From assembly GCA_964600235.1 (NCBI GenBank), contig CAZRIV010000001.1:286727-350726 (forward strand): a DNA stretch of 64,000 nt. The letters run 5' to 3'. The translations under genes and the position numbers were made by a program. Within the stretch, counting starts at the first letter, position 1. The number at the start of each line of letters is the position of its first letter. The notes beneath the pieces are model-generated. The model did not search any database. It saw only the letters and a list, made by a program, of their open reading frames with translations, and was not told the origin of the DNA. Source of the DNA: an uncultured Bacteriovoracaceae bacterium. GTDB taxonomy: Bacteria > Desulfobacterota > Desulfomonilia > UBA1062. Positions 1 through 64,000 of the stretch are shown one piece after another.

Positions 1-716
1 CCGGCTTTTTTCTCGTCACCTCCCGGGCTACTGCAAGAAACCTGGGGACATCTTTTATGCCTTCAATATACAGACCGATTGCCTTGGTCGCCTCGTCATC
101 GCCCAGGTACTCCAGGCAGTCGATGATGGTTATGTCCGCTTCATTGCCCACGCTGATGGCCTTGCTCAATACTATGCCGTTTTTTTGCAGGTAGGAGACC
201 ACCTGGGCGATATAGGTGCCGCTCTGGGATGCAAGCCCCAGCTTCCCGTTGTAATCCTGAATAGGACCCACGGTTATATTCAAAGGCAGGTGGGTATTTA
301 CTATACCGAGGCAGTTGGGACCGAGGAAGCGTATGCCGTACTGCTCAGCCTTTTCCAGCAGTACCTTTTCCAGCAAACGGCCGTCATCTCCCGTCTCCCT
401 GAAACCGGCGGAAACGATCATCAGGTGCTTTGTCCCTATTTTTCCAAATTCTTCAACCATTTCAGGGACAAGCCGGGTTGGAACCACGAGCACGCCCACA
501 TCGGGTGTATGGGGAAGATCGGCAATCCTTTCATATGCCCTTTTGCCGAGCACGACCTTCTCTTTCGGGTGTACCGGCAGCAATTCACCGGGAAAACCGT
601 TGGTTATGAGATTCAGAAACTGAATGGTGCCCATGGTGGTGAAGGTATTACTTGCCCCCACTATGGCTATGGAAGAGGGATTCATGAGTTTCGCAATAGG
701 ATTGTCCGGCATTTAT
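1..716 (-). CDS. ADP-forming acyl-CoA synthetase family protein, N-terminal CoA-binding domain (5' part only; gene continues beyond window start)
   Basis: Reverse-strand translation from the ATG at 714-716 (RBS AGGAGG 5 nt upstream) gives MPDNPIAKLMNPSSIAIVGASN...LLPVHPKEK...GPNCLGI... with no stop before position 1. This matches the CoA-binding fold of NDP-forming acyl-CoA synthetases. It is absent from the ORF track because it is open at the window edge. Confidence 0.6.
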
Positions 717-939
717 CCTCCTGATTTCATTTTTCCAACAAGTTCCAGGCGCATATGAGCGATTCTCGGCAATGCCGATTAAGTGAATACCATAAATTTG
801 CATGTAAAATCCACCTAACATCTCCTGCATGTGCATGATCAATCACCGGGAATATTTTCATAAGACCCCTTTTGTAAAGGCGAATCCGGCCGATGAGAAC
901 AGTGTTGGAATAGTCCAAATCAAGGATGAGGGACAGGAT

Positions 940-1659
940 ATGGGATATGCAATGAGCAGGATGTTCAATTCACCTCAGATACGCAGTTTCTTGATAATAT
1001 ATCTGTTTTCGATAGTCGGTTTCATTTCCATCATGGGTATATTCAGTTATTTTGACCCCTATCCCTTGAAAGATTGGATCCATTTGAGGATAGTGCTCCA
1101 GAAGGTCGGCATCTCCGGGGTGCTGCTGTTTATCTTCTGTGTGGCCACAATGCCCCTGGCCGCCCCCTTGAGCCTTCTCGTCATGGCCGGTTCATCGGTA
1201 TACGGCGCACCTTTAGGCATGGTACTTTCCTATATCGGATGCCTGATCAACGCCAATCTCGTATTCTTCCTGGTAAAGTCCATCGGCGTTGAACATGCAT
1301 GGGGCCAGGGGAAGAAAACCCGCAAGGTAAAGAGCGCCATCCAGGCCAACGGGTTCCCCTTACTACTGATCCTTCAAGTCATATCCGTACTGCCCTTTAC
1401 GGCAATAAATATAGCTGCAGCGGCTTCAGGCGTGGGCTGGCGGGATTTCATGAAGGCTACTGTCCTGGGTATAGTCCCCAGCATAGCCCTCTTTTCACTG
1501 CTTGGGCATATGGTCCTTACCCAGTTTTTCACCCCGCGTTTTTATCTCTCGCTCTTGTGTGCGGCCGTGTTTGTCATCGGGTTCATAGCCCTCATGAAAA
1601 AGCACGCCCAGTTCAGAAGCAAAGACATCGCGCAGGCAGTCGAGGAAAAAACTGCCTGA
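940..1659 (+). CDS. TVP38/TMEM64 (DedA-related) family membrane protein
   Basis: Multi-TM hydrophobic protein with family-like segments (LLFIFCVATMPLAAP..., GFPLLLILQVISVLPFT). The ATG at 940 is preferred over the ORF-track start at 829 because it has a GAGGG RBS; start uncertain. Confidence 0.55.
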   Translation: MGYAMSRMFNSPQIRSFLIIYLFSIVGFISIMGIFSYFDPYPLKDWIHLRIVLQKVGISGVLLFIFCVATMPLAAPLSLLVMAGSSVYGAPLGMVLSYIGCLINANLVFFLVKSIGVEHAWGQGKKTRKVKSAIQANGFPLLLILQVISVLPFTAINIAAAASGVGWRDFMKATVLGIVPSIALFSLLGHMVLTQFFTPRFYLSLLCAAVFVIGFIALMKKHAQFRSKDIAQAVEEKTA

Positions 1660-2256
1660 GAAATCGGGGTAATAGTCGAGAAGACCTTTTTGTAGGTTTT
1701 TCTGTGCCGCACCGAATACCTGTGAACAGAGGTCCCGATCCACTCGCAAGGGTATCACCCCCTGCATCAGGATAAAACCACCCTTCCTCGCCAGTGCCAG
1801 ACCCATTATCTTCCCGGCATCTATTACAAGCTCCGAAGGCGCTGGCCGGTCAAAGCATATGGGGGAAAAAACATGATCGCCGGAATTCAGATCGGCCCTT
1901 ATCCCGCAGCATTGAAACGCCTGATTGAATGCCACGGCAATAGTGCGTGAACAGTCTGAAATATTCCTGGGAAAGACCCCGTCCGCCTCTGAACTTATGC
2001 TGAAGGTGATATCGTCATAGTGAAGAACCGCACCTCCACCCGTTGGCCTGCGTATGAGAGGCAGTTCGGCATCACGATCATAAAAATCAAACTTCTTCTG
2101 GTGATATCCGATGGTTACTGCCGGTCTTTCCCAGTTGTACATGCGGAAAGCCCCTTTGATTGTTCCGGTTTTAACCGCCTCGAAGAGCTCGAGGTCTTTT
2201 GTCATGTTCTGTTGTGCCGGGCATTTCCCTTCATGCAGGAGCTGCCAGGTGATCAT
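1495..2256 (-). CDS. lipoate-protein ligase / octanoyltransferase family protein (LplA/LipM-like, BPL_LplA_LipB superfamily)
   Basis: RRPTGGGAVLHYDD matches the LplA RRSSGGGAVFHD motif, and the downstream KIMGLALARKGGFILMQG matches the catalytic Lys region. The 3' end overlaps the convergent membrane-protein gene by about 165 nt (1495-1659). Confidence 0.65.
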   Translation of the reverse strand: MITWQLLHEGKCPAQQNMTKDLELFEAVKTGTIKGAFRMYNWERPAVTIGYHQKKFDFYDRDAELPLIRRPTGGGAVLHYDDITFSISSEADGVFPRNISDCSRTIAVAFNQAFQCCGIRADLNSGDHVFSPICFDRPAPSELVIDAGKIMGLALARKGGFILMQGVIPLRVDRDLCSQVFGAAQKNLQKGLLDYYPDFSGSFFLDCLRDVFASELGVLFHEGYEPDDKHGRTQEREIKTRGEKLGKDHMPKQ

Positions 2257-2666
2257 AGCTCCTCGAGGATGAAGAGCTGGTCACCGTATCCCACCCGCTC
2301 GCCGTCACGTTTGAGTATCGCGGCAACGATCCCGTCCACATGTGATTCTATCTCATTCATGAGTTTCATGGCCTCGATGACGCACAGCACCTGGTTCTTG
2401 GCCACTCTATCCCCCACCTGGACATACGGGGCTGTCTCCGGTGACGGCGAGCGGTAGAATGAACCCACCAGGGGTGACGTTACCGTGACCGTATGTTTTT
2501 CCTTCATGCTTATGCTGGTTCGGTCATTATCCTGATGTTTCAAAGGGGGTGTTTCATACGGGGAGGATCTCCTGATAATATGGATACGCTCAGGAGTCCA
2601 TTCCAACTCGACTACGTCGGTATCCTTAATAAGTTCAATGAGATCCTTGACGTTCTTTATGTTCAT
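2253..2666 (-). CDS. accB: acetyl-CoA carboxylase biotin carboxyl carrier protein
   Basis: Biotinylation motif EAMKLMNEIE; the N-terminal MNIKNVKDLIELI plus a Pro/Ala-rich linker are typical of BCCP. 4-nt start/stop overlap with the downstream gene. Confidence 0.85.
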   Translation of the reverse strand: MNIKNVKDLIELIKDTDVVELEWTPERIHIIRRSSPYETPPLKHQDNDRTSISMKEKHTVTVTSPLVGSFYRSPSPETAPYVQVGDRVAKNQVLCVIEAMKLMNEIESHVDGIVAAILKRDGERVGYGDQLFILEEL

Positions 2667-3230
2667 TCAGCTTACTCTCTCGATGTAGCTGCCCGTCCTG
2701 GTATCTACCTTCACCACTTCTCCCGTGCTGACGAACAGGGGCACCTGGATCGTCACGCCGGTTTCGAGTTTTGCCGGCTTCGACCCCCCTGATGCAGTAT
2801 TGCCCTTCAACCCCGGATCCGTTTCCACAATCTGCAGGTTCATGAACATGGGGAGCTCGACGCCGATGGCCTTGCCATTATGCAGGAGAACCTCGACCTC
2901 GATGTTTTCCTTGAGATACCCCAAGGCATCTTCGATCTGATCCCTGGTAAGGGTCATCTGATCGTACGTCTGGGTGTCCATGAAACAGTAGCCCGATTCA
3001 TCCTCATAGAGGAAGGACATCTTCTTCTCCTCCAGGTCAGGGACATCCACCTTTTCACCGGAGCGGAAGGTCTTGTCCAGGACATTTCCCGTGATCAGGC
3101 TCTTCATCTTGGTCCTGACAAAAGCCCCGCCCTTGCCCGGTTTCACGTGCTGGAAGTCCACGATGGTAAAAGGCTCACCATCGATCTCGATCTTCAGGTT
3201 CTTTCTAAACTGTGCCGTCGAATACTGCAT
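2667..3230 (-). CDS. efp: elongation factor P
   Basis: 187 aa; the KPGKGGAFVRTKMK loop carrying the modified Lys and the overall EF-P length and pattern. Confidence 0.9.
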   Translation of the reverse strand: MQYSTAQFRKNLKIEIDGEPFTIVDFQHVKPGKGGAFVRTKMKSLITGNVLDKTFRSGEKVDVPDLEEKKMSFLYEDESGYCFMDTQTYDQMTLTRDQIEDALGYLKENIEVEVLLHNGKAIGVELPMFMNLQIVETDPGLKGNTASGGSKPAKLETGVTIQVPLFVSTGEVVKVDTRTGSYIERVS

Positions 3231-3242
3231 GGATACTCACCT

Positions 3243-4304
3243 CTAGCTGATATTTCGTATGCTCTCCTTATCAAGATTTGTGAGAATCTTGCAAGAATTA
3301 TCTGTTATGAGCGCCATGTCTTCAAGCCTGATGCCGAACCGGCCCGGCATATAGACACCCGGCTCTATGGTTATCACCATTCCTTCTTGAAGAAAATCGT
3401 CCGACATCGCCGATACGGAAGGTGATTCATGCACCTCCATGCCCACCCCGTGGCCGAGCCCGTGGCCGAAGAATGCACCGAGTCCATGCGATGAAAGACT
3501 GTCCCTGGCCATCCTGTCCACGTCAAGGGCCCTGATGCCCGGTGCCAGGGCCTTTATGGCGAGTTCCTGGGCCTCCTTGACCTTCCGGTATATTTCCTGA
3601 AAGTCGCCAGGCACGTCTCCGGTGGTGACGGTTAAGGTCTCGTCCGAGCAATATCCCTTATAGATGCACCCGAAATCGATTATTACCACCTCATTTTTGC
3701 CTATGACCCTGCTTGAAGCCGATCCGTGGGGCATTGCCGATCGCTCGCCGGAGGCGATGAGGAGATCGAACGATGTGGCGCTCGCCCCGTGGGTTCTCAT
3801 CTCCCACTCGAGTTCCAGGGCCACCTCGATTTCCTTCCGGCCTATGAGTCCCCGGGAAAGAACCCTCATCAGTGCCTCTTCAGATATGGTTGCCGCCTCC
3901 TGTATGCATTGTATCTCGGCTTGATCCTTAACGGCCCGAAGAGTCCTGAGCTGTGAGCCCAAAGGGGTCATCTCGATGCCTTTGTAAAGGGACTTCATCT
4001 TGATGAAGCTGTCTACATCCAGTATGTTGGACTCTATGCCAAGGGTCTTTACTCCCTCTTCCTGTAGGACGGCATATATGCCCTCCCACCGCCTGGATAT
4101 CTCATGGACGGATGCCAGCGTCTCCTGACTTGCCTGGAGGGTGTTGCGGGAGTCCACGAAAAGGAATTCCTTTTCTTCGGTATAGAGGTACACGGCGTCC
4201 GACCCTGTATAACCGCTTAGATACGTGATGCTGGGCCTTGATAACAGCAGGATGGCATCCAGGCCCTTCAGGTACTGCCGCGCCCTACTGAGCCTTCTTT
4301 CCAT
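3243..4304 (-). CDS. pepP: Xaa-Pro aminopeptidase, M24 family
   Basis: M24 metal-binding signature HGLGHGVGMEVHE and a creatinase-like N-terminal domain. The ORF-track start at 4331 would overlap aroQ; the internal M (MERRLSRARQYLKG) at 4304 is preferred. Confidence 0.8.
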   Translation of the reverse strand: MERRLSRARQYLKGLDAILLLSRPSITYLSGYTGSDAVYLYTEEKEFLFVDSRNTLQASQETLASVHEISRRWEGIYAVLQEEGVKTLGIESNILDVDSFIKMKSLYKGIEMTPLGSQLRTLRAVKDQAEIQCIQEAATISEEALMRVLSRGLIGRKEIEVALELEWEMRTHGASATSFDLLIASGERSAMPHGSASSRVIGKNEVVIIDFGCIYKGYCSDETLTVTTGDVPGDFQEIYRKVKEAQELAIKALAPGIRALDVDRMARDSLSSHGLGAFFGHGLGHGVGMEVHESPSVSAMSDDFLQEGMVITIEPGVYMPGRFGIRLEDMALITDNSCKILTNLDKESIRNIS

Positions 4305-4731
4305 AGAGCCCCCATATGGCCTCCACAGCAAGTTCGTAGCCCAGAGGACCCAAGCCGGTTATGCTTCCTGAAGCGATGTCGGAAAAATAATTGGTTTGCC
4401 TGAACCCTTCCCTGGCGGCAAGCTTGCTCAGATGTACCTCTATGAATGGCAGGCCCGCTGCAAGAAATGCATCTCTCAGGGCAATGGATGTGTGCGTGAA
4501 GCCTCCGGGGTTTACGATGAATGCGTTTATGCCCGAAGCAGGGGCCTTCTGGACCTTGTCGATAAGCTCGCCTTCGTGGTTCGACTGGAGGAATTCCACC
4601 TCGATGCCCACGGCGAGCGCCTTCCTCCTGACGAGACTCTCTATGTCACCAAGGGTGGTGGTGCCGTAAATGGACGTCTCCCTCTGGCCGAGCATGTTCA
4701 GATTGGGTCCGTTCACAACCAGGATCTTCAT
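4285..4731 (-). CDS. aroQ: 3-dehydroquinate dehydratase, type II
   Basis: 148 aa; MKILVVNGPNLNMLGQRE...HLSKLAARE is the classic type II DHQase pattern. Confidence 0.9.
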   Translation of the reverse strand: MKILVVNGPNLNMLGQRETSIYGTTTLGDIESLVRRKALAVGIEVEFLQSNHEGELIDKVQKAPASGINAFIVNPGGFTHTSIALRDAFLAAGLPFIEVHLSKLAAREGFRQTNYFSDIASGSITGLGPLGYELAVEAIWGLYGKKAQ

Positions 4732-5258
4732 TTTTTCAACCTTTCGAGCCAGCCCTGCAGGGTCCTCATGATGTAGAGGTCCTGCACATCACCGGCCTCA
4801 CGCCGGCACTCGTCGTCGAGTCCGTCCATCTTGTCCACCTGGGTATAAATGTCAAGGGCCTGCTCATAATGCCCCTGCTGCGCGTATATTTTCGCAAGGT
4901 CAAGGGAAGGCTCCTTCATGAGAACATCCGGTGCCTGGTGACTTTCAAGCAGATCCCGTGCCTCATCATCGTCGGGATAGAAGGCCAGGTATTTCTGCAG
5001 GCATTCTCTTGCCAGCGCTTCGTCCCCGCGTTTGTTGTGAATGATTGCGAGGTAATAGAATGACTTTATCAGGCCATCGGCCTGGTCCGCGATCTTGCCC
5101 AGGACATCCAGTGCATCGCCTTCCCTGCCGAGCTTGAGCAGCGATATTCCCAGCAGAAGCCTGTCCTCAGGATTTCTGCGATACTTGGCCGCCCGGACGA
5201 CATCCAGGAACCTGCCGTCTTCAAAGGCACTCTTCACATTCTCTGATAAACCTGCCAT
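4728..5258 (-). CDS. TPR-repeat protein
   Basis: Helical repeat pattern with Ala/Leu/Tyr periodicity; embedded in the aro operon with 4-nt and 38-nt overlaps to its neighbours. Confidence 0.5.
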   Translation of the reverse strand: MAGLSENVKSAFEDGRFLDVVRAAKYRRNPEDRLLLGISLLKLGREGDALDVLGKIADQADGLIKSFYYLAIIHNKRGDEALARECLQKYLAFYPDDDEARDLLESHQAPDVLMKEPSLDLAKIYAQQGHYEQALDIYTQVDKMDGLDDECRREAGDVQDLYIMRTLQGWLERLKK

Positions 5259-6780
5259 AAGCTCCTAATATTTGAGAACCAGTAAGCTTTTTAACGGTAA
5301 CATCACCGATTGCATGAGTCAACACAAAGTGAATCCCGTCTCCGGTTCCTTTCTTGTCCATGGTCAAGGCGCTGCCGATATCGTCGGGCCCGGGATAGTG
5401 GAGATCCTCCAGGGCATAGGTGTATTTCTTGATGAGCCTGAATATCCTCTCCATCTCTTTCATTTCGATAAGTCCGAGCTCGCGGGACAACCAGGCGGCA
5501 AAATACATGCCTGCGGCAACCGCCCTGCCGTGGCTTGCCTCATACCCCCTTGAAAGCTCAATGGCGTGCCCTATGGTGTGGCCGAAATTCAGGATCCTGC
5601 GCAGTCCGCCTTCCTGCTCGTCGCGGCTCACCACATAAGCCTTGTCGTATGCGCACCTGCTCACGATCTTATGATAATCCGGTTCAGAGGCCGCTTCAAG
5701 TTCTTCAAAGAGTTGCCTGTCCATGATGATCCCGTACTTTATGACCTCGGCCATGGCATCACGTATGTGTTCGGCATCGAGTGTATGAAGGAACCCGATA
5801 TCGCTCAGGACGAAAAGGGGCTGGTGAAAAGTCCCCACGAGATTTTTGCCCTGCTTGACGTCTATGGCGGTCTTTCCGCCGATACTCGAGTCCACCTGGG
5901 CGAGAAGCGTGGTGGGAACCTGCACAACAGGTATGCCCCGCATGAAAATGCTTGCCGCAAAGGCGGCCAGGTCGCCGGTTACCCCGCCGCCGATGGCCAT
6001 ACACACCCATTGTCTGTTCCCCCGGGCGGCAAACATGGAGTCCAGAAGCTTCTTCAGCGAGTCGAATGACTTGGAGGACTCTCCCGAAGGTATGGTGATC
6101 ATGTGGTGCTTCATCCCGGCCAGTGATGTGCGGACGAGTTTTCCATGGTGCATGTAAACCTGCTCATCCACCATGACCAGGACGCCTTCGGGATGGATGT
6201 GTCTCCTCAGGTATCTCCGGATATCAGGAAAGATGTTCTCTCCCATGTATACCGGGTATGGACATCCCGGCACCAGTACGGCGGTCTGTCCCGCAGGGGT
6301 GTGCAAATGGCCGGAGATCTCCTGAACGACATCATGGACGGACTTTTCATTCGTATCCACGATTATGTCTGCATCCTCGTATGCGGGTGTCCTTTCCAGG
6401 AGAAGGCTGCGGGCCTTTTCATTCCACAGGGGCCTCCCCGATTCCTCGGGGACCCTCTCTGCGAGATTCTCAAAGGAGGCCTTCAGAAACACGACAGTAC
6501 CGCAGGCCTTCATCAGCCTCCTGTTGTCCGGGTTTACCGGCAGGCCGCCCCCTGTTGCCACAACGGCATCCTCCCCCCTGAGGGCGACGTCCAGCAGGGC
6601 CTGGCGTTCCATGATCCTGAAGGCTGACTCGCCAGCACAGGCAAAGATCTCGTTTATGGAACTGCAGGACCTGGTGCTGATATATTCGTCGAGGTCGACA
6701 AACGGCCTTCCGAGCTGTTCTGCAAGCCTTCTGCCCGCAGTGGATTTGCCTGACCCCATGAATCCCGTGAGAAAGATCAC
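5221..6780 (-). CDS. aroKB: bifunctional shikimate kinase / 3-dehydroquinate synthase (AroK-AroB fusion)
   Basis: N-terminal Walker A GFMGSGKST plus a shikimate kinase fold of about 170 aa, then a DHQ synthase domain (GGGVTGDLAAFAAS..., NFGHTIGHAIE). 519 aa. Confidence 0.85.
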   Translation of the reverse strand: MIFLTGFMGSGKSTAGRRLAEQLGRPFVDLDEYISTRSCSSINEIFACAGESAFRIMERQALLDVALRGEDAVVATGGGLPVNPDNRRLMKACGTVVFLKASFENLAERVPEESGRPLWNEKARSLLLERTPAYEDADIIVDTNEKSVHDVVQEISGHLHTPAGQTAVLVPGCPYPVYMGENIFPDIRRYLRRHIHPEGVLVMVDEQVYMHHGKLVRTSLAGMKHHMITIPSGESSKSFDSLKKLLDSMFAARGNRQWVCMAIGGGVTGDLAAFAASIFMRGIPVVQVPTTLLAQVDSSIGGKTAIDVKQGKNLVGTFHQPLFVLSDIGFLHTLDAEHIRDAMAEVIKYGIIMDRQLFEELEAASEPDYHKIVSRCAYDKAYVVSRDEQEGGLRRILNFGHTIGHAIELSRGYEASHGRAVAAGMYFAAWLSRELGLIEMKEMERIFRLIKKYTYALEDLHYPGPDDIGSALTMDKKGTGDGIHFVLTHAIGDVTVKKLTGSQILGAYGRFIRECEECL

Positions 6781-7913
6781 ATGGCCTCCCAGAACTTCCT
6801 CTGCTCGTCAAAGGCCTTTTGCAGCGCCGCCATGTTCGGCTGGCCATACCCTGACAATACAGCGGATGAAACGGCGATGATGGCCATGGCCTCTCCCACG
6901 ACCGATGCGGCAGGAACGGCGCATACGTCCGAACGTTCATAGGCTGAGATATCTGCTGCACCACTGCGCATGTCATAGGTGGGCATGCCCTTCTTCAGGG
7001 TCGGGATGGGCTTCATGGTGCACCTGACCATGACGGGCTCGCCGTTTGTAACACCCCCCTCGAGCCCTCCCGCATTGTTGGAAGCCCTGCTTTTCGGCCT
7101 GGTGGGCAGAATGGGATCATGTACCTTGGATCCCGGCAATTCGCCGCATGCCACACCTGAGCCGATCTGTACGGCCTTTATGGCCGGTATGCTCATGAGG
7201 TGCATGGAAAGGAGCGCATCGAGGCGCTGATCCCATTGCGTATACGAGCCTATGCCGGCTGGAAGACCTTCCACGACCACGACAAACTCGCCACCGACGG
7301 AGTCTCCCTCGCGCTCAGCCTCGTCTATGACAAGCTCCATATCCCTTGTTGCCTTTTCATCCGGGCAAAACACGCTGGAGGCATCCCGCTTCTGCAGGCT
7401 GAACCCGCCGTCATAAGAGGATGGCCCGATCCTGGTCACCCACGCATGGGCCCTGATCCCGAGGCAGGAAAGGAAAGACCTGAGAAGCCCACCGGCCGCC
7501 ACCCTGCCAGCCGTCTCCCGGGCGCTGGACCTTTCGAGAACGTTTCTCAGGTCAGTATGCCTGAACCTGGCCGCTCCGGCCAGATCCGCATGTCCGGGTC
7601 TGGGCGTATGGAGTTCGCGCCCGGGCTTGATCCTCCAGGGGTCCATGTAATCCTTCCAGTTCTCAAAATCCCTGTTCCAGACGGCCATGAGCACCGGGCT
7701 TCCCAGGGTGAGCCCGCCCCTGATACCTGACAGGATATCTGCCGTGTCCTGCTCGATGGCCTGTCGTCCACCTCTGCCATACCCCTTCTGACGCCTTGCA
7801 AGATCGGCATTTATGGTATCTCTGTCCACCAGGAGTCCAGAAGGCAGACCGTCGAGAAAGGTGAAGGCACCCCTGCCGTGGGATTCGCCTGCCGTATAAA
7901 AAAGGAGCATCAA
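6777..7913 (-). CDS. aroC: chorismate synthase
   Basis: FYTAGESHG...GRSSARETA... signatures; 378 aa; 4-nt overlap with aroKB. Confidence 0.9.
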   Translation of the reverse strand: MMLLFYTAGESHGRGAFTFLDGLPSGLLVDRDTINADLARRQKGYGRGGRQAIEQDTADILSGIRGGLTLGSPVLMAVWNRDFENWKDYMDPWRIKPGRELHTPRPGHADLAGAARFRHTDLRNVLERSSARETAGRVAAGGLLRSFLSCLGIRAHAWVTRIGPSSYDGGFSLQKRDASSVFCPDEKATRDMELVIDEAEREGDSVGGEFVVVVEGLPAGIGSYTQWDQRLDALLSMHLMSIPAIKAVQIGSGVACGELPGSKVHDPILPTRPKSRASNNAGGLEGGVTNGEPVMVRCTMKPIPTLKKGMPTYDMRSGAADISAYERSDVCAVPAASVVGEAMAIIAVSSAVLSGYGQPNMAALQKAFDEQRKFWEAM

Positions 7914-8046
7914 ACCTCCAGACTTGTATTAATAAGGCGTGATTATGGTGGAATAGTTGAGCATTTGTCAACAGAGCGTAAGAAGGCACATGAAATACCC
8001 CTGCATGAGGGCTTCAGTCATTTTTTGAATATCAGGTGGATTTCTA

Positions 8047-8090
8047 CCCATTCAGGTCATGGATATTACGAGATCCATGAGCTGAATGGG
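8047..8090. other. 44-nt near-perfect nested hairpin in the btuB-aroC intergenic region (possible terminator or insulator)
   Basis: cccattcag-g-tcatggat-attacgag-atccatga-g-ctgaatggg forms a 9-bp plus 8-bp stem read directly from the sequence. There is no clear U-tract on either strand. Confidence 0.4.
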
Positions 8091-8127
8091 CAGGTTGTAT
8101 CCTCAGCAAGGCTGAACGGACATCGAT

Positions 8128-10038
8128 CTACAGAGATATCTTTGCGGCAAATCTGTATGTCCTGCCCTGGACGGGATACCAGGAGGTGCCCCAGGATGAT
8201 TTGTAGACATATTCTGGTGACTGGTCATCCAGGAGGTTGTCTATCTTGAAGGATATGGTGGCGTTCCTGCTGACTTCCAGCAGGGCCCCGGCATTGAGCA
8301 GGTAACGGTTGTCCGTTTTTTCCGTATTGGCATCATCCTGGTACGAGCCCTTCCTGAATTGATATGCCAGGGAAAAGGTCGTGTTCCTGCCGGCTATCTC
8401 CGGCAGGTAATCGGCCTGGAGATTGAGCACCTGGTCGGGCCTCTGGCCGAGGTCGTTGCCCTTGTACGGCCCGCTTTCAAAGGTATTGCGGCTCAGGATG
8501 TAATTCGTTGAGAGCTTGCACACGCTGACGGGCGCCACCCAGGCGTTCGCCTCCAGGCCTGAAGACTGCGCCTTATTCACGTTGATGTAGGTAAAGCTGC
8601 CTTCTGATGGGTAATCCGCCTTGATGAGGTCGCGGTAGGCGGTAAAGAAGTAGTTGGCGCTGAAGCCGCAGGTGTTCAGGGAGACGGTCGGTCCCGCATC
8701 CCAGCTGAACGACCGCTCTGGCTCGAGATCAGGGTTGGGCACAAAGATGAAAAAACTCGATGAGGGGGCATAGAGCTTTCCCATGTCGGGAAGAAGATAG
8801 CCCGTGCCTGCATTCGCCTTTATCTGCACATGATCCATGACCTTGTATGCGAGACCTGCATGGTATGACCATTCATCGTCGAAATCCGAGCTGCTGTCAT
8901 ACCTGCCGACAAGCTCCATGAAAACCTTTTCCAGGTCTGCGGATGTCGATAAGGAGGCGCTGCCGTTGCTGCGGGAATGGGTGCCATAATCATCCGAGCG
9001 CATCCGTTCACCGAGGTATTCGGCCATGGGTGTGACGGTGAACATACCGAACTTCCTGGAATATGCGGCAGAGACGTTCCTGCTGTTCATCTTGGTCGTG
9101 TTGTCATTGCCCGGCCCCCATGAGGGTCTTTCATTCCTGGTCTCATTGGTCGATGCCCAGGTGCGCAGGGTGAAGGACTGATCCTCGGCCATGGACTTTC
9201 TGGATTCGAACAGGAACGTGTTCTGCGAACTGTCGATCCGGTCGTCGGGTGTCAGGTATCCGGGTTCGACCCCGGGCGATCCGTTCGACTGGTCGATGAA
9301 GTTGCCCATGAGCGAGCTCTGCCAACCCTGGACATCAAATACCGCCTTGAAAAGGCCTGTGGTGTTCTGTGTCGAGTTGTTCTCCCGTTTCGTCCATGAC
9401 CCGTCATCTCGTCTATATCGATAATCGTTGTCGGCAAATGCATGGGTGATGTTCGCCAGGAGGCCTGCCTGACCTGCCGAGGCGCTCGCATGGCCATGGT
9501 AGAGGCCATAGCCATAGGTTCCCTGTGATGTATAGAGGTCATATTCTTCCACTGGCCCCGGGCTCTGAGTAACGAGATTGACGATCCCTCCCATTGCCGA
9601 TTTCCCGAAGGCCGCACTGTTGCTGCCCTTGATGATCTCAATCCGTTCAATATCCGGGAGCATGAACTGTGACAGGTCCACCATGTCTCCAGTCAGGGGA
9701 TTAAGAGGTATGCCGTCTAAAGTGACGAGGGTCTGCCTGTAGCTGGAACCCCTGAGAGTCACTGGTGAGGTCGTTGCACCGCCGTAGTCGGAGTAATCTA
9801 CCGACGATGCCCTTCTCAGTGCCTCACCGGTATCGACAAGTCCTGCCGAGTCCGGGGAAGGGACGATGATGTCTGAAAAGGATGTCGGGGCCTTTTTCAC
9901 GACCGAGCCATCAGCCTTTTTTTCCACCGTGGGCGTGACAACGATTAAGATATCCGATGCCGCATGAGCTTGAGGGTGCAAAAATGCCCCAAGTACGAGA
10001 GCCGTGAGGAGAAACACAAACGCTTTCAGATGGTCCAT
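8128..10038 (-). CDS. btuB: TonB-dependent outer-membrane receptor, likely cobalamin (BtuB-like)
   Basis: Signal peptide, TonB-box/plug region (DIIV..., TLDGIPLN, IEIIKG), a large beta-barrel, and a cobalamin riboswitch in the 5' UTR. Confidence 0.8.
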   Translation of the reverse strand: MDHLKAFVFLLTALVLGAFLHPQAHAASDILIVVTPTVEKKADGSVVKKAPTSFSDIIVPSPDSAGLVDTGEALRRASSVDYSDYGGATTSPVTLRGSSYRQTLVTLDGIPLNPLTGDMVDLSQFMLPDIERIEIIKGSNSAAFGKSAMGGIVNLVTQSPGPVEEYDLYTSQGTYGYGLYHGHASASAGQAGLLANITHAFADNDYRYRRDDGSWTKRENNSTQNTTGLFKAVFDVQGWQSSLMGNFIDQSNGSPGVEPGYLTPDDRIDSSQNTFLFESRKSMAEDQSFTLRTWASTNETRNERPSWGPGNDNTTKMNSRNVSAAYSRKFGMFTVTPMAEYLGERMRSDDYGTHSRSNGSASLSTSADLEKVFMELVGRYDSSSDFDDEWSYHAGLAYKVMDHVQIKANAGTGYLLPDMGKLYAPSSSFFIFVPNPDLEPERSFSWDAGPTVSLNTCGFSANYFFTAYRDLIKADYPSEGSFTYINVNKAQSSGLEANAWVAPVSVCKLSTNYILSRNTFESGPYKGNDLGQRPDQVLNLQADYLPEIAGRNTTFSLAYQFRKGSYQDDANTEKTDNRYLLNAGALLEVSRNATISFKIDNLLDDQSPEYVYKSSWGTSWYPVQGRTYRFAAKISL

Positions 10039-10094
10039 CTGGACGCCTCCATGGAGTATTCCCTTGGAGTCTCCACCCAGGCACGCGGGTGTAG

Positions 10095-10250
10095 TCCGGA
10101 CTACGGATAGGTCTTCTGGCTCACGGATCGTATTGACAGCCCTTGCCTTCCCGCTTTCGCAGTGGCCTGCACCGGACTGCCCTCCCCGTTCACAGCGGCG
10201 GCCCCGTCCCGGAATCTCACCGGGTTCCCTTGAATCCGCAGCAGGGTAAG
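10095..10250 (-). ncRNA. cobalamin (B12) riboswitch in the 5' UTR of the TonB-dependent receptor
   Basis: Read on the minus strand: AAGGGAACCCGGUGAGAUUCCGGGAC...GCCGCUGUGAACGGGGAGG...AGUCCGGUGCAGGCCACUGCGAAAGCGGGAAGGC...GAGCCAGAAGACCUAUCC. This matches the conserved core and the B12 box of RF00174. A GGAGG RBS lies 7 nt before the ATG. Confidence 0.75.
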
Positions 10251-10393
10251 GCTCTGATAGCAGATTGGTTTTGGGGTGTCAATCATGCCGGCAGCGACCA
10301 TGGAAGAGTTTTTCATCCCATATACCCGCCCTCCGGAGCAGCATCGAATTTTTCCTTGTTGCGCTTAGCGTGAATCTCTGGCATAGAGGGTTT

Positions 10394-10465
10394 ATGAAAA
10401 CAGTATCGGCACGCATATTTTTCGGCTATTATTTCTGGTTTAGGAAGTGGCCGCCTGTGGGCTGA
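10394..10465 (+). CDS. putative aromatic-amino-acid attenuator leader peptide (23 aa)
   Basis: ATG with an AGAGGG RBS encodes MKTVSARIFFGYYFWFRKWPPVG* (8 of 23 residues are Phe, Tyr or Trp). It sits immediately upstream of an intrinsic terminator and the DAHP synthase gene. Confidence 0.5.
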   Translation: MKTVSARIFFGYYFWFRKWPPVG

Positions 10466-10487
10466 GCTGTTCGTACGCGAGCACAAA

Positions 10488-10525
10488 GGCCGTGGGTGGT
10501 CACCTTCCCGCGGCCTTTTTCTTTT
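10488..10525 (+). terminator. intrinsic terminator / attenuator hairpin upstream of aroF
   Basis: GGCCGUGGG-uggucaccuu-CCCGCGGCC (9-bp stem with one G-U pair) followed by UUUUUCUUUU. It lies 22 nt after the leader stop codon and about 50 nt before the aroF start. Confidence 0.6.
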
Positions 10526-10574
10526 GGCCTGATGGAAGTGACGCACACGGCACATAAAAGTAAAGGAGGCTAGT

Positions 10575-11594
10575 GTGATCATTTCCATGAAAAAAAATGC
10601 TACTGCTGAAGAGATCGACCATGTCAAGACCCTCATCGAATCCTTCGGATACCGGGTTCATGAGAGTGTAGGTGCTGAAAGGGTCATCTTCGGCGCCATC
10701 GGCGACGAGAGGGGCAAGGAGAGGCTCACGTGCCTCGAGGCCCAGCCCGGCGTTGAAAAGGTGATCCGCATACTCACCCCGTACAAGCTCGCTTCCCGTG
10801 AGACAAAACCCGAACCCACTGTTGTCGACATTGGGATGGGCGTCAAGGTGGGAAACAGTAAGATAGCCATCTTTGCAGGACCATGCGCTGTGGAGTCCAG
10901 GGAACAGATCATGGAGGTTGCAAAGACCATCAAGGAGAGCGGTGCACATATCCTCAGGGGCGGCGCCTTCAAACCCAGGACCTCTCCCTATGCGTTCCAG
11001 GGGCTGAAGAATGACGGGCTCCTGCTCCTGTCCATGGCAAGGGAAGAGTACGGCATTCCCGTTGTCACCGAGGTGATGGACATCGGCAGCATCGAGGTAA
11101 TCCTCGAGAATGCCGACTGCCTCCAGATCGGGGCGCGCAATATCCAGAACTTCCAGCTCCTCAAGGAGGTCGGCAAGACGGAAAAACCGGTTCTCCTGAA
11201 GCGCGGCATGTCCACCACCATCGAGGAGTTCATCATGTCGGCCGAGTATGTCATGGCCGGAGGCAACAGCCAGGTTATCCTGTGCGAACGCGGTATCCGC
11301 ACATTCGAAACCGCCACGCGCAATACGCTCGACATTTCGGCCGTCCCGGTGCTCAAGGAAAAGACCCATCTCCCCGTCATCGTGGACCCCTCCCACGGTA
11401 CCGGCCATGCCCGCTATGTCGAGGCCATGTCCTATGCCGCCATTGCAGCCGGGGCGGACGGTCTCATGATAGAAGTCCACCCGAAACCCGAGGAGGCCCT
11501 CTCGGACGGACCCCAGTCCCTGAGGCCTGCAGAGTTCAGCAGGGTCATGGAGGGCATCAAGCGCATCGCCCAGGCCGTGGGGAGGGACGTATGA
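10575..11594 (+). CDS. aroF: 3-deoxy-D-arabino-heptulosonate-7-phosphate synthase, class I-beta with N-terminal ferredoxin-like regulatory domain
   Basis: GTG start with an AAAGGAGG RBS. The catalytic core reads GPCAVES...KPRTSPY...QIGARN...VDPSH, preceded by an N-terminal regulatory domain of about 70 aa as in Thermotoga-type DAHPS. 339 aa. Confidence 0.85.
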
Positions 11595-11638
11595 GGGCAT
11601 TGCATTTTGCCGGGTGCTTCACTACAATATGAATAAAT

Positions 11639-12166
11639 ATGGCTTACTTCATGCCCCAGCATAGAAGGGCCCTCCATTGCGGGTCAACCCTCGCCGAGGG
11701 GATCGTCTGCAAGGAACTGAGATGGAACGTACAGGGGGTCTATGACATCCAGACCTTTGCAGATCATGGTGCCCTTGAACTCAGGGAAGGCGTCTTTGCT
11801 CAGCTCGTGATGGTGGAGCTTGCAAAGGCCGCTTTACCGACCCACTATCGTGTCTGCCTTCATGATACCGAGATTTTGGCCTTTTTGCAGGAGAACCCAT
11901 CTGTTGATCTGCTCTCGTTCATTACCTTCATCATGACCCACGAGCTATTACATATTCACCGGTTTGCCACAGGCAAGGCCGACTTTTTTGGAGACCCTAA
12001 GGATGAAGAGCTTGTAGTGGACACCCTCACCAGGCTCTTCTTTGCGAAAAATCCCGTGACCGGTCTGAGAAAGGCCCTCGACATCCTTGACAAGGTGGAG
12101 GCGGCGCCACTATATAACGAGCACATCGTGAACGACCAAGGGAGGATTGTCCGTGCCTATTTATGA
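11639..12166 (+). CDS. hypothetical protein with HExxH motif (possible small metal-dependent hydrolase)
   Basis: 175 aa ORF carrying [12 protein letters not shown]. No confident family assignment from sequence alone. Confidence 0.45.
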
Positions 12167-12428
12167 ATATCAGTGCTTGAAGTGCCGGGGTGAATTCGAA
12201 GCCATGCAGAAATTCAGCGATTCTCCGATAAAGAAATGTCCATCATGCGGGGGTGCGGTCAGGAGGCTCATATCCCGGTCCTCTTTTCAGCTCAAGGGGT
12301 CGGGCTGGTACGTCACAGACTACGGCAAAAAGGGTTCTTCGGGCCGGAGCAAGGACTCAAGCAGTTCCTCCGAGTCCTCAACCGACGCAGTTCCTGTCTC
12401 CTCCACATCGAAATCCAATGACGACTAG
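12147..12428 (+). CDS. FmdB-family zinc-ribbon protein
   Basis: N-terminal [13 protein letters not shown]...KCPSCGG CxxC...CxxC zinc ribbon followed by a Ser-rich tail. Confidence 0.7.
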   Translation: MSVPIYEYQCLKCRGEFEAMQKFSDSPIKKCPSCGGAVRRLISRSSFQLKGSGWYVTDYGKKGSSGRSKDSSSSSESSTDAVPVSSTSKSNDD

Positions 12429-12437
12429 GTCAGTCAG

Positions 12438-12911
12438 ATGGCGTTGACCCACCTCGACAAGAAGGGCCGCATCACCATGGTAGACGTGGGCGAAAAGCCG
12501 CCTACGCGCCGCGTTGCCAGGGCGGCAGGGACGATCAGCATGAGCACGGAAGCCTTTGATGCCGCCACGTCCGACGCGTTGAAGAAAGGTAATGTCTTTG
12601 CCACAGCCAAGATAGCCGGCATCATGGCGGCTAAGAATACCGGCACCACCATCCCCCTGTGCCACCCGCTTCCGATAGATCATATAGAGGTTGAATTTCA
12701 TCCGGACAGAGCCACATCATCCATCAGGGCAGAGGCAACCGTCAAGGTTACCAGCCGGACCGGCGTCGAGATGGAGGCGCTGCATGCGGTGAGCGTAGCC
12801 CTGCTGACCATCTATGACATGGTCAAGGCTGTGGATAAGACCATGGTCATCAGCGATATACGACTTGAAGAGAAGTCAGGCGGCAGGGGCGGAACGTATA
12901 AGAGATCTTGA
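12438..12911 (+). CDS. moaC: cyclic pyranopterin monophosphate synthase accessory protein
   Basis: 157 aa; LTHLD...GRITMVDVGEK...KGNVFATAKIAGIMAAKNT...IPLCHPL are MoaC hallmarks. Confidence 0.9.
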   Translation: MALTHLDKKGRITMVDVGEKPPTRRVARAAGTISMSTEAFDAATSDALKKGNVFATAKIAGIMAAKNTGTTIPLCHPLPIDHIEVEFHPDRATSSIRAEATVKVTSRTGVEMEALHAVSVALLTIYDMVKAVDKTMVISDIRLEEKSGGRGGTYKRS

Positions 12912-12945
12912 AGAGCAATTATCAAACCATACTGTATAAACAGAA

Positions 12946-12972
12946 GGGGTGGGCATTTACCCACCCCTTTTT
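12946..12972. terminator. bidirectional intrinsic terminator between convergent moaC and ompA-like genes
   Basis: GGGGUGG-gcauuuac-CCACCCC (7-bp GC stem) followed by UUUUU on the plus strand, with an A/T-rich flank on the other side. Confidence 0.6.
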
Positions 12973-13019
12973 CATGATCGGGCATTAATGTTCTTATGTA
13001 TCATGTCCCCATTCAAGCC

Positions 13020-13715
13020 TTACTGGGTCAGGGGTGTGAGCATGAGTTCCACTCTCCTGTTCTGAGCCCGGCCGTCGGCTGTATCATTGCTGGCTATCGG
13101 ACGGTTCTTGCCGTAACCCGTGGTAATGATTCTGCGGGAGTCGATACCCTGGGAGGCCAGATAGCTGCCAACGCTTGCAGCCCTGCGCTCGGAAAGCGGC
13201 TGATTGATGGCATCCGTGCCCGTGCTGTCCGTGTGTCCCGAGACGTCGATGAGGGTCTTGTTGAATTCATTCAGGACAAGCACCACGGAGTTGAGGACAT
13301 TATAGAAGTTCGCGTTGATGTCTGAACTGTTGGTCTGGAAGGTGATGTTGCCCGGCATGTTGAGGATGATGTTGTCGCCCTGCCTGGTCACGCTCACACC
13401 CGAACCCTGAAGCCTCTGGCGGAGCTTGGCCTCCTGCTGGTCCATGTAATAGCCTACCGCCCCACCGGAAAGTGCACCTACCCCGGCACCGATGAGCATA
13501 CCCTTGCGGCGGTCCTTATGCCCTGTTACTGCAGCGCCGACAGCAGCACCACCTGCAGCGCCGATCAGGCTTCCCCAGGCGGTCTTGCTGACTTTCTGCT
13601 CACCAGTGAAGGGATCCGTTGCACAGCCTTGGGTTAAAAAGGCGATTGAGATTATGAACACGAGGCCATAAGTAAGTTTTTTCATTGTCTTTCCTCCTTT
13701 GTATCCCGTTCTCAA
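13020..13715 (-). CDS. OmpA-family lipoprotein (glycine-zipper N-terminal region plus OmpA-like peptidoglycan-binding domain)
   Basis: Lipobox-like LTQGC, a Gly-rich zipper (GAAGGAAVGAAV...GAGVGALSGGAVG), and the C-terminal OmpA-like motifs TDSTGTD...NRRVEL. RBS AAAGGAGG. Confidence 0.75.
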   Translation of the reverse strand: MRTGYKGGKTMKKLTYGLVFIISIAFLTQGCATDPFTGEQKVSKTAWGSLIGAAGGAAVGAAVTGHKDRRKGMLIGAGVGALSGGAVGYYMDQQEAKLRQRLQGSGVSVTRQGDNIILNMPGNITFQTNSSDINANFYNVLNSVVLVLNEFNKTLIDVSGHTDSTGTDAINQPLSERRAASVGSYLASQGIDSRRIITTGYGKNRPIASNDTADGRAQNRRVELMLTPLTQ

Positions 13716-13820
13716 CGGGTAAAGAATTCCGTGAAGTTCGCGCGGAATTGATTTTCTCTTGTACCTGTATAATAGACGAGGATCCGTCGCATTTTCAAGA
13801 TGTTTTATGACCTTTTATGT

Positions 13821-14420
13821 TCAGGTCTTATGGTCTGCAATAAATGTTTTCACTTCGTGGATGATCCCTTCATAAACCGCTTCTCTGTCCCGGCTTGTGT
13901 CGATGATACGAAAACGCTCCTGGCCGGACACGCTCAAAAATGCCTCCCTGAGTTTATGGTGATACGAAAGATCCTTATGCTCGAACCGGTCAGAGGCCCT
14001 GATGCGGGCAAGGGCCAGTTCCGGGTTTACATCCATGAGAAAGGTCAGGTCGGGTTCGATCCAGGTCCTGGTCTGCCGCATGATCCCCTGTACGGTTTCA
14101 CCACCGAGCCCGCCCACAATGCCCTGGTAGACGATCGTGGAATCGACAAACCGGTCCATGACTACTATCCTGCCGCCTTTCAGCCCCGGCTCGATGACCT
14201 CACTTATGTTCTGCCTGCGGGATGCGAGTATGAGGAGAAGCTCGGCCATGACGTCCATTTCATGCTTGAGAAACAATGCCCGTGCCTCTTCTGAAAAACA
14301 AGAGCCGCCCGGCTCTCTTATCGAAAGCCAGGGCAGCCCTTTTATATTCAGGTAGGAGCAGAGCCGGGCAACATTCGTCGACTTGCCGGCACCCTCTCCC
14401 CCTTCAAAGGTGATGATCAC
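13821..14420 (-). CDS. tmk: thymidylate kinase
   Basis: Walker A FEGGEGAGKST with the DRF and lid motifs; 199 aa; 4-nt overlap with ppdK. Confidence 0.9.
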   Translation of the reverse strand: MIITFEGGEGAGKSTNVARLCSYLNIKGLPWLSIREPGGSCFSEEARALFLKHEMDVMAELLLILASRRQNISEVIEPGLKGGRIVVMDRFVDSTIVYQGIVGGLGGETVQGIMRQTRTWIEPDLTFLMDVNPELALARIRASDRFEHKDLSYHHKLREAFLSVSGQERFRIIDTSRDREAVYEGIIHEVKTFIADHKT

Positions 14421-17089
14421 TTCTTTTTCTTCTCGTCATTCATTGCCGCATGGGCAGCAGCGAGCCTTGCTATGGGTACGCGATAGGGAGAGCAGCTCAC
14501 GTAATTCATGCCCACCTTATGGCAGAATTCTATGGATGAAGGCTCTCCGCCGTGTTCGCCGCAGATCCCCACCTTGAGTTTCTTGCGGGTTTTTCTGCCC
14601 TTTTCTATGCCGATGCGCACCAGTTCGCCCACACCGTCCTGGTCGAGTGCCTGGAAGGGATCCGTGGGAAGGATCTTCTGCTCGACATAATCGGGCAGGA
14701 ACTTCCCGGCATCGTCACGGGAAAGACCGAAGGTGGTCTGGGTGAGGTCATTGGTACCGAAGGAAAAGAACTCCGCCTGTTCCGCTATCTTGTCGGCGGT
14801 TACGGCGGCCCTGGGAAGCTCGATCATGGTTCCCACCATGTAACTCATTTTGACGCCGTAGGATTTGATGATCTCGTCGGCGACCTCTACGGTCATTTTT
14901 CTCAAGGTTTCGAGCTCTCTGACATGACCCACGAGCGGGATCATGATCTCGGGTTCCACATCGATCTTCTCCTTCTTCACCTCGCAGGCGGCCTCGATGA
15001 CAGCCCTCACCTGCATTTCGTATATCTCAGGGAAGGTGATGCCGAGCCTGCAGCCCCTGTGACCCAGCATGGGATTGGCCTCGTGAAGGGCCTCCCTCTT
15101 TGTCTTCACCTCGGCAACGGGTGTCTTGAGGGCCTTGGCCACTTCCGCCACCTCGGCATCCGTGTTGGGCAGGAACTCATGAAGCGGCGGGTCCAGCAGC
15201 CTGATGGTTACGGGAAGCCCGTCCATGACCCTGAAGATCTCCTTGAAGTCGCCCTTCTGCATGGGTTTGATCTTGTCAAGGGCCTTCCTGCGACCCTTCA
15301 CGTCACTGGCAAGGATCATCTCGCGTACGGCCAGTATCCTGTCCGCCTCGAAGAACATGTGCTCTGTACGGCACAGGCCAATCCCCTGGGCACCGAACTC
15401 CCTGGCGACCCGTGCGTCCTTGGGGGTATCGGCGTTGGTGCGTACCCCGAGCTTGCGGTATTCATCGGACCATTTCATGAGTGTTCCGAAAGCACCGGAG
15501 AGTGATGGAGGTATGGTTTTGCATTCACCCAGGATAACCTCGCCCTTGGTGCCGTCCAGAGATACAAAATCACCCCTCTTGATGGTCTCTCCGCCCAGGG
15601 TGAACTTCTGCTTGGCATAGTCAACGACCAGGTCCGGCACGCCTGACACGCAGCACTTGCCCATGCCGCGCGCAACCACCGCGGCGTGCGAGGTCATGCC
15701 GCCGCGGGCGGTGAGTATGCCCTGGGCTACGTTCATGCCATGGATGTCTTCCGGTGAGGTCTCCACACGGACAAGGATGACCTTCTTTCCCTTCCTCGTC
15801 TCCACCTCCGCATCCTCTGCGGAAAAGACCACGCTCCCCACTGCTGCGCCCGGGGATGCCGGCAGGCCCTTGCCGATGATCTTCTTCTTTGCCTTAGGGT
15901 CTATCTGCGGGTGCAGAAGCTGGTCGATCTGCTCCGGAGTCACCCTCAGGACTGCCTCACGCTTGTTGATCAGCCCCTCACCGACCATGTCCACGGCGAT
16001 CTGTACGGCAGCCGCTGCGGTACGCTTGCCGTTCCTGGTCTGGAGCATCCAGAGATTGCCCTCCTGGATGGTGAACTCGATATCCTGCATGTCATGGTAG
16101 TGCTTTTCCAGGGTCTCATAGATCTCTACCAGCTGCTGATACTGCTCGGGGAGCGCCTCTTCCATGGATACATCGGCCTTGCTCCTCTTCCCCTTCACAT
16201 TGATGGGCTGCGGTGTCCTGATGCCTGCAACGACGTCCTCGCCCTGGGCGTTCTTCAGGTATTCTCCATAAAATACATTCTCTCCGGTTGCAGGGTCCCT
16301 GGTGAATGCAACGCCTGTTGCAGAGCCTTCCCCCATATTCCCGAAAACCATGGCCTGCACGTTGACGGCAGTGCCCCATTCATCGGGTATGTTGTTAAGC
16401 TTGCGGTAGGTAATGGCGCGCGGGGTGTTCCACGACTTGAACACGGCCTCGATACCGCCCCATACCTGATCCATAGGGTCTGAAGGGAGCTCGCTTCCGG
16501 TCAGTTTCTTCACCTTCTCCTTCATGATTCCAACGAGCTTCTTCAGGTCTCTGGCATCGAGCTCCGTATCAAGCTTGACACCCTTTTTCTTCTTCATCTT
16601 TTCGAGCTCTTCTTCCAGTTCGTCTGAATCGGCCCCCATGACCACGTCTGAATACATCTGGATGAAGCGCCTGTAGCAGTCCCAGGCAAAACGCTCATTG
16701 CCGCTCATCTTGATGAGGCCGTGCACGGTCTCGTCGTTTATGCCCAGGTTGAGCACCGTATCCATCATGCCCGGCATGGACGCCCGTGCCCCGGAACGAA
16801 CGGAAAAGAGGAGTGGAGCTTCTGTATCGCCAAAACCCAGCCCCATGGAGCGCTCCACCTTTTTGATGGCATCCTTCACCTGGGTCTTCAAGTCCTTGGG
16901 CAGCCCTTTCGTCTCGTAATAAACGGTGCACATGTCTGTAGAAATAGTGAACCCGGGGGGAACCGGTATGCCGAGGTTGGTCATTTCAGCAAGGTTCGCC
17001 CCTTTTCCTCCCAGGACGGCCTTCATATCTGCATTGCCCTCAGCCTTGGTTGCCCTGCCTCCAAAGAGATACACATACTTTTTTGCCAT
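14417..17089 (-). CDS. ppdK: pyruvate, phosphate dikinase
   Basis: 890 aa with the PEP-utilising enzyme domains, a GGMTSHAAVVARG phospho-histidine region, and a C-terminal TIM barrel ending ...NDLTQ. Confidence 0.9.
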   Translation of the reverse strand: MAKKYVYLFGGRATKAEGNADMKAVLGGKGANLAEMTNLGIPVPPGFTISTDMCTVYYETKGLPKDLKTQVKDAIKKVERSMGLGFGDTEAPLLFSVRSGARASMPGMMDTVLNLGINDETVHGLIKMSGNERFAWDCYRRFIQMYSDVVMGADSDELEEELEKMKKKKGVKLDTELDARDLKKLVGIMKEKVKKLTGSELPSDPMDQVWGGIEAVFKSWNTPRAITYRKLNNIPDEWGTAVNVQAMVFGNMGEGSATGVAFTRDPATGENVFYGEYLKNAQGEDVVAGIRTPQPINVKGKRSKADVSMEEALPEQYQQLVEIYETLEKHYHDMQDIEFTIQEGNLWMLQTRNGKRTAAAAVQIAVDMVGEGLINKREAVLRVTPEQIDQLLHPQIDPKAKKKIIGKGLPASPGAAVGSVVFSAEDAEVETRKGKKVILVRVETSPEDIHGMNVAQGILTARGGMTSHAAVVARGMGKCCVSGVPDLVVDYAKQKFTLGGETIKRGDFVSLDGTKGEVILGECKTIPPSLSGAFGTLMKWSDEYRKLGVRTNADTPKDARVAREFGAQGIGLCRTEHMFFEADRILAVREMILASDVKGRRKALDKIKPMQKGDFKEIFRVMDGLPVTIRLLDPPLHEFLPNTDAEVAEVAKALKTPVAEVKTKREALHEANPMLGHRGCRLGITFPEIYEMQVRAVIEAACEVKKEKIDVEPEIMIPLVGHVRELETLRKMTVEVADEIIKSYGVKMSYMVGTMIELPRAAVTADKIAEQAEFFSFGTNDLTQTTFGLSRDDAGKFLPDYVEQKILPTDPFQALDQDGVGELVRIGIEKGRKTRKKLKVGICGEHGGEPSSIEFCHKVGMNYVSCSPYRVPIARLAAAHAAMNDEKKKK

Positions 17090-17261
17090 GAGAAGTCTCC
17101 CTTTTGTCAGATACTCTTACTCGGTTGAAGCCTGCAAACGATAGTATAAATAGAGAGTTTTCTTCAAGGGAAAAATGGCGTTTTAAGGCCTCGTCTCTGG
17201 TCATTCGAGTTCCATCTCACCCGGGCATGAAACAGCACGGTCGCCTAAGGCAGGACATCCC

Positions 17262-17301
17262 GGGCAAAGAAGAAGCGGGGTAGACCGAAGGCCTGCCCCG
17301 C
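17262..17301 (-). terminator. possible intrinsic terminator downstream of the secreted repeat protein gene
   Basis: On the minus strand, GCGGGG...CCCCGC is followed by UUCUUCUUUG. The stem-loop is imperfect with a 15-nt loop. Confidence 0.35.
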
Positions 17302-17328
17302 TTCATGATGTATCTGGATCTGTAGTTA

Positions 17329-19026
17329 TCAGCGCACCGTTCCCCTTGCCGCCCTGAACGCCATGACCGCGCTCACGATGAAGAGCAACACCATGCCATG
17401 TGCAGCCGAATCGTTCGGACATGTCGAGGTATCGATAAAGCACTGGTACCACATCTTGTTCTCGTCATCATCATCGTCGTCGGCAGCAGATGTGGGATCA
17501 GTATTCACGGTGCGGGTATTCGTTCCTCCAGCGCTAGGAAGGCTGCTGATCTGCGGATCTTTGTTCAGGGAATATCCGTTTGCCGTACCGCCCCAGTTAT
17601 ATACCGAGGTAACCAGGCCTGAAGAAGGCTGGTAGTAATCAAAGGTGACATTCGGGCTCGATCCCCTGCGGATGCTCATGCACCCGGTAAAGGTATCTAT
17701 GCTGGAACTGGTCCCGACTACCATGCCGTTGCTCACCAGCTGGTTTTCCGAAGGTGTTCCCGGATAGAGAATGGTCGTGCCGCCGGCAGAGGTAATGGAA
17801 TCTGCGCTGAGATCTTCGCTCCCGCTGACACTCCTGAGCAGGTGAACGTTTCCGTTGATGTCCTTGGCCAGGTAATTATACCTGGTATAGGGGGCAAAGG
17901 TAAACTCGGTGGCAGACGTACCCGTCACCGAATCCGTTGTCGTAGTGCCGTCAGGCAAATAGCCGTGTTCCCTCAGAACTACGCAGTTGACGTTGTCCGC
18001 AGTAGAGAATGAATCGAAATAGATGCCGATGTCATAGCTCTTGAAGTCACCATATCCATAGAGAACCTTTGTATACCCCGGGATGGTGGCTGCCGTATAC
18101 TCGCCGAAATACTGGTTTTCCCAGATATTGGCGCTGCTTGCATCAAAGGTGTAGCCATGTATGACGACATTTTCCGGGGTATAATTCGGCCTGCTGCCAT
18201 AGGTGTTTTTGCTGGCATCCATGGACAATCCATTTATCCCTGAAGCATCGTTATTGGTATCCGAGAGATCTTTCCAGAAATAGGCCATTTCAACAATCCC
18301 TATTCCCGGTTGGAGATATAATATAATCGGGGCGATAGTATCTGATTTGAGGCCATAATTAATCCACCGGTATATTGCGACACAATGGCTGTATGGTAAA
18401 AGGGAATAGCCTGTGTTGGGGCTATCGAGACTGGCGACATATCCTGAATAGACCGGCTGTTCCAAGGCAGGAGAATTGGGATACATGAGGGTAGTGCCGC
18501 CTTCTATGATAAGACCTGCATCATCGAGATCCGTCTCATTTGGCCTGACGCTCTTGAGGATATGGATGTTCCCGTTCATGTCCTTTGCCAGATAGTTATA
18601 ACGCGTATATCGTTCCCCCATATAATAACCCGGGATATAATCTGGATCCGCAGGATCATCCCCTTGTGCCTGTATCCACTTACCCTGCCAGAATCCATGC
18701 TCACGATACACTGCACAGGTTATGTCTTTATAGGTCTCAATCTTGTCAAAGAACTCAGCGATATAATCCCCTCCTCCAAAGTCCCCGTAAGAAAGATAAA
18801 TCCAGGAACCATAGTAAAGACAAGGCGCACCTTCAGTATAAAAAGATGTGAAATAGTGGTTCTCCCACAAATCAGCGCTGTCCTCCGAAAAGGTGTAGCC
18901 GTTCAGGGTGACGTTGGCCTTTTCCGCATACACCGCACCCGTGCTCAGGAAAACACACGTGACGGCAGCAATGAGTACCCACATAATTGCAGGGAAGCGG
19001 TTTGCCCGGGTATTGGTCTTGTTCAT
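17329..19026 (-). CDS. secreted tandem-repeat protein with poly-Asp tract and C-terminal Cys / TM / basic tail (unknown function)
   Basis: N-terminal signal peptide (MNKTNTRANRFPAIMWVLIAAVTCVFLSTGAVYA). Two internal repeats of about 210-220 aa (GYTFSEDSADLWENHYF...YTRYNYLAKDMNGNIHILKSV versus GYTFDASSANIWENQYF...YTRYNYLAKDINGNVHLLRSV). The C-terminus reads AADDDDDDENKMWYQCFIDTSTCPNDSAAHG, then the hydrophobic helix MVLLFIVSAVMAF, then RAARGTVR. Confidence 0.6.
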   Translation of the reverse strand: MNKTNTRANRFPAIMWVLIAAVTCVFLSTGAVYAEKANVTLNGYTFSEDSADLWENHYFTSFYTEGAPCLYYGSWIYLSYGDFGGGDYIAEFFDKIETYKDITCAVYREHGFWQGKWIQAQGDDPADPDYIPGYYMGERYTRYNYLAKDMNGNIHILKSVRPNETDLDDAGLIIEGGTTLMYPNSPALEQPVYSGYVASLDSPNTGYSLLPYSHCVAIYRWINYGLKSDTIAPIILYLQPGIGIVEMAYFWKDLSDTNNDASGINGLSMDASKNTYGSRPNYTPENVVIHGYTFDASSANIWENQYFGEYTAATIPGYTKVLYGYGDFKSYDIGIYFDSFSTADNVNCVVLREHGYLPDGTTTTDSVTGTSATEFTFAPYTRYNYLAKDINGNVHLLRSVSGSEDLSADSITSAGGTTILYPGTPSENQLVSNGMVVGTSSSIDTFTGCMSIRRGSSPNVTFDYYQPSSGLVTSVYNWGGTANGYSLNKDPQISSLPSAGGTNTRTVNTDPTSAADDDDDDENKMWYQCFIDTSTCPNDSAAHGMVLLFIVSAVMAFRAARGTVR

Positions 19027-19029
19027 TTA

Positions 19030-19250
19030 AGCCTCCTAATATGAAAGTTATCTTTCCATTAAAGTTGCAATCATCATTTGCTGTTCATCATCATTTTAAC
19101 TTGTTCTTGCATATCGGAGGTCGTGTTCTTATTCTTTAATAATGTCATTTATTTATTTTTATATAACATCATATTTGGTATATTATGGCATTTACCGATT
19201 ATTACAGTTGTTCAAGTTGATGATAAAGTTCAGGGGCAGGAGCCCGATGG
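19030..19250. promoter_or_regulatory. AT-rich intergenic region containing the promoter of the secreted repeat protein gene
   Basis: About 220 nt of conspicuously AT-rich sequence in an otherwise 55-60% GC window. Confidence 0.3.
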
Positions 19251-19255
19251 AGAAA

Positions 19256-20596
19256 CTACAGGTTCTTCTTCAGAATGGACCGCGCCGCTACGATCCCGGA
19301 ACAGCTCGCCTGGATGAGACCCCTGGTCAATCCCGCGCCGTCCCCGATGACATAGAGCCCCTCGATCTGGGACATGAGATCGTGGTCCAGGCGGATCCTG
19401 TTGGAATAGAACTTCACCTCGATGCCATAGAGCAGCGTGTGCGCCGTGTTTACCCCGGGGGCAATCTTATCGAGGCTCGCAAGCATCTCGGATATGTCGG
19501 TGAGTATGCGGTACGGCAGGCAGTAGCTCAGATCGCCGGGAGTCGCCTGTTTCAGTGTTGGCCTGGTGGAGCATTTCAGGAGCCGCTCATGGGTGGTGCG
19601 CCTGCCGCCTTGGAGGTCACCCAGCCTCTGCACGATTACACCCTTGCCGAGCATGTTCGCCAGCCTGGCGACCGACTCTCCATATCCTATGGGGTCGTCG
19701 AAGGGCTCGGTGAAATCCGCACTGACCAGCAGGGCGAAGTTTGTATTTTCCGTACGTTTATTGGCCCACGAATGCCCGTTTACCGTCACGATGTCCCTCA
19801 AGGCCTCTATGACGACCTCGCCGTAGGGATTCATGCAGAATGTCCTGACCTTATCGTCAAACGTGCGGGAATAGCAGATGAATTTTGTCTCATATGCCTT
19901 TTGCGTCAGGTGCTCCATAATCACGGCCGGGAGTTCGACGCGCACACCGAGGTCAACGGGATTCGGGTGCATATCAAGGCCCAAACGCCTTGCCTGGCTC
20001 GACATCCATGACGAGCCGACCCTTCCAGGGGCCGCTATAACCGTGGACGCATGTATGACATCGCCGTTGGCAAGCCTTACCCCGGATATACGTGTGCCAT
20101 CGTGAAGGATCTCCTCGGCCTGGTTGTTGAATATCATGGAAACCTTGCCGTCAAGTTCTTCCCTGAGCCTTTCTAGGCCCACAAGAAGGTTTTCCGTGCC
20201 GATGTGTCTGATCTTGGTGGGGATATATACCAATCCTGCGACCCGGGCCTGGGCCGAAATCCTCTGGGCCTCGTCGGCTTCCAGGGAAAAAAGGTCTGCC
20301 GAGGGGGCATAGTGCGTATAAAGCGAATCGACATATTCCAGGAGGCCGATCAGTTCTTCGTCCGTGATGAGGTTTGAGAGATGCCCGCCCACGTCGGTGG
20401 AAATGGTAAGTTTTCCATCGCTGTAAGCCCCTGCTCCTCCCCATCCCACGAGCATCTCTTTGCCGATTCTCGATCTTTTATGGATGTCATTGCCCTGCTC
20501 GATAATGGTTATCTTCATTCGCGGATCATTCCTTACCAGTTCGAGCGCAGCGAAAATGCCGGCCGGACCGGCTCCGATGATGACTGCATCACCCAT
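19256..20596 (-). CDS. FAD-dependent oxidoreductase (COG2509-like uncharacterised FAD-dependent dehydrogenase)
   Basis: N-terminal dinucleotide-binding motif VIIGAGPAGIFAA; C-terminal GDGAG...RG; 446 aa. Confidence 0.7.
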   Translation of the reverse strand: MGDAVIIGAGPAGIFAALELVRNDPRMKITIIEQGNDIHKRSRIGKEMLVGWGGAGAYSDGKLTISTDVGGHLSNLITDEELIGLLEYVDSLYTHYAPSADLFSLEADEAQRISAQARVAGLVYIPTKIRHIGTENLLVGLERLREELDGKVSMIFNNQAEEILHDGTRISGVRLANGDVIHASTVIAAPGRVGSSWMSSQARRLGLDMHPNPVDLGVRVELPAVIMEHLTQKAYETKFICYSRTFDDKVRTFCMNPYGEVVIEALRDIVTVNGHSWANKRTENTNFALLVSADFTEPFDDPIGYGESVARLANMLGKGVIVQRLGDLQGGRRTTHERLLKCSTRPTLKQATPGDLSYCLPYRILTDISEMLASLDKIAPGVNTAHTLLYGIEVKFYSNRIRLDHDLMSQIEGLYVIGDGAGLTRGLIQASCSGIVAARSILKKNL

Positions 20597-21667
20597 ATGT
20601 CTTCCTCCTCTTTGTCATAAGAAGAAGCCCAGAGCCGAGCATGACAATGTCCGTCGACCACGCTGCCATTGCCGGACTTATCTGTCCGGAAATGCCGGCA
20701 TTGGTCATGGCCGAATGGGCCGCCCAGTAAAAGAGCCCGAGAACGATGCCTATGGATATTCCTCTCGCAATGCCCCCTGCCCTGGGGAACCTCAGGCCGA
20801 AGGGCAGTACGAGCATGGTCATGATGAACGGGGCAATGGCGAAGCTCATGCGGCTGTGAAATTGCGTCTCGAGGCTCACCGAGACTATCTTGTCCTCCTT
20901 GAGATGCCGCCGGTATTCAAACAGGTCATTCAATGAAAGGATCTCGGGCTTTGGCTCGGCCATTGCCAGATCGCTGGGCTCCTTCGCAAGGGGTAAGGGC
21001 ATGGCTTGTTGCGAAACCGAGATACCCTTGTTCGAGATGTCAATGGTTTCCAGTGAGCCGGTCTTCCATTCCATTCCATCCCAAAGCGCCGACTCCGCCC
21101 TGAGTATGGCATAGAGGGCTCCGGACCTGGTCCTGTAACAGGTTACGTTTCGCATGACGCCTTTGACAATATCAAGATGCTCCACATAATAGATATCATT
21201 GCCTACCCTGAACCTGCCGCCGCTAACGGAGAATGACCCGGACACATCATGTTTTCTGATGTAAATATCCTCTATCTTTTCCGCATGCTGCTGTGCGTTC
21301 GGGTATATCGAAAAGGAAAGGAGGGACATGAGCGCTACGGCGACAAGACCTACCAAAAGGTATGGTACACAAAGCCGCAGGAAGGAGATGGAGCAGGCCT
21401 GCATGGCAATGGTCTCCACATGCCTTGAAAACTGCGCCTGGGCGGCAATGATCCCGAGGCATACGGAGAAAGGAAGGACGTAGTATACCATCTGTGGCAA
21501 CGAGTACAGAAGATACTGCGCAATGATCGATGCCGAGGCATTGTGTTCGGAAAAGGTGTTGAGATCTCCGAAGACCTTCGAGATAAAAAACAGCAGGGTA
21601 AGGCTTATACACGCCCCCAGGCACATGGTCGAGGCCTTCTTGAGGATATATTTGTTGAGCGTACTGA
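20589..21667 (-). CDS. lptG: LPS export ABC transporter permease LptG (YjgP/YjgQ family)
   Basis: YjgP/YjgQ permease pattern (NKYILKK, multiple TM helices, periplasmic beta-jellyroll region). The ORF-track start at 21755 overlaps lptF by 85 nt; the true start is probably a non-ATG codon just after the lptF stop. Confidence 0.65.
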
Positions 21668-21670
21668 TAA

Positions 21671-22747
21671 TCAGATGCCTCCCTCGGTCAAACGCAGCTT
21701 CCTTGAGAGCATGACCAGGGCGAGCATCATGCTCAAAACGACATCGGGCAGCCATGCACCCGTGAATGGTGCGATGATCTGGGCCCTTACCATTCTGTCA
21801 GCCAGTGTATAGAAAAAATAATAGCTGACAATAGTGCCTATTCCGACAATGAACCCGGTAAACCTCGGGGATCTGGGTCTCACGATACCGAAACTGATTC
21901 CCACCATGCCGACTATCAGGTTCAGCACCGGGAAAGAGATGCGGTTGTAATAATCCTTGATCCTCTGAGGCTTCTTTTCCTTGTCCAGGAGCTTTCTGTA
22001 CTCCGTCTGTGTGAGCGAGTCATACGTCTTCATCTTGAGCTTGCGGGTGAAATCGGCATCCAGAGAGAACCTGTACTCATCGAAGGTCAGATAGCGGTCT
22101 GCCGTCTTGGTATCCATGAAAACACTTCCATTCTTCAGCTTCATGATAATGGAATTCCTGCTGGCCTCGATGGTGCCTTTCTCGGATGTTATGACAGATC
22201 GCTCATTGCCGGACGTTTCTATGAATACGTTCTTGAATTCCTTAGCCTTGGGGTTTACCGACTCCACATATACGATTATGCCCTTAAACGACGTATCGAA
22301 CTCCCTTTCCTTCAGAAATGAAAATATCTTCTGAGGGGCACTCTGCTTCAGCCTGGCCTGCACGGTCTTCATGGCCATGGGCCCTATGGTGGTGGAAATA
22401 ATCATATGGAGCACCATGGCACAAAGTGACAGGAGCAGCACCGGGGCGATTATGGTGTGGTTCTTCACCCCGCACGCCTTCATGGCGATGATCTCGGATT
22501 CCACGGACAGCCTCTCCAGAACGAGCAGAATCGTGAACAATACCCCCATGGGGATGACGAAAGAAGACATGGGGACCATGGCAAGCAGGAGTACGTCAAG
22601 ATCATGGATGCTTAAGGCCTTGCCCAGCGTGATCCATTGAATAATGATCATCACGCCGAACAATACGGCTATGATCCCACCGAAAACCTCCAACAGGGAA
22701 AAAAGTATGTATCGTTTAATCCTCATAACCGCCTGGAGTATAGGCAT
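21671..22747 (-). CDS. lptF: LPS export ABC transporter permease LptF (YjgP/YjgQ family)
   Basis: MRIKRYILFSLLEVFGG... with six TM segments and a central periplasmic domain; 358 aa. Confidence 0.75.
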   Translation of the reverse strand: MPILQAVMRIKRYILFSLLEVFGGIIAVLFGVMIIIQWITLGKALSIHDLDVLLLAMVPMSSFVIPMGVLFTILLVLERLSVESEIIAMKACGVKNHTIIAPVLLLSLCAMVLHMIISTTIGPMAMKTVQARLKQSAPQKIFSFLKEREFDTSFKGIIVYVESVNPKAKEFKNVFIETSGNERSVITSEKGTIEASRNSIIMKLKNGSVFMDTKTADRYLTFDEYRFSLDADFTRKLKMKTYDSLTQTEYRKLLDKEKKPQRIKDYYNRISFPVLNLIVGMVGISFGIVRPRSPRFTGFIVGIGTIVSYYFFYTLADRMVRAQIIAPFTGAWLPDVVLSMMLALVMLSRKLRLTEGGI

Positions 22748-22846
22748 GGATGACGCCCGTTGTCCACACCATCACCGTAATACAGGCGTCGCCGTGCCCG
22801 CCCATGATTGACACCTTCTGGAGAAACTTGTATGGTATCATTACAA

Positions 22847-23644
22847 ATGAAGAGAATATTTAGCTTTTTTATCATTATTTCCTGTGTTTCCATTCTCTAC
22901 GGTTGTTCGCATCGCTATTCCGCTCAAGAGTATGAAGCCCTCCAGTCTGAGCTGGACATGAGCAATAAGAGGGCGGACACATGCCTTTCCGAGAAGAAAA
23001 ACCTGGAAAGCGCCCTTGATGAAGCCCGTAAGAATCTGGATAAATCTTCCGCCGAGGTCACCTCGAATTATTTCAACAAGCAGCAACTCCTGGATAAAAA
23101 TATCGACTGCATGGAGGTAAATAAGAACCTCCTCAAACAGATAACCCGACTCAAGACCCAGATTCAGGAAAAAAAGGAAGACCTGTGGAGGCTCAACAAG
23201 GCACATGACTATCTCCTTGGTTTCCTTGAGACCGAGCGCGTGAATGATCAACTTTACATTGTAAAAGGGGATGATGCCCTCAAGATCATAATCCCCCAGA
23301 AGTCCATCTTTCCCGCATCCTACAGCGCCTGGGTAACACCCAGGGGCATATCCATGGTGAGAAAGATTTCAAAAGGTTTGAAGGAATTGAAACCGCTGCG
23401 CGTAGAGATCGACGGCCACACCGATGACGCATTGATCCCCAAACAGACCCAGAAGCTCTTTCCGACCCAGTGGGACCTCTCGCATGCTCGAGCCCTTTCA
23501 GTCCTGCTCCTTTTAGAAGGGCAAGGCATCCAAAAAGACAGGCTTTCCATAGGCTCATACGGAGAAACCCGGCCCATTGCGGAATTGACAACAGGAGGCG
23601 GCAGTAAGATGAACGGGCGTGTGGAGATCGTGATAACCCCATGA
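22847..23644 (+). CDS. OmpA/MotB-domain lipoprotein with N-terminal coiled-coil
   Basis: Lipoprotein signal MKRIFSFFIIISCVSILYGCS, a coiled-coil region, and a C-terminal OmpA-like domain (DGHTDD...SHARA...NGRVEI). Start taken at the internal Met at 22847. Confidence 0.7.
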   Translation: MKRIFSFFIIISCVSILYGCSHRYSAQEYEALQSELDMSNKRADTCLSEKKNLESALDEARKNLDKSSAEVTSNYFNKQQLLDKNIDCMEVNKNLLKQITRLKTQIQEKKEDLWRLNKAHDYLLGFLETERVNDQLYIVKGDDALKIIIPQKSIFPASYSAWVTPRGISMVRKISKGLKELKPLRVEIDGHTDDALIPKQTQKLFPTQWDLSHARALSVLLLLEGQGIQKDRLSIGSYGETRPIAELTTGGGSKMNGRVEIVITP

Positions 23645-23682
23645 ATATGGTTCAATCCGGGCATTAAGGACTCTGCAAACCT

Positions 23683-25533
23683 TCAGTGCCTGGGCGTGGA
23701 CTTGACCCTTTCGATCATTTTTTCGGTGAGGGCCTTGATATCCATGGTGTCTCCCCTGAATCTCCAGAGAAGATAGTGCTGAAGGTATTCACTGAATTCG
23801 GGCTCAAGAGCCTCCCACCTCTGGCGTATGATCTCGAGATGGGCTTCATGCGGGATATTTCCGGGCAATGACAACCCCTTGCGGGAAATGGCCCTGCGAA
23901 CCTTGTCATACCAGGCCAGAGACCTGCTCACGTACATCCGGTAAAACAGCCAAGAAAGTGCACCCGTGATGACAAGCCCCATGAGATACAGGGGAAGGTT
24001 CTCCACCTGTTTGTTTATCCCGGGTTTTGCAGACATGATAGTTACGGCGAACCGTATCTGGTCATCCAGGGAATACTGGATCACCCACCTGAGCCATCTG
24101 AAACGTAGCTCGTCAAGGATATGGAAGCGCATGCCCGTCGGGCGGGATCCATAGGGCGTGGCGTCAATGGCCTTCCATGTCGTGTCATAATACTCCACCC
24201 ACGCATGGGCATCGGATGCCCGCACGATGAAATAATCCCCGCCCGTATTGAATTCCGTAACCAGGAAACCCGTGACTACCCGTGACGGTATTCCGCAGCC
24301 GCGGATCATGGCAGCGAGCGCTGCGGCAAAATGCTCGCAGCTCCCCTTTCTGCTTGAAAAGACAAACCATTCTATGGCCGAGGTTTTCTCTGGAATATGC
24401 TGCCTCTGGAGCGTGTATGCATAGTTTGTCTGCAGGTATCGGGTCAAGCGCCTCACCTTCGCAGCCGCATCGCCAACGCCAGCGATACGCATGCCGAAAT
24501 TCCTCAAACGGCCGAGCTCCCCCGGCAGGTCGGTCTTGCCCGGGGCAGAGGGACCGGGTTCACGATTCACCCGGACATCATACAGGGGTGGTGTTTCACC
24601 TAAGAACAAGACATTGGACCCCTTTATAGCGTATTTACCGGGGGAGACACTATGCATCCAGAAAGGAAAAAAGACATTTCTCGATTCAAAAAGCGACGGG
24701 TATATCCTGAGAATGTCGGTGAATGCACTTTCATTGATGGGCACCGACCCCTGTCTATCATTCTTGTAAAAACCATCGGGGCCGACCCTTTCAAGCCTTG
24801 ACCCGGATAGATAGAATTGGTTCGGGGCATTGCCGTAAAGCCATATTATCCTCATTAGAATGTCTTGATCCAACCGTTCATAAGCGCTTCTTTTCAGGTT
24901 TACGTCCTCTGTGAAGGCGATGCGGTTGCGCTGGACAATGCTGTGTCTGATTATCGACGAGGCCGGTCTCGGCAGTACATAAAAAAGGATGCCGGCTGTC
25001 AGAATGATGGCCCCGGAGATGAGCGCCCAGTGCATCCTGTTCGTATGACCTGTTGCCCCGGATGTACCAAAGGCATGGGCATCAAGCTCGAAGAGGATCA
25101 TGGGTATCAGCACGACCATGATCACAAGACCCAGGATAAAGAGTGGGCTTATGGTGAATATTGTTGCCAGCAGACATTGTGAAAAAGATATTCCGACAAT
25201 CTGGTAAATTTCCCGTGACGTCTTCCTCATCACCAGCCTGACAAGCGCGAGGGTGATGATCATGTCCCTCACGAGAAAGACAACTACAGGCCCTGTGCGA
25301 TACATCGATGCGGCAAGCTCAAGACACAGGACTGCAAGGATGACCGCAACAGCGTGTTTTGCTCCAAGCATCTCGCGATCATACGACCATAACCCGACTG
25401 CAGCGTGCGCTCCCGCCAGCAGGGAAAAGGCGATCCACGGGAGGAGGTCCGCAAGGCTCATGCAGAGCATCCCGGTCAATGAGATGGAGAGCGTAAGGAG
25501 CTTCAATCTGTCAAATGTAGATAACCTGTGCAT
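23683..25533 (-). CDS. transglutaminase-like domain membrane protein (DUF3488 / TGase core / DUF4129 architecture)
   Basis: N-terminal poly-TM region; TGase core GSCEHFAAALAAMIRGCGIPSRVVTGF...DAHAWVEYY (Cys-His-Asp). Start chosen at the internal Met at 25533 to limit overlap with the DUF58 gene. Confidence 0.75.
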   Translation of the reverse strand: MHRLSTFDRLKLLTLSISLTGMLCMSLADLLPWIAFSLLAGAHAAVGLWSYDREMLGAKHAVAVILAVLCLELAASMYRTGPVVVFLVRDMIITLALVRLVMRKTSREIYQIVGISFSQCLLATIFTISPLFILGLVIMVVLIPMILFELDAHAFGTSGATGHTNRMHWALISGAIILTAGILFYVLPRPASSIIRHSIVQRNRIAFTEDVNLKRSAYERLDQDILMRIIWLYGNAPNQFYLSGSRLERVGPDGFYKNDRQGSVPINESAFTDILRIYPSLFESRNVFFPFWMHSVSPGKYAIKGSNVLFLGETPPLYDVRVNREPGPSAPGKTDLPGELGRLRNFGMRIAGVGDAAAKVRRLTRYLQTNYAYTLQRQHIPEKTSAIEWFVFSSRKGSCEHFAAALAAMIRGCGIPSRVVTGFLVTEFNTGGDYFIVRASDAHAWVEYYDTTWKAIDATPYGSRPTGMRFHILDELRFRWLRWVIQYSLDDQIRFAVTIMSAKPGINKQVENLPLYLMGLVITGALSWLFYRMYVSRSLAWYDKVRRAISRKGLSLPGNIPHEAHLEIIRQRWEALEPEFSEYLQHYLLWRFRGDTMDIKALTEKMIERVKSTPRH

Positions 25534-26434
25534 CACCCGTAATGGACTCCATGCCGGATCTCTTGATCTGACCGACCACGGATAACTCAACCAATATCTT
25601 GATTTTGTGCTCCCTTGTATATGCAATGCCCGTGAAAAGACCATTCAGGAGCAGCCCGAAGGGACGCCGGGTCCTGTAGAGTTCATTTATGACAAAGCAT
25701 GCCCTCGATACCTTCTGTTCCAGGTCGGGACCCGGCAGGAGAACCACGATGCCCCCCATACCTGATCCTCCTTCCAGGACCCTTGAAACGAGCCCCTGGT
25801 GCTGTTTTTTCCAAACGATTGAAGACAATGGATCACCCGGTGCATACGGTCTCACGTGTGAGATGGAATCCCTGGCCGTCCCACCCCCCGAATCGTGGGA
25901 GCCTATGGCCGGCGAGGACTGGAAATAAAGAGGCCTTGGGAAGACATGTATCTCCTGCTCGCTCTCGAAGGTGATGGATTTTTCAAACAGACCATAGGGG
26001 AATGTTGTGGAGATCGTGATGGACTTGAGTGAGGTCTTCCCCCTTTTGGGAAAGGTCATGTCCGCATGCAGCAGCTCCGTCTGCTGCTTTCTGAGAAGGT
26101 CTATCCTCACCGCCGCTGCATCCCTGATGATGAGGCGCTCGGAGTGATTCCGCTGATTCCGCAGGAGATACCCCATGCTTGCGGGTGTTCCTGCATAGAC
26201 CTCAGCCGGGATGACCCTGGCGATCTCTATGTGCCTCAGATTCATTTCCGACTCAATACCCGAGATGATCATGAATCCCAGGAGCACGGCAAGGATAAGG
26301 TAGAGGAGGTTGTTTCCCGTTGCCATGGCTATGACGATAATGCAGAAGAGAAAACCGAAAAAGATCTTCCCGGATTTTGTAAGCCTGAATCCCCGAGGCG
26401 GTTTCAGGATCTTATAAAGGGAGCTTAACCTCAT
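25511..26434 (-). CDS. DUF58 domain protein (MoxR-associated, vWA-like)
   Basis: Two N-terminal TM helices and the DUF58 pattern (YAPGDPLSSIVWK...). Encoded between MoxR and the transglutaminase as in the canonical triad. Confidence 0.75.
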   Translation of the reverse strand: MRLSSLYKILKPPRGFRLTKSGKIFFGFLFCIIVIAMATGNNLLYLILAVLLGFMIISGIESEMNLRHIEIARVIPAEVYAGTPASMGYLLRNQRNHSERLIIRDAAAVRIDLLRKQQTELLHADMTFPKRGKTSLKSITISTTFPYGLFEKSITFESEQEIHVFPRPLYFQSSPAIGSHDSGGGTARDSISHVRPYAPGDPLSSIVWKKQHQGLVSRVLEGGSGMGGIVVLLPGPDLEQKVSRACFVINELYRTRRPFGLLLNGLFTGIAYTREHKIKILVELSVVGQIKRSGMESITGDAQVIYI

Positions 26435-27368
26435 GGAGAACTGCCTCTATAATGCTGCCCGGGGCACCATTCTTCGCTATGATCCTGTGCTCAAGGACAT
26501 TCGGCGCAATGCTCATGATATCCCCGGGCGTAACAAAGTCTCTTCCGCTGATAAAGGCCCAGGCCTGTGCCGATCTCTTCAAGGCAAGCCCACCTCTCGG
26601 TGAAACACCCAGTTCCACATCCGGGTGCGTCCGTGTCGCCCTCACCAGCGTGGTTATGTAGGTCAGTATATCCGGATGGGTTTTTACCTGGGCGGTAGCT
26701 TCTATTAAATCAAGTATCTCCTGCCTCTCAATAATCGGGCTCAATCCCAATGCGTCCGTATGGTCTATGTCCTTTCTCAGTATCTCTGTTTCTTCCTCCA
26801 TGGGAGGATAGCCGATATTGGCCTTTATCAGGAACCGGTCCAGCTGGCTTTCCGGCAATGGAAATGTCCCCGCCACCTCCGCGGGATTCTGCGTAGCTAT
26901 CACCATGAAGGGTTCGGGAAGCCTGTAGGTTATACCGTCTATGGTTACCTGGGATTCCTCCATTGCTTCCAGAAGCGCGGACTGCGTCTTTGGAGATGTC
27001 CTGTTGATCTCATCTGCAAGGACGATGCTGGCAAATAACGGACCTTTTACCATGTCAAGGGTTGAAGAGCTCCCCCTGAAGGTATGAAACCCGGTTACAT
27101 CAGAGGGCAGCATGTCATTGGTAAACTGGATTCGCTTGAAGCTCAGGTGTAAAAGCTGGGACAGGGATATGGCAATCAGGGTCTTACCCACCCCCGGAAC
27201 ACCTTCTAGGAGTACATGCCCCCCTGATAAAAGCGCACAGAGTACGCATTTGAGGACATCATCCTGCCCGAGAAACACCTCATGCATCTGCCTGATAAGC
27301 TTCTGGATGAGTGCTTGGCCGTCAGAGTTCTGCATCATTGGTCCTTTGTCTTTATCGGCATCCCTCAC
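26412..27368 (-). CDS. MoxR-family AAA+ ATPase
   Basis: Walker A GVPGVGKT, Walker B LADEINR, and the characteristic ATQNP sensor region. The start may instead be the MMQNS Met at about 27338. Confidence 0.85.
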   Translation of the reverse strand: MRDADKDKGPMMQNSDGQALIQKLIRQMHEVFLGQDDVLKCVLCALLSGGHVLLEGVPGVGKTLIAISLSQLLHLSFKRIQFTNDMLPSDVTGFHTFRGSSSTLDMVKGPLFASIVLADEINRTSPKTQSALLEAMEESQVTIDGITYRLPEPFMVIATQNPAEVAGTFPLPESQLDRFLIKANIGYPPMEEETEILRKDIDHTDALGLSPIIERQEILDLIEATAQVKTHPDILTYITTLVRATRTHPDVELGVSPRGGLALKRSAQAWAFISGRDFVTPGDIMSIAPNVLEHRIIAKNGAPGSIIEAVLHEVKLPL

Positions 27369-27553
27369 AGCCCGGGTTGAATCGGAACAACGGATTCACT
27401 TCGGACAAAACTTGTCGTGCCGTATATCTTCAATAGTTGCCCTGAGAATAAATCGCAAGAGGAGCATATTACTCCGAAGTGCGTTGAGGAGATTTACTGA
27501 ACACACTCGTGTTAAACGGTATCTTTTCAGACCCTTGGGGGTAGTGGCTGCAG

Positions 27554-27742
27554 CTAGTCAGGAAGAAGCTTGCTTATCTTATCAAGCAGATCGCTTATCT
27601 CCTTCTGCCTCGCCTTCAAGTAATCCCGATACTCGAAAGACATCCTGGCATGATGGATCTCGATACGGGTTGTCACCTCTTCCCTGTTTAGAAGCATCTT
27701 GAGCAGCGTGAGTTCTTCTTTGGAGATTTCCAGTGTCATCAT
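27554..27742 (-). CDS. small hypothetical protein (62 aa, predicted helical)
   Basis: ATG preceded by a GGAGG RBS at good spacing; charged helical sequence MMTLEISKEELTLLKMLLNREEV.... It is co-directional with and 185 nt upstream of the MoxR operon. Confidence 0.4.
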   Translation of the reverse strand: MMTLEISKEELTLLKMLLNREEVTTRIEIHHARMSFEYRDYLKARQKEISDLLDKISKLLPD

Positions 27743-28050
27743 GTTAACCTCCTTATAAGTTAAAAGTAAGAATACCAGTCACATGAGTCAAGCCCATGAC
27801 CTGATTAAAATCCTGCCGAACTCTCTGCCGTGCCGAGTGCTCCCGGGTCTGATCGATTCAAGTAATCTCATTTTTACCGGCCCTGCACTGGCCCGCCGGT
27901 GCCATCTGTGCCCACGATGCACTGTTAAACCCGGATGTGCGTTTGAAGGGGTGTAAAAACTTCTTCAGTTAAAGCACTCTTGAAAGTGTATCGGCTGTGT
28001 ATGGACACATTCAAAAGCACCATCCGGGCTAAAATACATTATAGCGATAA

Positions 28051-30366
28051 ATGATTTCGTATGTTAAGATAAATATGCAATATTCCGATACTCACCACGA
28101 AGGTTACATCATGGCTGACATGCGCTACAGACAGATCCTTGAAGATATGGAGGAAGGTTACTACGAGATAGATCTCACCGGGACCTTCACGTTCGTAAAC
28201 AAGATCGTCTGCAAGATTGCCGAATTACCCGCAGACGAGATCGTGGGCATGAATTACCTGGATTACACCACCCGGAGCACTGCCAAACGTGTGTTTAAGA
28301 GCTTCAACAAGGTGTTCCAGACGGGCATCCCCCAACGGGTTGAATATGAGATCATCCTTAAGGACAACTCCAGGAAGACCATTGAGAATTCCATCAGCCT
28401 CCTGCGCGACAGTGATCTGAATGTCATCGGTTTCTGCGGACTGGTCACCGACATTACCAAGAGGAAAAAGCTGGAAGAACAGCTTAGAAAAAATCAGGAG
28501 CGCTTCGAGGGCCTTTTTGAAAATGCCAATGAGCTCATCATCACGACGGATGCCTATGGCTACATCAGGCGCCTGAACAAGAAATGCGAAGAGATATCAG
28601 GATATACGAGAAATGAACTCATCGGCAAGAGTATCCTGGTCATCGCACACCCTGATGACCGGAACACCTACATCCATTTCTGGCAGCAGCTCCTGGAAGG
28701 TCAGACTCCAAGACTCGAGCTGAGGGCCATAACCAAGGACGGCCACGACGCATATCTCCTGGCGAGCGGCAGCGTGCTGAAAAAAGGCGGCAAGATTGAA
28801 GAGGTGCAGTACAACGCCCAGGAAATCTCTCCCCTGATAAGTGCGAAGCAGACTATTGAAGACCTCAAGAACCTCTTGAGCAGCATCTTTGAGTCGAACC
28901 CGAACCTCATCATCTGTCTGGACTGTACCGGCAAGGTCCAGATGGTCAACCCGATCACCGAGAGGATCTTCCATAAGCCTTCCTCGGCCATGGTAGGGAA
29001 AAGCCTCTCTTCCCTGAGCCCCCAGATGGCCTCTTTCCAGAAGACCATCCAGGCGGTGCAGAAAGAACGCATCCCCCAGTTCCTTCACGAGGAGACCCTT
29101 TCTGATGACCCGAATGCGCTCTTTGATGTAAACATCTACCCGCTCACCAACCCTTCCCTGGGCGGTGTGGTTTTTACCGCTGTCGATATTTCAGACAAGA
29201 AACACATGGAGCTTCAGCTCATCCATGCACAGAAAATGGAGACCATCGGGGAACTGGCCGGAGGTGTAGCGCACGACTTCAACAACATCCTCACCGGGAT
29301 TACCGGCAATATCTGCATGCTCAAATATACCTCTGACGAAGACAAGAGGATACACTATATCGAGACCCTGGAAAACATATCGGACAGGGCCCGTGATCTC
29401 ATCCAGCAGATGCTCGTCTTCACCAAGAGGCATGAGGGCAAACCCGAGCACATAACCCTCAATCAGGTCGTCCGGGAAGTCATTGACATGTCGGTAAAAT
29501 CAATACCCAAGAATATAACCATTGATTACAATTCAAATGGGAAGGATTTCTGGGTATTTATCGACCACACGCACCTCACCCAGGTTCTCCTCAATCTGGT
29601 AGTCAACGCAAAAGATGCCCTTGGTGACAGGCAGGACGGCATGATCTCCATAACCATGAACCAGGTCCATATCGACAAGGAATCCAAGAGACAGTACCTT
29701 CTGGGCTCCATAGGCAAGTATGTACGGATCGACGTAAAAGACAACGGCGCAGGCATGAATCAGGAAATCCTTCCCAAGATATTCGATCCTTTTTTCAGCA
29801 CCAAGCAGAAAGGTCCGGATAAGGGCACGGGGCTTGGCCTTTCCATCGCCTATAATATCATCAAGAACTCAGGGGGCAGCATTCAGGTCAGCTCCTGTGA
29901 GGGAAAGGGTTCTACATTCAGCGTATTGCTGCCCATATCCCCCCAGAAGGGGAAGGTGTTCTCCTCCGAGCATAAGTTCACCCAGGGCGCTGTCAGTCAG
30001 AACGCACGAATACTCGTCGTCGATGATGAGGAAATGCTCAGGGACATAGGCAGGGAAATGCTCAACCTGCTTGGGCATTCCGTGGTGACTGCCTGTAACG
30101 GGAATGAATGCATGGACATCCTCAAGAAGGACACACGGGGATTTGATCTGGTCATACTCGATATGATCATGCCCGGACTTGACGGCTACCATACGCTCCT
30201 GGAAATGGAGAAACATAAAATCGATACTCGGGTGGTCATTTCATCGGGGTTCTCTTTTGATCACGAAAAACAGGACGTCCTTTCAAACCCATTGATAGTT
30301 GCACGGCTGAACAAGCCGTTCAACCTGCATGAACTCTCACAGATCCTCGAAGAAGCTCTTTCATGA
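28051..30366 (+). CDS. hybrid sensor histidine kinase (multiple PAS, HisKA, HATPase_c, C-terminal receiver)
   Basis: H-box HDFNNILTGITGN, G-box GTGLGLSIAYNIIKNSGG, and a receiver domain ILVVDDEEMLRD...DLVILDMIMPGLDG. Start may be the Met at 28111. Confidence 0.85.
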   Translation: MISYVKINMQYSDTHHEGYIMADMRYRQILEDMEEGYYEIDLTGTFTFVNKIVCKIAELPADEIVGMNYLDYTTRSTAKRVFKSFNKVFQTGIPQRVEYEIILKDNSRKTIENSISLLRDSDLNVIGFCGLVTDITKRKKLEEQLRKNQERFEGLFENANELIITTDAYGYIRRLNKKCEEISGYTRNELIGKSILVIAHPDDRNTYIHFWQQLLEGQTPRLELRAITKDGHDAYLLASGSVLKKGGKIEEVQYNAQEISPLISAKQTIEDLKNLLSSIFESNPNLIICLDCTGKVQMVNPITERIFHKPSSAMVGKSLSSLSPQMASFQKTIQAVQKERIPQFLHEETLSDDPNALFDVNIYPLTNPSLGGVVFTAVDISDKKHMELQLIHAQKMETIGELAGGVAHDFNNILTGITGNICMLKYTSDEDKRIHYIETLENISDRARDLIQQMLVFTKRHEGKPEHITLNQVVREVIDMSVKSIPKNITIDYNSNGKDFWVFIDHTHLTQVLLNLVVNAKDALGDRQDGMISITMNQVHIDKESKRQYLLGSIGKYVRIDVKDNGAGMNQEILPKIFDPFFSTKQKGPDKGTGLGLSIAYNIIKNSGGSIQVSSCEGKGSTFSVLLPISPQKGKVFSSEHKFTQGAVSQNARILVVDDEEMLRDIGREMLNLLGHSVVTACNGNECMDILKKDTRGFDLVILDMIMPGLDGYHTLLEMEKHKIDTRVVISSGFSFDHEKQDVLSNPLIVARLNKPFNLHELSQILEEALS

Positions 30367-30500
30367 CAGGACCGCTCATTGGTCTCCTTTCATAATTTTT
30401 CACCGGCTCATCTTCCATCTTATCCATGCCGATATTATCATGTAGTTCAGGTGATTGAAAATCCGCCAGACGGCATTATCTGACTCGGGGGCTCCGACAT

Positions 30501-32030
30501 ATGGCAGACAACAGCGAATTCAACGATGCTTTCTTCGAAGACCTGTTCGAGAATTCTACCGCCGTATCTGCAGTTACCGACGCTTATGGCGTTCTCAAGA
30601 AGGTAAACAAGCGCTCACTTGAATTGTTCTTCGGCAAGGCCCGAGGCAGGGACTCGGTCATCGGCAGAAACATACTGGATTTCATTCATAAAGACGACAG
30701 ACCCAAGGTTATTGATCTCTGGAAACAGAGCCTCGCAGAGAAGAAAGAAGTGAATTACGAGCTGCGCATGACGTCCAATGAGGGCCATGTGATGTATTTC
30801 CTCATAAGCGGACGGCCTATCATTAAGGGGGGCAAGATAGTCATGTTCCATTACCAGGCCCTTAACATGGTAGACCAGAAGGTGCAGGAACAAAATCTTC
30901 TGCATTCCGCGAGCGTAGAGATACTCTCCCAGATCGCAGGCGGATTCGCCCACGACTTCAACAACCTGCTCACGGTAATCAATGGCTATTCTGAGATCAT
31001 GAAGATGCAGATCGATGAGAAGGATCCAAACTATCAGAAAGTCAGCCAGATATGCCAGGCAGGCAGACAGGCATCCATACTCACCTCAAGGATGCTGGAT
31101 TTCAGCAGGAGAAACAAGGCCGAGGCAAAACCCCTGGATGTCAATGCGGAAATCTCCAACCAGGAAAGCATCATCAAACATGTAATCGGCGAAAATATCA
31201 TGTTGAATTTCATGAAATCAGCCGATCTCCCGCCGGTGACCATAGAGCCTCCCCAGTTCACGACCCTGCTGATAAACCTCACGCTCAACGCCAAAGAGGC
31301 CATGCAGAAAGGCGGTGAAATTACCATCGGCACAGACTCATTGAGCATCAATGCCGCAAATGAGTCTGCCTACCCCCAGGCACCTCACGGAGAATATGTG
31401 GTCCTCACGGTTCATGACAACGGAGAAGGGATGACCGAAGATGTGAAAAACCAGATATTCGATCCCTTCTTCTCCACCCGCGAGGGAGGTAAAGGCATAG
31501 GGCTGTGGACGGTCCAGAACATTGTCAGTGACGCCCGCGGATTCATCGCGCTCGATACGCTGCCAGGTTCCGGAACCACCTTTTCGATACTGCTTCCCGT
31601 CTCTTCCGTGAAGACCGAGAAGATCGGACGGATTCCGGCAAAGGAAACCTCACGTGCGTCTGCCCCCCAGGAATCAAAAACCATCCTCATCGTGGAAGAC
31701 GACGACACGGTACGGGACCTCGTGAGCGAAATCCTCAAGCAGCAGGGCCACACAATCCTGACCGCCCGGAATGGCGGCGACGCCCTCCAGCTTGCCCGAC
31801 AGGTCGAAGGCCAGATCGACCTGCTCATTACGGACATGGTCATGCGCAGGATTGACGGCAAGATGCTTTCCCGCAAGATAAAATCTCTCTGGCCCGGTAT
31901 CAGGGTCCTGTTCATGTCCGGTTATGGAGGCGATGTGGTGAGCGAAGAAGGCCTTGATAAAAAAGCCTTCCTGCAGAAACCCTTCCTTCCCCAGGACCTC
32001 ATTGACAAGGTGGGTGCCGTTCTCAAATAA
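30501..32030 (+). CDS. hybrid sensor histidine kinase (PAS, HisKA, HATPase_c, C-terminal receiver)
   Basis: HDFNNLLTVINGYSEI, GKGIGLWTVQNIV, and a receiver domain ILIVEDDDTVRD...DLLITDMVMRRIDG. Confidence 0.85.
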   Translation: MADNSEFNDAFFEDLFENSTAVSAVTDAYGVLKKVNKRSLELFFGKARGRDSVIGRNILDFIHKDDRPKVIDLWKQSLAEKKEVNYELRMTSNEGHVMYFLISGRPIIKGGKIVMFHYQALNMVDQKVQEQNLLHSASVEILSQIAGGFAHDFNNLLTVINGYSEIMKMQIDEKDPNYQKVSQICQAGRQASILTSRMLDFSRRNKAEAKPLDVNAEISNQESIIKHVIGENIMLNFMKSADLPPVTIEPPQFTTLLINLTLNAKEAMQKGGEITIGTDSLSINAANESAYPQAPHGEYVVLTVHDNGEGMTEDVKNQIFDPFFSTREGGKGIGLWTVQNIVSDARGFIALDTLPGSGTTFSILLPVSSVKTEKIGRIPAKETSRASAPQESKTILIVEDDDTVRDLVSEILKQQGHTILTARNGGDALQLARQVEGQIDLLITDMVMRRIDGKMLSRKIKSLWPGIRVLFMSGYGGDVVSEEGLDKKAFLQKPFLPQDLIDKVGAVLK

Positions 32031-32068
32031 AGGCTCATTACCGTCCGAGGGAAAGAGTCCTTCTCTTC

Positions 32069-32758
32069 TTATCTGACAATGCACCTCTCTGTCAGACCGC
32101 CAAGTACAGAAACGAGGTCGTCAATCTGTCGATCGGTCAATGACGTCCTTCCCACAAAGGTCTTGTCCAGATGTTTCGAAGAAACAAACCTCTGAAGCAC
32201 ATACAGGCGGGCCCCCTGAACCATCTCCCCGATATTCAGGACATCCTGCTCGTTGAGCAGTGAATTCTCGATTGTTGTCCTGAATTCATAGGGTATTCCC
32301 GAGGACATGATCACAGAAACGCTTTCCCGTATGTGCTTGATATCTATTAATGATCCCGCCGCAATGGAATATTTGTCCCAGGGGGCTTTGATGTCCATTG
32401 CAATATAATCCACGAGGTTCTTTCTCATGCACTCCTTGATGACATTCGGTCTCGACCCGTTTGTATCGAGTTTTATGGGATAACCCATTGATTTCACTTT
32501 CCCCATAAAGGTAACGAGGCCTTTCTGCACAGAGGGTTCCCCGCCCGTAATAACCACGCCATCGAGCTTGCCTCTCCTTTTTTCCAGGTATGAGTAGATA
32601 TCATCAAGTTCGAGTGGTCGGGTGTATTGATCCGGATCCACAAGTTCAGGGTTGTGGCAGTAGGGACACCTGAAATTGCACCCCTGGGTAAAGACAACCG
32701 CGCTGATCTTGCCCGGATAATCGATAAAAGATGTCTTTTGAACATAGCCGATCTTCAT
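32069..32758 (-). CDS. nrdG: anaerobic ribonucleoside-triphosphate reductase activating protein (radical SAM)
   Basis: CNFRCPYCHN radical-SAM cluster motif together with the NrdG length and pattern. Start taken at the internal Met (MKIGYVQKTSFIDYPGK) rather than the ORF-track start at 32863. Confidence 0.85.
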   Translation of the reverse strand: MKIGYVQKTSFIDYPGKISAVVFTQGCNFRCPYCHNPELVDPDQYTRPLELDDIYSYLEKRRGKLDGVVITGGEPSVQKGLVTFMGKVKSMGYPIKLDTNGSRPNVIKECMRKNLVDYIAMDIKAPWDKYSIAAGSLIDIKHIRESVSVIMSSGIPYEFRTTIENSLLNEQDVLNIGEMVQGARLYVLQRFVSSKHLDKTFVGRTSLTDRQIDDLVSVLGGLTERCIVR

Positions 32759-33091
32759 GTAATGCTCACCTTTCTGAGAAATATTTATAGCCGACAGTCC
32801 GCATACCCGCAAGAACTGCGAATGGTCCTCATCTCCCGTGAATGAAAAGCGTTGCCGCGGCATGGTGTTGCATCCACGGCCGGCCGGCTGTCCTTGATTT
32901 TTCGCTCGAATGTACTAATAAATACCCCTGTAGGTTTCATATACCATATAATGTCTGTTCAAGATTTCTTTCCATAAGGACGATCCTTGTGTTATGAGAT
33001 ACTACAACAGATTCTTGAGGTTCATATGGACATCGGTTCAGACTCCTAGGGGCTATTCTGTCAGGTATCAGAAGGGGGAATAGGGCTCGTC

Positions 33092-33475
33092 ATGGCTAAA
33101 AATCGCATACTCATTATGGATGACGAAGAGCTTATCCTGGACGTTGTGAGCAGCATGCTCGAATACCTGGGATACGAAGTGGAGCTTTCGAGAAACGGAC
33201 ATGAGGCGCTCGATAAATACAGTGCCGCCATGAATGACGGAAAGCCGTTCGGCGCGGTGATCATGGATCTCACCATACCTGGAAGCAGGGGTGGAAAAGA
33301 GGTTATCCAGGATCTCATCAAGATTGACCCTTCGGTGAAGGCCATCGTTTCGAGCGGATACTCGAATGACCCTATCATGTCCAACTGCACCGAATACGGT
33401 TTCAAGGGCGTTGTAAAGAAACCCTTCAAGATGGATGAACTCAGCAACGTCATCGAACTTACCTTAAAGGGCTGA
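33092..33475 (+). CDS. single-domain response regulator (CheY-like receiver)
   Basis: ILIMDDEELIL...VIMDLTIPGSRGG...VSSGY...KKPF receiver signature; 127 aa; GGGGGA RBS. Confidence 0.8.
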   Translation: MAKNRILIMDDEELILDVVSSMLEYLGYEVELSRNGHEALDKYSAAMNDGKPFGAVIMDLTIPGSRGGKEVIQDLIKIDPSVKAIVSSGYSNDPIMSNCTEYGFKGVVKKPFKMDELSNVIELTLKG

Positions 33476-33571
33476 CATACCTCCACCGTCACCTGGAGAG
33501 AAGCTCTCATACGCAGGGCCCTCGGCAGGACAACCAAGGGCCCCGACCTTGCGAACGTAACCGGATCCTTC

Positions 33572-35785
33572 TTATACCTGCTGAATCAGATCCACTTGGT
33601 TTTCAGCATGCGGGCTCAAGGCATCCTCGGCATTCTGATGCTCTTTAACCTGAATCTTATACACCTGGCCCGCTAAGAGATCTTCAGCAGATACGGCCGT
33701 CTCGACACGGAATGACTTCCTCTGCAGGAATTCTTCCTTCTTCCCGTTATTCCACTGGGCAACCGGCCTCAAGTACCCCACGACCCGGGAATATACCTCA
33801 GTGGTCTCACCGCAATCCGGGCACTGGGCATGATTTCCTGCCAGGTACCCATGCGCGGGGCAGACACTGAAGGTCGGACTGAAGGTGAAGTAGGGGATCT
33901 TGTAGCCAAGGCAGATCTTCTTCACCAGGTGCTTGATTACCTCGTGGTCATCTACCCTCTCGCCGGCGAAGAGATGCATGACCGTCCCACCTGTATACTT
34001 TGCCTGGATCTCATCCTGGAGGTCCAGAGCCTCGAAGATGTCATCCGTGTAGTTCACCGGGAGCTGTGAAGAGTTTGTATAGTATGGTTCGTGCCCCTGG
34101 GTGTACGCTTCCTCGTTGGCGCAGATGATCTCGGGGTATGTCTTCTTGTCGATCCGGGCCATGCGGTAGGAGGTCCCTTCTGCCGGTGTGGCCTCAAAAT
34201 TGTAATTGTTCCCCGTCATCGCCTGGAGGAGGAGCAGCTTATGCCTGATAAAATCAGAAACCCTCAGGGCAAAATTGCGGCCCTGATCGGTGCCGATGTC
34301 CTTGCCGAAAAGGTTTATGCACGCCTCGTTCATGCCCAGGATGCCGATGGTGGAGAAGTGATTCTTCCAGTATTCGCCGAATTTCTGCTTCATGCCGGCG
34401 AGGTAATACTTGGTGTATGGGTAGAGGTTGCTCTGGGTAAAGCTCTCCAAGACCTTTCGCTTGATCTCCAGGCTGGCACTGGCCACATCGATAAGCGCCT
34501 CGAGCCTGCTCATGAACTCCGTCTCGCTGGCGCTGAGATACCCGAGCCGGGGGAGATTGATGGTTACGACACCTATGGATCCGGTCAGGGGGTTGGATCC
34601 AAAGAGGCCGCCTCCCCTCTTGACCAGCTCACGATTGTCGATCCTGAGCCTGCAGCACATGCTCCTGGCGTCTCCCGGGTCCATGTCGGAGTTGATGAAA
34701 TTGGAGAAGTAGGGAACACCGTACTTGCCGGTCATCTCCCACAGGCCTGTGAGATCCGGGTTGTCCCAGTTGAAGTCAGAGGTGATATTATACGTGGGTA
34801 TGGGGAAGGTGAACACCCTTCCCTTGGCATCGCCCGCAGCCATTACCTCGACAAAGGCGCGATTGAACATGTCCATTTCCTTCTGGAATTCGCCGTAGGT
34901 GGCTTCCTGGATCCTGCCGCCGATAACCACACCCTGGTCCTTGTAGTGGGCCGGCACGTCCAGGTCCAGGGTGACGTTGGTGAACGGCGTCTGGAAACCT
35001 ACCCTGGTGGGCACATTGATGTTGAAGATGAATTCCTGCAGGGCCTGCTTGACCTGGATGTAATCCAGGGAGTCATACCGGATGAAGGGCGCCAGCAGCG
35101 TATCGAAATTGGAGAAGGCCTGGGCGCCGGCAGCCTCGCCCTGGAGCGTATAGAAAAAGTTTACTATCTGACCGAGAGCGGTCCTGAAGTGCTTTGCCGG
35201 CTTGCTTTCCACCTTGCCTGCCGCTCCCTTGAATCCCTGGAGAAGAAGGTCGTAGAGGTCCCACCCTACGCAATAGACGGAGATGATGTTCAGGTCGTGG
35301 ATGTGGAAGTCCCCGTTCGAGTGCGCATTCCTCACCTCGGGGGGATATATCTTGTTGAGCCAGTATATCTTGCTGATCTCTGAGGACAGATAATTATTCA
35401 GACCCTGTAGCGAGAAGGCCATATTACTGTTTTCGTTCACCTGCCAGTCGAGCTTGTCGAGATACTGGTCTATGAGATCAACCCCCATGCCGGCCTTTAT
35501 CTCACGGATTTTCGCGTGCTGGTCACGGTAGATGATGTATGCCTTCGCCGTCTTCTTGAGCATGGACTGGAGAAGAACCTCCTCCACGATGTCCTGGATC
35601 TCCTCCACGGTAGGTATGTCCTTGATGCCTTGCTCTGCAATGGAGAGCACCTTGATCATGAGTTTGTGCGCCATGCCTTCATCAAATTCTCCGGTTGCAT
35701 TTCCGGCCTTGGCTATGGCTTCTGTTATCTTGGACGCATCGAATGTCACTACCCTGCCGTTTCTTTTCTTGATGGTGGTAAACAT
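33572..35785 (-). CDS. nrdD: anaerobic ribonucleoside-triphosphate reductase, class III
   Basis: N-terminal ATP-cone; C-terminal Zn-ribbon CPDCGETTEV and the glycyl-radical motif RVVGYLRPV; 737 aa. Confidence 0.9.
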   Translation of the reverse strand: MFTTIKKRNGRVVTFDASKITEAIAKAGNATGEFDEGMAHKLMIKVLSIAEQGIKDIPTVEEIQDIVEEVLLQSMLKKTAKAYIIYRDQHAKIREIKAGMGVDLIDQYLDKLDWQVNENSNMAFSLQGLNNYLSSEISKIYWLNKIYPPEVRNAHSNGDFHIHDLNIISVYCVGWDLYDLLLQGFKGAAGKVESKPAKHFRTALGQIVNFFYTLQGEAAGAQAFSNFDTLLAPFIRYDSLDYIQVKQALQEFIFNINVPTRVGFQTPFTNVTLDLDVPAHYKDQGVVIGGRIQEATYGEFQKEMDMFNRAFVEVMAAGDAKGRVFTFPIPTYNITSDFNWDNPDLTGLWEMTGKYGVPYFSNFINSDMDPGDARSMCCRLRIDNRELVKRGGGLFGSNPLTGSIGVVTINLPRLGYLSASETEFMSRLEALIDVASASLEIKRKVLESFTQSNLYPYTKYYLAGMKQKFGEYWKNHFSTIGILGMNEACINLFGKDIGTDQGRNFALRVSDFIRHKLLLLQAMTGNNYNFEATPAEGTSYRMARIDKKTYPEIICANEEAYTQGHEPYYTNSSQLPVNYTDDIFEALDLQDEIQAKYTGGTVMHLFAGERVDDHEVIKHLVKKICLGYKIPYFTFSPTFSVCPAHGYLAGNHAQCPDCGETTEVYSRVVGYLRPVAQWNNGKKEEFLQRKSFRVETAVSAEDLLAGQVYKIQVKEHQNAEDALSPHAENQVDLIQQV

Positions 35786-35906
35786 GCCCTTCCTCCCTTG
35801 TTTTCAACCCTAGTTACGCTGATCATGCGCCTGAAGGATTCCGCCCGCTGCTGCCCCACACCTTATATACAGTAAACTTCTGCTCCTTCTGCATCCCTGG
35901 CAATAA

Positions 35907-35951
35907 TACTATATATAGTGTACCAAGATCATCAAGCTACTATATATAGGC
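35907..35951. promoter_or_regulatory. tandem NrdR boxes upstream of nrdD
   Basis: Two copies of the palindrome ACTATATATAG(T) (atactatatatagtgt at 35907-35922 and ctactatatatagg at 35938-35951), spaced 31 bp start-to-start, in the AT-rich nrdD promoter region. The NrdR box consensus is acaCwAtATaTwGtgt. Confidence 0.6.
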
Positions 35952-36114
35952 CAATCAAAAAGAAATGCAAGAAAATAATGTAAGGAATAGTTCCTGATAA
36001 TAATTTTGTTTACATGAACAATCCCTGGACAACTTAATTGAATACAGCTCGTTGCCCTCAAAGGGGTCTGATCGCTCCCACGCGGCTGAATACCTTCCCT
36101 GTCTCGGTCCGCGC

Positions 36115-37923
36115 TTATTCCTTCTCCTCACGGTACATCCCTTCTATCTCCCTGGAGAAGTTCGCATTTACCACCTTGCGCTTGATCTTGAGCGTAGGGG
36201 TGAGCTCACCGGTTTCGATGCTGAATTCCCTGGAGAGGAGAGTAAACCTGCGGATCTGTTCGACCCTTGCGTATTCCTTCATCAGTGTCTCGAGCTTTTC
36301 GCGGTAGAAGGTCACAATCTCAGGTTTTTTGACCAGGTCTTCGTTCGAGTCGAAAGAAATGCCCTGTTTCTTGGCATAGGTGGTCAGTTCCTTGAAGTTC
36401 GGCACGATCAGAGCGCTGATGAACTTTCTGCCTTCACCGATCACCACGGACTGTTCGATGTACAGGTCGGATACAAGTGTATTCTCGATATTCTGGGGGG
36501 CTATATTTTTTCCGCCCGCGGTGACAATGATGTCCTTCTTCCTGTCCGTGATATATAAACAGCCCCTCTCGTCTATCCTTCCGATATCACCGGTCATGAA
36601 CCAACCGTCTTCATTGAAGACGGCCTTCGTCTCGTCGGGTTTATTGAAGTACCCCCTCATCACCTGCGGTCCTTTGATCAGGATCTCTCCGTCCTGCGCG
36701 ATCATTACTCGGGTATCGGCAAGGGCAGGTCCGACGGAGCCGAATTCAAACACGTCAAACCTGTTCACATTGGTGACCGGGCTTGTTTCCGTGAGGCCAT
36801 ACCCATTGTGCACCGCAACACCTATGCCGTTGAAGAACCGGTCGATCTCCTTGGACAGGGGGCCTCCTCCGCTGATGAAGATCTTGATGCGGTCGAGACC
36901 CAGCGCCGAGCGCATCTTTGAGAACACGACGGCCTCGGCTATATCATACTGTACCCTGATGGCGGGTGGCAGTGGCTTGCGCTGTACCAGGTAATCGACG
37001 GCCCTGTCGGAAACGCCCAGTGCCCATTCAAAAAGCTTCTTTTTCAGGGCAGGTGCCTTATCAGCCTGGGCCTTGATGCCTGAGTAAAGCTTCTCGAAAA
37101 GCCTGGGCACGCTCACCATCAGGGTCGGCCTGGTCTCTTTCATGTTCTCGAGCACGGTGGCAAAACTCTCGGCAAGGTTGATGAGAGCCCCTATGTGTAT
37201 CATGAGATAGAGGGAGACCGTCCTGCCCAGCGAATGGCTCCAGGGGAGCAGGGAAAGCGACTCATCGGCATGGCTTATGAGCGGGTGAGAGGCGTATGCC
37301 TGCAGGACGTTCGCCACAAAGTTGCCGTGGGTGAGCATGACCCCCTTGGGCATTCCGGTCGTGCCGGATGTATAGATGAGGGTGGCAAGACCCTCCGGAT
37401 CGATTGAATTCAACCGCTCCTCGAATACGTATTTATCCTTGAACGCCTCCCCCCGGCGCATCAGTTCATCGAGGGTCAGGATATTGTCTTCAGAAGTGTC
37501 GATTGTGTCGAAGGTTATGATATGCTTCAGGTGCGAGATCCTGTCTTTCATGGAAAGGATCCTGTCCAGATGCTCCTTGTCCGATACGAAAAGCACCTTC
37601 GTACCGGAATCGTTGATGATATAGGCGGCCTCCGCAGCGGAGTTCGTTGCATAGATAGGTGCGGTTGCAGCACCGATGGACAAGGATGCGAGGTCAGCCA
37701 CCATCCACTGCCAGCAATTCTCGGAAAATATCCCCACCATATCCTGTGGATTAATACCCAGCGAGATCAATCCAAGTCCCACCCTGGTGACCATTGAGCG
37801 CATCTCGTTCCAGCTGATGGGGGTGTACCTCCCCTCTTTCTTGTATCTTACAAAGGTCTCATACTGGTAACGTTCCGCCCTGTTGTGGAAAATGCCAGCC
37901 ATGTTTTTTTCAGAGTATCCCAT
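36115..37923 (-). CDS. long-chain fatty acid-CoA ligase (AMP-dependent synthetase/ligase)
   Basis: AMP-binding motifs IYTSGTTGMPKGV and GYGLTETS plus the long-chain acyl-CoA synthetase linker. Start taken at the ATG at 37923 with a GGGGGA RBS; the ORF-track start at 37938 is TTG. Confidence 0.8.
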   Translation of the reverse strand: MGYSEKNMAGIFHNRAERYQYETFVRYKKEGRYTPISWNEMRSMVTRVGLGLISLGINPQDMVGIFSENCWQWMVADLASLSIGAATAPIYATNSAAEAAYIINDSGTKVLFVSDKEHLDRILSMKDRISHLKHIITFDTIDTSEDNILTLDELMRRGEAFKDKYVFEERLNSIDPEGLATLIYTSGTTGMPKGVMLTHGNFVANVLQAYASHPLISHADESLSLLPWSHSLGRTVSLYLMIHIGALINLAESFATVLENMKETRPTLMVSVPRLFEKLYSGIKAQADKAPALKKKLFEWALGVSDRAVDYLVQRKPLPPAIRVQYDIAEAVVFSKMRSALGLDRIKIFISGGGPLSKEIDRFFNGIGVAVHNGYGLTETSPVTNVNRFDVFEFGSVGPALADTRVMIAQDGEILIKGPQVMRGYFNKPDETKAVFNEDGWFMTGDIGRIDERGCLYITDRKKDIIVTAGGKNIAPQNIENTLVSDLYIEQSVVIGEGRKFISALIVPNFKELTTYAKKQGISFDSNEDLVKKPEIVTFYREKLETLMKEYARVEQIRRFTLLSREFSIETGELTPTLKIKRKVVNANFSREIEGMYREEKE

Positions 37924-38374
37924 ATGTCCCCCTCTCAAGGCTTCCTAGGATGTTCCTGAAGTCTCGTGATGTAAGCACCATTGGTCAATCCGGGTCACAC
38001 CCGGCTTATTGCGGAAATACATGCGTATATAGCATAAGGTATCTTAACATGTCCGATCATACCAGGCAGGCATGTAATCGACAGATCATCCGGGCGATGA
38101 GAGCTTGTCCGGCGATTTTCCTGCATGCTGTCTGTCCTGGGCTTTTAAAAGTGTATATCCGATTTTTGAAAGATCAACAAATGTGATTAAACCGTAAGAA
38201 AGGGTCTATGAACCTGTCCATATGCTTGGTTAAGCTCTGCATCCTTTTATGATCGTTCAATTTATTGAACCAGTTCTTGTTGAGACGACCCTGCTTCAAC
38301 CCATGATCGCCTCAATACGCCCATTTCCGGGAGAAATGTTGCCAGGGGTTTTGAAATTCATTATAGTGTCACCG

Positions 38375-39211
38375 ATGAATAATGCATTGAGCATAGACCT
38401 TGAAGAGTATTTCCAGATCCATGCCCTGTCCGGATTGATCGACCCGCAGACCTGGCCGGACTTCCCTTCATCCGTTGAAGAAAATACCGTGAGGATACTG
38501 AACCTCCTCGAGGAGCGCCGGATCCAGACGACCTTCTTCTGCCTCGGATGGATAGCCGAGCATCATCGGGAGGTCATCAGACGGATACACGGCAAGGGCC
38601 ATGAAATAGCGTGTCATGGCTATGCCCATCAGGTCATCTATCAGCAGGACCAGGACAAGTTCCGCAATGATGTGTCGAGGGCCAAGCATATCCTCGAAGA
38701 TATCATCGGGGAGCCTGTGATCGGGTATCGCGCCCCCACCTATTCCATTACGGACCAGACCCTGTGGGCCCTTCATATCCTGGAAGAAGTCGGGTTCCGT
38801 TACGACTCGAGCATCTTCCCCATTTACCATGACAACTACGGCATCCCCGATGCCCCCAGGTTCCCGTATCGCATACCAGACAGCTCCCTGGTGGAGTTCC
38901 CCATATCGACACTCAAGCTGGGTGCCGTGAACATCCCCATATCCGGCGGGGGATATTTCCGGTTCCTGCCCTATTCCCTGACGAGAATCGGGCTGAAGAT
39001 CCTGGCGGGCGGCAACAGGCCCTTTGTCTTCTACATCCATCCCTGGGAGCTGAACCCTGATACGCCGCGGGTCGCCGGGATGGATTTCCGTTCCCGGTTC
39101 CGGACGTATATCGGCATCGAACGTTCATTTCGCAGGTTCTCCAGACTCCTGAGCGATTTCCCCTTCGCCCCCTTAAGGGATGTCCTCAAAGAACAGGGTC
39201 TGCTCACATAG
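38375..39211 (+). CDS. polysaccharide deacetylase family protein, PEP-CTERM/exosortase-locus subfamily-like (DUF3473 C-terminus)
   Basis: N-terminus LSIDLEEYFQ; NodB-like core (TFFCLGWIAEHH..., HGYAH); the extended C-terminal region resembles the TIGR03006-type subfamily. Start taken at the internal Met at 38375. Confidence 0.65.
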   Translation: MNNALSIDLEEYFQIHALSGLIDPQTWPDFPSSVEENTVRILNLLEERRIQTTFFCLGWIAEHHREVIRRIHGKGHEIACHGYAHQVIYQQDQDKFRNDVSRAKHILEDIIGEPVIGYRAPTYSITDQTLWALHILEEVGFRYDSSIFPIYHDNYGIPDAPRFPYRIPDSSLVEFPISTLKLGAVNIPISGGGYFRFLPYSLTRIGLKILAGGNRPFVFYIHPWELNPDTPRVAGMDFRSRFRTYIGIERSFRRFSRLLSDFPFAPLRDVLKEQGLLT

Positions 39212-39222
39212 CCGCTGTCTCC

Positions 39223-41262
39223 TCATGAACCGCTGACCGAAAGGGCCTTCCTGGCCTCATCTCTGGTTTCATAGATGTGGGGCGCAAGCTTTCTCTTCTT
39301 CAGCGCATCACCCAGCTTCATCCTGAGAAACGTGTTGGTCGTGTAGCGGGTTACGCCCGAATAGAATTTCCTTACCACCCGCCTCACCATGGACGTGTAT
39401 TCGTCTACGAGTTCGGGCAGTATGTCGAAATTGTCGTAGTTGACAATGGTATATACCTTCCTGTCCAGGGGGGAGCAGATGCCGCTCACCATGTCCTCTA
39501 TGGCCTGTATGTCTTCCGAGGTTCTGATCCTGTGCCCTTCGAAATTGACAAAGAAGAGGTTCTCCCGTGCATCATAGGTGAGCCGTTCGGCCAGGGAAAG
39601 ATCCGTCATATCGTTCAGGAGGCCCATGGCGGCGGGCCTGAAGATCCTCTGATCCATCAGGCGTGGTTTGTGCTTCATGACAGGTCTGAACGCCATGTGG
39701 GCGAGGATGTCTCTTTCAATATCGATGCCCGGGGCCACCTCAATGAGTTCCATGCCGTTTTGGGTCAGGGAAAACACGCATCTCTCTGTAATGTAGTAAA
39801 CAGGCTGGCCCTTCATCCTCGCATAATGCCCGCTGAAGGTTACCTGCTCCACCTTCCTCAGAAACTTCCTTTGGGTTCCCTCCCGGTCAATGACAAGGTT
39901 CCCGTCCTGTACCGACACTTTCAATCCGTCTGCGGTAAAGGTGCCCACAAAGACCACCTTCCTGGCATTCTGGCTGATGTTGATGAATCCTCCGCAACCG
40001 GCAAGCCTTGTGCCGAACTTGCTCACATTCAGGTTGCCCTCCTCATCGGCCTGGGCCAGCCCCAGAAAACAGCAGTCCAGACCCCCTCCATCGTAGAAGT
40101 CGAACTGGTATGGCTGGTCTATGACGCATTCCGGGTTTGTCGATGCACCGAAACTCAACCCGCCTGCGGGCATACCCCCGATTGTACCGGGTTCGGCTGT
40201 GAGGGTGATGTATTCGAGGATCTTCTCCTCGTTGGCCACAAGCGAAACCCCCTCGGGCATACCGATGCCCAGGTTGATGACGCTGTTGCCCTTCAGTTCG
40301 AAAGCGGCCCTTCTGGCTATGATCTTCCTCGCCCCCATGTCCATGGGGGGCAGAGACTGCATGGGGACCTTCATCTCGGCGCTGTACGCGGGATTATACG
40401 GTTCGACAAAGGTCATGCAGTGATTCTCCGGCCTGGAGAGGATCACACAGTCCACCATTATCCCCGGGATCTTCACCTGCCGGGCATTGAGTGTACCCCT
40501 GTCTGCAATACGCTCGACCTGCACGATCACGAAGCCTCCGGAGTTCTTGGCGGCCATGGCAATGGCCAGGGCCTCGATGGTGAGGGCCTCCTTCTCCATG
40601 GTTATGTTTCCGTCCGTGTCGGCCGTGGTGCCCCTGAGTATGGCCACGTTGACGGGGAATGTCTTGTAGGCGAGGTAATCCTGTCCATCGTACGTGACTA
40701 TTTCCACCAGGTCTTCCCTGCTTCTTTTGTTTACCTTCCCCCCTCCGAAACGCGGATCGATGTAGGTCCACATGCCCACGGTGGTGATGGTCCGCGGCTT
40801 GTGGGCGGCAATGTCCCGGAACATGTGGGAGATGACACCCTGGGGGAGGTTGTAGGCTTCGATCTTGTTCTCCATTGCCAGGGCGCCAAGCTTCGGGGCC
40901 AGACCCCAGTGGCCCCCCACGACCCTTTTGACCAGTCCTTCATGGGCCAGGTGGTTCAGTCCCCTGTCTTTCCCGTCCCCCTGGCCTGCTGCATATACCA
41001 GGGTCAGATCCCTGGGCCTGCCTGTGTCCAGGAAGTGCTCCTCGATCTTGAGGAGGATCTCTTCGGGAACCCCGATGCTGACGAACCCCCCCGTGGCCAC
41101 CGTGTCACCGTCCTGTATCACCTGTACGGCCTCCCGGGCTGAAACGATCTTGCCCTTTCTCATGCGGGAGGGAGGCAATGAGGATAGCATGGGATGGATA
41201 CTTCCTTTCCTGGGCATGGCAACCTCCTGATAATTCTCTATGAGGATTTTAATACGGGGCAC
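39223..41262 (-). CDS. acyl-CoA:acetate/3-ketoacid CoA-transferase, fused alpha/beta subunits (COG4670-like)
   Basis: Family I CoA-transferase halves are both present in one polypeptide of about 650 aa ([11 protein letters not shown]... N-half; ...[12 protein letters not shown]... C-half). Start uncertain, with several in-frame Met codons near the N-terminus. Confidence 0.65.
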
Positions 41263-41314
41263 TCTGAATGGGAATCAGATGCCTGGTCTGATCAATTGCA
41301 GCAACAGGAACCAT

Positions 41315-42289
41315 CTACAACACGAAGGGTATCGAGCCGGGCATCTGCCTCAGATGGGCGGTAGCCCTGGATTTCGAAGTGAAATCCGCATACGCCCGCC
41401 TCACCGCATCGTCGCTTAGACCAAGGACCGATGACGCTTCCGGGACACCAATGCCGTGCTCCCACGCATAGAGAAGGTGGTCGAGCTTGTCAAAGGGGAT
41501 GCGGAAGAAAAACTCCTGGTCGTTAACCGGCAGGCTGAAGGTATCGGGGCTCGGTGAGCGGTTGATGATATCGGCAGTGACACCCAGGTAGCCGGCAAGC
41601 TGGTAGATCTGGTTCTTGTACAGGTGTGCAATCGGCTCGACGTCTGTGCCGCCGTCCCCATACTTGCAGAAATCCCCCAGCAGGTATTCGGTGCGGTTGG
41701 TTGTTCCTGCAACCATGAGGCTGTTCCTTTCCGCCTCATGGTACAGGTGGATCATGCGGGCCCTGATCTTGATGTCCGCAAAGGAGGTGATGGCACGGAA
41801 GGCATCCGCCCCGAGCCGCTTCTTCTTTATGGTGCCGTCCTTCAGCCGCACCTGCAGGACATAGAAGTTGAAGGATTCGCGTTCCAGCAGATCCGTGGGC
41901 AGGGCGATGTTGTAGGTGCAGCCGGGGGTATATTCAGGCATCAGCGTGCTGATGTACTCGTCCCGTTTGGCATAGGACATTACGCTTTCTACCGTGGGGG
42001 TGATATCTGTCTCTTTGAATTCTATACCCATCTTCTCGGCATGTGCCCTGGCATAGCTGCTGCTTATGGGGTTGGACTCCTTTTCAGGCAGGATGATCCC
42101 CCTGACCGACTCCCTGCCTACGGCGCGCACGGCAAGCTCGCTCATCACGGCAGAGTCTATGCCTCCGCTCAGACCCACCACGATCCCGGAACGCTTGTAG
42201 ACCGACTTCACCTGTTCCAGAAGGAATTGTGCTATACGATCTGTCTCAACGACAGGGTCGATGCGTAGAACATCCAGTCCGAATGCCAT
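41315..42289 (-). CDS. nadE: NH3-dependent NAD+ synthetase-like PP-loop ATPase
   Basis: PP-loop GLSGGIDS and the KYGDGGTDVEPI motif align with the E. coli NadE GISGGQDS and KYGDGGTDINPL motifs. Confidence 0.7.
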   Translation of the reverse strand: MAFGLDVLRIDPVVETDRIAQFLLEQVKSVYKRSGIVVGLSGGIDSAVMSELAVRAVGRESVRGIILPEKESNPISSSYARAHAEKMGIEFKETDITPTVESVMSYAKRDEYISTLMPEYTPGCTYNIALPTDLLERESFNFYVLQVRLKDGTIKKKRLGADAFRAITSFADIKIRARMIHLYHEAERNSLMVAGTTNRTEYLLGDFCKYGDGGTDVEPIAHLYKNQIYQLAGYLGVTADIINRSPSPDTFSLPVNDQEFFFRIPFDKLDHLLYAWEHGIGVPEASSVLGLSDDAVRRAYADFTSKSRATAHLRQMPGSIPFVL

Positions 42290-42508
42290 TATGCCTCCCG
42301 TACAATCCGCTGATCAGGATTTCTGAATAATTTATTTATACCAAAATTTCCGCACTGTGTATTGCAAAAGTCCATAGCATGTATTCGTCATATGGCAAGC
42401 TGCCCTTAAAATATTTTCCGTGAGATATTCATTGATCATTCGATAAACTTTGGACTACAAATTGCCGATAGAACCTGCATACAATACCCTTAAAAAGAGG
42501 ATTTATTA

Positions 42509-42760
42509 ATGTCTGAAATAATTACCGTTATCACTCAGTTCATCAGAGAAAATTTCATCGCAGGCAGGAGTGATGTCATCATCGATCCTGACCAGTCACT
42601 CATCGAAAGCGGCATCATGGATTCCACCGGTGTCCTGGAGCTCGTGGAATTCCTGGAATCAACTTATGAGATCAGGGTAGAAGATGAGGAGCTCGTCCCG
42701 GAAAACCTGGAGACCATCAGCAACATCCTGAAATTCCTTCAGACAAAAGGTGTTTCGTAG
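42509..42760 (+). CDS. acyl carrier protein / peptidyl carrier protein
   Basis: 83 aa acidic four-helix pattern with the phosphopantetheine attachment site GIMDSTGVLELVEFLE. Confidence 0.75.
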   Translation: MSEIITVITQFIRENFIAGRSDVIIDPDQSLIESGIMDSTGVLELVEFLESTYEIRVEDEELVPENLETISNILKFLQTKGVS

Positions 42761-44295
42761 TGGCGCACCTGGTCCACGATTTCCTGGAGTTATCCTGCCT
42801 CAGATACCCTGAAAAGACGGCAATTCTGCATGGCGCACAATCCTATACCTTTTCCCAGATAAACAGTCTGTCCAACAAGCTTGCTCACCTCCTGCTCGCT
42901 CACGGTCTCAAGAAGGGTGACAGGGTGCTGGTTATAATGGAAAATTCCTTTGAGAACGTGGCCAGCTACTACGGCATCCTCAAGGCAGGCGGGGTAAGCG
43001 TTGAGATCCACGAGCGCTCCACCCCTTCCGAGGCCTCCTATTATATCCGGAATTCCGGCGCCAGGATCTGCATCCTCTCAGGACTGACTGCCAAGAGGCT
43101 GGACGGGCTGGATATCCCGCTTGTCGTCGCAGGAGAACCCCATGGGGATGACCCATCAAGGAGGCATATCACCTGGGGCGATCTCGATTCCATGCCTGAC
43201 AGCCAGCCATCGGTCAGCCTAGTCGAAGACGATCTTGCGGCCATCGTCTACACCTCGGGCAGCACGGGAAACCCCAAAGGCGTAACGCTGACACACAAGA
43301 ATCTCTGCTCGAACACGGCCTCCATCGTGTCCTACCTGGGGCTGGTCGAAACCGACCGCATCATGGCCGTACTGCCCTTCTATTATGTCTATGGAAAAAC
43401 CCTTCTCAATACCCACTTCATGGTGGGAGGTTCGGTAGTCATCAACAACCGGTTCGCCTTTCCCAACGCAGTGATCAAGGAGATGATTGAAAAGGAGGTT
43501 ACGGGTTTCGCCGGTGTACCTTCCACCTTTGCCATCCTCATGAACCGCTCCATCTTTTCCAAGACCGCAATCCCGACACTGCGCTATGTGACCCAGGCAG
43601 GCGGGGCCATGGCCCCCGCGCTGACCAGAAGGCTCATGGAGCATCTCGGGAACACCGATCTCTTCATCATGTACGGCGCCACCGAGGCCTCTGCCAGGCT
43701 CACCTATCTCCCGCCGGCCAGGCTCAGAAAAGACAAGCTCGGGTCCATCGGCATTCCCATCAGGGATGTCCGGATAACCATCAGGGACGATGCGGGCAAT
43801 GAGGTGAACAATTATGAAGTGGGCAACATCTGCGCCGCCGGGCCGAACATCATGCAGGGCTACTGGCAGGACCCCGAAGAAACGTCCAAATCGCTGAAGC
43901 CGTGGGGTCTGGTCACCGGAGACCTGGGGCACAAGGACGATGAGGGATACATCTTCCTTACCGGCAGGAAAAAGGAGATGCTGAAGATTGGCGGCGAACG
44001 TGTATCCCCCAGGGAGATCGAAGACGCCATCATCGCCTCGGGGCTCGTGCATGAGACATCGGTCATCGGCAGGCCCGATGAACTGCTCTCCGAGGTGCCT
44101 GCGGCATATATCGTCCCCCTGGACGAGAAGACTTTCAACCTGGATGACCTTAAGGCCTTTCTGGCCCAGCGCCTGGCAGGCCACAAGCACCCGGCATTCT
44201 GGTACCTGCGCAAGGCCATGCCGAAAAAACCCTCAGGCAAAATAGACAAGGAGATCTTAAAGAATGAATTACTGTGCGAAATGCGTACTGCCTGA
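42760..44295 (+). CDS. AMP-dependent synthetase/ligase (acyl- or aminoacyl-carrier-protein ligase candidate)
   Basis: Adenylation motifs IVYTSGSTGNPKGV, YGATE and GDLGHKDDEGY; GTG start overlapping the ACP stop codon (TAGTG). Confidence 0.8.
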   Translation: MAHLVHDFLELSCLRYPEKTAILHGAQSYTFSQINSLSNKLAHLLLAHGLKKGDRVLVIMENSFENVASYYGILKAGGVSVEIHERSTPSEASYYIRNSGARICILSGLTAKRLDGLDIPLVVAGEPHGDDPSRRHITWGDLDSMPDSQPSVSLVEDDLAAIVYTSGSTGNPKGVTLTHKNLCSNTASIVSYLGLVETDRIMAVLPFYYVYGKTLLNTHFMVGGSVVINNRFAFPNAVIKEMIEKEVTGFAGVPSTFAILMNRSIFSKTAIPTLRYVTQAGGAMAPALTRRLMEHLGNTDLFIMYGATEASARLTYLPPARLRKDKLGSIGIPIRDVRITIRDDAGNEVNNYEVGNICAAGPNIMQGYWQDPEETSKSLKPWGLVTGDLGHKDDEGYIFLTGRKKEMLKIGGERVSPREIEDAIIASGLVHETSVIGRPDELLSEVPAAYIVPLDEKTFNLDDLKAFLAQRLAGHKHPAFWYLRKAMPKKPSGKIDKEILKNELLCEMRTA

Positions 44296-45265
44296 TACCT
44301 TCCCGGGAATAAGCTTCGATGAATCGGGTGTCTGCAATTACTGCAGAAAGACACCCATTCCCACGCCGGATGAGAAACGTGAACATCTGCAGAAATTCGA
44401 GACGCTCCTGGAACAGAAACGAGGTGCCGGCGGCTATGATGTTCTCCTGGCCTATAGCGGCGGCAAGGATTCGACCTACACCCTGATGATGCTCGCCCGA
44501 ACCTATAAGCTCAAGGTGCTGGCATTCACATTTGATAATGGTTTTGTCTCCGACCAGGCCAAGGTGAACATCATGAAGATGACCGACACCCTGGGTGCCG
44601 CCAGCATATTCTTCAGGCCTCCTTTTGACATGATGAAGCATGTCTTCGGCCTGGCCGCCCGGGAAACCATTTACAGCCCCAAAACCCTGGACAGGGCAAG
44701 CTCCATCTGCACCACCTGCATCGGCATAGTCAAGGCCATGGTCCTGAAGACCGCCCTGGCCTACCACATACCGCTCGTCGCCTACGGGTGGTCACCCGGC
44801 CAGGCGCCCATCGCATCCGCAATCATGCAGACAAACCCCAGGCTCCAGCGTATGTCCGTCCGTTCGGTCAGGGACCCCCTCCTGGCAGTCGCCGGAGATG
44901 GGATAAAACCCTTTTTTCTGAATGAAAACGACCTGTCCGTGCCCTCGGAACGGTGGCCGGTGAATATACATCCCCTGGCCTTCACCGAGTATGATGAGGA
45001 CGAGATCCTCAGGAAGATCGAGGCACTGGGATGGGTAAAACCCGCCGATACCGACCCCAACTCCACCAACTGCCTTTTGAATGCTCTGGCGAACTACATT
45101 CACAGGAAGCGCTTTTCTTTCCACCCGTATGCGTGGGAGATAGCCGGGATCGTCAGGTCCGGATCCATGGACCGCGAAGAGGGACTGCACAAGGTATGTC
45201 AGGATGAAGACATGTCCATGGTCAGGTATGCGGCAGACCTGCTGGGGATAAAAATACCGGATTAA
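44264..45265 (+). CDS. N-acetyl sugar amidotransferase (WbuX/PseA-like PP-loop enzyme, TIGR03573-like)
   Basis: N-terminal zinc-ribbon CAKCVLPD...CNYC, then the PP-loop LLAYSGGKDS. The overall pattern matches the amidotransferases that form sugar acetamidino groups. Confidence 0.7.
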   Translation: MNYCAKCVLPDTFPGISFDESGVCNYCRKTPIPTPDEKREHLQKFETLLEQKRGAGGYDVLLAYSGGKDSTYTLMMLARTYKLKVLAFTFDNGFVSDQAKVNIMKMTDTLGAASIFFRPPFDMMKHVFGLAARETIYSPKTLDRASSICTTCIGIVKAMVLKTALAYHIPLVAYGWSPGQAPIASAIMQTNPRLQRMSVRSVRDPLLAVAGDGIKPFFLNENDLSVPSERWPVNIHPLAFTEYDEDEILRKIEALGWVKPADTDPNSTNCLLNALANYIHRKRFSFHPYAWEIAGIVRSGSMDREEGLHKVCQDEDMSMVRYAADLLGIKIPD

Positions 45266-46311
45266 GGCCTTGATGGGGCAGTGGATTCCCTCTCCTGGCC
45301 GATGAGCCGCACCGGTTCGGCCCCTCTCGTATTGACTTCCTTGAGAAACCTCTTGACGAGGATGTCTTCGGGATCCTTTACCTTCTTGAGCGCCTGGGCG
45401 ACATCGATCTTTCCTGCGGCAAAGGTCTCATGGCCGCCGCCCTTGCCCATGCCCAGGGCGATCTTGTGCGCAAGGACACCGGCCATATAGTTCGTTCTCT
45501 TGGCCCTTATGGAGAAGAGAACGGACCCGTTGTGCCTTCCGTAGCACATGCAGCAGCGTATTCCCTCCAGTTGGATCAGTTCGTCGGCAAACTCCCCTAT
45601 CATCTCGGGCCAGCTGATGACCTCAAGCCTGGCAACGATTGCGTCACCGTATATCCTGGCACTGTTCAGGACGCTGTTGAGTTCCTCAAAGTATTGTATG
45701 GGTTTGTCGGGATGCTCGATACGTGAGAGTTTTTTCTGAAGTATGTGGGGGAAGAGTTGGATCGATGCACGGATGTCCGCATCCGTGGATTGCCTTCCCA
45801 GGTCCCGTGTGTCTGATTTGATTCCATAATACAGGGCTGTTGCCACCTTCCTGTCCATCTCCACGCCTGCGGCGCGCAGATACTGGGTGATGATGGTCGA
45901 CGTGCTCCCCACATCCCTGGGTATGTCCAGGTAATCGGCCTCGAGGGAAGACTTGCGCAGGGGGTGGTGGTCGATGATGATGCTGGGGAAGATCCCTTTG
46001 GGCAGGGACAGGTTCCCGGTATGAGGCTGGCAGTCCACAACCGCCATTACCTTGAAATTCCTTGGGGTTAGCGTATTCAAATGTACAAGGTCTATGTCCA
46101 GGATCTTTACCATGGCCCGATTTTCAGCCCTGCCTATGATCCCGCTGTAGGCAATGACGCCGGTCACGCCTGCGGCCTTTCTGAAGAGATACTTCAATCC
46201 GAAGGCTGCAGCAATACCGTCCGGGTCGGGGTTCTCATGGGTGACGATGAGCACCTTGCGCTTCCCCTTGAGGAGAACAAAGAGTTTCTCGTCCAGTTCC
46301 TGCCTGGTCAT
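45262..46311 (-). CDS. DHH-family phosphoesterase (NrnA-like oligoribonuclease / pAp phosphatase)
   Basis: DHH motif region (VTHENPDPDGI, DHH) and DHHA1 (GGGH); 349 aa. Confidence 0.75.
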   Translation of the reverse strand: MTRQELDEKLFVLLKGKRKVLIVTHENPDPDGIAAAFGLKYLFRKAAGVTGVIAYSGIIGRAENRAMVKILDIDLVHLNTLTPRNFKVMAVVDCQPHTGNLSLPKGIFPSIIIDHHPLRKSSLEADYLDIPRDVGSTSTIITQYLRAAGVEMDRKVATALYYGIKSDTRDLGRQSTDADIRASIQLFPHILQKKLSRIEHPDKPIQYFEELNSVLNSARIYGDAIVARLEVISWPEMIGEFADELIQLEGIRCCMCYGRHNGSVLFSIRAKRTNYMAGVLAHKIALGMGKGGGHETFAAGKIDVAQALKKVKDPEDILVKRFLKEVNTRGAEPVRLIGQERESTAPSRP

Positions 46312-46784
46312 GTCCTGTCCTTGAGGAGGTGATCGATCATATCATATACTTTTGAGCTGTGGGTTCCCTTCCAGTAGATCCTTTTGCAACAGGGACAGCG
46401 GGCAAACCTTTCATGGGTATCGTGCACATAGTCGGGGATAAGGCCTTTGATGAGGTCCTTTGATATATCCATGAGTCTGGTGTTGCAGACACCGCACCGG
46501 GTAAAGGGTTCGCCGATTTCCGTGAGACCGAGCGCCTTGAAAAGCCCCTGCAGCTGTTCGCGTACATGGTCATGCTGAATGTATACAACCCCTGTCATGG
46601 CTTGTGCAACAACCTTTCTTGTCAGAAGGATCCTGTCCTCGGCCATGGCCTGTCGGAGCATCTTCTCGTCCCATCGAGCCATATAGTCGGCATCAAAGCC
46701 CAATATCCTCAACCATCTGGCAAGCTTCCCCAGGTTCTGATCACACAGAAAACGGGGTTGAGGCCCTGAATGCATCCCTGACAT
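46308..46784 (-). CDS. Mut7-C RNase domain protein (DUF82, PIN-like with C-terminal zinc ribbon)
   Basis: RFLCDQNLGKLARWLRILGFD signature and a C-terminal CxxC...CxxC; overlaps the yraN 3' end. Confidence 0.65.
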   Translation of the reverse strand: MSGMHSGPQPRFLCDQNLGKLARWLRILGFDADYMARWDEKMLRQAMAEDRILLTRKVVAQAMTGVVYIQHDHVREQLQGLFKALGLTEIGEPFTRCGVCNTRLMDISKDLIKGLIPDYVHDTHERFARCPCCKRIYWKGTHSSKVYDMIDHLLKDRT

Positions 46785-47118
46785 GGAGCACCTTCCTGTC
46801 CTTGTTCACCGTGATCACATCGAAGCGCATGGGCACCTCGGTCATGTTCTTCGCCTTCAGGTATGCGAGCGACGCCCTGATGATCCGATGCTGTTTCCAC
46901 ACCGGGATCCACCCGATGGGATCCCCGAAGGAAGTGTCCTTTGTGGTGGACTTCACCTCTATGAAAACTATCGTGGAATCATCCTCGGCGATGATGTCGA
47001 TCTCGCTGGAGCGTGCATGGAAATTGACATCGAGAATCCTGTAGCCCTCGTGTGCCAAATAGCTCCTGGCTATCTCTTCTCCGACAGCCCCTTTCTCCCG
47101 GGACGATCTAGGACACAC
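46741..47118 (-). CDS. yraN: YraN-family (UPF0102) putative endonuclease
   Basis: GEEIARSYLAHEGYRIL...EIDIIA...VFIEVK pattern; 125 aa; in the conserved position after rnhB. Confidence 0.7.
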   Translation of the reverse strand: MCPRSSREKGAVGEEIARSYLAHEGYRILDVNFHARSSEIDIIAEDDSTIVFIEVKSTTKDTSFGDPIGWIPVWKQHRIIRASLAYLKAKNMTEVPMRFDVITVNKDRKVLHVRDAFRASTPFSV

Positions 47119-47698
47119 CCTTGAATGATCTCCTGTGTATCAGGCTCGGACCGAGCCTGTTGATTGCATCCAGATGGTCTCTGGTGGGATACCCCTTGTG
47201 CCTTGAAAAACCATACCCCGGGTACAGGGTATCCATTCGGTACATATATCTGTCCCGGGTTACCTTTGCAACAATGCTCGCTGCTGAAACGGAGGGTTCC
47301 GTAACGTCTCCTTTGACAACGGTAATGCATCTGCACGACAGAGGCGGGGTTACATTCCCGTCCACAAGGGCACAGGCAGGTGATATCGCGAGCATTTCCA
47401 CCGCTTCCCCCATTGCCTTCAGGGTAGCCTGCAGAATATTTATTTCGTCGATTGTTTTTGCATCGATCATGGCCACTGCGATGCGGACACCCTCTGAACT
47501 GGTGAGCTTCCCGAAGATCTTTTCTCTTAGCGCCTCGCTGAGACGTTTTGAGTCCCTGACAAGCGCGCGCAAAGGCGACTGCGGGTCCATGATCACAGCC
47601 GCTGCAACGACAGGTCCTGCCAGAGGGCCCCTGCCGGCTTCATCAACACCGCACAAGGGCCACAAGCCCTGTGCAATGAGATCCTCTTCAAGGGGCAT
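47108..47698 (-). CDS. rnhB: ribonuclease HII
   Basis: GVDEAGRGPLAGPVVAAAV and DSK motifs; 196 aa. Confidence 0.9.
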   Translation of the reverse strand: MPLEEDLIAQGLWPLCGVDEAGRGPLAGPVVAAAVIMDPQSPLRALVRDSKRLSEALREKIFGKLTSSEGVRIAVAMIDAKTIDEINILQATLKAMGEAVEMLAISPACALVDGNVTPPLSCRCITVVKGDVTEPSVSAASIVAKVTRDRYMYRMDTLYPGYGFSRHKGYPTRDHLDAINRLGPSLIHRRSFKGVS

Positions 47699-47699
47699 G

Positions 47700-48044
47700 C
47701 TAGCTGCGGATCTCCTTGAGCCTTGCAGCCTTGCCTCTGAGCTCTCTCATGTAGTAGAGCTTCGCGCGCCTTACCTTGGAACGCCCTACTATCTCGATCT
47801 TTTCGACACTGGGTGCATGAAGGGGGAATACCCTTTCGACTCCCACGGAATAAGACTGCTTGCGCACGGTGATGGAAGTCCGGTTGCTTGCCCTGTGACG
47901 GGCTATGACCACGCCTTCAAACAACTGGGTACGCTGACGTGTGCCTTCCACGATCTTCATGGAAATTCTGACCTTGTCGCCTATGCGTATCTCGGGCAGC
48001 TCTTCCTTCATCTGTGTCTTTTCGAATGCATCCAGGATGTTCAT
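47700..48044 (-). CDS. rplS: 50S ribosomal protein L19
   Basis: 114 aa; IRIGDKVRISMKIVEGTRQRTQLFEGVVIARH is the canonical L19 sequence. Confidence 0.95.
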   Translation of the reverse strand: MNILDAFEKTQMKEELPEIRIGDKVRISMKIVEGTRQRTQLFEGVVIARHRASNRTSITVRKQSYSVGVERVFPLHAPSVEKIEIVGRSKVRRAKLYYMRELRGKAARLKEIRS

Positions 48045-48054
48045 GTACTACCTC

Positions 48055-48576
48055 CTACGTGATCCTATCTACTGCTATTGATACGGCAGAGCGCACGGAA
48101 AGGTGGTTGAACTCACCCTTTCCCTCAATCGGTTCTATCACGGCGTCAAATGCCTCAAACATACGCGGCGATATCCCCCACCCTGTGCCGAACAACACGC
48201 AAATATTTTCTTTCCGGGCGCGTTTCCTTGCCTCTTCCCAGGATATGCACCCATCCACCCTGGAGGCCGACGTCCCGATAAAAACAGCGCCTGTCTGACG
48301 CCTTATCTCACCTATATCATGAACGAGCTCAATAATCTCCAATGCACTTTTTCTCAGCGGATTATATCGCCCTCCGAACCCTTTGATCCAGTGGTCGATG
48401 ATCTTACGGGCAAAGTCCAATTGGCCCTGGTTCGGGTGAACGATATAGAGCTTATTGATACCGTATGTCAAGCAAACTCTTGCACAATCGTGCAGATCCA
48501 GGTTGGTGATGGCCGTGGATATTTCCTGGCCGTTCTTGTCCATGCACGGCCAGTGAAGCAGTCCTATGCTGAGCAT
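48055..48576 (-). CDS. conserved hypothetical protein of the trmD-rplS operon (possible SPOUT-like RNA methyltransferase)
   Basis: 173 aa ORF in operon context; weak resemblance to SPOUT folds (VLFGTGWGIS). Family assignment is tentative. Confidence 0.45.
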   Translation of the reverse strand: MLSIGLLHWPCMDKNGQEISTAITNLDLHDCARVCLTYGINKLYIVHPNQGQLDFARKIIDHWIKGFGGRYNPLRKSALEIIELVHDIGEIRRQTGAVFIGTSASRVDGCISWEEARKRARKENICVLFGTGWGISPRMFEAFDAVIEPIEGKGEFNHLSVRSAVSIAVDRIT

Positions 48577-48588
48577 GTGCCGGGCCGC

Positions 48589-49305
48589 CTAAGGCCGCTC
48601 CTTTGTTTCAGCCGCTTCCGGGGCGCCGCCCTCTGACAGTTTATTCACAAGGTCTGGCCTCACTTCCCGGGTCTTTTCCATGGCCTTCTTCTTACGCCAT
48701 GCATGTATATCTTCATGATTGCCCGAGAGAAGGACCTCCGGCACCTCGTAGCCGCGGAATTCCCTTGGCCTGGTGTATTGGGGGTGCTCCAGGAGACCAT
48801 CGTAATGGGAGTCGCCCGTATGAAGCGTATCCCTGCCGAGAACCCCCGGGATGAGCCTGATGACGGCATCCGATATGGCCATTGCCGGGATCTCTCCGCC
48901 GGTCAGCACATAATCGCCTATGGAGAGCTCTTCGTCCACAAACATTTCCGACACCCGCTCGTCTACCCCTTCATAATGCCCGCAGATAATGGTCAGTGTT
49001 TCCAGTACGCTCAGCCGCAATGCATCGTCCTGCGAAAACAACCTCCCCCGTGGGGTCGTCAGTATGACCCTGCCCTTATCCTCGAGGCTTTCAATAGCTG
49101 CTGCGATGGGCTCGGGTTTCAATATCATGCCGCCCCCGCCTCCATAGGGCGTATCGTCGACCACGCGGTGGGCGCCAAGTCCGAAATCCCGCAGAGGGAC
49201 GAACCGTATGGATATGATATCCTTCGCCATGGCCCTTGATACCATGCTCTCATTGAAAACCCCGGAAAACATCTCGGGAAACAGGGTGATGACGTTTATC
49301 CTCAT
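48589..49305 (-). CDS. trmD: tRNA (guanine37-N1)-methyltransferase
   Basis: MRINVITLFPEMF...VDDTPYGGGGGMIL...ICGHYEGVDERV...LTGGE. Confidence 0.9.
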   Translation of the reverse strand: MRINVITLFPEMFSGVFNESMVSRAMAKDIISIRFVPLRDFGLGAHRVVDDTPYGGGGGMILKPEPIAAAIESLEDKGRVILTTPRGRLFSQDDALRLSVLETLTIICGHYEGVDERVSEMFVDEELSIGDYVLTGGEIPAMAISDAVIRLIPGVLGRDTLHTGDSHYDGLLEHPQYTRPREFRGYEVPEVLLSGNHEDIHAWRKKKAMEKTREVRPDLVNKLSEGGAPEAAETKERP

Positions 49306-49317
49306 GGGCGGCTCCTG

Positions 49318-49821
49318 CTAGTCAAGAAGACCTTCCAGGAGCGACTCATCGATAATCATGCTGCCTTTCTCCAGGGATATCTCTTTGACAACATCCTTTG
49401 TGGCCGGTATGTAATACTGCTTATCCCTGTCCACCACGTACACGTCGTTGCTCCCGGTGGAGAAGATGTCGATGATCTCTCCCAGCTGTCTGCCGTTCGT
49501 ATCCGCGACCTTGAGCCCCATGAGATCGCGCCAGTAATATTCATCCTCCCCGGTCTCTTCGAGCTGTTCGGGTTTTACGAAAAGGGTCAGGCCCTTCAGG
49601 GGTTCAACCTGGGAGATGTCGGAGATCCCCTCGAGCCCGATGATATAGGAACTTCCCCGGTTCACCGCCTGGGTAACCTTGACGGGTGAGCCGTCTTCTC
49701 CAATGATCAGGTGTGTATATCTTACGAATCTTTCAAAGGAATCACTGTACGGGATGATCTTGATCCGGCCTTTCAGGCCATGGGGACCGCTGATCCTGGC
49801 GATCTCGACGAGGTCCGACAT
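49318..49821 (-). CDS. rimM: 16S rRNA processing protein RimM
   Basis: VEIARISGPHGLKGRIKI N-terminus and a PRC-barrel C-terminus; 167 aa. Confidence 0.85.
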   Translation of the reverse strand: MSDLVEIARISGPHGLKGRIKIIPYSDSFERFVRYTHLIIGEDGSPVKVTQAVNRGSSYIIGLEGISDISQVEPLKGLTLFVKPEQLEETGEDEYYWRDLMGLKVADTNGRQLGEIIDIFSTGSNDVYVVDRDKQYYIPATKDVVKEISLEKGSMIIDESLLEGLLD

Positions 49822-49826
49822 GGTAT

Positions 49827-50057
49827 TTATTCTATGATTTCCAGCACAGCCCTCTTCTTCAGCTTTGTTGATGCCGCAGTGAGCAGCGTACGCATGGCGC
49901 GTGCCGTACGGCCTTCTTTGCCGATAACCTTGCCCAGATCGGGTTTGGCAACCCTCAACTCGATAACGGACGTCACCTCGCCTTCCACCTGGGAAACCCT
50001 CACCTCATCGGGATTGTCGACCAAAGCCTTGGCGATGTACTCAATAAGCTCTCTCAT
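49827..50057 (-). CDS. KH-domain RNA-binding protein (UPF0109)
   Basis: 76 aa with the [20 protein letters not shown] motif; conserved position between rpsP and rimM. Confidence 0.8.
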
Positions 50058-50091
50058 GGTACCCTCACGTCCACGTTACTCAGCACGCACG

Positions 50092-50337
50092 TTAGAGCGA
50101 ATATCCTTTCTGCTTGATGAGCTTCTTCACGGCAGGCGAGACCTGTCCGCCGTTACCGATCCATTCCTTTATCCTGTCCATCTTGAGGTTGATGCTTTCA
50201 GGCCTGAATTTCGGATCAAAATACCCGACGATCTCGATAAACCTTCCATCGCGCTTGTTGCGTGAGTCCGTTACCACTACACGGTAAAAGGGCTGCTTTG
50301 CTGCGCCTCCCCGGGTCAATCTGATGCTGAGAGCCAT
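50092..50337 (-). CDS. rpsP: 30S ribosomal protein S16
   Basis: [35 protein letters not shown]; 81 aa; AGGGGGAA RBS. Confidence 0.9.
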   Translation of the reverse strand: [81 protein letters not shown]

Positions 50338-50614
50338 GTGTATATGTTCCCCCTTTTTTTACTTAACGATCTAGGTTGCCACACTTATATTACTTGCCGA
50401 ATCAATGTCAAGTCATTTATCCCCGGGCATTTGCAGGCATTCAACGAGGAATGGAGCGCATGCGCGATACCTGTCGGGACTTCCGTACATCCTTGTCGTA
50501 TATTACCGCGGATTGTGCGTTCGGCGGTGTAAAAATGGCCTGGGAATCACGGCAGGAATTGATGCGGGGCGCCCCGCTGCAGGCAACAGGGCGCCTCAGG
50601 TCTCATGCAAATCG

Positions 50615-51634
50615 TCATTCCACCGGTTTTGCCAGCTTGAGGATCTCCATGGGCAGCTGAGCCCCGATGGCCTGCATCTGCTTGACATCAACGAGGATCA
50701 TGAGATCGTCCTGCTTTAGGATGGGCATTGAATCTGGTTTTGCCCCTTCCTTGAGTATCTTCACCGCCTGCTGTCCGGCCAGCGATCCGATCACCGTGAA
50801 GTCGGAGCCCACATACAGCACGGCCCCGGGGTTCTTGTGCAGCATGAAGCTGATGATGGGTATCTTTGTCGACCTGGAGATGGCTGCAAGCTCGGCGGTG
50901 GGCTCGGCGTTCCTGTGCCCGTAATATGTATCAAGGGGGACGATGAAGGCCTGCACCCCCTTTGCTATGAGCTCCTGGGCCGCCGGCTTGATGGACTCGG
51001 TCCTGTTGATCTCCTTGGTGATGAATGTCAGGCCCTGTGCAGGCCCTTCCTTCTTTGCCTCTGCCGCGTGCGCTATTGCACTGTCATCGTCGCTGTGGAT
51101 AATGCCCAGCGTCTTCACCGAAGGGAACGCCAGCTTCACGATCTTCAGCGCATTCTTCATGTCCATGTGCAGGGTTGAACCGGTGAACCCGGGGCCGGCC
51201 TGGGTGAGGGACTTGCACCCGGCCGCCTGGGGAACGGCCACAGCGGTGAACACCATGGGGATGCCCGCCGAGATGAACTTGTCCTTTGCATATTTTGTCG
51301 GGGTGGTGCCGATGGTGAGGACAAGATCCGGCTTTCTGTCCACCATCTTCTGCGCCTCGCTCTTGATTTCCATGAGCACGCCGACCTTTTTGAACATCCC
51401 GCCCTTTTCAACGTCGAACTCGATGATCTTGCGGTTGATGGAGAGATTCTTCCCTTTGACAATGCCGTTTTTCTCAAGCTCTTTTACGAACCCGTTGTAT
51501 GCATTCTGGAAGGGAGGCGCCTCTCTGACGACCTGAAGGACCTCGATCTTGTAGGTCTTGTCTTCAGCCGTGCAGGGCAGCGCAATTATGAGGAACACGA
51601 CGACCATCACAAGTGACGTAATGAAATGTTTCAT
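50615..51634 (-). CDS. ABC-transporter-type periplasmic substrate-binding protein (COG2984-like), copy 1
   Basis: Signal peptide; 339 aa; paralogous to the adjacent gene along its full length; no permease or ATPase genes nearby. Confidence 0.65.
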   Translation of the reverse strand: MKHFITSLVMVVVFLIIALPCTAEDKTYKIEVLQVVREAPPFQNAYNGFVKELEKNGIVKGKNLSINRKIIEFDVEKGGMFKKVGVLMEIKSEAQKMVDRKPDLVLTIGTTPTKYAKDKFISAGIPMVFTAVAVPQAAGCKSLTQAGPGFTGSTLHMDMKNALKIVKLAFPSVKTLGIIHSDDDSAIAHAAEAKKEGPAQGLTFITKEINRTESIKPAAQELIAKGVQAFIVPLDTYYGHRNAEPTAELAAISRSTKIPIISFMLHKNPGAVLYVGSDFTVIGSLAGQQAVKILKEGAKPDSMPILKQDDLMILVDVKQMQAIGAQLPMEILKLAKPVE

Positions 51635-51762
51635 GGATTACCTCCCAATAGGTTGTTATTCAAGGATATTACATTAAACTTTTCTTGATCATTCCTGAAA
51701 GCTCATTGCCTTTACATTATTTTTACAATTATGACACGCACGCGTCCGCTTTATCAACAGGA

Positions 51763-51783
51763 ATCAATGGTTCCCATTGATTG
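51763..51783. promoter_or_regulatory. perfect 21-bp palindrome (9-bp arms, 3-bp spacer) between the tandem SBP genes
   Basis: aatcaatgg-ttc-ccattgatt read directly from the sequence. It lies in the promoter region of SBP copy 1 and downstream of copy 2. Confidence 0.4.
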
Positions 51784-51843
51784 TCATCCCACATGTATTC
51801 ATTACCCGGTAACCAGGCTGATAAAGCCCCGATTATTCCTTCC

Positions 51844-52863
51844 TCATTCCACCGACTGTGCCAGCTGGAGTATCTCCATGGGGAGCTGCCAGTTGAGCGC
51901 CTTCATCTGCCTGGTATCCACCAGGATCCTCAGATCTTCCTGTCTGAGGATAGGCAGGTTTTCCGGCTTGGCCTCCCCCTTGAGAATCTTGGCGGCCTGC
52001 TGGCCTGACAAGGCTCCGATCTCGGTGAAATCCGACCCCACGTAGAGGATCGCACCGGGGACCTTCATGAGGGCGAAGCTGAACACGGGTATCTTCGTCT
52101 CTTTGGAAAACTTATCCAGTTCATGGCATGCCTCGTAGTCCCTTATGCCGTAATAGGTATCCAGCGGTACGGCGATCGCCTCCGCACCCTGCTTCTGGAG
52201 TTCGGCCAGCGAGGGTGTGATCTTATCGTTCTTGTTGTTGATCTGCTTGGAGATGACTTTCATGCCGGATGATGCAGCGACCTTCTTGGCCTCTTCGGTA
52301 TGGGCAATACCGTTCTCGTCATCGCTGTTGATGATGCCGATGGTCTTGAGCTTGGGGAATGCGAGCTTGACGATCTTGAGGGCATCCTTCATGCTCATGT
52401 ACAGCGTGGCCCCGGTGAATCCCGGCCCGGCCTGGGTCATGGACTTGCACCCCGCCGCGGTGGGTATTGCTACTGCGGTAAATACAAGAGGGACGCCCGC
52501 ATCGATGATCTTGTCCTTGGTATACTTGGTTGCAGGTGTTCCGATGGTCAGCACAAGATCAGGCTTCACATCGGCTATCCTCATGGCCTCGCTCTTGAGC
52601 TGCATGAGCACGCCCACCTTGCTCCACATGGTCGCCTTTTCCATGTCGAATCCGATGATCTTGCGTCTGATCTCAAGGTTTTTCCCCTTCACGAAACCGT
52701 TGCGTTCCAGTTCCTTGACAAAGCCTGTGTAGGATTTCTGGAACGGCTCGATGTTGGTGACCTGGATGACCTCTATCCTGATCTTCTTTTCCTCTGCCAG
52801 ACAGGTGGAAGCTGCGCCTATGATAAAGAGCACCATGAACAGAAACACAAGGGATTTTCTCAT
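51844..52863 (-). CDS. ABC-transporter-type periplasmic substrate-binding protein (COG2984-like), copy 2
   Basis: 339 aa; signal peptide; clearly co-linear with copy 1 (for example GVLM..LKSEA...KPDLVLTIGTP.TKY.KDK.I.AG.P.VFTAVA.P.AAGCKS.TQAGPGFTG.TL.M). Confidence 0.65.
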   Translation of the reverse strand: MRKSLVFLFMVLFIIGAASTCLAEEKKIRIEVIQVTNIEPFQKSYTGFVKELERNGFVKGKNLEIRRKIIGFDMEKATMWSKVGVLMQLKSEAMRIADVKPDLVLTIGTPATKYTKDKIIDAGVPLVFTAVAIPTAAGCKSMTQAGPGFTGATLYMSMKDALKIVKLAFPKLKTIGIINSDDENGIAHTEEAKKVAASSGMKVISKQINNKNDKITPSLAELQKQGAEAIAVPLDTYYGIRDYEACHELDKFSKETKIPVFSFALMKVPGAILYVGSDFTEIGALSGQQAAKILKGEAKPENLPILRQEDLRILVDTRQMKALNWQLPMEILQLAQSVE

Positions 52864-53017
52864 TGATATTCCTCCTCACCCACGGAAATGCCAGTCAAGG
52901 GAACGATTCAATCCGACCTTTCAATATTGATCATCCTCTAACCACAGATAAGGCTCACAGTCAATGGAGAGAACGGGACCTTTCACACCCGGTAAGGCCA
53001 TGGGCCTGGTGACGGTT

Positions 53018-55798
53018 TCACCTTCCAAGATATCGCTTCAGATACTGTCCCGTATATGAACCCTTGTTCCTGATGATCTCATGAGGGCTGCCCCGGGCTA
53101 CGATCCTGCCCCCGGCATCCCCGCCTTCCGGTCCGAGGTCGATGATGTAATCGGCAGACCTTATCATATCCATGTTGTGCTCGATGACAATGACGGTGTT
53201 GCCCTCGTCGACCAGACGGTGGAGCACAATGAGGAGCTTGTTGATATCCTCGAAATGGAGGCCGGTCGTGGGTTCGTCGAGTATATAGACCGTCCTGCCC
53301 GTCGAACGTTTGGAAAGCTCCCTGGCCAGCTTGGTCCTTTGCGCCTCGCCTCCCGAAAGGGTGGTGGCGCTCTGGCCGAGCCTGATATAATCCATGCCCA
53401 CATCCATGAGGGTCTTGAGCTTGCGCTTGATCCTGGGTACCGCGTCGAAGAGCTCGTAGGCCCGGCTTACGGTCATTTCCAGCACGTCTGCGATGGAATG
53501 TCCCTTGTACCTGATCTCGAGCGTCTCATCGTTGAATCGTCTCCCCCGGCACTGGTCGCACATGACATACACGTCGGGCAGGAAGTGCATCTCTATCTTG
53601 ATGAGGCCATCGCCCTGACAGGTCTCGCACCTCCCGCCCTTCACGTTGAAGCTGAAACGGCCGAGCTTGTAACCGCGCACCCTGGCATCGGGAAGCAGGG
53701 CGAAGAGCTCCCTGATGAGGGTGAACACGCCGGTATAGGTGGCGGGGTTCGATCTGGGGGTCCTGCCTATGGGGCTCTGGTCGACGTTGATGACCCGATC
53801 GAGGTGCTCCAGGCCTGTAATGCCCTTGACATGGGGAAAAAGGATCCTTGACCCTGCAAGGGCGCTGTTCAGATAGGGGTAGAGCGTGTCTATGACGAGG
53901 CTCGATTTGCCCGATCCCGACACCCCGGTGATGCAGGTGAAAAGACCGATGGGGATATCCACATCCAGGTTCTTGAGATTATTGGCACTGGCCCCCCTGA
54001 TCCCCAGAAAACTCCCCTGAGGTCTCCTGGGGCTCTCAGGTGCGTGTATCCGGATTCTGCCGGAGAGATAGCCCCCCGTCAGTGAGGTCGCATCCTTCAC
54101 GAGTTCAGCAGGGGTGCCCTGAAAGACTATCCTGCCGCCCTGTTCACCCGCCCCCGGCCCCATGTCGATCACATGGTCCGAACCCAGGATGGTTTCCTCG
54201 TCGTGTTCCACCACGATGAGCGTGTTCCCGAGATCGCGCAGGTGCCTGAGCGTGTTGATGAGCCGCTCGTTGTCCCTCTGGTGCAGGCCTATGGTAGGCT
54301 CGTCCAGGATGTACATCACCCCCATCAGGGCGGATCCAATCTGCGTCGCGAGCCTTATGCGCTGGAACTCACCCGAGGAAAGCGTTCCCGCCGCCCTGTT
54401 CAGGGCCAGATATCCGATCCCCACCGAGGTGAGGAACCCGAGACGTTCCGTGATCTCCCTGATGAGCCTGCCCCCGATTTCCCGGTCCTTAAGGCTGAGA
54501 CTGAGATCCCGGATAAAAATGAGCAGGTCGTCCACGCTCATGGCAGTGAGCTCGAAGATGTTCTTCTGGCCGATGGTAATGTGGAGGATCTCCTGTTTCA
54601 GGCGTGCGCCCCCGCATGTCGGACAGGTAATGTTGTTGAGAAACCTGGATATGTCTTCGCTGATCTCGCCCGTGGCGGTCTCTTTCATCCTGCGCATGAG
54701 GTTCGGGATCACCCCCTCGAAGGGGGTGGAATATGCGTCGGCCATGGGGCCGCCATAGAGTATCACCCTCCTGGCATCCTCAGGGAGATTCTCGAACGGG
54801 GTGTCTTCATCGAACCGCAGGCTCCTGGCAAGGTGTCGTATCATGCGGCTCGCGAACTTACCGGGAGGGACCCCCCAGGCGGCGATCGCCCCCTGGCTCA
54901 GGGAGCGCTTCGCATCGGGCACCACCAGGTCGGGATCGATCTCCATGAGTACGCCCAGACCGTGGCATGTCTCGCAGGCACCGTGGGGATTGTTGAAAGA
55001 GAACATCCTCGGCGAGATCTCTCTGACGGATGTATTGCAGACCGGGCAGCCGTAGTGCTCTGAATAGACATGGGATCCGCCGGCGTCGTCCTCGACGGCT
55101 ATTGTTCCTCCCGAAAGCCGGCAGGCCGTCTCGATGGAATCCATGAGCCGGGTCATGACGTTGTCCTTGACCACGATCCTGTCCACGACCACCTGGATCG
55201 TATGCTTCCTGTTCTTGTCGAGTTTGGGGACCTCTTCGATGTCGTAGAGCTCTCCGTTTACGCGGACCCTTACAAACCCTTCCCGGGCCAGGCGCTCGAA
55301 GAGCCTGGCATACTCGCCTTTGCGGCCGCTTACCATGGGCGCGAAAAGGATTACTTTCCTCCCTGCTCCGAGTTCGAGTATCGCCCGGGCCATCTGCTGC
55401 GCGGTCATGGACTCGATGGCGCGTCCGCAGATCCAGCAGCGTGGCTTACCGATCCGCGCAAACAGGACCCGCAGATAGTCGTAGATCTCCGTGACCGTGC
55501 CTACCGTGGACCGGGGGTTGTTGGACGTGGTCTTCTGCTCGATGGCAATGGCGGGAGAAAGTCCCTCAATGGATTCGACCTGGGGCTTGGACATCTGTTC
55601 GAGAAACTGCCTGGCATAGGCGCTGAGCGATTCGACATACCTGCGCTGCCCTTCTGCGAACAGCGTGTCAAAGGCCAGCGTCGACTTGCCCGAACCGGAT
55701 ACGCCGGTGATGACCACAAACCTGTTCCGGGGTATGCGGACGTCGATGTCCTTGAGGTTGTGCTCGCTTGCCCCTTTGATCTCTATGAAGTCTTTCAT
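53018..55798 (-). CDS. uvrA: excinuclease ABC subunit A
   Basis: 926 aa; two ABC ATPase modules (GVSGSGKSTL twice), Zn-finger modules and the LSGGEAQR signature. Confidence 0.95.
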   Translation of the reverse strand: MKDFIEIKGASEHNLKDIDVRIPRNRFVVITGVSGSGKSTLAFDTLFAEGQRRYVESLSAYARQFLEQMSKPQVESIEGLSPAIAIEQKTTSNNPRSTVGTVTEIYDYLRVLFARIGKPRCWICGRAIESMTAQQMARAILELGAGRKVILFAPMVSGRKGEYARLFERLAREGFVRVRVNGELYDIEEVPKLDKNRKHTIQVVVDRIVVKDNVMTRLMDSIETACRLSGGTIAVEDDAGGSHVYSEHYGCPVCNTSVREISPRMFSFNNPHGACETCHGLGVLMEIDPDLVVPDAKRSLSQGAIAAWGVPPGKFASRMIRHLARSLRFDEDTPFENLPEDARRVILYGGPMADAYSTPFEGVIPNLMRRMKETATGEISEDISRFLNNITCPTCGGARLKQEILHITIGQKNIFELTAMSVDDLLIFIRDLSLSLKDREIGGRLIREITERLGFLTSVGIGYLALNRAAGTLSSGEFQRIRLATQIGSALMGVMYILDEPTIGLHQRDNERLINTLRHLRDLGNTLIVVEHDEETILGSDHVIDMGPGAGEQGGRIVFQGTPAELVKDATSLTGGYLSGRIRIHAPESPRRPQGSFLGIRGASANNLKNLDVDIPIGLFTCITGVSGSGKSSLVIDTLYPYLNSALAGSRILFPHVKGITGLEHLDRVINVDQSPIGRTPRSNPATYTGVFTLIRELFALLPDARVRGYKLGRFSFNVKGGRCETCQGDGLIKIEMHFLPDVYVMCDQCRGRRFNDETLEIRYKGHSIADVLEMTVSRAYELFDAVPRIKRKLKTLMDVGMDYIRLGQSATTLSGGEAQRTKLARELSKRSTGRTVYILDEPTTGLHFEDINKLLIVLHRLVDEGNTVIVIEHNMDMIRSADYIIDLGPEGGDAGGRIVARGSPHEIIRNKGSYTGQYLKRYLGR

Positions 55799-55877
55799 GG
55801 GTTCGTCAGTTTCCTGGTGTCGGCCGTCAGGGTGCGGCTCTATTCGAAACAGGGCTTAAAGGGTGGCTGTAAGCCCC

Positions 55878-56753
55878 TTACATGTATATACTGATATAAT
55901 GATCCGCCATGATCATCTTGAGCCAGTGCTCGAAAGCCTCTCTGCGGTATTTGTCCTTCAGCGTCTCCACGATTTCATCGTGGACCTCTTCTAAAGGCCT
56001 GGCCCCTGAGAGACCGCGGTCGAGCACCTGATAGATCAGGATGTTGTCACCGAGCGCGATGGGCCCCACGATGTCCCCCTTCTTGGCGGCACTCAGTGCG
56101 GTCCTTGCTTCACCTGCCAGATCATTGAGGGCAATCCAGCCGATGTCGGGACTGTCGCCCGAGAGGATGTCCGAATAGGCCTTTGCCGCTTCATCGAACG
56201 GAATCCCGCTGCGGAGATCTTTGATGGCCTTGTCTGCCCTGGTGGAGTCTTTTCTTATGAGGATCTGCTTCAGATGGACCGAGTCCGACCCGGCATATTC
56301 CTTATTTGTGTCGTAGTAATCCTGTATCATGGTCTGGGTTATGACCACCCTCGACTTCACCATCATTTCCATGAGCGAATTTCTCTTGATAACGGACTGG
56401 GCGCTTATGATGTCGAGGTTCATGCCCTTGGCGACCTCTTCGGCCTGTTTGATGTCTATCCTGGGCAAACCCATGGTCCGGTAGAGCTTGTCGACAACCA
56501 CGTCCTCCACCATGACCTGAAGGACCTGGCGGGCGACCGTGATCTCGTATTTCTGCGCCCCGAGTTCATGCATCTTCTTGACGAGATCCGAATGCATGAT
56601 GACCTTTTCATCCACCACGGCCACGATCCCGTCTATTATCTGGCCTTGCGCGGCGCTGCACCACAGTAACAGGAGGACCGGGGTTATGCACCTCAGGAAA
56701 AGCGTCACGCCCCTGCCGGCGGCTTTCTGTCCCAATCTATCTGTCTTATTCAT
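55878..56753 (-). CDS. SurA-like periplasmic peptidyl-prolyl cis-trans isomerase (parvulin domain)
   Basis: Signal peptide, a SurA N-terminal chaperone-like region, then a PpiC-type domain (HLKQILIRK...GDIVGPIALGDNILIYQV). Confidence 0.7.
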   Translation of the reverse strand: MNKTDRLGQKAAGRGVTLFLRCITPVLLLLWCSAAQGQIIDGIVAVVDEKVIMHSDLVKKMHELGAQKYEITVARQVLQVMVEDVVVDKLYRTMGLPRIDIKQAEEVAKGMNLDIISAQSVIKRNSLMEMMVKSRVVITQTMIQDYYDTNKEYAGSDSVHLKQILIRKDSTRADKAIKDLRSGIPFDEAAKAYSDILSGDSPDIGWIALNDLAGEARTALSAAKKGDIVGPIALGDNILIYQVLDRGLSGARPLEEVHDEIVETLKDKYRREAFEHWLKMIMADHYISIYM

Positions 56754-56785
56754 CTTTTAAGCGCTCTCCAAAAAACCCACCGTGA

Positions 56786-59700
56786 TCACGACAGTGAGTA
56801 GAGTATCTCCCGTATCTCCTTCGGCATGTCCTTGTCCCTGAGCGGGATCTCCACAAGGCCTTCGGGCCTTAACCTTCCCATTCTCTTCGTGACAAAGGCA
56901 ATTATCCTGTCCAGGTCGATAATGCTATCACGGCTCAGGTACAACCTCAACATCTCTTCGTTGATATCGAGCTTTCTGAACCTCTTCTTCTTCATGACGT
57001 CACGGAGCTCGGATATGAGGAGCAGGGATTTGACCGGGGCCGGCAAAGGGCCATAGAGGTCCTTGAGCTCTTCGGTCATGGCGGCGAGTTCGTCGCTCGA
57101 TGCCGAGAAGAGCCTCTTGTACAGTCCGAGCCTCAAGTGCTGGTCAGGACAATAGTCCTCCGGGATATAGGCATCCAGGGAAATCCTTATCTCCGGGTCG
57201 ATCTCGGGCAATGCCTGCCTGCCCTGGAGATGATCCACCGCCTCCTTGAGCATCTCCTGGTAAAGCTCGTACCCGATGGCCGTGACATGACCCCACTGGG
57301 CCTGGCCGAGTATGTCGCCCACGCCGCGTATCTCCATATCGCGCATGGCCATGTGGAATCCTGCGCCGAGCGATTCATACTCCTTTATGGCCGCAAGCCT
57401 CTTGTGTGCGTCTTTCGTGATCTGTCCGACCTCGGGAAGGAGAAGAAGGGCATGGCCCTTGATCTTTGACCTGCCCACCCTTCCCCTGAGCTGGTAGAGG
57501 TCCGCAAGGCCGAACTTGTCCGCCCTGTTTATGATGATGGTATTGGCGTTTGTGATGTCCAGCCCCGAGCTGATGATGGCCGAGCTTACGAGCACCGTTA
57601 TGCTGCGATCCATGAAACTGCTCATGACCTTATCCAGCCTGGCCCTGGGCATCTGGCCGTGAGCCACCCCGATCCGTGCACCGGCGCACAATCCCTGGAT
57701 GTGCCGTGCCATGGCATCGATGGTGGCGACCGTATTATGGACAAAGAATGCCTGGCCTCCCCGTTCGAGCTCCCTGGTGATGGCCGAGGCAATGGCCTCG
57801 TCGTCGAAACGGGTGACCACGGTGTCTATGGATTTCCGCTCCGCCGGGGGCGTCTCGATCACCGAGAGTTCCCTCAGCCCGGAAATGGCCATGTTCAGGG
57901 TGCGGGGTATGGGCGTTGCCGTGAGCGTGAGCACATCCACATTCGCCCGGAAGGATTTGATCCTCTCCTTGTGCTGCACGCCGAACCTGTGCTCTTCATC
58001 CACGATCAGGAGCCCCAGGTCCTTGAATTTCGTCTTTTCCGAGAGCAGTGCATGCGTGCCTATGATGATGTCCACCCGGCCCGCTTCCAGGGCGGCGAGT
58101 ACCTCTTTTCCCCCGGCGGAGGTGCTCATGCCTGAAAGGGCCTCAACAAGTACCGGCCATCTCGACATCCTTTCCCTGAAGGTCATGAGGTGCTGGCGTG
58201 CGAGCAGGGTCGTGGGCACAAGCAGCGCCACCTGCTTGCCCGACATGACCGCCGCAAAGGCGGCACGTAACGCGATTTCGGTCTTGCCGTACCCCACGTC
58301 CCCGCAGACGAGCCTGTCCATCGGACGCAGCGAGGCCATGTCCGCATAGGTCTCTTCCACCGCCTTGAGCTGGTCATCGGTCTCGTCATAGGGGAATGAA
58401 TCCTCGAACTCCTCTATGGACGGGCTCGTGACATCGTATGAGATGCCCTGCGCAGCCTGGCGTCTTGCATAGAGCTGGAGGAGTTCGCCGGCCAGCTTCG
58501 CCACCGAGTGGCCGGCCTTGGCCTTGGCGCTCGCCCATCTGGTGCCACCGAGCTTGTCGACGGTGTAATGGTCCGCGTCGCCGATATAGCGCGCCAGGAG
58601 CGAAAGCCGGTATACCGGGACATAGAGCCTGTCTCCCCCGAGGTATTCCAGCAGAACGTAATCGCTCAGGTTGCCGTCAATCTCGAGCCTCACCACCCCC
58701 TTGAAGATGCCTATGCCGTTGTCCCGGTGCACGACCGCGTCGTCCAGATTGAGCTGGGTAAAGGGATCGAATATGGGCGGTCCTGACGGCCCCCTTCTCC
58801 TCTTCCTCCTGGCGCCGAGCATCTCCTCGGCGGAGATGAGCGCCACCGCATGCCCGTTCAGGACGAAACTCGACGAGAGCGACCCTTCCAGCATGCGCAC
58901 CCGGCCGCCGAAGCCCCCGTGATGCATGAGAAACTCGGCATTGCCGGGCTCGGGTTTGTACCCGCGGCTCTCAAACGCGTATTCAATGCGTTCGGTCAGC
59001 ATGTCTGCACTCGAGAAGATGAAAATATCGACCTTGTCATGGATGAGGCTGGTGATCTTCTCAAAGACGACGTCCACCGACCCGCCCGAAAAGGCTTCGA
59101 AGCTGAGGCGCTGATGCGTCTCGGGTTCGAAGGACTCGGCAAGGGAGGCGGATATCCTCGTCTTGAAACCGCCCATGCGCGTGACGAGCTCGTCCTTTCC
59201 CATGATGATGTCATCGGGCGTGACATGCACCCTCTGCCTGGAAAGGGCACGTTCATGGCCGTGGGCATACGACGCAAAGACTTCATCCCACATGGCGGCA
59301 GCCTCCACGTCATCAGGGCCGAGAAGGGCCGCCTGAGAGGGGAGGAAGTCGAAGATCGTGGAGGCCTTCTCATAGAAGAGCACCAGGTAGGACTCTATCC
59401 CGGGGGTGTGGATGCCCTGCTCCATGTCTTCGATGAGATACCTGGCGTTCGCATCGGTCATCTTGCGCATGGCAGGCCGGGCATTCTTCATGTGAGGATA
59501 GTCCAGGAGCACCTCGCCTGCAGGGAGTATCTCGGCCGAGGTGATGGCACTGCGGGTCCTCTGGGTCTGCACGTCGAATTCCTTGATGGCGGTGATCTCG
59601 TCGCCGAACAGGTCTATCCTCACGGGCGACTTCATGCCCGGCGAAAAGACGTCCATGACCGAGCCCCTGATGCTGAACTGCCCTACATCATCCACCAGGG

Positions 59701-60160
59701 CCTCCCGGATGTAGCCCATGCGCACGAGCCTGAGGGAGAGCTCCTCCCTGTCCAGTTCGTCACCCGTCTTGATGAAGGCGATGCTTCCCAAAAGGTCGGA
59801 CCTGCCCATGGTGAACCCGAGGATGGCCTGCAGGGGGGCGACAACCACGGCTGCTGGTCCCGTGGCCAGGGCATGCAGGGTGTCGATCCTGCGCGCCATG
59901 ATCTCTTTCGAGGGGCTGTCGTCCTGGTAGGGCCTCACGTCATAAGGCGGAAACAACCTTACCTGGTCCGGCTTTACGAAACACAGCAGGTCTTCTTGGG
60001 CCCGGTACATTTCTTCGGCGCTTCTCACGACCCACAGTACTGTCCTTTTCCCCTGACCAAGGACGGATGAGGCGATGAGCGCCTGGAGCGCACAGGGGTA
60101 AAATCCGGCATGAGATATTGATGAGAGCCTCTCGAGAAGACTATCGGCCATGGTCCTCAT
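56786..60160 (-). CDS. mfd: transcription-repair coupling factor
   Basis: 1124 aa; UvrB-homology N-terminus, RNAP-interaction domain, superfamily 2 helicase motifs (DVGYGKTE, DEEHRFG, TLTATPIPRT) and a TRCF C-terminal domain. Confidence 0.95.
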   Translation of the reverse strand: MRTMADSLLERLSSISHAGFYPCALQALIASSVLGQGKRTVLWVVRSAEEMYRAQEDLLCFVKPDQVRLFPPYDVRPYQDDSPSKEIMARRIDTLHALATGPAAVVVAPLQAILGFTMGRSDLLGSIAFIKTGDELDREELSLRLVRMGYIREALVDDVGQFSIRGSVMDVFSPGMKSPVRIDLFGDEITAIKEFDVQTQRTRSAITSAEILPAGEVLLDYPHMKNARPAMRKMTDANARYLIEDMEQGIHTPGIESYLVLFYEKASTIFDFLPSQAALLGPDDVEAAAMWDEVFASYAHGHERALSRQRVHVTPDDIIMGKDELVTRMGGFKTRISASLAESFEPETHQRLSFEAFSGGSVDVVFEKITSLIHDKVDIFIFSSADMLTERIEYAFESRGYKPEPGNAEFLMHHGGFGGRVRMLEGSLSSSFVLNGHAVALISAEEMLGARRKRRRGPSGPPIFDPFTQLNLDDAVVHRDNGIGIFKGVVRLEIDGNLSDYVLLEYLGGDRLYVPVYRLSLLARYIGDADHYTVDKLGGTRWASAKAKAGHSVAKLAGELLQLYARRQAAQGISYDVTSPSIEEFEDSFPYDETDDQLKAVEETYADMASLRPMDRLVCGDVGYGKTEIALRAAFAAVMSGKQVALLVPTTLLARQHLMTFRERMSRWPVLVEALSGMSTSAGGKEVLAALEAGRVDIIIGTHALLSEKTKFKDLGLLIVDEEHRFGVQHKERIKSFRANVDVLTLTATPIPRTLNMAISGLRELSVIETPPAERKSIDTVVTRFDDEAIASAITRELERGGQAFFVHNTVATIDAMARHIQGLCAGARIGVAHGQMPRARLDKVMSSFMDRSITVLVSSAIISSGLDITNANTIIINRADKFGLADLYQLRGRVGRSKIKGHALLLLPEVGQITKDAHKRLAAIKEYESLGAGFHMAMRDMEIRGVGDILGQAQWGHVTAIGYELYQEMLKEAVDHLQGRQALPEIDPEIRISLDAYIPEDYCPDQHLRLGLYKRLFSASSDELAAMTEELKDLYGPLPAPVKSLLLISELRDVMKKKRFRKLDINEEMLRLYLSRDSIIDLDRIIAFVTKRMGRLRPEGLVEIPLRDKDMPKEIREILYSLS

Positions 60161-61436
60161 CCATCAGCCGCAGGCAGGGAAGGGAAACATCCGTTTCAGA
60201 GGCCGGGGCGACCACAGCGTGCCTTGACGCGAGGACTGGCCAGAAAGGCCTGAGGCTGCCGGGCACCTTCATGCGGCCCAGCATTTCCGCGACCCTTTTC
60301 CCCTGTACCCTGTCCCCCCTGAGAAAAGACCTGAGCACCCACGGCCCTTCTCCCTCCAAGGGTAGCCCCACGTGGACGGTTTTCTGTATCTCGGGTATGA
60401 AGAAGGAGCCTTGACCTCCGATCTCCATTCGGTAATGAGGCCCCTGCCCTGTAAGATGAAAGACGAGCAGTTCGCCGTCCAGGGCCACCCTCACCTTCCG
60501 TTTGATGGTGTGCGAACGTGTCTCTCCCCGAAGGACGCCCAGGGCCCGGTCCACCTGGATCGCATCGATCCCTCTGGGTTCATGGGTAAACCCCGAGATG
60601 ATGCGGATGAACATCCGCTTTACAAGGGCTCTCTCCGCGACTTTCAGGTCATCCGCCCTGAAGGACTTGATGATGCCCCAGTCGAAGACGGCCGTGGAAT
60701 CTTCCAGAACTCGGGACATCCTCTCCAGTGCCGTGCCCTCCTCCCTGGCGATGCGGGCGAGGGAGGAAATGGAGTTCACCACCCGGGGATTGATCTTCTC
60801 CATGACCGGGATGACCGCACTGCGGATGAGGTTCCTTGCAAGCCTGGTATCGTCATTGCTGCGGTCGTGAACGTACGGGATGCCCTGCGCAAGCGCATAG
60901 TCGCGCACAAGGCCCTTGGGGATGTCCATCATCGGCCTGATGAGGCCCTGGCTGCTCCGGAAGTCCATCCCCGCAAGGCCCCTGATGCCGGTGCCCCGTA
61001 TGATTCGATACATCACGGTCTCGGCCTGGTCATCGAGGGTATGGCCGGTTGCCGCGCAGGAGAACCCATGCCGGACCATGCACTCCCTTACGGCATCATA
61101 CCTCTTCGTCCTGGCCGCCTCCTCGACATTGGGCGTGCCCGGTGCCATGTTCAGCTTCACGCCGTGATAGGGCAGGGAAAACCCCCGGCACGCCTCCATC
61201 ACGAAACGTGCATCCCTGGAAGAGTCCCCTTTGCGCAGGCCGTGGTCCGCGTGAAATACGCCCAGCTTCAGGCCCAGGCACGTCCTGATTTCCAGCATGA
61301 GATTCAGAAGGACCATGGAGTCGATGCCGCCAGACACGCAGACAAGGACCGAATCGTTCTGCCGTACGGCGCAGGGCCCCTTGATGGCTTCAGTAAAGGT
61401 GCTCAGGAGAGTGTCATGTCCACCTCGGCAATGCAT
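60141..61436 (-). CDS. tilS: tRNA(Ile)-lysidine synthetase
   Basis: PP-loop VCVSGGIDSMVLL and the TilS substrate-binding region; 20-nt overlap with mfd. Confidence 0.85.
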   Translation of the reverse strand: MHCRGGHDTLLSTFTEAIKGPCAVRQNDSVLVCVSGGIDSMVLLNLMLEIRTCLGLKLGVFHADHGLRKGDSSRDARFVMEACRGFSLPYHGVKLNMAPGTPNVEEAARTKRYDAVRECMVRHGFSCAATGHTLDDQAETVMYRIIRGTGIRGLAGMDFRSSQGLIRPMMDIPKGLVRDYALAQGIPYVHDRSNDDTRLARNLIRSAVIPVMEKINPRVVNSISSLARIAREEGTALERMSRVLEDSTAVFDWGIIKSFRADDLKVAERALVKRMFIRIISGFTHEPRGIDAIQVDRALGVLRGETRSHTIKRKVRVALDGELLVFHLTGQGPHYRMEIGGQGSFFIPEIQKTVHVGLPLEGEGPWVLRSFLRGDRVQGKRVAEMLGRMKVPGSLRPFWPVLASRHAVVAPASETDVSLPCLRLMDEDHGR

Positions 61437-61573
61437 TGAACTTTCATTTAGTACCGAAGCGGTTTCCGGTCAAGGTCAACCTGAATACGGGCAGGGGCCG
61501 CGAATCATTAATATGGAAGACCCCGGCGCAACTCCACGCCCGTGACTTGATAGAAAATCAAACTCCCATCTGT

Positions 61574-63517
61574 TCAGAAGATCCTCTTATTATCGGGGAA
61601 AAGCTGGATCTGGTCAAGGCCGAGCAGGTGCTCGTCCTCGTGATTCCCCACATGATGGTATGAGCGCTTCTTCCGGGGTGATGCAAAGGGCTTGAGATCA
61701 TAATCAAGCCTGACCACGTTATATTCCACGCAGGCGTTCATGTGCAGGTTCAGCTTTTCAAAGGCATGCAGCATCTTGGTGTTCTTTTCCCAGATATAGG
61801 CGCGGAACATCTCGAAACCACGTTCCCTGGCCACCTGCATCATGGTGTTGAGCAGGTACGACCCCATGCCCAGGTTCTGCCATGCAGGATGGACCATGAC
61901 TGCGAACTCGCATGTCCTCTTTTCGAATTCCTCTTCGTCGAGAATGATGTGGGCTATGGCGATGATGTCCTTCGATCCGGCACCCGGGCCCTCCACCACC
62001 AGGGCCAGGGAGTTGTCATAGTCGCAGTTCACCATCTGCTGGGCCTGGCGATGATGCAGCGAAGTCACGTGGATGTGGAACCGGTGAAACCGCTCATCGC
62101 TGCTCAGGGAATAGAACAGGTTCTGGACACCCCTTTCGTCCGTGATCTTGACAGGCCTTATCATGAGCTCCTGCCCGCCGAATAGGTGCCAATGCTCGTA
62201 CTTGTCCGGATACAGGGAGTCTTCGGGGGGGAGGACCTGGTCGGGGTAGATATACTTCATCCTCTTCGCCTCTTCCAGCAGCCACCTGCGGAACTTGGGG
62301 TGGGCGATGGTTATGAGCTCGAGCACCCGTTCCCGTATGGACTTGCCGAACAGGTTCACGCACCCGAATTCGGTTACCACGTAGCTCACGTCGGTCTGGG
62401 TGGTGAAGATACCCATCCTGGCCTCGGTGAACCGTGGGACTATCCTTGAAATGCTCCCGTCGCGGGATGTGGACCTCAGGGCGATAATGGCCTTGCCGCC
62501 CTTCGACATCTGGGCGATCCTGTTGAAGTGGGGCTGTCCCAGTGCGCCGAAATGCGCCCCCTTCTCGCCGAGCGCAACGCACGACTGCCCGGTGATGTCT
62601 ATCTCAACAGCGCCGTTGATGGCGACGAACGCCTTCCTCTCAAGGATGACCTGGGGATCGCTCACATGGGCAAGGGGTTCCATCCGGACCTGGCTGTTCC
62701 GGCTTACAAAATCGAACAGGTCTTTCGATCCGATGCACAGTGAAGCGGTTATGGTGTTGCCTTCGGGGATGACCCCTTCCTTGACCAGGTCCATGACGGT
62801 ATCCGTGACGATCTCTGAATGTATGGACAAATCCTTTTTGCCCTTCATGGCCTTCAGCGCGGCGTCGGGTATTCTGCCGAAACCGACCTGGATGGTAGAG
62901 CCGTCTTTCACCAGGCCCGCAACGTTCTCCCCGATCTGCCTGGTCTCGAAATCGAGCTCTTCGGTCGGCGAGGAGATCAGCGGCTCCTCGTATTCCACGA
63001 CATGATCGACCTCTGATATGTGCACGAGGCTCTCGCCGCAGGTGAAAGGCATGTGTGAGTTTACCTGGGCCACCACGATATCCGCGTGCTCTATCATGGC
63101 CCTCACGATGTCCACGGTCACGCCCAGACTCATGTACCCATTCTCATCTGGCGGGCTCAACTGGATGATGGCCGTATTTATCCTTATCGACCCTTCTCGA
63201 ATCAGCCTGTCGAGCATATCGGATGACAGGGGGATATGATCGGTCTTGCCGGAAGAAAACGGGCCGGACAGCCCCGGGGATACAAAGAATGAATGGATCC
63301 TGAACCGTGTGCCCGCCTCGCCCCCGAAATCCGAATAGGTCCTTAAGGGAACGGTCGTATAGACCTGAACGTCGCTGAGGTCCATGTTGCCGAGGATAAG
63401 CTTGCGAACCAGGTGTTGAGGCTCCCCGCAGCCTGATTCCACGAACATGCTGGATCCCGGGTTGATGATACCCTGTATGTCTTCTGCCGCAACCTTCCTC
63501 TTCAGATATTCTTCCAT
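61574..63517 (-). CDS. fusion protein: acetyl-CoA hydrolase/transferase family domain (N-terminal, about 430 aa) plus GNAT acetyltransferase domain (C-terminal, about 200 aa)
   Basis: N-terminal region with the CoA-transferase family III-like pattern (GSGCGEPQHL..., GFGRIPDAAL...). The C-terminus carries GNAT motif A, WQNLGMGSYLLNTMMQVARERGF. 647 aa. Confidence 0.7.
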   Translation of the reverse strand: MEEYLKRKVAAEDIQGIINPGSSMFVESGCGEPQHLVRKLILGNMDLSDVQVYTTVPLRTYSDFGGEAGTRFRIHSFFVSPGLSGPFSSGKTDHIPLSSDMLDRLIREGSIRINTAIIQLSPPDENGYMSLGVTVDIVRAMIEHADIVVAQVNSHMPFTCGESLVHISEVDHVVEYEEPLISSPTEELDFETRQIGENVAGLVKDGSTIQVGFGRIPDAALKAMKGKKDLSIHSEIVTDTVMDLVKEGVIPEGNTITASLCIGSKDLFDFVSRNSQVRMEPLAHVSDPQVILERKAFVAINGAVEIDITGQSCVALGEKGAHFGALGQPHFNRIAQMSKGGKAIIALRSTSRDGSISRIVPRFTEARMGIFTTQTDVSYVVTEFGCVNLFGKSIRERVLELITIAHPKFRRWLLEEAKRMKYIYPDQVLPPEDSLYPDKYEHWHLFGGQELMIRPVKITDERGVQNLFYSLSSDERFHRFHIHVTSLHHRQAQQMVNCDYDNSLALVVEGPGAGSKDIIAIAHIILDEEEFEKRTCEFAVMVHPAWQNLGMGSYLLNTMMQVARERGFEMFRAYIWEKNTKMLHAFEKLNLHMNACVEYNVVRLDYDLKPFASPRKKRSYHHVGNHEDEHLLGLDQIQLFPDNKRIF

Positions 63518-63803
63518 GGCTCTGAAGACCCCCCTGACCCAATAATAAGAGCACTCAATAGTTTCTAGAAAATATCAGCTACCTTAATTAAATACTATGT
63601 ATCGCTACGTATCGGCATGTTCTCACGGCATTATAACAGGCTCTTTCATTGTCTTTTATGCTGTTGTATTTGCAAATGATATTAGATACGCCTGCACCGT
63701 AATAAAATGGTTGAGCTGCATGCTTTTACTTGTTTCACCATTTCCCGGTTTTAAGGTAGTATCCGCACACCATGCACAAGGGAAATGACAGGGGACCCTG
63801 CAC

Positions 63804-64000
63804 ATGAAGATCGTCTTTGCGAGCGACCTCCACGGCCGGCCGGAACTGTATCGACGGTTGTCGGACTTTGCGCTCCGTGTATCGGCCGAGCTTGTCCTTT
63901 TAGGCGGTGACCTGCTCCCCACGCGCATCGCCAACCCCAGGGTGCTCCTGAGTGCGAACGAAGACGACTTCCAGGTGTGCCTGCGCGCACAGATCGAATT
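63804..64000 (+). CDS. metallophosphoesterase (calcineurin-like), 5' part; gene continues beyond window end
   Basis: MKIVFASDLHGRPELY...VLLGGDLLP is the classic metallophosphoesterase motif I/II start. The reading frame is open to the window edge. Confidence 0.5.
   Translation, partial: MKIVFASDLHGRPELYRRLSDFALRVSAELVLLGGDLLPTRIANPRVLLSANEDDFQVCLRAQIE

Follow-up and report, generated by a model that had tools for sequence, protein, structure and literature searches.

The window analyzed here, the whole 64-kb stretch of DNA, carries a gene for an aroF-like type I-beta DAHP synthase preceded by a short aromatic-rich ORF, a set of competing RNA pairings and a terminator hairpin (Table 1). The predicted enzyme aligned over its full length with PDB 1RZM/3PG9. 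The first-pass annotation had given it an N-terminal regulatory domain, and we found one there, the ferredoxin-like domain PF18152 (residues 1-67). A divergent gene under riboswitch control shares the aroF intergenic region, and a cobalamin riboswitch lies on the other strand.

Table 1. Features of the aroF upstream region (positions in the window)
Feature	Position	Strand	Description
Putative -35 element	10359-10364	+	TTGCGC; aligned with the conserved CTTGC/CTTGA box of relatives (alignment A1)
-10 element	10382-10387	+	CATAGA, preceded by conserved TG(G); conserved CATAnA/TATATA box
Leader-peptide ORF	10394-10465	+	23 codons plus stop, MKTVSARIFFGYYFWFRKWPPVG*; ATG 10394, TGA 10463-10465
Segment 1	10394-10415	+	5' strand of the 1:2 anti-antiterminator; partner in the free fold, 10456-10474
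Regulatory codon run	10418-10441	+	Codons 9-16, UUU UUC GGC UAU UAU UUC UGG UUU (F F G Y Y F W F)
Segment 2	10443-10474	+	10443-10463, antiterminator 5' strand; 10456-10474, 3' strand of 1:2
Small hairpin P2	10468-10483	+	UGUUCG UACG CGAGCA; lies within the antiterminator
Terminator hairpin (segments 3 and 4)	10485-10518	+	AAAGGCCGUGGG (10485-10496) pairs with CCCGCGGCCUUU (10507-10518)
Antiterminator 3' strand	10487-10508	+	Terminator 5' arm plus loop; pairs with 10443-10463
Terminator U-tract	10516-10525	+	UUUUUCUUUU; T-rich run kept in all relatives
Segment 5	10526-10541	+	GGCC...GGAAGUGA; pairs with terminator loop and 3' arm (hairpin 10500-10541)
aroF Shine-Dalgarno	10563-10569	+	AAGGAGG
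Type I-beta DAHP synthase (aroF-like)	10575-11594	+	339 aa; GTG start; NF006421, 501 bits; PF00793 and PF18152

The leader ORF was present as the first-pass annotation had described it, with 8 aromatic residues among its 23 (four Phe, two Tyr, and two Trp), including a Trp codon beyond the regulatory run (W19, 10448-10450). Its aromatic density was unique in the window: among 1,001 ATG-started ORFs of 12 to 40 codons taken from all six frames, it was the sole ORF with at least 7 aromatics in a 10-residue stretch (runner-up, 5), and shuffled windows contained 0.01 such ORFs. A longer in-frame ORF from TTG 10265 (66 aa) spans the conserved promoter and is not itself conserved; it was rejected as the reading frame.

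Conservation of the ORF was assessed in 16 species-level relatives, all Desulfomonilia-type MAGs, whose DAHP synthases are 71 to 93% identical to that of the window. An in-frame ATG ORF of 22 to 26 codons with 6 to 9 aromatic residues was found in 16/16 relatives (in one, on a truncated contig, as the visible 3' end), and in all of them the stop codon falls inside segment 2 and is followed by the same terminator. The first reading of the locus had proposed a search of orthologous upstream regions, and in all relatives open to examination this search found the mini-ORF, in frame, together with its aromatic codons; the lack of conservation that would have refuted that reading was thus not seen. 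The ORF was also kept in frame in 23 metagenome contigs, for about 40 sequences overall; every carrier of the attenuator was an uncultured MAG or a metagenome contig. The 29 unique leaders (22 to 26 aa) each contain 6 to 9 aromatic residues and share the core [FY][FY]G[FY]YFW[FY], in which changes are synonymous or exchange one aromatic residue for another. Summed over these leaders, there are 94 Phe, 89 Tyr, and 39 Trp residues, with all three amino acids present in 26 of the 29. The aromatic codons vary synonymously (57 TTT and 37 TTC; 78 TAT and 11 TAC), and ORF length differs among relatives by whole codons. The most conserved single-stranded stretch of the leader RNA coincides exactly with the aromatic codon run.

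Neither the leader promoter nor the terminator was reported by a consensus promoter/terminator scanner. The promoter was missed because each hexamer has 3/6 consensus matches and the thresholds were too strict, and the terminator because the rules demand an uninterrupted stem and a loop of 3 to 8 nt, whereas its stem is interrupted by an internal mismatch (its loop is 4 nt). The leader promoter was therefore identified through conservation instead. In 27 of 30 unique upstream regions, the best arrangement consisted of a TTGnnn box, a 17-nt spacer, and a -10 box, and in 24 of 30 unique sequences the -10 box ended 6 to 7 nt upstream of the first base of the leader ATG. From this spacing, we infer that transcription would start at or adjoining the leader AUG, and the leader ORF is therefore probably translated from a leaderless transcript. 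The first-pass annotation had instead proposed a plausible ribosome-binding site. The Shine-Dalgarno-like stretch GAGGG does exist in the window (10386-10390); however, it is specific to the window, with a Shine-Dalgarno-like 4-mer preceding only 3 of the 30 related leaders compared to 15 of 16 unique relatives for aroF, and it was rejected as the leader's binding site. Such a promoter would make the AUG the very start of the transcript, which accounts for the missing Shine-Dalgarno sequence; translation of the leader would then depend on the putative leaderless start.

The lack of a conserved Shine-Dalgarno sequence, in an RNA that is highly structured and has several conserved helices, could also be taken to mean that the ORF is untranslated, that its frame is incidental, and that the RNA is an attenuator that binds a ligand, a protein, or tRNA (riboswitch, TRAP-like, or T-box-like). 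We regard this as highly unlikely. The frame, the ATG, the position of the stop, and 6 to 9 aromatic identities are kept while codons vary, length changes come in whole codons, and the absent Shine-Dalgarno sequence is explained by a promoter positioned to start the transcript at the AUG. In addition, an Rfam search of the leader returned nothing relevant even at E values up to 10, with T-box and all riboswitch models included. A translated leader peptide therefore remains the preferred reading.

The second element of the first-pass annotation, a strong intrinsic terminator 22 nt after the ORF and about 50 nt before aroF, was borne out. Its GGCCGUGGG begins at 10488, 22 nt past the leader stop, and its U-tract ends at 10525, 50 nt before the aroF GTG. 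The hairpin had a folding energy of -23.1 kcal/mol (z = -5.0; 0/200 shuffles equally stable) and was 98.5% paired across relatives, with 2 compensatory pairs. RNAalifold, run on a MAFFT alignment of 30 sequences, returned only the terminator as the consensus structure; the antiterminator, 1:2, and other helices were each specified and then tested pair by pair.

These tests support two further helices that compete with the terminator. An antiterminator formed by segments 2 and 3 was predicted independently in 17/17 sequences (-23 to -42 kcal/mol); in the window, it had an energy of -37.3 kcal/mol (z = -4.3), and 0/200 shuffles were equally stable. This long helix, rich in G.U pairs, was 91% paired in 17 sequences and 89% paired in 30, with 4 and 9 pairs, respectively, changed on both sides; its covariation score was reached by 0/500 shuffles, and slid controls were 41 to 54% paired. 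On alignment A1, the 1:2 pairing was 85% paired with 11 pairs changed on both sides (score reached by 0/500 shuffles). The small hairpin P2 was likewise 85% paired, with 3 pairs changed on both sides and a covariation score matched by 1/500 shuffles. The cores of the 2:3 helix and the terminator are almost invariant, so the outer portions of these helices supply most of the covariation. The first-pass annotation had called for folding to look for mutually exclusive antiterminator and terminator structures, and these were found: the 1:2 pairing, the 2:3 antiterminator, and the 3:4 terminator are mutually exclusive, and each is backed by covariation. Its more specific suggestion, that the 3' end of the leader pairs with the 3' arm of the terminator, did not hold. 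That pairing (83% paired) reflected base conservation, showed no covariation, and had one pair formed in 3/17 sequences; the conserved partner is the 5' arm plus loop.

We next consider folds with and without a ribosome on the leader. The free window RNA folded as the 1:2 pairing plus the terminator (-51.5 kcal/mol). With a ribosome masked at the stop codon, where it covers segment 2, the terminator alone formed. With a ribosome at approximately codons 7 to 13, which include F9, F10, Y12, and Y13, the antiterminator formed or the terminator 3' arm was left open; stalls at codons 7 to 13 favored the antiterminator in the window and in most close relatives. In these equilibrium folds, with a footprint extending to A-site +12, stalls at F14-F16 in the window still favored the terminator. 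In six relatives (L010, L011, and L014 to L017), no stall position, or just one, displaced the terminator as the minimum-energy structure; in these relatives, switching would have to depend on kinetics, the 2:3 helix forming before segment 4 is transcribed.

These pairings also bear on the simplest alternative, in which a chance ORF sits beside an ordinary terminator that insulates aroF from upstream transcription. The intergenic region is indeed common to a divergent, riboswitch-controlled gene. However, upstream of the leader there is no gene in the same orientation whose transcripts would need terminating, and the unique aromatic density, the conservation in about 40 sequences, and the covarying alternative pairings all contradict a chance arrangement, which we consider scarcely credible. 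Five relatives without the divergent cobalamin riboswitch keep the attenuator at aroF.

Segment 2 includes the last four codons of the leader, encoding PPVG, and the UGA stop, and the conservation of this tail raises the question of whether the peptide itself has a role. Of the 29 unique leaders, 28 carry PPVG. In the 17 sequences recovered by way of the protein, the PPVG and stop codons show six kinds of change. Five of these are synonymous (CCG>CCA, GTG>GTA, GTG>GTC, GGC>GGT, and TGA>TAA), the exception being GGC>GAC. Pro-Pro is a known slow-translation motif, and TnaC senses Trp through its nascent chain. By analogy, PPVG-stop could be a programmed pause or arrest, either EF-P dependent or TnaC-like, with an input (translation capacity or free aromatic amino acids) that replaces or joins tRNA charging. 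If so, the tail would hold the terminating ribosome on segment 2 through an EF-P-dependent Pro-Pro pause or would sense free aromatic amino acids by means of the nascent, aromatic-rich chain. The same nucleotides, CCGCCUGUGGGCUGA, nevertheless make up the core of the 2:3 helix and also that of the 1:2 helix, and the codon changes observed are neutral for pairing (G.U to A-U, C-G to U-G) or break one pair. The invariance of PPVG therefore needs no role for the peptide, since RNA pairing constraints explain it. Moreover, 24 of the sequences were picked by this exact pattern, the classical switch needs no arrest, and the leader has no resemblance to TnaC. We thus regard a programmed pause or arrest at PPVG-stop as quite unlikely; that such a module adds a second input beyond tRNA charging, rather than being a mere by-product of pairing, is an unlikely proposition as well. 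A switch driven by tRNA charging alone is preferred.

A further conserved hairpin follows the terminator. Pairing of segment 5 was predicted in 11/11 folded relatives (z of -2.4 to -4.7 in 10 of them) and, on alignment A1, was 86% paired with a covariation score reached by 0/500 shuffles. Two roles for downstream structure in translation of aroF were considered and rejected. State-dependent sequestration of the aroF Shine-Dalgarno sequence was not seen, its unpaired probability being equal in the free and antiterminated folds. A chain of pairings in which 1:2/3:4/5:6 alternates with 2:3/4:5 to free the aroF start left the start codon paired in both states, and the 5:6 pairing was found in the close clade only.

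Together with the peptide tail, this post-terminator hairpin is conserved beyond what the simplest model needs, as might be expected if the terminated leader RNA (about 130 nt) or the 23-aa peptide also acted in trans beside its cis role. Second functions of attenuator products have been reported for rnTrpL and peTrpL of Sinorhizobium meliloti (PMC6614838, PMC7298713). In the aroF leader, nothing points to a target, pairing and regulatory codons explain the conservation of the peptide, and the post-terminator hairpin is not part of the terminated RNA because it lies downstream of the termination point. An additional function in trans therefore appears very unlikely, and we proceed with control in cis.

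The conserved elements define an RNA family tightly linked to one gene. When metagenomes were scanned for the RNA motif without regard to genes, 24 matches came up, of which 23 sit 70 to 86 nt upstream of this same DAHP synthase gene; the contig of the 24th ends too early to tell which gene is downstream. These matches were chosen by an exact-match pattern and are therefore not independent evidence for the conservation of that pattern. A covariance model (R1) found exactly one full-strength copy per locus, at 74 to 144 bits. The window has a single full-strength copy (135 bits), and the only other match there (24 bits) lies on the opposite strand and overlaps the same terminator region. In Rfam, the sole match in the window at the gathering score was the cobalamin riboswitch on the other strand. 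The leader matched none of Trp_leader, Phe_leader, His_leader, Leu_leader, Thr_leader, or T-box, and the leaders of 20 related loci had no Rfam match. The result is a well-defined RNA family outside Rfam that comprises about 30 unique sequences, has three alternative helices that covary, and is linked exclusively to one gene; it could improve the annotation of Desulfomonilia-type genomes.

Taken together, these data suggest, with a probability of roughly 85%, that a classical ribosome-mediated leader-peptide transcription attenuator controls the DAHP synthase. This is the mechanism that the first-pass annotation had put forward for an F/Y/W leader on this gene, and the conservation of the leader and the covariation of all pairings agree with it. 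Transcription from the conserved promoter would begin at or next to the AUG of the 23-codon leader. When aromatic aminoacyl-tRNAs are plentiful, the ribosome would pass the F/Y/W run, reach the UGA, and cover segment 2; the 3:4 terminator and its U-tract would then form, and polymerase would stop about 50 nt before aroF. Without translation, segment 1 would bind segment 2, and the terminator would form again. When Phe-, Tyr-, or Trp-tRNA is scarce, the ribosome would stall within the regulatory codon run, preventing the 1:2 pairing and leaving segment 2 free to pair with the terminator 5' arm and loop; this antiterminator would permit read-through into aroF. With Phe, Tyr, and Trp all encoded in the run, a shortage of any single one of them should derepress aroF. 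The downstream genes orf175-fmdB-moaC are probably under the same attenuator. At the enzyme level, the N-terminal ferredoxin-like domain would add feedback control.

The proposed mechanism describes how entry into the shikimate pathway may be controlled in uncultured Thermodesulfobacteriota (Desulfomonilia-type MAGs from peat, sludge, and digesters). One leader would read the charging of all three aromatic tRNAs, with allostery of the enzyme acting as a further layer. The textbook view of attenuation stays as it was: the aroF attenuator adds a new, uncatalogued family to a known kind, and it is compared here with published cases by their descriptions.

Like the enterobacterial attenuators (trpL-trpE and pheL-pheA; the his, leu, thr, and ilv leaders), the aroF leader has a short ORF rich in codons for the end product and four segments with 1:2, 2:3, and 3:4 alternatives. 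In both, the position of the stop codon would let a terminating ribosome occlude segment 2, and an intrinsic terminator lies just before the biosynthetic gene. In contrast to the enterobacterial runs, which use one amino acid, the run of the aroF leader mixes Phe, Tyr, and Trp, and it controls the first enzyme of the common pathway rather than a branch enzyme. The aroF leader also differs in having no conserved Shine-Dalgarno sequence, in being probably leaderless, and in its unusually G.U-rich antiterminator.

The first-pass annotation had presented a mixed leader on the common-pathway enzyme as unusual, which overstated the case, since two published systems precede it: one that the accounts cited below describe as studied experimentally, and one from Acholeplasma. 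The first of these lies in Corynebacterium glutamicum, whose enzyme probably belongs to a different DAHP synthase subclass. There, the AroR leader peptide is encoded upstream of aroF (cg1129) and contains Phe-Tyr-Phe codons; Phe limitation raises read-through, and Tyr supply reportedly has no effect (Neshat et al. 2014, via PMC11802643 and PMC4046766). As far as the same accounts describe AroR, it resembles the aroF leader in its mixed aromatic codons and in attenuation before a DAHP synthase gene, a likeness that is a functional analogy; it has three regulatory codons, none for Trp, and belongs to Actinomycetota, whereas the leaders of the window's family have 6 to 9 F/Y/W codons and belong to Thermodesulfobacteriota.

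The second system, uORFC-13-1, is found exclusively upstream of aroF and is limited to Acholeplasma and some environmental sequences; an upstream ORF with promoter-like boxes is followed immediately by an intrinsic terminator (PMC8632094). Its described consensus combines an RBS and a start codon with a U-run that encodes at least one Phe, and it has been proposed to sense Phe incorporation (PMC8632094). The two share a conserved upstream ORF and then a terminator before aroF; by the published description, the aroF leader differs in having no conserved RBS, in its phylum, and in its much longer, mixed F/Y/W run.

A leaderless start also has a precedent, in the mycobacterial leaderless polycysteine short ORFs that attenuate downstream operons (bioRxiv 10.1101/834739). 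Like the putative leaderless aroF leader, these begin at the 5' end of the transcript and are rich in codons for the amino acid being supplied. The amino acid and phylum differ, the aroF leader has a canonical terminator and antiterminator, and its leaderless start is a prediction from promoter position. If correct, this prediction would extend leaderless regulatory ORFs beyond Actinomycetota, where they are best known.

Finally, a comparable arrangement was found in Methylomirabilota MAGs (L019 to L024 and L043), in which a W/F-rich mini-ORF, such as MPSSRWVWRFTFTGVCPVGADPGRR, and then a terminator lie upstream of the orthologous DAHP synthase gene. In masked folds, these leaders alternate between an antiterminator and a terminator in the way the classical model describes; unlike the family of the window, they have no Tyr codons and carry two tandem terminators. 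Homology between the two was rejected, and the Methylomirabilota leaders were treated as a separate family, because R1 gave E values of only about 0.04 to 0.1. Masked folds of an aromatic-rich leader from Oscillospiraceae (L054) gave no clear antiterminator. Aromatic-rich mini-ORFs were also seen in a few other phyla. Considered with the separate Methylomirabilota attenuator on an orthologous gene, these mini-ORFs suggest that DAHP synthase is under leader-peptide control more widely than the two published cases would indicate.

The short open reading frame (ORF) that precedes aroF, reported in the first-pass annotation as rich in Phe, Tyr, and Trp, is present upstream of the DAHP synthase (DAHPS) gene and encodes eight aromatic residues (four Phe, two Tyr, and two Trp). 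Among 1,001 ATG ORFs of 12 to 40 codons in the six frames of the window, it alone reaches 7 or more aromatics within 10 residues; the runner-up has 5, and shuffled windows yield 0.01 ORFs at that density. Base composition does not explain the leader ORF by chance.

Features of the aroF leader and its surroundings (window coordinates)
Feature	Position	Strand	Remarks
TonB-dependent, BtuB-like receptor	8128-10038	-	downstream of cobalamin riboswitch, divergent from aroF leader
Cobalamin riboswitch RF00174	10089-10254	-	83.7 bits, full length
-35 element TTGCGC	10359-10364	+	aligns with conserved box
-10 element CATAGA	10382-10387	+	conserved CATAnA/TATATA box
Leader-peptide ORF	10394-10465	+	ATG start, UGA stop; product MKTVSARIFFGYYFWFRKWPPVG
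Terminator hairpin	10485-10518	+	AAAGGCCGUGGG (10485-10496) pairs with CCCGCGGCCUUU (10507-10518)
Antiterminator 3' strand	10487-10508	+	AG.CCGUGGGUGGUCA.CCUUCC
Post-terminator hairpin	10500-10541	+	downstream GGCC...GGAAGUGA pairs back onto terminator loop and 3' arm; U-tract in loop
Terminator U-tract	ends 10525	+	UUUUUCUUUU after hairpin
aroF Shine-Dalgarno AAGGAGG	10563-10569	+	good match, ahead of GTG start
aroF, type I-beta DAHPS	10575-11594	+	GTG start; NF006421 501 bits; PF00793 and PF18152
orf175 (175 aa)	11639-12166	+	44 nt 3' of aroF; HExxH motif (THELLH)
FmdB-family zinc-ribbon gene	12147-12428	+	overlaps orf175
moaC	12438-12911	+	after FmdB-family gene

Relatives of the DAHPS, sought in one genome per species, comprised 17 loci (L001 to L017; 71 to 93% identity), all in metagenome-assembled genomes (MAGs) labeled Desulfomonilia, Thermodesulfobacteriota, or "delta proteobacterium." The same element lies about 100 to 120 nt upstream of the DAHPS gene in all 17 (in one truncated contig, only its 3' part is visible): an in-frame ATG ORF of 22 to 26 codons with the core [FY][FY]G[FY]YFW[FY], a PPVG-stop tail, a small hairpin, and a terminator matching that of the window. 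The mini-ORF and aromatic codons, on whose conservation the original proposal hinged, are therefore retained. A gene-blind scan of metagenome contigs for the RNA motif (CCGCCTGTGGGCTGA, a gap of 12 to 40 nt, then GGCCGTGGGTGG) gave 24 matches, 23 of which sit 70 to 86 nt upstream of the same DAHPS gene; the contig with the 24th stops too early to show the downstream gene. All carriers are uncultured MAGs or metagenome contigs, with no cultured isolate among them. Each of the 29 unique leader peptides from genomes and metagenomes contains 6 to 9 aromatic residues (summed over all leaders: F, 94; Y, 89; W, 39), and 26 include all three amino acids. Their aromatic codons vary synonymously (TTT/TTC, 57/37; TAT/TAC, 78/11), aromatic-to-aromatic replacements also occur, and ORF length differs in steps of whole codons. 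With a covariance model made from 30 sequences, each locus shows a single full-strength copy (74 to 144 bits; 135 bits in the window); the only other window match (24 bits) is on the opposite strand, overlapping the same terminator region. Searched against Rfam 15, neither the window's leader nor those of 20 related loci had a match.

Upstream of the leader, a -35 box (CTTGC/CTTGA) and, after TG, a -10 box (CATAnA/TATATA) are conserved with 17 nt between them, and the end of the -10 box lies 6 to 7 nt from the A of the leader ATG in 24/30 sequences. This spacing suggests that the transcript would start at or beside the AUG, leaving the ORF leaderless. Mycobacteria offer known examples of leaderless short ORFs with a regulatory role (bioRxiv 10.1101/834739). 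The GAGGG originally taken as the leader ribosome binding site (RBS) is not conserved: SD-like 4-mers at -16 to -4 occur in 3/30 unique leaders, versus 15/16 for aroF. A 66-aa ORF that opens at TTG 10265, in frame with the leader (10265 to 10465, +), is probably no gene; it includes the conserved promoter.

The strong intrinsic terminator claimed ahead of aroF was borne out. Its hairpin begins 22 nt past the leader UGA (-23.1 kcal/mol; z = -5.0; equally stable dinucleotide shuffles, 0/200), and its U-tract ends 50 nt before the aroF GTG. A simple pattern scanner did not pick it up in the window, since the stem is interrupted. No co-directional gene lies upstream of the leader, so the terminator ends no upstream transcription unit; it belongs to the interior of the aroF leader. 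In the free leader fold (-51.5 kcal/mol in total; z = -3.1), segment 1 (10394 to 10415, the ORF's opening 22 nt) pairs with the 3' part of segment 2 (10456 to 10474). The resulting anti-antiterminator hairpin (1:2) surrounds an inner hairpin with the aromatic codons, and the terminator (3:4) comes next. With the 5' part masked, segment 2 (10443 to 10463, GGAAGUGGCCGCCUGUGGG.CU) pairs with the terminator 5' arm and loop in a G.U-rich antiterminator (2:3) of 18 to 20 bp (-37.3 kcal/mol; z = -4.3; equally stable shuffles, 0/200), which was predicted separately in 17/17 protein-ascertained sequences (-23 to -42 kcal/mol). Compensatory changes in its outer part convert GGAAG:CUUCC to GGGAG:CUCCC, GAGA:UUUC, AGGGAGAA:UUCUUCCU, or UG:CA plus GGC:GCC, and a control in which the 3' partners were slid by 1 to 3 columns was only 41 to 54% paired. 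Folding thus recovered the mutually exclusive antiterminator and terminator structures anticipated at first pass, as 2:3 and 3:4, and both covary. The pairing suggested there, between the leader 3' end and the terminator 3' arm, shows no covariation; one of its pairs forms in only 3/17 sequences, and this detail of the proposal is therefore wrong.

Covariation of the leader pairings
Pairing	Cells paired	Pairs changed on both sides	Shuffles at covariation score
Antiterminator 2:3, 17 sequences	91%	4	0/500
Antiterminator 2:3, 30 sequences	89%	9	0/500
Terminator 3:4	98.5%	2	2/500
Anti-antiterminator 1:2	85%	11	0/500
Enclosed small hairpin P2	85%	3	1/500
Leader 3' end : terminator 3' arm (first-pass annotation)	83%	0	471/500

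Classical ribosome-mediated attenuation is the best-supported reading of the aroF leader (probability roughly 0.85); the conserved ORF, the terminator, and covarying 1:2, 2:3, and 3:4 all support the F/Y/W attenuator first proposed for DAHPS. When Phe-, Tyr-, and Trp-tRNA are ample, the ribosome would reach the stop codon and cover segment 2, the terminator would form, and transcription would stop ahead of aroF. Were any one of the three short, the ribosome would stall within 10418 to 10441, 1:2 would be blocked, 2:3 would form, and aroF would be transcribed. In folds masked by a ribosome footprint extending 12 nt beyond the A-site codon, the terminator is the sole structure when the ribosome sits at the stop codon. 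With the ribosome at about codons 7 to 13 (including F9, F10, Y12, and Y13), the antiterminator forms or the 3' arm stays open, both in the window and in most of its close relatives. With a stall at F14 to F16 the terminator is still preferred at equilibrium, and in L010, L011, L014, L015, L016, and L017 no stall position, or just one, displaces it as the minimum-energy structure. Where the terminator wins at equilibrium, the antiterminator is stable by itself before segment 4 exists; this would make the choice a kinetic one, as is generally assumed for attenuators. It is in this response to stalling that the attenuation model is least secure. The PPVG tail is near-invariant and its changes are mostly synonymous, which could suggest a functional peptide motif that adds a ribosome pause or arrest; however, the core of the 1:2 helix and that of the 2:3 helix are built from these very nucleotides, and the observed changes are pairing-neutral or cost one pair, so we consider such a function improbable.

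Beyond the terminator, a further hairpin was predicted in 11/11 relatives folded (z of -2.4 to -4.7 in 10), with covariation; it forms too late to influence the termination decision. A further pairing is possible between positions 10532 to 10546 (AUGGAAGUGACGCAC) and the aroF start region (10573 to 10588, GUGUGAUCAUUUCCAU; + strand), which would place the SD in a loop. This pairing is restricted to the close clade using a GTG start and was independent of the attenuator state in masked folds; tests for a link between the attenuator leader and accessibility of the aroF SD or start codon were negative.

The aroF product has an N-terminal ferredoxin-like domain (PF18152) and aligns full length with PDB 1RZM/3PG9. 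In the Thermotoga-type enzyme this is the allosteric domain, which makes control of DAHPS at two levels, by attenuator and enzyme allostery, plausible. Gaps within aroF-orf175-fmdB-moaC are at most 44 nt, and this gene order is kept in 14/17 relatives (orf175 itself in 15), suggesting that orf175, fmdB, and moaC may be co-regulated with aroF as members of an attenuated operon. The orf175 product has no Pfam or NCBIfam match. A 366-aa ORF antisense to aroF (10500 to 11600, -) is a mechanical ORF, probably no gene. On the upstream side, aroF and a divergent gene have a 536-nt intergenic region in common. The cobalamin riboswitch is syntenic in 11/16 relatives, and five relatives without it retain the leader element at aroF.

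In Methylomirabilota MAGs (L019 to L024 and L043), the region from about 210 to about 60 nt before the orthologous DAHPS start contains a different attenuator. Its leaders are rich in Trp and Phe (e.g., MPSSRWVWRFTFTGVCPVGADPGRR and MHGTWRAWWLSFTGVCPVGAGTGRR) and precede a tandem pair of terminators, in which the second has a 5' arm complementary to the 3' arm of the first. Folding these leaders under masking gives a clean, textbook-like antiterminator/terminator switch, and the covariance model of the window's leader (R1) matches them only weakly. Aromatic-rich mini-ORFs also lie upstream of the DAHPS gene in a few further phyla; those before type I-beta genes include L054 (Oscillospiraceae MAG; MITVANNRFYFYFYFISLFNKVFFGLQQRIYEK, then a terminator), L018 (Thermodesulfobacteriota MAG; MNVVFYFMNLIFRVYSRLYYYFIKSAQSPEFDS, then two terminator-like hairpins), L026, and L076. 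Masked folds of L054 gave no clear antiterminator.

The mechanism proposed for the aroF leader is the one used by the leaders of trp and pheA. A DAHPS gene attenuated by a mixed aromatic leader is already known, the precedent being C. glutamicum AroR (Phe-Tyr-Phe), which lies upstream of aroF and enhances transcription under Phe limitation (PMC11802643, PMC4046766). In Acholeplasma, a uORF-plus-terminator motif is found only upstream of aroF (PMC8632094). Judged against the published descriptions, the leader family described here belongs to another taxon, differs in how many regulatory codons it has and in their mix, Trp among them, lacks an RBS, and has a G.U-rich antiterminator and an additional conserved hairpin after the terminator. 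It is a new family, absent from Rfam, and its mechanism is probably a known one.

Follow-up and report, generated by a model that had tools for sequence, protein, structure and literature searches.

Among the described systems closest to the locus analysed here, the NASAT amidotransferases (WbuX, WbpG, PseA and LpNASAT 8WEX; model TIGR03573) carry a tetracysteine motif, CxxC-Xn-[GN]xCxxC, that binds Zn (PMC10607449), and are often encoded in polysaccharide loci. Dlt systems use a stand-alone ANL enzyme that loads a small carrier protein for envelope decoration, and have no PP-loop partner. CtaC (WP_015926605.1), a PP-loop thioamide synthetase with a [4Fe-4S] cluster, has exclusively PCP-bound amides as substrates (PMC6772006). 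We analysed a 64,000-nucleotide stretch of DNA from an uncultured Bacteriovoracaceae bacterium (the window), in which an ACP, an ANL-family ligase and a PP-loop protein are encoded as a trio (Table 1).

All six genes that an earlier note on this DNA had described are present where it placed them or close by. The GTG start of the ligase and the TAG stop of the ACP have one base in common and the PP-loop gene overlaps the ligase gene by 32 nt, as had also been reported, the three genes being translationally coupled. The phosphopantetheine attachment site of the ACP is Ser39 within GIMDSTG (codon 42623–42625), while scores of this protein against the NCBIfam ACP models were all under cut-off. The divergent intergenic region presumably carries promoters for both the NadE-like gene and the ACP operon; it contains a single sigma-70-like match (42385–42412, + strand), a number no higher than in shuffled sequence, and an Rfam scan of the region gave zero matches.

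Table 1 Features of the locus, with positions counted from the first nucleotide of the window.
Feature	Position	Strand	Details
FadD11-like long ANL ligase	36115-37938	-	AMP-binding + AMP-binding_C_3; FadD11 385 bits, below cut-off 950
CE4 polysaccharide deacetylase, XrtA/PEP-CTERM-locus type	ORF 38249-39211	+	TIGR03006 363 bits vs cut-off 276.2
Fused alpha/beta CoA-transferase (FadX-like)	39223-41262	-	CoA_trans 110 bits
NadE-like NH3-dependent PP-loop amidating enzyme	41315-42289	-	NF002048 343.3 bits vs cut-off 313
Divergent intergenic region, NadE-like gene/ACP operon	42290-42508	.	219 bp
ACP	42509-42760	+	83 aa; Pfam PP-binding 24.6 bits vs gathering score 20.8
ANL-family adenylating ligase	42760-44295	+	511 aa; AMP-binding 273.7 bits + AMP-binding_C
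PP-loop ATP pyrophosphatase, unnamed clade	44264-45265	+	333 aa; Zn ribbon, PP-loop, three-cysteine site

Relatives of the PP-loop protein are encoded in 219 species representatives, and synteny was counted in the 52 loci with enough flanking sequence, from at least 8 phyla, within 80 related loci overall. The ACP adjoins the PP-loop gene in 51 of these 52 loci and the ligase is present in 48, so that the neighbourhood comparison proposed in the earlier note finds the trio syntenic, in an arrangement far beyond chance expectation. The loci span Thermodesulfobacteriota, Spirochaetota, Omnitrophota, Nitrospirota, Zixibacteria, Ignavibacteria, Terriglobales and others. The components also occur as fusion proteins, with the PP-loop domain joined to the ligase (P0131 and P0183) or to the ACP (P0178), or inserted into NRPS A-domains upstream of the PCP (P0239, P0241, P0244, P0254, P0235 and a Roseovarius NRPS). 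The ACP–ligase–PP-loop trio is thus a real, conserved and tightly linked cassette. The earlier note recognised no described pathway for it, and we likewise found no name or description of the trio in any curated family or in the literature searched.

In the reading of the earlier note, the third gene codes for an amidine-forming amidotransferase of the WbuX/PseA type, and a Dlt-like ACP–ligase pair supplies a surface glycan with an acyl or aminoacyl group. The PP-loop protein does share with NASATs a similar length, a CxxC...GxCxxC Zn ribbon at the N-terminus (C4, C7, G22, C24 and C27, invariant in this protein and in 109 divergent representatives) and the SGGxDS motif (S65GGKDS70). It also has an LpNASAT-like three-dimensional fold, its overall fold being nearest to that of the amidine-forming enzyme and not to a thiolase, and TIGR03573 is its best NCBIfam match; furthermore, the cassette lies amid polysaccharide genes in several phyla, and AsnB adjoins genuine NASATs too. 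However, its TIGR03573 score is 136.1 bits against a cut-off of 203.2, and ten divergent relatives bearing the cysteine triad discussed below also remain under that cut-off (82–189 bits); no Pfam model attains its gathering score on the protein. In the reverse test, genuine NASATs scored 64–72 bits on the PP-loop family profile, matching at the N-terminus only. Neither HisH nor HisF2, the ammonia-delivery partner of NASATs, was found by tblastn of the window and 80 related loci (L001–L081), but they do occur at two (L083 and L084) of the three genuine NASAT loci retrieved. Unlike NASATs, the PP-loop family is nearly always accompanied by an ACP and usually by an ANL ligase, is found fused to ligases and ACPs and within NRPS modules, and has three extra near-invariant cysteines, a triad missing in LpNASAT and in three PGAP-named NASATs. 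The third gene was therefore rejected as a bona fide WbuX/PseA amidotransferase on its sub-cut-off TIGR03573 score, its lack of HisH/HisF2 and its extra three-cysteine site, and we consider the amidine reading unlikely.

The Dlt-like half of that reading fares no better. In an alignment with LgrA, the alpha-amino-binding Asp235 of NRPSs corresponds to Val210 of the ligase (in PFYYVYG), and 56 cassette ligases divide at this position into 30 with V, 14 with S and 12 with D; the A10 lysine is retained. The idea of Dlt-like aminoacyl transfer fails because the ligase lacks the alpha-amino-binding Asp of amino-acid activators, and the pocket residues, which the earlier note had proposed as a guide to specificity, argue through Val210 against an aminoacyl substrate. 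The ACP scores 26 and 21 bits on the DltC models (cut-offs 68 and 52), and no match to MBOAT (DltB) or DltD was found among the scanned and annotated ORFs of the window. We accordingly discarded a DltA/DltC-like system, and predict from the alignment that the ligase loads a carboxylic acid other than an alpha-amino acid onto the ACP.

The cysteine triad of the PP-loop protein (C149, C152 and C270) is 97–99% conserved in the 109 divergent representatives, equal to the PP-loop itself, with no conserved fourth ligand beside it in the same set. In alignments the family CxxC falls on PPCSYCG, the cluster-binding motif of the Fe-S TtuA of P. horikoshii (5MKO), and TtuA and the Fe-S LarE ranked ahead of ArtA and QueC in comparisons with the PP-loop protein. 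The three-cysteine site probably holds a [4Fe-4S] cluster, as these motifs moderately suggest, although it may be a structural Zn site, and the presence of the family in aerobes (Bacillus, Roseovarius, Streptomyces and Ralstonia) sits less comfortably with an oxygen-labile cluster. A general, untargeted survey of neighbours showed no sulfur-donor gene prominent among the recurrent families, and the CtaC cluster likewise has none. The PP-loop enzyme could instead be a QueC/ArtA-like nitrile synthetase that dehydrates, on the ACP, a primary amide made by NadE or AsnB; PGAP calls the B. thuringiensis homologue a 7-cyano-7-deazaguanine synthase, and an amide-forming enzyme often partners the cassette. 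We regard this as highly improbable given the QueC-model matches on relatives, which reach 22–26 bits against a cut-off of 150, together with the TtuA and LarE ranking and the alignment of the family CxxC with TtuA Fe-S ligands.

Membership of the remaining genes is more variable. The fused CoA-transferase, with subunit-A-like residues 36–277 and subunit-B-like residues 312–442, scores 434 bits on the FadX model (below its cut-off of 750) and has a counterpart in only 1 of the 80 related loci (L003). It represents a lineage-specific insertion, probably outside the system. The FadD11-like ligase occurs in 11 of the 52 loci, almost all in a Desulfomonilia-type clade, and it is doubtful whether it plays a part in the system; DHH, Mut7-C and rnhB genes are conserved only in that clade. 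The NadE-like gene, whose product has a conserved insertion of ~65 aa relative to 2E18, adjoins the cassette in 19 of the 52 loci, and an AsnB-like neighbour is found in 17, the two occurring together in only 1 (Fisher p = 0.0017, with loci taken as independent and phylogeny ignored). The NadE-like gene lies within the operon at L063, L066, L068, L077, L078, L080 and L091, with six distant loci placing it between the ligase and PP-loop genes and L091 carrying a homologue 68% identical to the NadE-like protein inside ACP-AsnB-NadE-ligase. Its proximity to the trio, on which the earlier note had remarked, thus extends to several phyla, and it probably provides a cassette-linked carboxylate-to-carboxamide step. 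Nevertheless, the protein may simply be the housekeeping NAD synthetase, since three of the four close homologues sampled stand alone (L088–L090).

We also weighed the possibility that all the neighbours are functionally unrelated, NadE being the cell's essential NAD synthetase while lineage synteny alone keeps separate housekeeping or catabolic genes (for the deacetylase, the CoA-transferase and the FadD11-like ligase) together. Synteny and fusion proteins exclude this for the core trio, and the intra-operon NadE genes and the recurrence of the deacetylase in distant phyla count against it elsewhere. It is consistent with the near absence of the CoA-transferase from related loci, the restriction of the FadD11-like, DHH, Mut7-C and rnhB genes to one clade, the stand-alone NadE homologues and the clearance by NadE of the curated NAD synthase model, and for the neighbours we keep it as a serious possibility.

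The surface-glycan setting proposed in the earlier note holds in part. The deacetylase, for which a gene caller applied to the identical contig places the start at ~38339 (290 aa; domains Polysacc_deac_1 and DUF3473), has TIGR03006 counterparts no more than 6 kb from the PP-loop gene in 20 of the 52 loci, distant phyla included, and accompanies the cassette often but not obligatorily. Polysaccharide and amino-sugar genes are often nearby in other phyla: distant loci contain WecB, TviB-like, GalE, FemAB-like, RmlA and GT2 genes, L092 has DegT, Gfo/Idh/MocA and glycosyltransferase genes, L087 has a flippase and a cytidylyltransferase, and the Roseovarius NRPS gene lies between flippase and nonulosonate-type genes. 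The window itself departs from this picture, with no glycosyltransferase, exosortase or flippase among the ~50 ORFs scanned and no PEP-CTERM gene found, and no acyltransferase is linked to the trio in all loci. A glycan destination of the acyl group is plausible and weakly suggested by these neighbours. The same chemistry could serve a diffusible small molecule or lipid, such as a thioamide metallophore or an antibiotic, in place of a glycan substituent. The missing glycosyltransferase and flippase fit such a product, as do the B. thuringiensis plasmid homologue, whose type-II PKS/FAS-like cluster includes thioesterase, PPTase and AsnB genes, the terminal TE domains of the NRPS modules with an embedded PP-loop domain, and the antibiotic product of CtaC. 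We nonetheless judge a diffusible product rather unlikely, with the adjoining TIGR03006 deacetylase, the nucleotide-sugar enzymes, FemAB-like proteins and glycosyltransferases of many distant loci and the setting of the Roseovarius NRPS all pointing the other way.

Beyond what is observed here, namely the gene anatomy, the synteny across loci, the fusion proteins, the fold and the conserved motifs, we tentatively favour a reading in which the ACP, its ligase and the PP-loop protein together make up a sulfur-inserting thiotemplate tailoring module. The ANL ligase would adenylate a non-alpha-amino carboxylic acid and load it, in thioester form, at Ser39 of the ACP, after which the PP-loop enzyme would adenylate a carbonyl oxygen on the ACP-bound group, and sulfur would most likely replace the adenylated oxygen to give a thioamide or thioacid, nitrogen (and hence an amidine) being less likely. 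Amide supply would fall to the NadE-like enzyme here and to AsnB-like enzymes in other lineages, which probably first convert a free carboxylate to a carboxamide. The finished acyl group would probably be passed to a glycan amine in many lineages, and the CE4 deacetylase could expose such an amine. Carrier dependence of the PP-loop enzyme is strongly suggested, sulfur insertion by it moderately so, and an amide precursor weakly.

Several described systems share parts of this organisation. As in XrtA/PEP-CTERM loci, the deacetylase passes TIGR03006, related loci encode a FemAB-like protein that passes TIGR03019 along with AsnB-like proteins near the amidotransferase model TIGR03108, and the second-best model of the ligase is the exosortase-associated TIGR03098; at L091, and seen only there, ACP-AsnB-NadE-ligase is coupled to an exosortase fusion protein. 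The likeness is incomplete, as an AsnB-like representative (472 vs 817 bits) and the ligase (364.5 vs 592 bits) both fall under their cut-offs, and for the PP-loop component we found no NCBIfam model. OxyD is reportedly an AsnB-type enzyme that amidates a carrier- or CoA-bound dicarboxylate to give a malonamyl starter unit, and in the RfbK-O tetronate system of V. cholerae O1 the O-antigen locus reportedly encodes an ACP and an AMP-ligase that make an uncommon N-acyl substituent for an amino sugar. Neither the OxyD nor the RfbK-O system is known to contain a PP-loop/Fe-S-type enzyme.

The sulfur-inserting enzymes TtuA, TtcA, NcsA and [4Fe-4S] LarE have in common with the PP-loop protein a CxxC (aligned in TtuA) and a third, distal cysteine, and TtuA, like the family, has an N-terminal Zn finger. 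They differ in that alignment is limited to the Rossmann core (~170–180 residues), the C-terminal half of the family follows NASAT, and their substrates are tRNA or a nicotinate cofactor and not acyl-ACP. CtaC differs too, in that it belongs to an antibiotic pathway and not to a glycan locus, and the amides it thionates are those in the backbone of a poly-beta-alanine peptide. Compared through primer-derived peptides only, of which just the one covering the PP-loop has matches in the family, its PICFFCG looks more TtuA-like than the SICTTCIG of the family. Like the PP-loop protein, CtaC is a PP-loop (AANH) enzyme in which an ATP motif is accompanied by a CxxC...C triad (PMC6772006), the D/S-CxxC-C spacing being 77/3/127 residues in CtaC and 80/3/118 in the PP-loop protein. 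It needs a carrier-tethered substrate, its gene adjoins those for an ANL-type loader and a carrier protein, and NRPSs are found close to its homologues, most of which come from anaerobes. By analogy, CtaC appears to be the closest working counterpart of the PP-loop protein.

All six genes singled out by the earlier note were recovered by open reading frame (ORF) listing and family scans (table below). Three of them, encoding an ACP, an ANL ligase and a PP-loop protein, are tightly packed: the TAG of the ACP gene and the GTG of the ligase gene have one base in common, and the ligase and PP-loop genes overlap by 32 nt. The deacetylase probably starts at ~38339, which is the gene caller's choice on an identical public contig, and the CoA-transferase is a fusion of a subunit-A-like region (residues 36-277) and a subunit-B-like region (residues 312-442). 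The remaining genes of the window are housekeeping genes (nrdD/nrdG, lptFG, aroB/aroC, ppdK, rnhB, trmD, rimM, uvrA, mfd and tilS), with no glycosyltransferase, flippase or exosortase among the window ORFs in family scans, and the nearest relatives of the window are Desulfomonilia-type MAGs. An Rfam scan of 36000-47000 gave 0 matches; promoter-like sites did not exceed their frequency in shuffled sequence, and terminator-like sites fell below it.

Genes of the cassette and its neighbours in the window, with scores against family models
Feature	Coordinates	Strand	Family match
Polysaccharide deacetylase	38249-39211	+	TIGR03006 363 bits (cut-off 276)
Fused CoA-transferase	39223-41262	-	FadX model 434 bits (below cut-off 750)
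NadE-like protein	41315-42289	-	NF002048 343 bits (cut-off 313)
ACP, 83 aa	42509-42760	+	Pfam PP-binding 24.6 bits (gathering 20.8)
ANL ligase, 511 aa	42760-44295	+	AMP-binding 273.7 bits; TIGR03098 364 bits (below cut-off 592)
PP-loop protein, 333 aa	44264-45265	+	TIGR03573 136 bits (below cut-off 203)

Elsewhere in the window, a butyryl-CoA:acetate-type CoA-transferase region (residues 2-421) is followed by a Pat-like acetyltransferase region at the C-terminal end (448-592) in a 647-aa protein (61574-63517, -), and uvrA is adjoined by tandem paralogous ABC substrate-binding proteins (PF04392) of 339 aa each (50615-51634 and 51844-52863, both -). Three minus-strand genes in series (23683-27368) encode a MoxR-type AAA+ ATPase (26412-27368), a 307-aa ORF without annotation (25511-26434) and a transglutaminase/TgpA-like membrane protein (23683-25644). 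Minus-strand ORFs of 366 aa (10500-11600), 565 aa (17329-19026) and 158 aa (33061-33537, flanked by nrdG and nrdD) matched nothing in Pfam or NCBIfam at the thresholds used.

An alignment of PP-loop homologues (A1) led to relatives in 219 species-representative genomes; 80 loci were fetched and compared by tblastn and ORF clustering, with neighbour counts taken from the 52 loci with enough flank. The ACP gene adjoins the PP-loop gene in 51 of these 52 loci and the ligase gene does so in 48, across Thermodesulfobacteriota, Spirochaetota/Leptospirales, Omnitrophota, Nitrospirota, Zixibacteria, Ignavibacteria, Terriglobales, Geobacteraceae and others. The earlier note asked whether the ACP, ligase and amidotransferase triplet is a conserved cassette, and these neighbourhoods show that the trio is one. 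Most loci have the order ACP-ligase-PP-loop and those of Spirochaetota ACP-(x)-PP-loop-ligase, a variation that points to selected linkage and not to synteny kept by descent. The CoA-transferase occurs in only one other related locus, and the FadD11-like ligase, DHH, Mut7-C and rnhB genes are conserved only within the window's own clade. Literature searches on WbuX with ACP, PP-loop with ACP, AANH in A-domains and PEP-CTERM with ACP and ligase brought up no account of the cassette. A ~286-aa secreted protein (cluster c13), whose GDSL/SGNH-like match is weak (17.7 bits, below gathering) and which has no NCBIfam model, lies beside the cassette in 11 of the 52 loci (c13 loci: L033-L038, L069, L072, L075, L076, L079, L081); in Spirochaetota its gene is on the opposite strand, between the ACP and PP-loop genes.

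The PP-loop protein, whose AF2 model is confident (pLDDT 91.9), carries both motifs that define N-acetyl sugar amidotransferases (NASATs), namely CxxC...GxCxxC (C4, C7, C24 and C27) and SGGKDS, a PP-loop motif of the SGGxDS type (PMC10607449). However, the window protein and ten divergent relatives score below the TIGR03573 cut-off, and in the reverse test three plasmid NASATs named by PGAP reached 64-72 bits on the PP-loop profile, over the N-terminus only; on the same profile a Bacillus homologue scores 322 bits and an NRPS-embedded domain 119 bits. Whereas the NASAT loci of Agrobacterium and Spirosoma contain HisH and AglZ/HisF2, tblastn detected neither HisH nor HisF2/AglZ in the window or the 80 related loci. 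A cysteine triad, C149-x-x-C152 plus C270, is conserved in 97-99% of 109 divergent full-length PP-loop representatives, a level otherwise reached only by the Zn cysteines, the PP-loop and seven other positions, and all three cysteines are missing from LpNASAT (8WEX) and the three plasmid NASATs. In the broader profile A3, the CxxC of the family aligns with PPCSYCG of the Fe-S-cluster enzyme TtuA of P. horikoshii (5MKO), and we take the two cysteines of that TtuA motif to be cluster ligands. A conserved fourth ligand (His, Asp or Cys) is lacking in the 109 representatives, as would be expected more of a [4Fe-4S] cluster on three cysteines than of a structural Zn site. The protein appears to combine a NASAT fold with a probable Fe-S site, and the WbuX/PseA-type amidotransferase of the earlier note sits poorly with the below-cut-off score, the lack of a HisH/HisF2 partner and the extra triad. 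Amidine formation, which the shared NASAT motifs would favour and these three features would not, is a rival to the sulfur chemistry preferred here, as is nitrile formation.

Searched by profile, 1.84 billion cluster representatives (50% identity) yielded 488 matches at E <= 1e-30, several of them multi-domain proteins. P0131 (35% identity to the window ligase and 43% to the window PP-loop protein) and P0183 are ligase and PP-loop fusions, and P0178 joins an ACP to the PP-loop protein. The PP-loop domain, cysteine triad included, also occurs inside NRPS A-domains, between the Pfam AMP-binding core and AMP-binding_C and followed by a PCP (P0239, a C-A[PP-loop]-PCP-TE protein; P0241; P0244; P0254; and P0235, which has N-terminal rSAM/B12 domains), and no published description of this domain type interrupting NRPS A-domains was found. 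A 2682-aa plasmid NRPS of Roseovarius pelagicus (L087:6418-14466), with a flippase and a cytidylyltransferase adjacent, likewise carries the domain. By their domain composition, these fusions link the PP-loop enzyme with carrier-based chemistry. The B. thuringiensis HD1002 plasmid NZ_CP009349 encodes a homologue with 38% identity to the window protein within a type-II PKS/FAS-like cluster (L082:10843-24963) comprising an alpha/beta hydrolase, ACP, the PP-loop gene, two ANL ligases, two PCPs, KS/CLF, FabG, FabZ, TE, AsnB, PPTase and rSAM, and this cluster provides a cultivable model for the family. The label of this homologue, 7-cyano-7-deazaguanine synthase (QueC), is a misnaming. A Ralstonia megaplasmid match was set aside; it covers the N-terminal part only, and the triad region is missing in the profile alignment. 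With 488 representatives at this threshold and close relatives in the 219 species representatives, the family is widespread; its members are labelled hypothetical, TilS/MesJ or QueC, no curated Pfam or NCBIfam model matches it at cut-off, and the window protein meets no Pfam gathering score.

The top PDB matches of the window ligase are NRPS A-domains and acyl-CoA synthetases. Val210 (PFYYVYG) aligns with the alpha-amino-binding Asp position, and of 56 cassette ligases 30 have V there, 14 have S and 12 have D. The window ligase therefore probably loads a non-amino carboxylic acid, and the substrate probably differs between clades. The partner ACP has its motif serine, in GIMDSTG, at Ser39. Val210, the DltC scores and the absence of DltB and DltD all speak against the DltA/DltC-like carrier chemistry envisaged earlier. 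An OlsHI lead was also dropped: the best NCBIfam match of the ACP, "ACP_for_OlsHI", reached 42 bits against a cut-off of 130, and the GH3-like enzyme of the OlsH pathway is absent.

Within 6 kb of the PP-loop gene, a NadE-like gene is present in 19 of the 52 loci and an AsnB-like gene (~650 aa; TIGR01536 511 bits) in 17, with both in a single locus (Fisher's exact p = 0.0017 for exclusivity, kinship ignored). Six distant loci have an ACP-ligase-NadE-PP-loop operon. The fetched locus L091 holds an ACP-AsnB-NadE-ligase-NadE2 operon (4506-14386) without a PP-loop gene, in which one NadE-like protein is 68% identical to that of the window and the second paralogue 41%, followed by a 654-aa NTP-transferase/hexapeptide and Exosortase_EpsH fusion and then a Bac_transf sugar transferase. 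On our reading, the cassette would require a carboxylate-to-carboxamide step that either a NadE-like or an AsnB-like enzyme could supply. The window NadE-like protein passes the curated NAD synthase model, its family is highly conserved (66-94% identity among the best 120 matches), and of four close homologues sampled, three occur on their own; a plain housekeeping role in the window organism seems to us an evenly balanced possibility. No LarE-like catalytic cysteines are conserved in the protein. Relative to P. horikoshii NadE (2E18), the protein has a conserved ~65-residue insertion at residues ~105-170.

The TIGR03006 deacetylase lies near the cassette in 20 of the 52 loci, and distant loci also hold WecB, a TviB-like dehydrogenase, GalE, RmlA, GT2, hexapeptide acetyltransferases and a FemAB-like protein passing TIGR03019; beside the fusion gene of P0183 are a PPTase, Gfo/Idh/MocA, a DegT aminotransferase and a glycosyltransferase. 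The recurrence of the deacetylase and these amino-sugar and glycan neighbours favour N-acylation of an amino sugar as the destination. The rival, a non-glycan product, would draw on the Bacillus cluster and the NRPS forms, which place the enzyme in small-molecule pathways; no glycan-assembly genes were found in the window, and among the related loci the trio has no universal acyltransferase partner. From the earlier interpretation, carrier-linked tailoring in an undescribed pathway with frequent glycan context stands, while the enzyme identity and the Dlt analogy do not.

We infer the whole of the cassette chemistry. In the reading we prefer, which we place a little short of an even chance, an ACP-tethered acid would be the substrate of the PP-loop enzyme, and this NASAT-fold protein with its probable Fe-S site would most likely exchange O for S. 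Only tentatively, and as one joint proposal, we suggest that the window protein may belong to a large unnamed clade of [4Fe-4S]-dependent sulfur insertases with a NASAT fold that act on carrier-bound acyl substrates. The stand-alone form, accompanied by an ACP, an ANL ligase and an amidating enzyme, would build substituents with a thioamide or thioacid for surface glycans, mostly in anaerobes, and the second form would be an undescribed tailoring domain interrupting NRPS A-domains. In that case thio-modified glycans, and many nonribosomal peptides with thioamides, would still await discovery. Confirmation of the chemistry would give a starting point for the mining of thio- or amidino-modified glycans and peptides and would correct a systematic misannotation.

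Closthioamide biosynthesis involves CtaC, a [4Fe-4S]-containing PP-loop enzyme whose ATP motif includes D77 and S78 and whose cluster cysteines are C154, C157 and C284. CtaC turns amide into thioamide only on a substrate tethered to the carrier protein CtaE, and CtaC homologues, mostly from anaerobes, are encoded close to thiotemplate enzymes (PMC6772006). Concatenated CtaC primer-derived peptides used as a query gave 0 matches, as did two degenerate DNA scans of metagenome contigs for CtaC. Compared by motif positions alone, the spacing is 77/3/127 residues in CtaC and 80/3/118 in the window protein, and by analogy CtaC is the closest working analogue of the latter. To our knowledge, CtaC is the one characterised case of thiotemplated sulfur insertion by a PP-loop/Fe-S enzyme, and NASAT amidine formation on sugars has never been tied to a carrier protein. 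The PP-loop family described here would bridge these two systems, CtaC-type thiotemplated sulfur insertion and NASAT-type sugar amidine formation.

Follow-up and report, generated by a model that had tools for sequence, protein, structure and literature searches.

Among the metabolic switches of prokaryotes that work by protein modification, the one understood best is the reversible acetylation of acyl-CoA synthetases on lysine. One example is the acsA/acuABC acetylation switch of Bacillus subtilis, in which AcuA is a small stand-alone GNAT and AcuC a class I HDAC-like deacetylase. In the current scheme, the GNAT lysine acetyltransferases are sorted by their regulatory domain into Types I to V, among which there is no CoA-transferase type. 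The regulatory domain of Pat resembles an ADP-forming acyl-CoA synthetase (ACD) devoid of the critical histidine (PMC3195501), and activity is lost in the R754A mutant of PatZ. The class I CoA-transferases use a nucleophilic glutamate, namely E238 in AbfT, E249 in RipA and E294 in AarC. Elements of these two enzyme groups are joined in the protein analysed here (the query), which is encoded near the right end of the window, i.e. the whole stretch of 64,000 nucleotides under analysis. Its gene and main blocks are the following.

61574 to 63517, minus strand: CoA-transferase::GNAT fusion protein, complete open reading frame of 647 aa plus stop (reading of the frame, Pfam and PDB sequence matches)
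62984 to 63466, minus strand: N-terminal domain of the CoA-transferase, residues 18–178, AcetylCoA_hydro, which holds the clade-specific E27, D63, H94 and N114 (Pfam and alignments)
62267 to 62731, minus strand: C-terminal domain of the CoA-transferase, residues 263–417, AcetylCoA_hyd_C (Pfam and fold match)
61694 to 62212, minus strand: Pat-type GNAT domain with its N-terminal extension, residues 436–608, aligned to PatZ 710–880 (sequence and fold matches)
61577 to 61684, minus strand: C-terminal tail, residues 612–647, predicted to be disordered (model confidence and comparison with clade members)

The fusion of a CoA-transferase to a GNAT, as read in the first-pass annotation, is borne out by a single uninterrupted frame from ATG to stop. 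The domain scan which that annotation had proposed detects AcetylCoA_hydro (6e-19), AcetylCoA_hyd_C (3e-47) and Acetyltransf_1 (residues 498–589, 1.3e-8), all above their curated cut-offs. Residues ~1–420 are thus predicted, activity included, to be a class I CoA-transferase of the 4-hydroxybutyrate/butyryl-CoA:acetate type, and residues 436–608 are a GNAT that matches Pat/PatZ in both sequence and fold. The two domains lie within one confident AlphaFold2 model (pLDDT 81.9, pTM 0.77), and an identical copy of the protein is also found on an independent Logan contig. Among the 120 homologues listed, all are ~600–660 aa long or fragments of such proteins, nearly all with the same Pfam combination, and a full-length match is present in 80/80 genome loci inspected. 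A frameshift or an assembly chimera was rejected as the origin of the fusion, since the frame is unbroken and the architecture recurs at the same length in homologues and loci. Together with the Logan contig and the single model, this makes an artefact of any kind, be it a frameshift, a mis-assembly or two adjoining genes merged in reading, so improbable that it can be dismissed in practice. The members of the query's clade of ~616 aa that were inspected end shortly after the GNAT domain, in contrast to the query with its additional tail.

Among solved structures, the N-terminal 420 residues are closest to 4-hydroxybutyrate CoA-transferases (9vag, 7e-84; 3eh7, 1e-79; 3gk7, 4e-67), and the corresponding part of the model superimposes on enzymes of this type (3gk7, 2oas and RipA) with TM-scores of 0.88–0.92. 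No CoA_binding, Succ_CoA_lig or ATP-grasp domain was detected in residues 1–420 by Pfam, PDB sequence search or fold search. As for the butyryl-CoA:acetate CoA-transferase equivalog TIGR03948, the query scores 179.2 bits, far from the curated cut-off of 674.8, and a fusion of clade B is also below it, at 283 bits. The positions of this half discussed below are given here; residue counts refer to 186 sequences, 70 from the query's clade and 116 fusions outside that clade.

62813 to 62815, minus strand: codon of Glu235, aligned to the nucleophile Glu238 of Clostridium aminobutyricum AbfT and present in 70/70 sequences of the query's clade (alignment)
62615 to 62617, minus strand: codon of Asn301 in an AIN motif, the probable equivalent of the internal-oxyanion Asn347 of AarC, present in 70/70 clade members (alignment)
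62525 to 62548, minus strand: altered signature motif G324-A-L-G-Q-P-H-F331, which reads G-x-G-G-Q-x-D-F in the rest of the family and in the solved enzymes (alignments)
62396 to 62398, minus strand: codon of Gln374, in place of the Arg found in both solved enzymes and in 116/116 other fusions; the Gln is shared by 69/70 sequences of the query's clade (alignments)

The C-terminal half can be assigned more narrowly. E. coli PatZ 710–880 aligns with it from end to end (7.6e-13), the extension preceding the GNAT core included, which locates the functional residues as listed.

62081 to 62083, minus strand: codon of Arg479, mapped from the PatZ alignment to R754 of the gating motif and present in 186/186 fusions (alignment)
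61907 to 61909, minus strand: codon of Glu537, aligned to the catalytic Glu809 of PatZ (alignment)
61862 to 61879, minus strand: GNAT motif A/P-loop Q547-N-L-G-M-G552, equivalent to PatZ K819–G824, with G550–G552 matching P-loop G822–G824 (alignment)

The last of these belongs to the WQNLGMG stretch already quoted as motif A on first reading. Conservation across the fusions is nearly complete, with N579 found, like R479, in 186/186 and E537 in 182/186, the other four having Asp. The C-terminal part of the model superimposes on the GNAT of S. lividans PAT with TM-scores of 0.86–0.90, including an entry solved with the Acs C-terminal domain. Among 1.8 billion representatives, the closest GNAT relatives are other fusions, Pat-length proteins of ~790–960 aa with a C-terminal GNAT, and short stand-alone proteins. 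The mycobacterial equivalog for acetyltransferase Pat, NCBIfam NF058543, matches the GNAT part only, with 46.9 bits against a cut-off of 460. By its end-to-end alignment with PatZ and its nearest relatives, the GNAT half is specifically Pat-type rather than a generic GNAT.

The architecture had been treated as a one-off, which it is not: full-length relatives occur across many bacterial phyla and in Archaea, at least 594 of the scanned stretches from species-representative genomes containing one, and NCBI already carries a generic name for them, [quoted passage not shown]. The query is 38–83% identical to the full-length listed homologues and to the proteins of the 80 genome loci, over 88–100% of the length and collinearly across both domains. 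Literature searches on the CoA-transferase::GNAT fusion found no paper describing any member. The family is thus large, widespread and apparently unstudied, and the query copy belongs to a divergent branch of it.

Outside the query's clade, the CoA-transferase halves share ~50% identity with a solved 4-hydroxybutyrate CoA-transferase, and Glu, Asn and the GxGGQxDF motif are preserved in them. The nucleophilic Glu is nevertheless replaced in 13/116 of these fusions. In five Desulfobacterales-type genomes, Glu, Asn and oxyanion Gly have disappeared together and the GNAT is intact; in two Methanothrix-type archaeal genomes, the Glu has become a Ser, again with an intact GNAT. The CoA-transferase module therefore looks, at the level of its residues, catalytically competent in most of the family and dead in some lineages, and would be dispensable as an enzyme. 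Since the nucleophile was lost in several lineages with the GNAT intact, the N-terminal domain resembles that of Pat in behaving as a regulatory module.

These variants bear on the idea, already raised in the first-pass annotation, that the protein channels an acyl donor from one domain to the other. In such a bifunctional enzyme, the CoA-transferase half would make an acyl-CoA from acetyl-CoA and a carboxylate, and the GNAT would N-acylate a protein or a small amine, resulting in non-acetyl acylation. Two acyl-CoA-handling domains in one chain are a classic hint of coupled reactions, in most of the family the two active sites seem undamaged, and Glu235 and Asn301 are invariant in the query's clade. 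Against this, at least two independent lineages pair an intact GNAT with a CoA-transferase half that has been inactivated, so that coupling is not obligatory for the family, and both the signature motif and the otherwise invariant Arg374 are altered in the query's clade. Donor channelling is thus not borne out in its obligate form, and as a general explanation it appears rather unlikely. The unusual donor specificity proposed alongside it, with succinyl- and butyryl-CoA as examples, is likewise not supported by the analysis.

The alterations in the query's clade comprise G27E, Y63D, Y94H, D114N, G326L, a freed D330 and R374Q. Position 326 is a Leu in 70/70 sequences of this clade versus a Gly in 115/116 other fusions, and D330 of the signature motif is lost in the query and no longer constrained in its clade. 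The first-pass annotation had passed over this unusual motif. Position 27 adjoins the counterpart of AbfT His31, a residue located in the acyl pocket by the RipA paper. G327, the putative equivalent of the external oxyanion-hole glycine Gly388 of AarC, is retained, as mapped through the Gly388–Phe392 spacing rather than by direct alignment; the model confidence falls to ~64 over residues 311–330. The degenerate GxGGxxD motif had suggested a dead pseudo-enzyme, a candidate reading that was softened, given that the Glu, the Asn and the presumed oxyanion Gly are retained and the replacements are fixed. Each replacement residue is itself at least 90% conserved among the 70 clade sequences, the mean pairwise identity of which is ~62% in the CoA-transferase half and ~53% in the GNAT half. 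For this reason, the CoA-transferase pocket of the query's clade (Desulfomonilia and allies) appears to have been re-specialised, not to have decayed.

Functional clues are also provided by the gene neighbourhoods, surveyed in 80 species-representative loci. An ACD gene was detected near the fusion gene in 34/80 loci, 23 times immediately upstream on the same strand, five times immediately downstream, four times divergently upstream and twice further away. A Hist_deacetyl gene is found near the fusion in 11/80 loci, directly 3' of it in several of them, and a genuine Acs (53–76% identical to the Acs of locus L007) lies within ~6 kb in 10/80. At least one of the three is present beside the fusion in 38/80 loci, and these neighbours point to an acetate-switch protein acetyltransferase. 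The Pat-type GNAT and this ACD, Hist_deacetyl and Acs context in the family make the earlier wording, a Pat-like architecture with a different CoA-binding module, a fair description.

The same neighbourhoods could also be read with the metabolic reaction in first place, the protein being then a CoA-transferase that partners the neighbouring ACD in the turnover of acetate and short-chain acids, with its GNAT as an accessory that acetylates a small molecule or regulates the enzyme itself or the ACD, and not as a general protein acetyltransferase. The histidine of the SHTG motif has a catalytic role in ACDs. It is kept in 34/35 of the fusion-adjacent ones, so the strongest neighbour of the family is a predicted competent enzyme, the best PDB match of which is an ADP-forming 4-hydroxybutyrate-CoA ligase (9e-150); one Spirochaete fusion locus is situated among NRPS genes. 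The GNAT catalytic residues are however better conserved than the CoA-transferase nucleophile, the nearest relatives of the GNAT are the protein-acetylating Pat enzymes, and in several loci the next gene after the fusion codes for a protein deacetylase. A primarily metabolic role is for these reasons considered quite improbable.

The query locus itself looks different. No ACD, Hist_deacetyl or Acs gene was found within 8–10 kb, and the same holds for four further, distinct loci of its clade; the neighbours in these five loci are instead a divergent Metallophos gene and unrelated genes, tilS and mfd among them. The operon evidence hence comes from relatives with an identity of only ~40%. As a guide to function, the query's own neighbourhood yielded just the conserved Metallophos gene, which has no NCBIfam match, and in the query genome it shares an intergenic region with the fusion gene.

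63518 to 63803, no strand assigned: AT-rich spacer of 286 bp shared with the divergent Metallophos gene (sequence)

This spacer presumably holds the promoters of both divergent genes. A G-rich stretch within it ends 9 nt upstream of the fusion ATG. No convincing sigma-70 site was found in the spacer by the sigma-70 scan, and sigma-70 and terminator scans around the fusion gene gave nothing better than shuffled controls. At the opposite edge of the window, positions 2–712 (minus strand) encode the N-terminal part of a protein resembling ADP-forming acyl-CoA synthetases (CoA_binding, CoA_binding_2 and Succ_CoA_lig). The CoA-binding start of this gene had been correctly recognised on first reading, with a start codon that should be moved from 716 to 712. 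The gene may encode either a free ACD or a canonical Pat, as a homologue search with it returned only partial proteins of at most 412 aa. It is the sole ACD-like gene of the window and lies ~61 kb from the fusion gene. The window also contains, at 42760–44295, a ligase with a PX4GK motif (PKKPSGK), which is a candidate substrate.

The reading that we favour, with slightly better than even confidence, is that of a Pat-like protein lysine acyltransferase endowed with a sensing mechanism, in which a Pat/PatZ-type GNAT is combined with an N-terminal module derived from a class I CoA-transferase. The GNAT would be the catalytic module and, by homology, would bind acyl-CoA via its Q-x-x-G-x-G loop, with Glu537 in register with PatZ Glu809. 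The N-terminal module would replace the dead ADP-forming acyl-CoA-synthetase domain of Pat. It may read the acyl-CoA/carboxylate pool by binding, possibly through a covalent Glu-CoA thioester, and may gate or scaffold the GNAT like the regulatory domain of PatZ. The substrates of a GNAT are not legible in its sequence, but the family neighbourhoods suggest acyl-CoA-forming enzymes of acetate and short-chain-acid metabolism as the usual targets, chiefly AMP-forming acyl-CoA synthetases modified at the PX4GK lysine, from which a Zn-dependent deacetylase would remove the mark. Against a sensor role, the Glu and Asn conserved throughout the query's clade would fit a working enzyme equally well. 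As the pocket and signature motif are re-specialised in this clade, it is likely that the query no longer belongs to the acetate-switch operon and that the ligand it senses or handles is another one.

The family probably represents an unclassified kind of metabolic protein-acetylation switch. More tentatively, and with less than even confidence, the fusions could form a sixth type of lysine acetyltransferase, in which a glutamyl-CoA-forming domain senses the acyl-CoA/carboxylate balance and gates the Pat-type GNAT. With the ACD and the deacetylase, such an enzyme would operate the acetate switch of numerous anaerobic bacteria and of archaea, Methanothrix and Asgard lineages included, the Desulfomonilia clade being retuned to another ligand and rewired to other targets. 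The family would then add to Types I–V a regulatory domain of different enzymatic origin. It is common where the flux of acetate and short-chain acyl-CoA sets the energy yield, as in sulfate reducers, syntrophs, Planctomycetota, Methanothrix and Asgard archaea. Its intact, remodelled and dead sensor domains, set on a constant catalytic domain, would form a natural series illustrating how an enzyme turns into a regulatory domain, the path that the ACD-like domain of Pat is thought to have followed. In terms of annotation, the "bifunctional hydrolase/transferase/GNAT" label probably conceals a regulator.

Compared with the 4-hydroxybutyrate/butyryl-CoA:acetate CoA-transferases (AbfT 3gk7, P. gingivalis 3eh7, S. 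oneidensis 2oas, Y. pestis RipA and 9vag), the query shares the two-domain fold, ~33–39% identity over its N-terminal 420 residues, the nucleophilic Glu (AbfT E238, here E235), the Asn and the EIDxTGQ block. These enzymes lack the additional C-terminal GNAT domain, and the solved 4-hydroxybutyrate enzymes show GxGGQxDF and an Arg where the query has GALGQPHF and Gln374, along with several pocket-adjacent substitutions.

The B. subtilis acsA/acuABC system resembles the canonical fusion branch in that GNAT and Hist_deacetyl genes adjoin acs (loci L007, L015, L032, L033, L044 and L070). Unlike the fusion, AcuA has no CoA-transferase domain, and the query locus differs in containing neither acs nor a deacetylase gene. 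The Type III GNATs (M. tuberculosis PatA with a cNMP domain, M. aurantiaca PatB with an ACT domain, M. xanthus ActC with an NADP-binding domain) follow the same principle of a metabolite-binding N-terminal domain joined to a lysine-acetylating GNAT, and the query GNAT also matches MtPat (4ava, 4e-5). Their ligand domains differ from that of the fusion, which is much larger and is itself an enzyme fold able to form a covalent CoA adduct.

The closest parallel is provided by the Type I/II Pat enzymes (S. enterica Pat, E. coli PatZ/YfiQ, S. lividans PatA), which have in common with the query a homologous GNAT, the E809/E537 and R754/R479 pairs, the P-loop and the N-terminal extension. In both cases, a large N-terminal domain derives from an acyl-CoA-handling enzyme of acetate metabolism, and the likeness extends, in the wider fusion family, to the genomic association with Acs. 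The regulatory domain has an ADP-forming acyl-CoA-synthetase fold in Pat, whereas that of the fusion has a class I CoA-transferase fold (AcetylCoA_hydro and AcetylCoA_hyd_C); the former is without its critical histidine, whereas the latter usually keeps its catalytic nucleophile. In contrast to Pat, the fusion family has, in many genomes, a separate and apparently active ACD encoded next door.

The gene encoding the CoA-transferase::GNAT fusion is a single unbroken open reading frame of 647 codons (window 61574–63517, minus strand), in which the codon coordinates of all key residues were verified. Three Pfam models match the product, each above its curated cut-off:

Residues 18–178: AcetylCoA_hydro (6e-19)
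Residues 263–417: AcetylCoA_hyd_C (3e-47)
Residues 498–589: Acetyltransf_1 (1.3e-8)

A search against solved structures relates residues 1 to ~420 to 4-hydroxybutyrate CoA-transferases (9vag, 7e-84; 3eh7, 1e-79; 3gk7, 4e-67) and the last ~175 residues to the Pat group, with matches to E. coli PatZ (9it0/9isq), S. lividans PAT (4nxy/4u5y), Sulfolobus Pat (3f8k) and M. tuberculosis 4ava. The AlphaFold2 model, computed with 54 homologues as input, is confident (pLDDT 81.9, pTM 0.77), with weak spots including residues 63–67 (pLDDT <50), 311–330 (pLDDT ~64) and the tail 612–647. Foldseek superposes it on 4-hydroxybutyrate CoA-transferases (TM 0.88–0.92) and on the GNAT domain of S. lividans PAT (TM 0.86–0.90). 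The first-pass annotation, which had read both domains into one protein, is thus confirmed by Pfam, solved structures and modeled fold; the two halves share one frame and the C-terminal region is a GNAT fold. The tail (window 61577–61684, minus strand) comprises 36 charged, His-rich residues predicted to be disordered (pLDDT ~30); the clade members of ~616 residues that were inspected terminate shortly past the GNAT domain.

The fusion is widespread and not unique to this window, as the taxonomic survey suggested in the same annotation has revealed. A database search at E ≤ 1e-10 returned 4753 proteins. The 120 listed are without exception ~600–660 residues long or fragments of such proteins, and nearly all share the same Pfam combination. 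With one genome scanned per species, at least 594 stretches encode a relative; in each of the best 80 loci the match to the query extends through the GNAT core. These 80 include Desulfobacterota, Myxococcota, Planctomycetota, Verrucomicrobiota, Chloroflexota, Fibrobacterota, Nitrospirota and further bacterial phyla, together with 14 archaeal loci (among them Methanothrix/Methanosaeta, Thermoplasmata, Bathyarchaeia, Thorarchaeota and Hodarchaeota). An independent Logan contig encodes a protein identical to the query and, with the recurrent length and Pfam combination and the 80 matching loci, this excludes an artefactual origin. One member is named by NCBI [quoted passage not shown]; none of the curated NCBIfam models searched reaches its own cut-off, and a literature search for the CoA-transferase::GNAT architecture found no paper. 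The family carries a generic annotation and appears to be uncharacterised.

The GNAT half is of the Pat type and carries the catalytic residues. Residues 436–608 align with PatZ 710–880 end to end (7.6e-13), with the segment preceding the GNAT core included. E537 is aligned with PatZ E809, described as the key catalytic residue, whose mutation to Ala significantly reduces activity (2025 PatZ structural paper), and G550–G552 with the P-loop G822–G824. R479 would correspond, by our mapping from this alignment, to R754, which lies in a gating motif and is needed for activity (same paper). Among 186 fusion proteins, R479 and N579 are invariant, and E537 is kept in 182, with Asp in the other 4. When the GNAT region alone was searched against 1.8 billion cluster representatives, the best 150 matches comprised the same fusion (~600–650 residues, GNAT C-terminal), proteins of ~790–960 residues with the GNAT at ~640–890, arranged as in Type I Pat, and short stand-alone proteins.

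In the CoA-transferase half, E235 is aligned with the nucleophile E238 of C. aminobutyricum AbfT. N301 lies in a conserved AIN motif and, from conservation and spacing, probably corresponds to AarC Asn347, an internal oxyanion-hole residue. The signature loop reads G-A-L-G-Q-P-H-F, versus G-x-G-G-Q-x-D-F in solved enzymes; spacing rather than direct alignment suggests that AarC Gly388 is the second Gly of GGQ, namely G327, which is retained. The query's clade (70 sequences with at least 48% identity to the query, named by source as Desulfomonilia, other Desulfobacterota/“Deltaproteobacteria” and one Spirochaete MAG) departs consistently from 116 other fusions and from the solved enzymes.

Residues distinguishing the query's clade from the rest of the family
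Position 326: clade, Leu 70/70; rest, Gly 115/116
Position 374: clade, Gln 69/70; rest, Arg 116/116
Position 330: clade, variable (H, V, L, T, others); rest, Asp 115/116

Also fixed in the clade, each at 90% or more, are G27E, Y63D, Y94H, D114N, Y268F, V312S, L363F and A387V; T234S was flagged as well, yet AbfT has Ser there too. Position 27 adjoins the equivalent of AbfT His31, and position 114 lies three residues past the one aligned with AbfT Phe114, taken without direct RipA alignment to be RipA Phe113. Both His31 and Phe113 lie in the acyl-binding pocket (RipA study). Identity to two solved 4-hydroxybutyrate CoA-transferases over this half is 39%/35% in the clade versus 50%/46% in the rest of the family, yet Glu235 and Asn301 are conserved in 70/70. 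These clade-fixed changes with retained catalytic residues indicate a half that is probably re-specialised, neither decayed nor a canonical enzyme, and its ligand may have changed.

Outside the query's clade, the nucleophile Glu is replaced in 13 of 116 fusions (6 Asp, 4 Gln, 2 Ser, 1 His) and the Asn is missing in 12. Five Desulfobacterales-type MAGs (loci L046, L052, L063, L064 and L073) show HTQ or HTH with SISSA and GIGDQ, and have thus lost nucleophile (to Gln or His), Asn and oxyanion Gly together; in two archaeal MAGs of Methanothrix type (L069 and L074; one is titled Methanothrix and the other Methanobacteriota), IHTS marks a Glu to Ser change. GNAT residues are intact in all seven, which from these motifs look like natural “dead sensor” versions. 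Selection therefore always keeps the GNAT, and not always the CoA-transferase chemistry. The best-supported reading, which we favour somewhat, is a Pat-like protein lysine acyltransferase with a putative regulatory or sensor domain derived from a class I CoA-transferase. A bifunctional enzyme channelling between its two sites looks rather improbable, and a metabolic CoA-transferase to which the GNAT is an accessory slightly more so; both have most room in branches where the two active sites are intact.

Main-branch fusion genes are embedded among acetate and acyl-CoA genes. In two Planctomycetota (loci L007 and L010), a 699-aa ADP-forming acyl-CoA synthetase (ACD) ends 14 bp upstream of the fusion, and convergent Acs and MFS transporter genes lie nearby. 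A called Hist_deacetyl gene begins 3 bp downstream in L007; in L010, tblastn detects a full-length coding region in the same position (9883–11013, plus strand), 59% identical to that of L007. The recorded calls there are two small minus-strand ORFs, probably a gene-calling error of the source record. The string of ACD, fusion and Hist_deacetyl with Acs within a few kb recurs (L007 5888–11023; L015, L032, L033 and others), accompanied by the MFS gene in L007, L010 and L033. Counts over the 80 loci are lower bounds because many contigs are truncated: ACD-like genes in 34 (23 directly upstream and co-oriented, 5 directly downstream, 4 upstream but divergent, 2 further off), Hist_deacetyl in 11, genuine Acs no further than ~6 kb away in 10 (53–76% identity to the L007 Acs), and at least one of the three in 38. 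The best solved match of the neighbouring ACDs is an ADP-forming 4-hydroxybutyrate-CoA ligase (9e-150), followed by PatZ (9e-94). The SHTG histidine, presumably the phosphohistidine, is kept in 34 of 35, and these ACDs look like real enzymes. The 4-hydroxybutyrate label is common to the best solved matches of the ACD and of the fusion's CoA-transferase half, which may or may not be meaningful.

The query copy comes from a divergent sub-clade whose CoA-transferase signature is altered and whose genomic setting differs from that of the main branch. Within 8–10 kb, no ACD, Hist_deacetyl or Acs gene was found at its locus or at four other distinct loci of the clade. A Metallophos gene (318–320 aa, calcineurin-like metallophosphoesterase) is divergent from the fusion in 4 of 5 distinct clade loci:

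Window 63804–64000, plus strand: Metallophos gene
L001 2567–3529: Metallophos gene
L002 6769–7725: Metallophos gene
L003 6434–7390: Metallophos gene
L006 6365–7327: Metallophos gene

These proteins are only 51–52% identical, their downstream genes differ, and in L003 and L006 a 151-aa FMN_red/flavodoxin gene separates the Metallophos gene from the fusion. The Metallophos protein had no match in NCBIfam. At L005 (8001–11293, Spirochaete HGW-1 MAG), in a setting quite unlike all other loci, the fusion and the start of a Condensation-domain gene overlap, with genes for a phosphopantetheinyl transferase and a 4607-aa NRPS alongside. At L002 (11489–14822), mfd appears as two ORFs (352 and 769 aa) versus a single 1124-aa ORF at window 56786–60160, probably through a frameshift or assembly error in the L002 contig.

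Other acyl-CoA genes are present in the window:

2–712, minus strand: first 237 aa of an ADP-forming acyl-CoA-synthetase-like protein
36115–37938, minus strand: AMP-forming acyl-CoA ligase, FadD11-like, 607 aa
42760–44295, plus strand: AMP-forming acyl-CoA ligase, 511 aa

The first, recognised in the first-pass annotation from its start, does carry CoA_binding, CoA_binding_2 and Succ_CoA_lig. It runs off the window edge ~61 kb from the fusion gene, and its product is 35% identical to the ACD adjoining the fusion in L007; the gene may encode either a free ACD or a canonical Pat, as a homologue search returned fragments only. The 511-aa ligase carries a PX4GK motif in its C-terminal part (PKKPSGK, residues 488–494), which we take to match the lysine-containing motif acetylated by Pat-type enzymes; the 607-aa ligase has no PX4GK motif. 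AMP-forming acyl-CoA synthetases would be the protein substrates, with the 511-aa ligase as the candidate in the window.

The proposal of a Pat-like protein with a different CoA-binding module is largely borne out by the Pat-type GNAT and the CoA-transferase fold of the N-terminal half; the accompanying suggestion of unusual acyl donors is speculative. Bacterial GNAT acetyltransferases are divided into Types I–V by regulatory domain (ACD-like, cAMP, ACT, NADP+, none) in the 2025 PatZ structural paper, whose scheme does not mention a CoA-transferase type. The ACD-like domain of Pat lacks the critical histidine (PMC3195501) and controls the GNAT allosterically (PMC12184503). Like it, the N-terminal domain of the fusion may lose its own chemistry while the GNAT is kept, which by analogy is evidence that it may act as a regulatory module. 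The query GNAT shares with Pat/PatZ the catalytic Glu, the gating-motif Arg, the P-loop and the pre-core segment, whereas the putative regulatory domain of the fusion is derived from a CoA-transferase and that of Pat is ACD-like.
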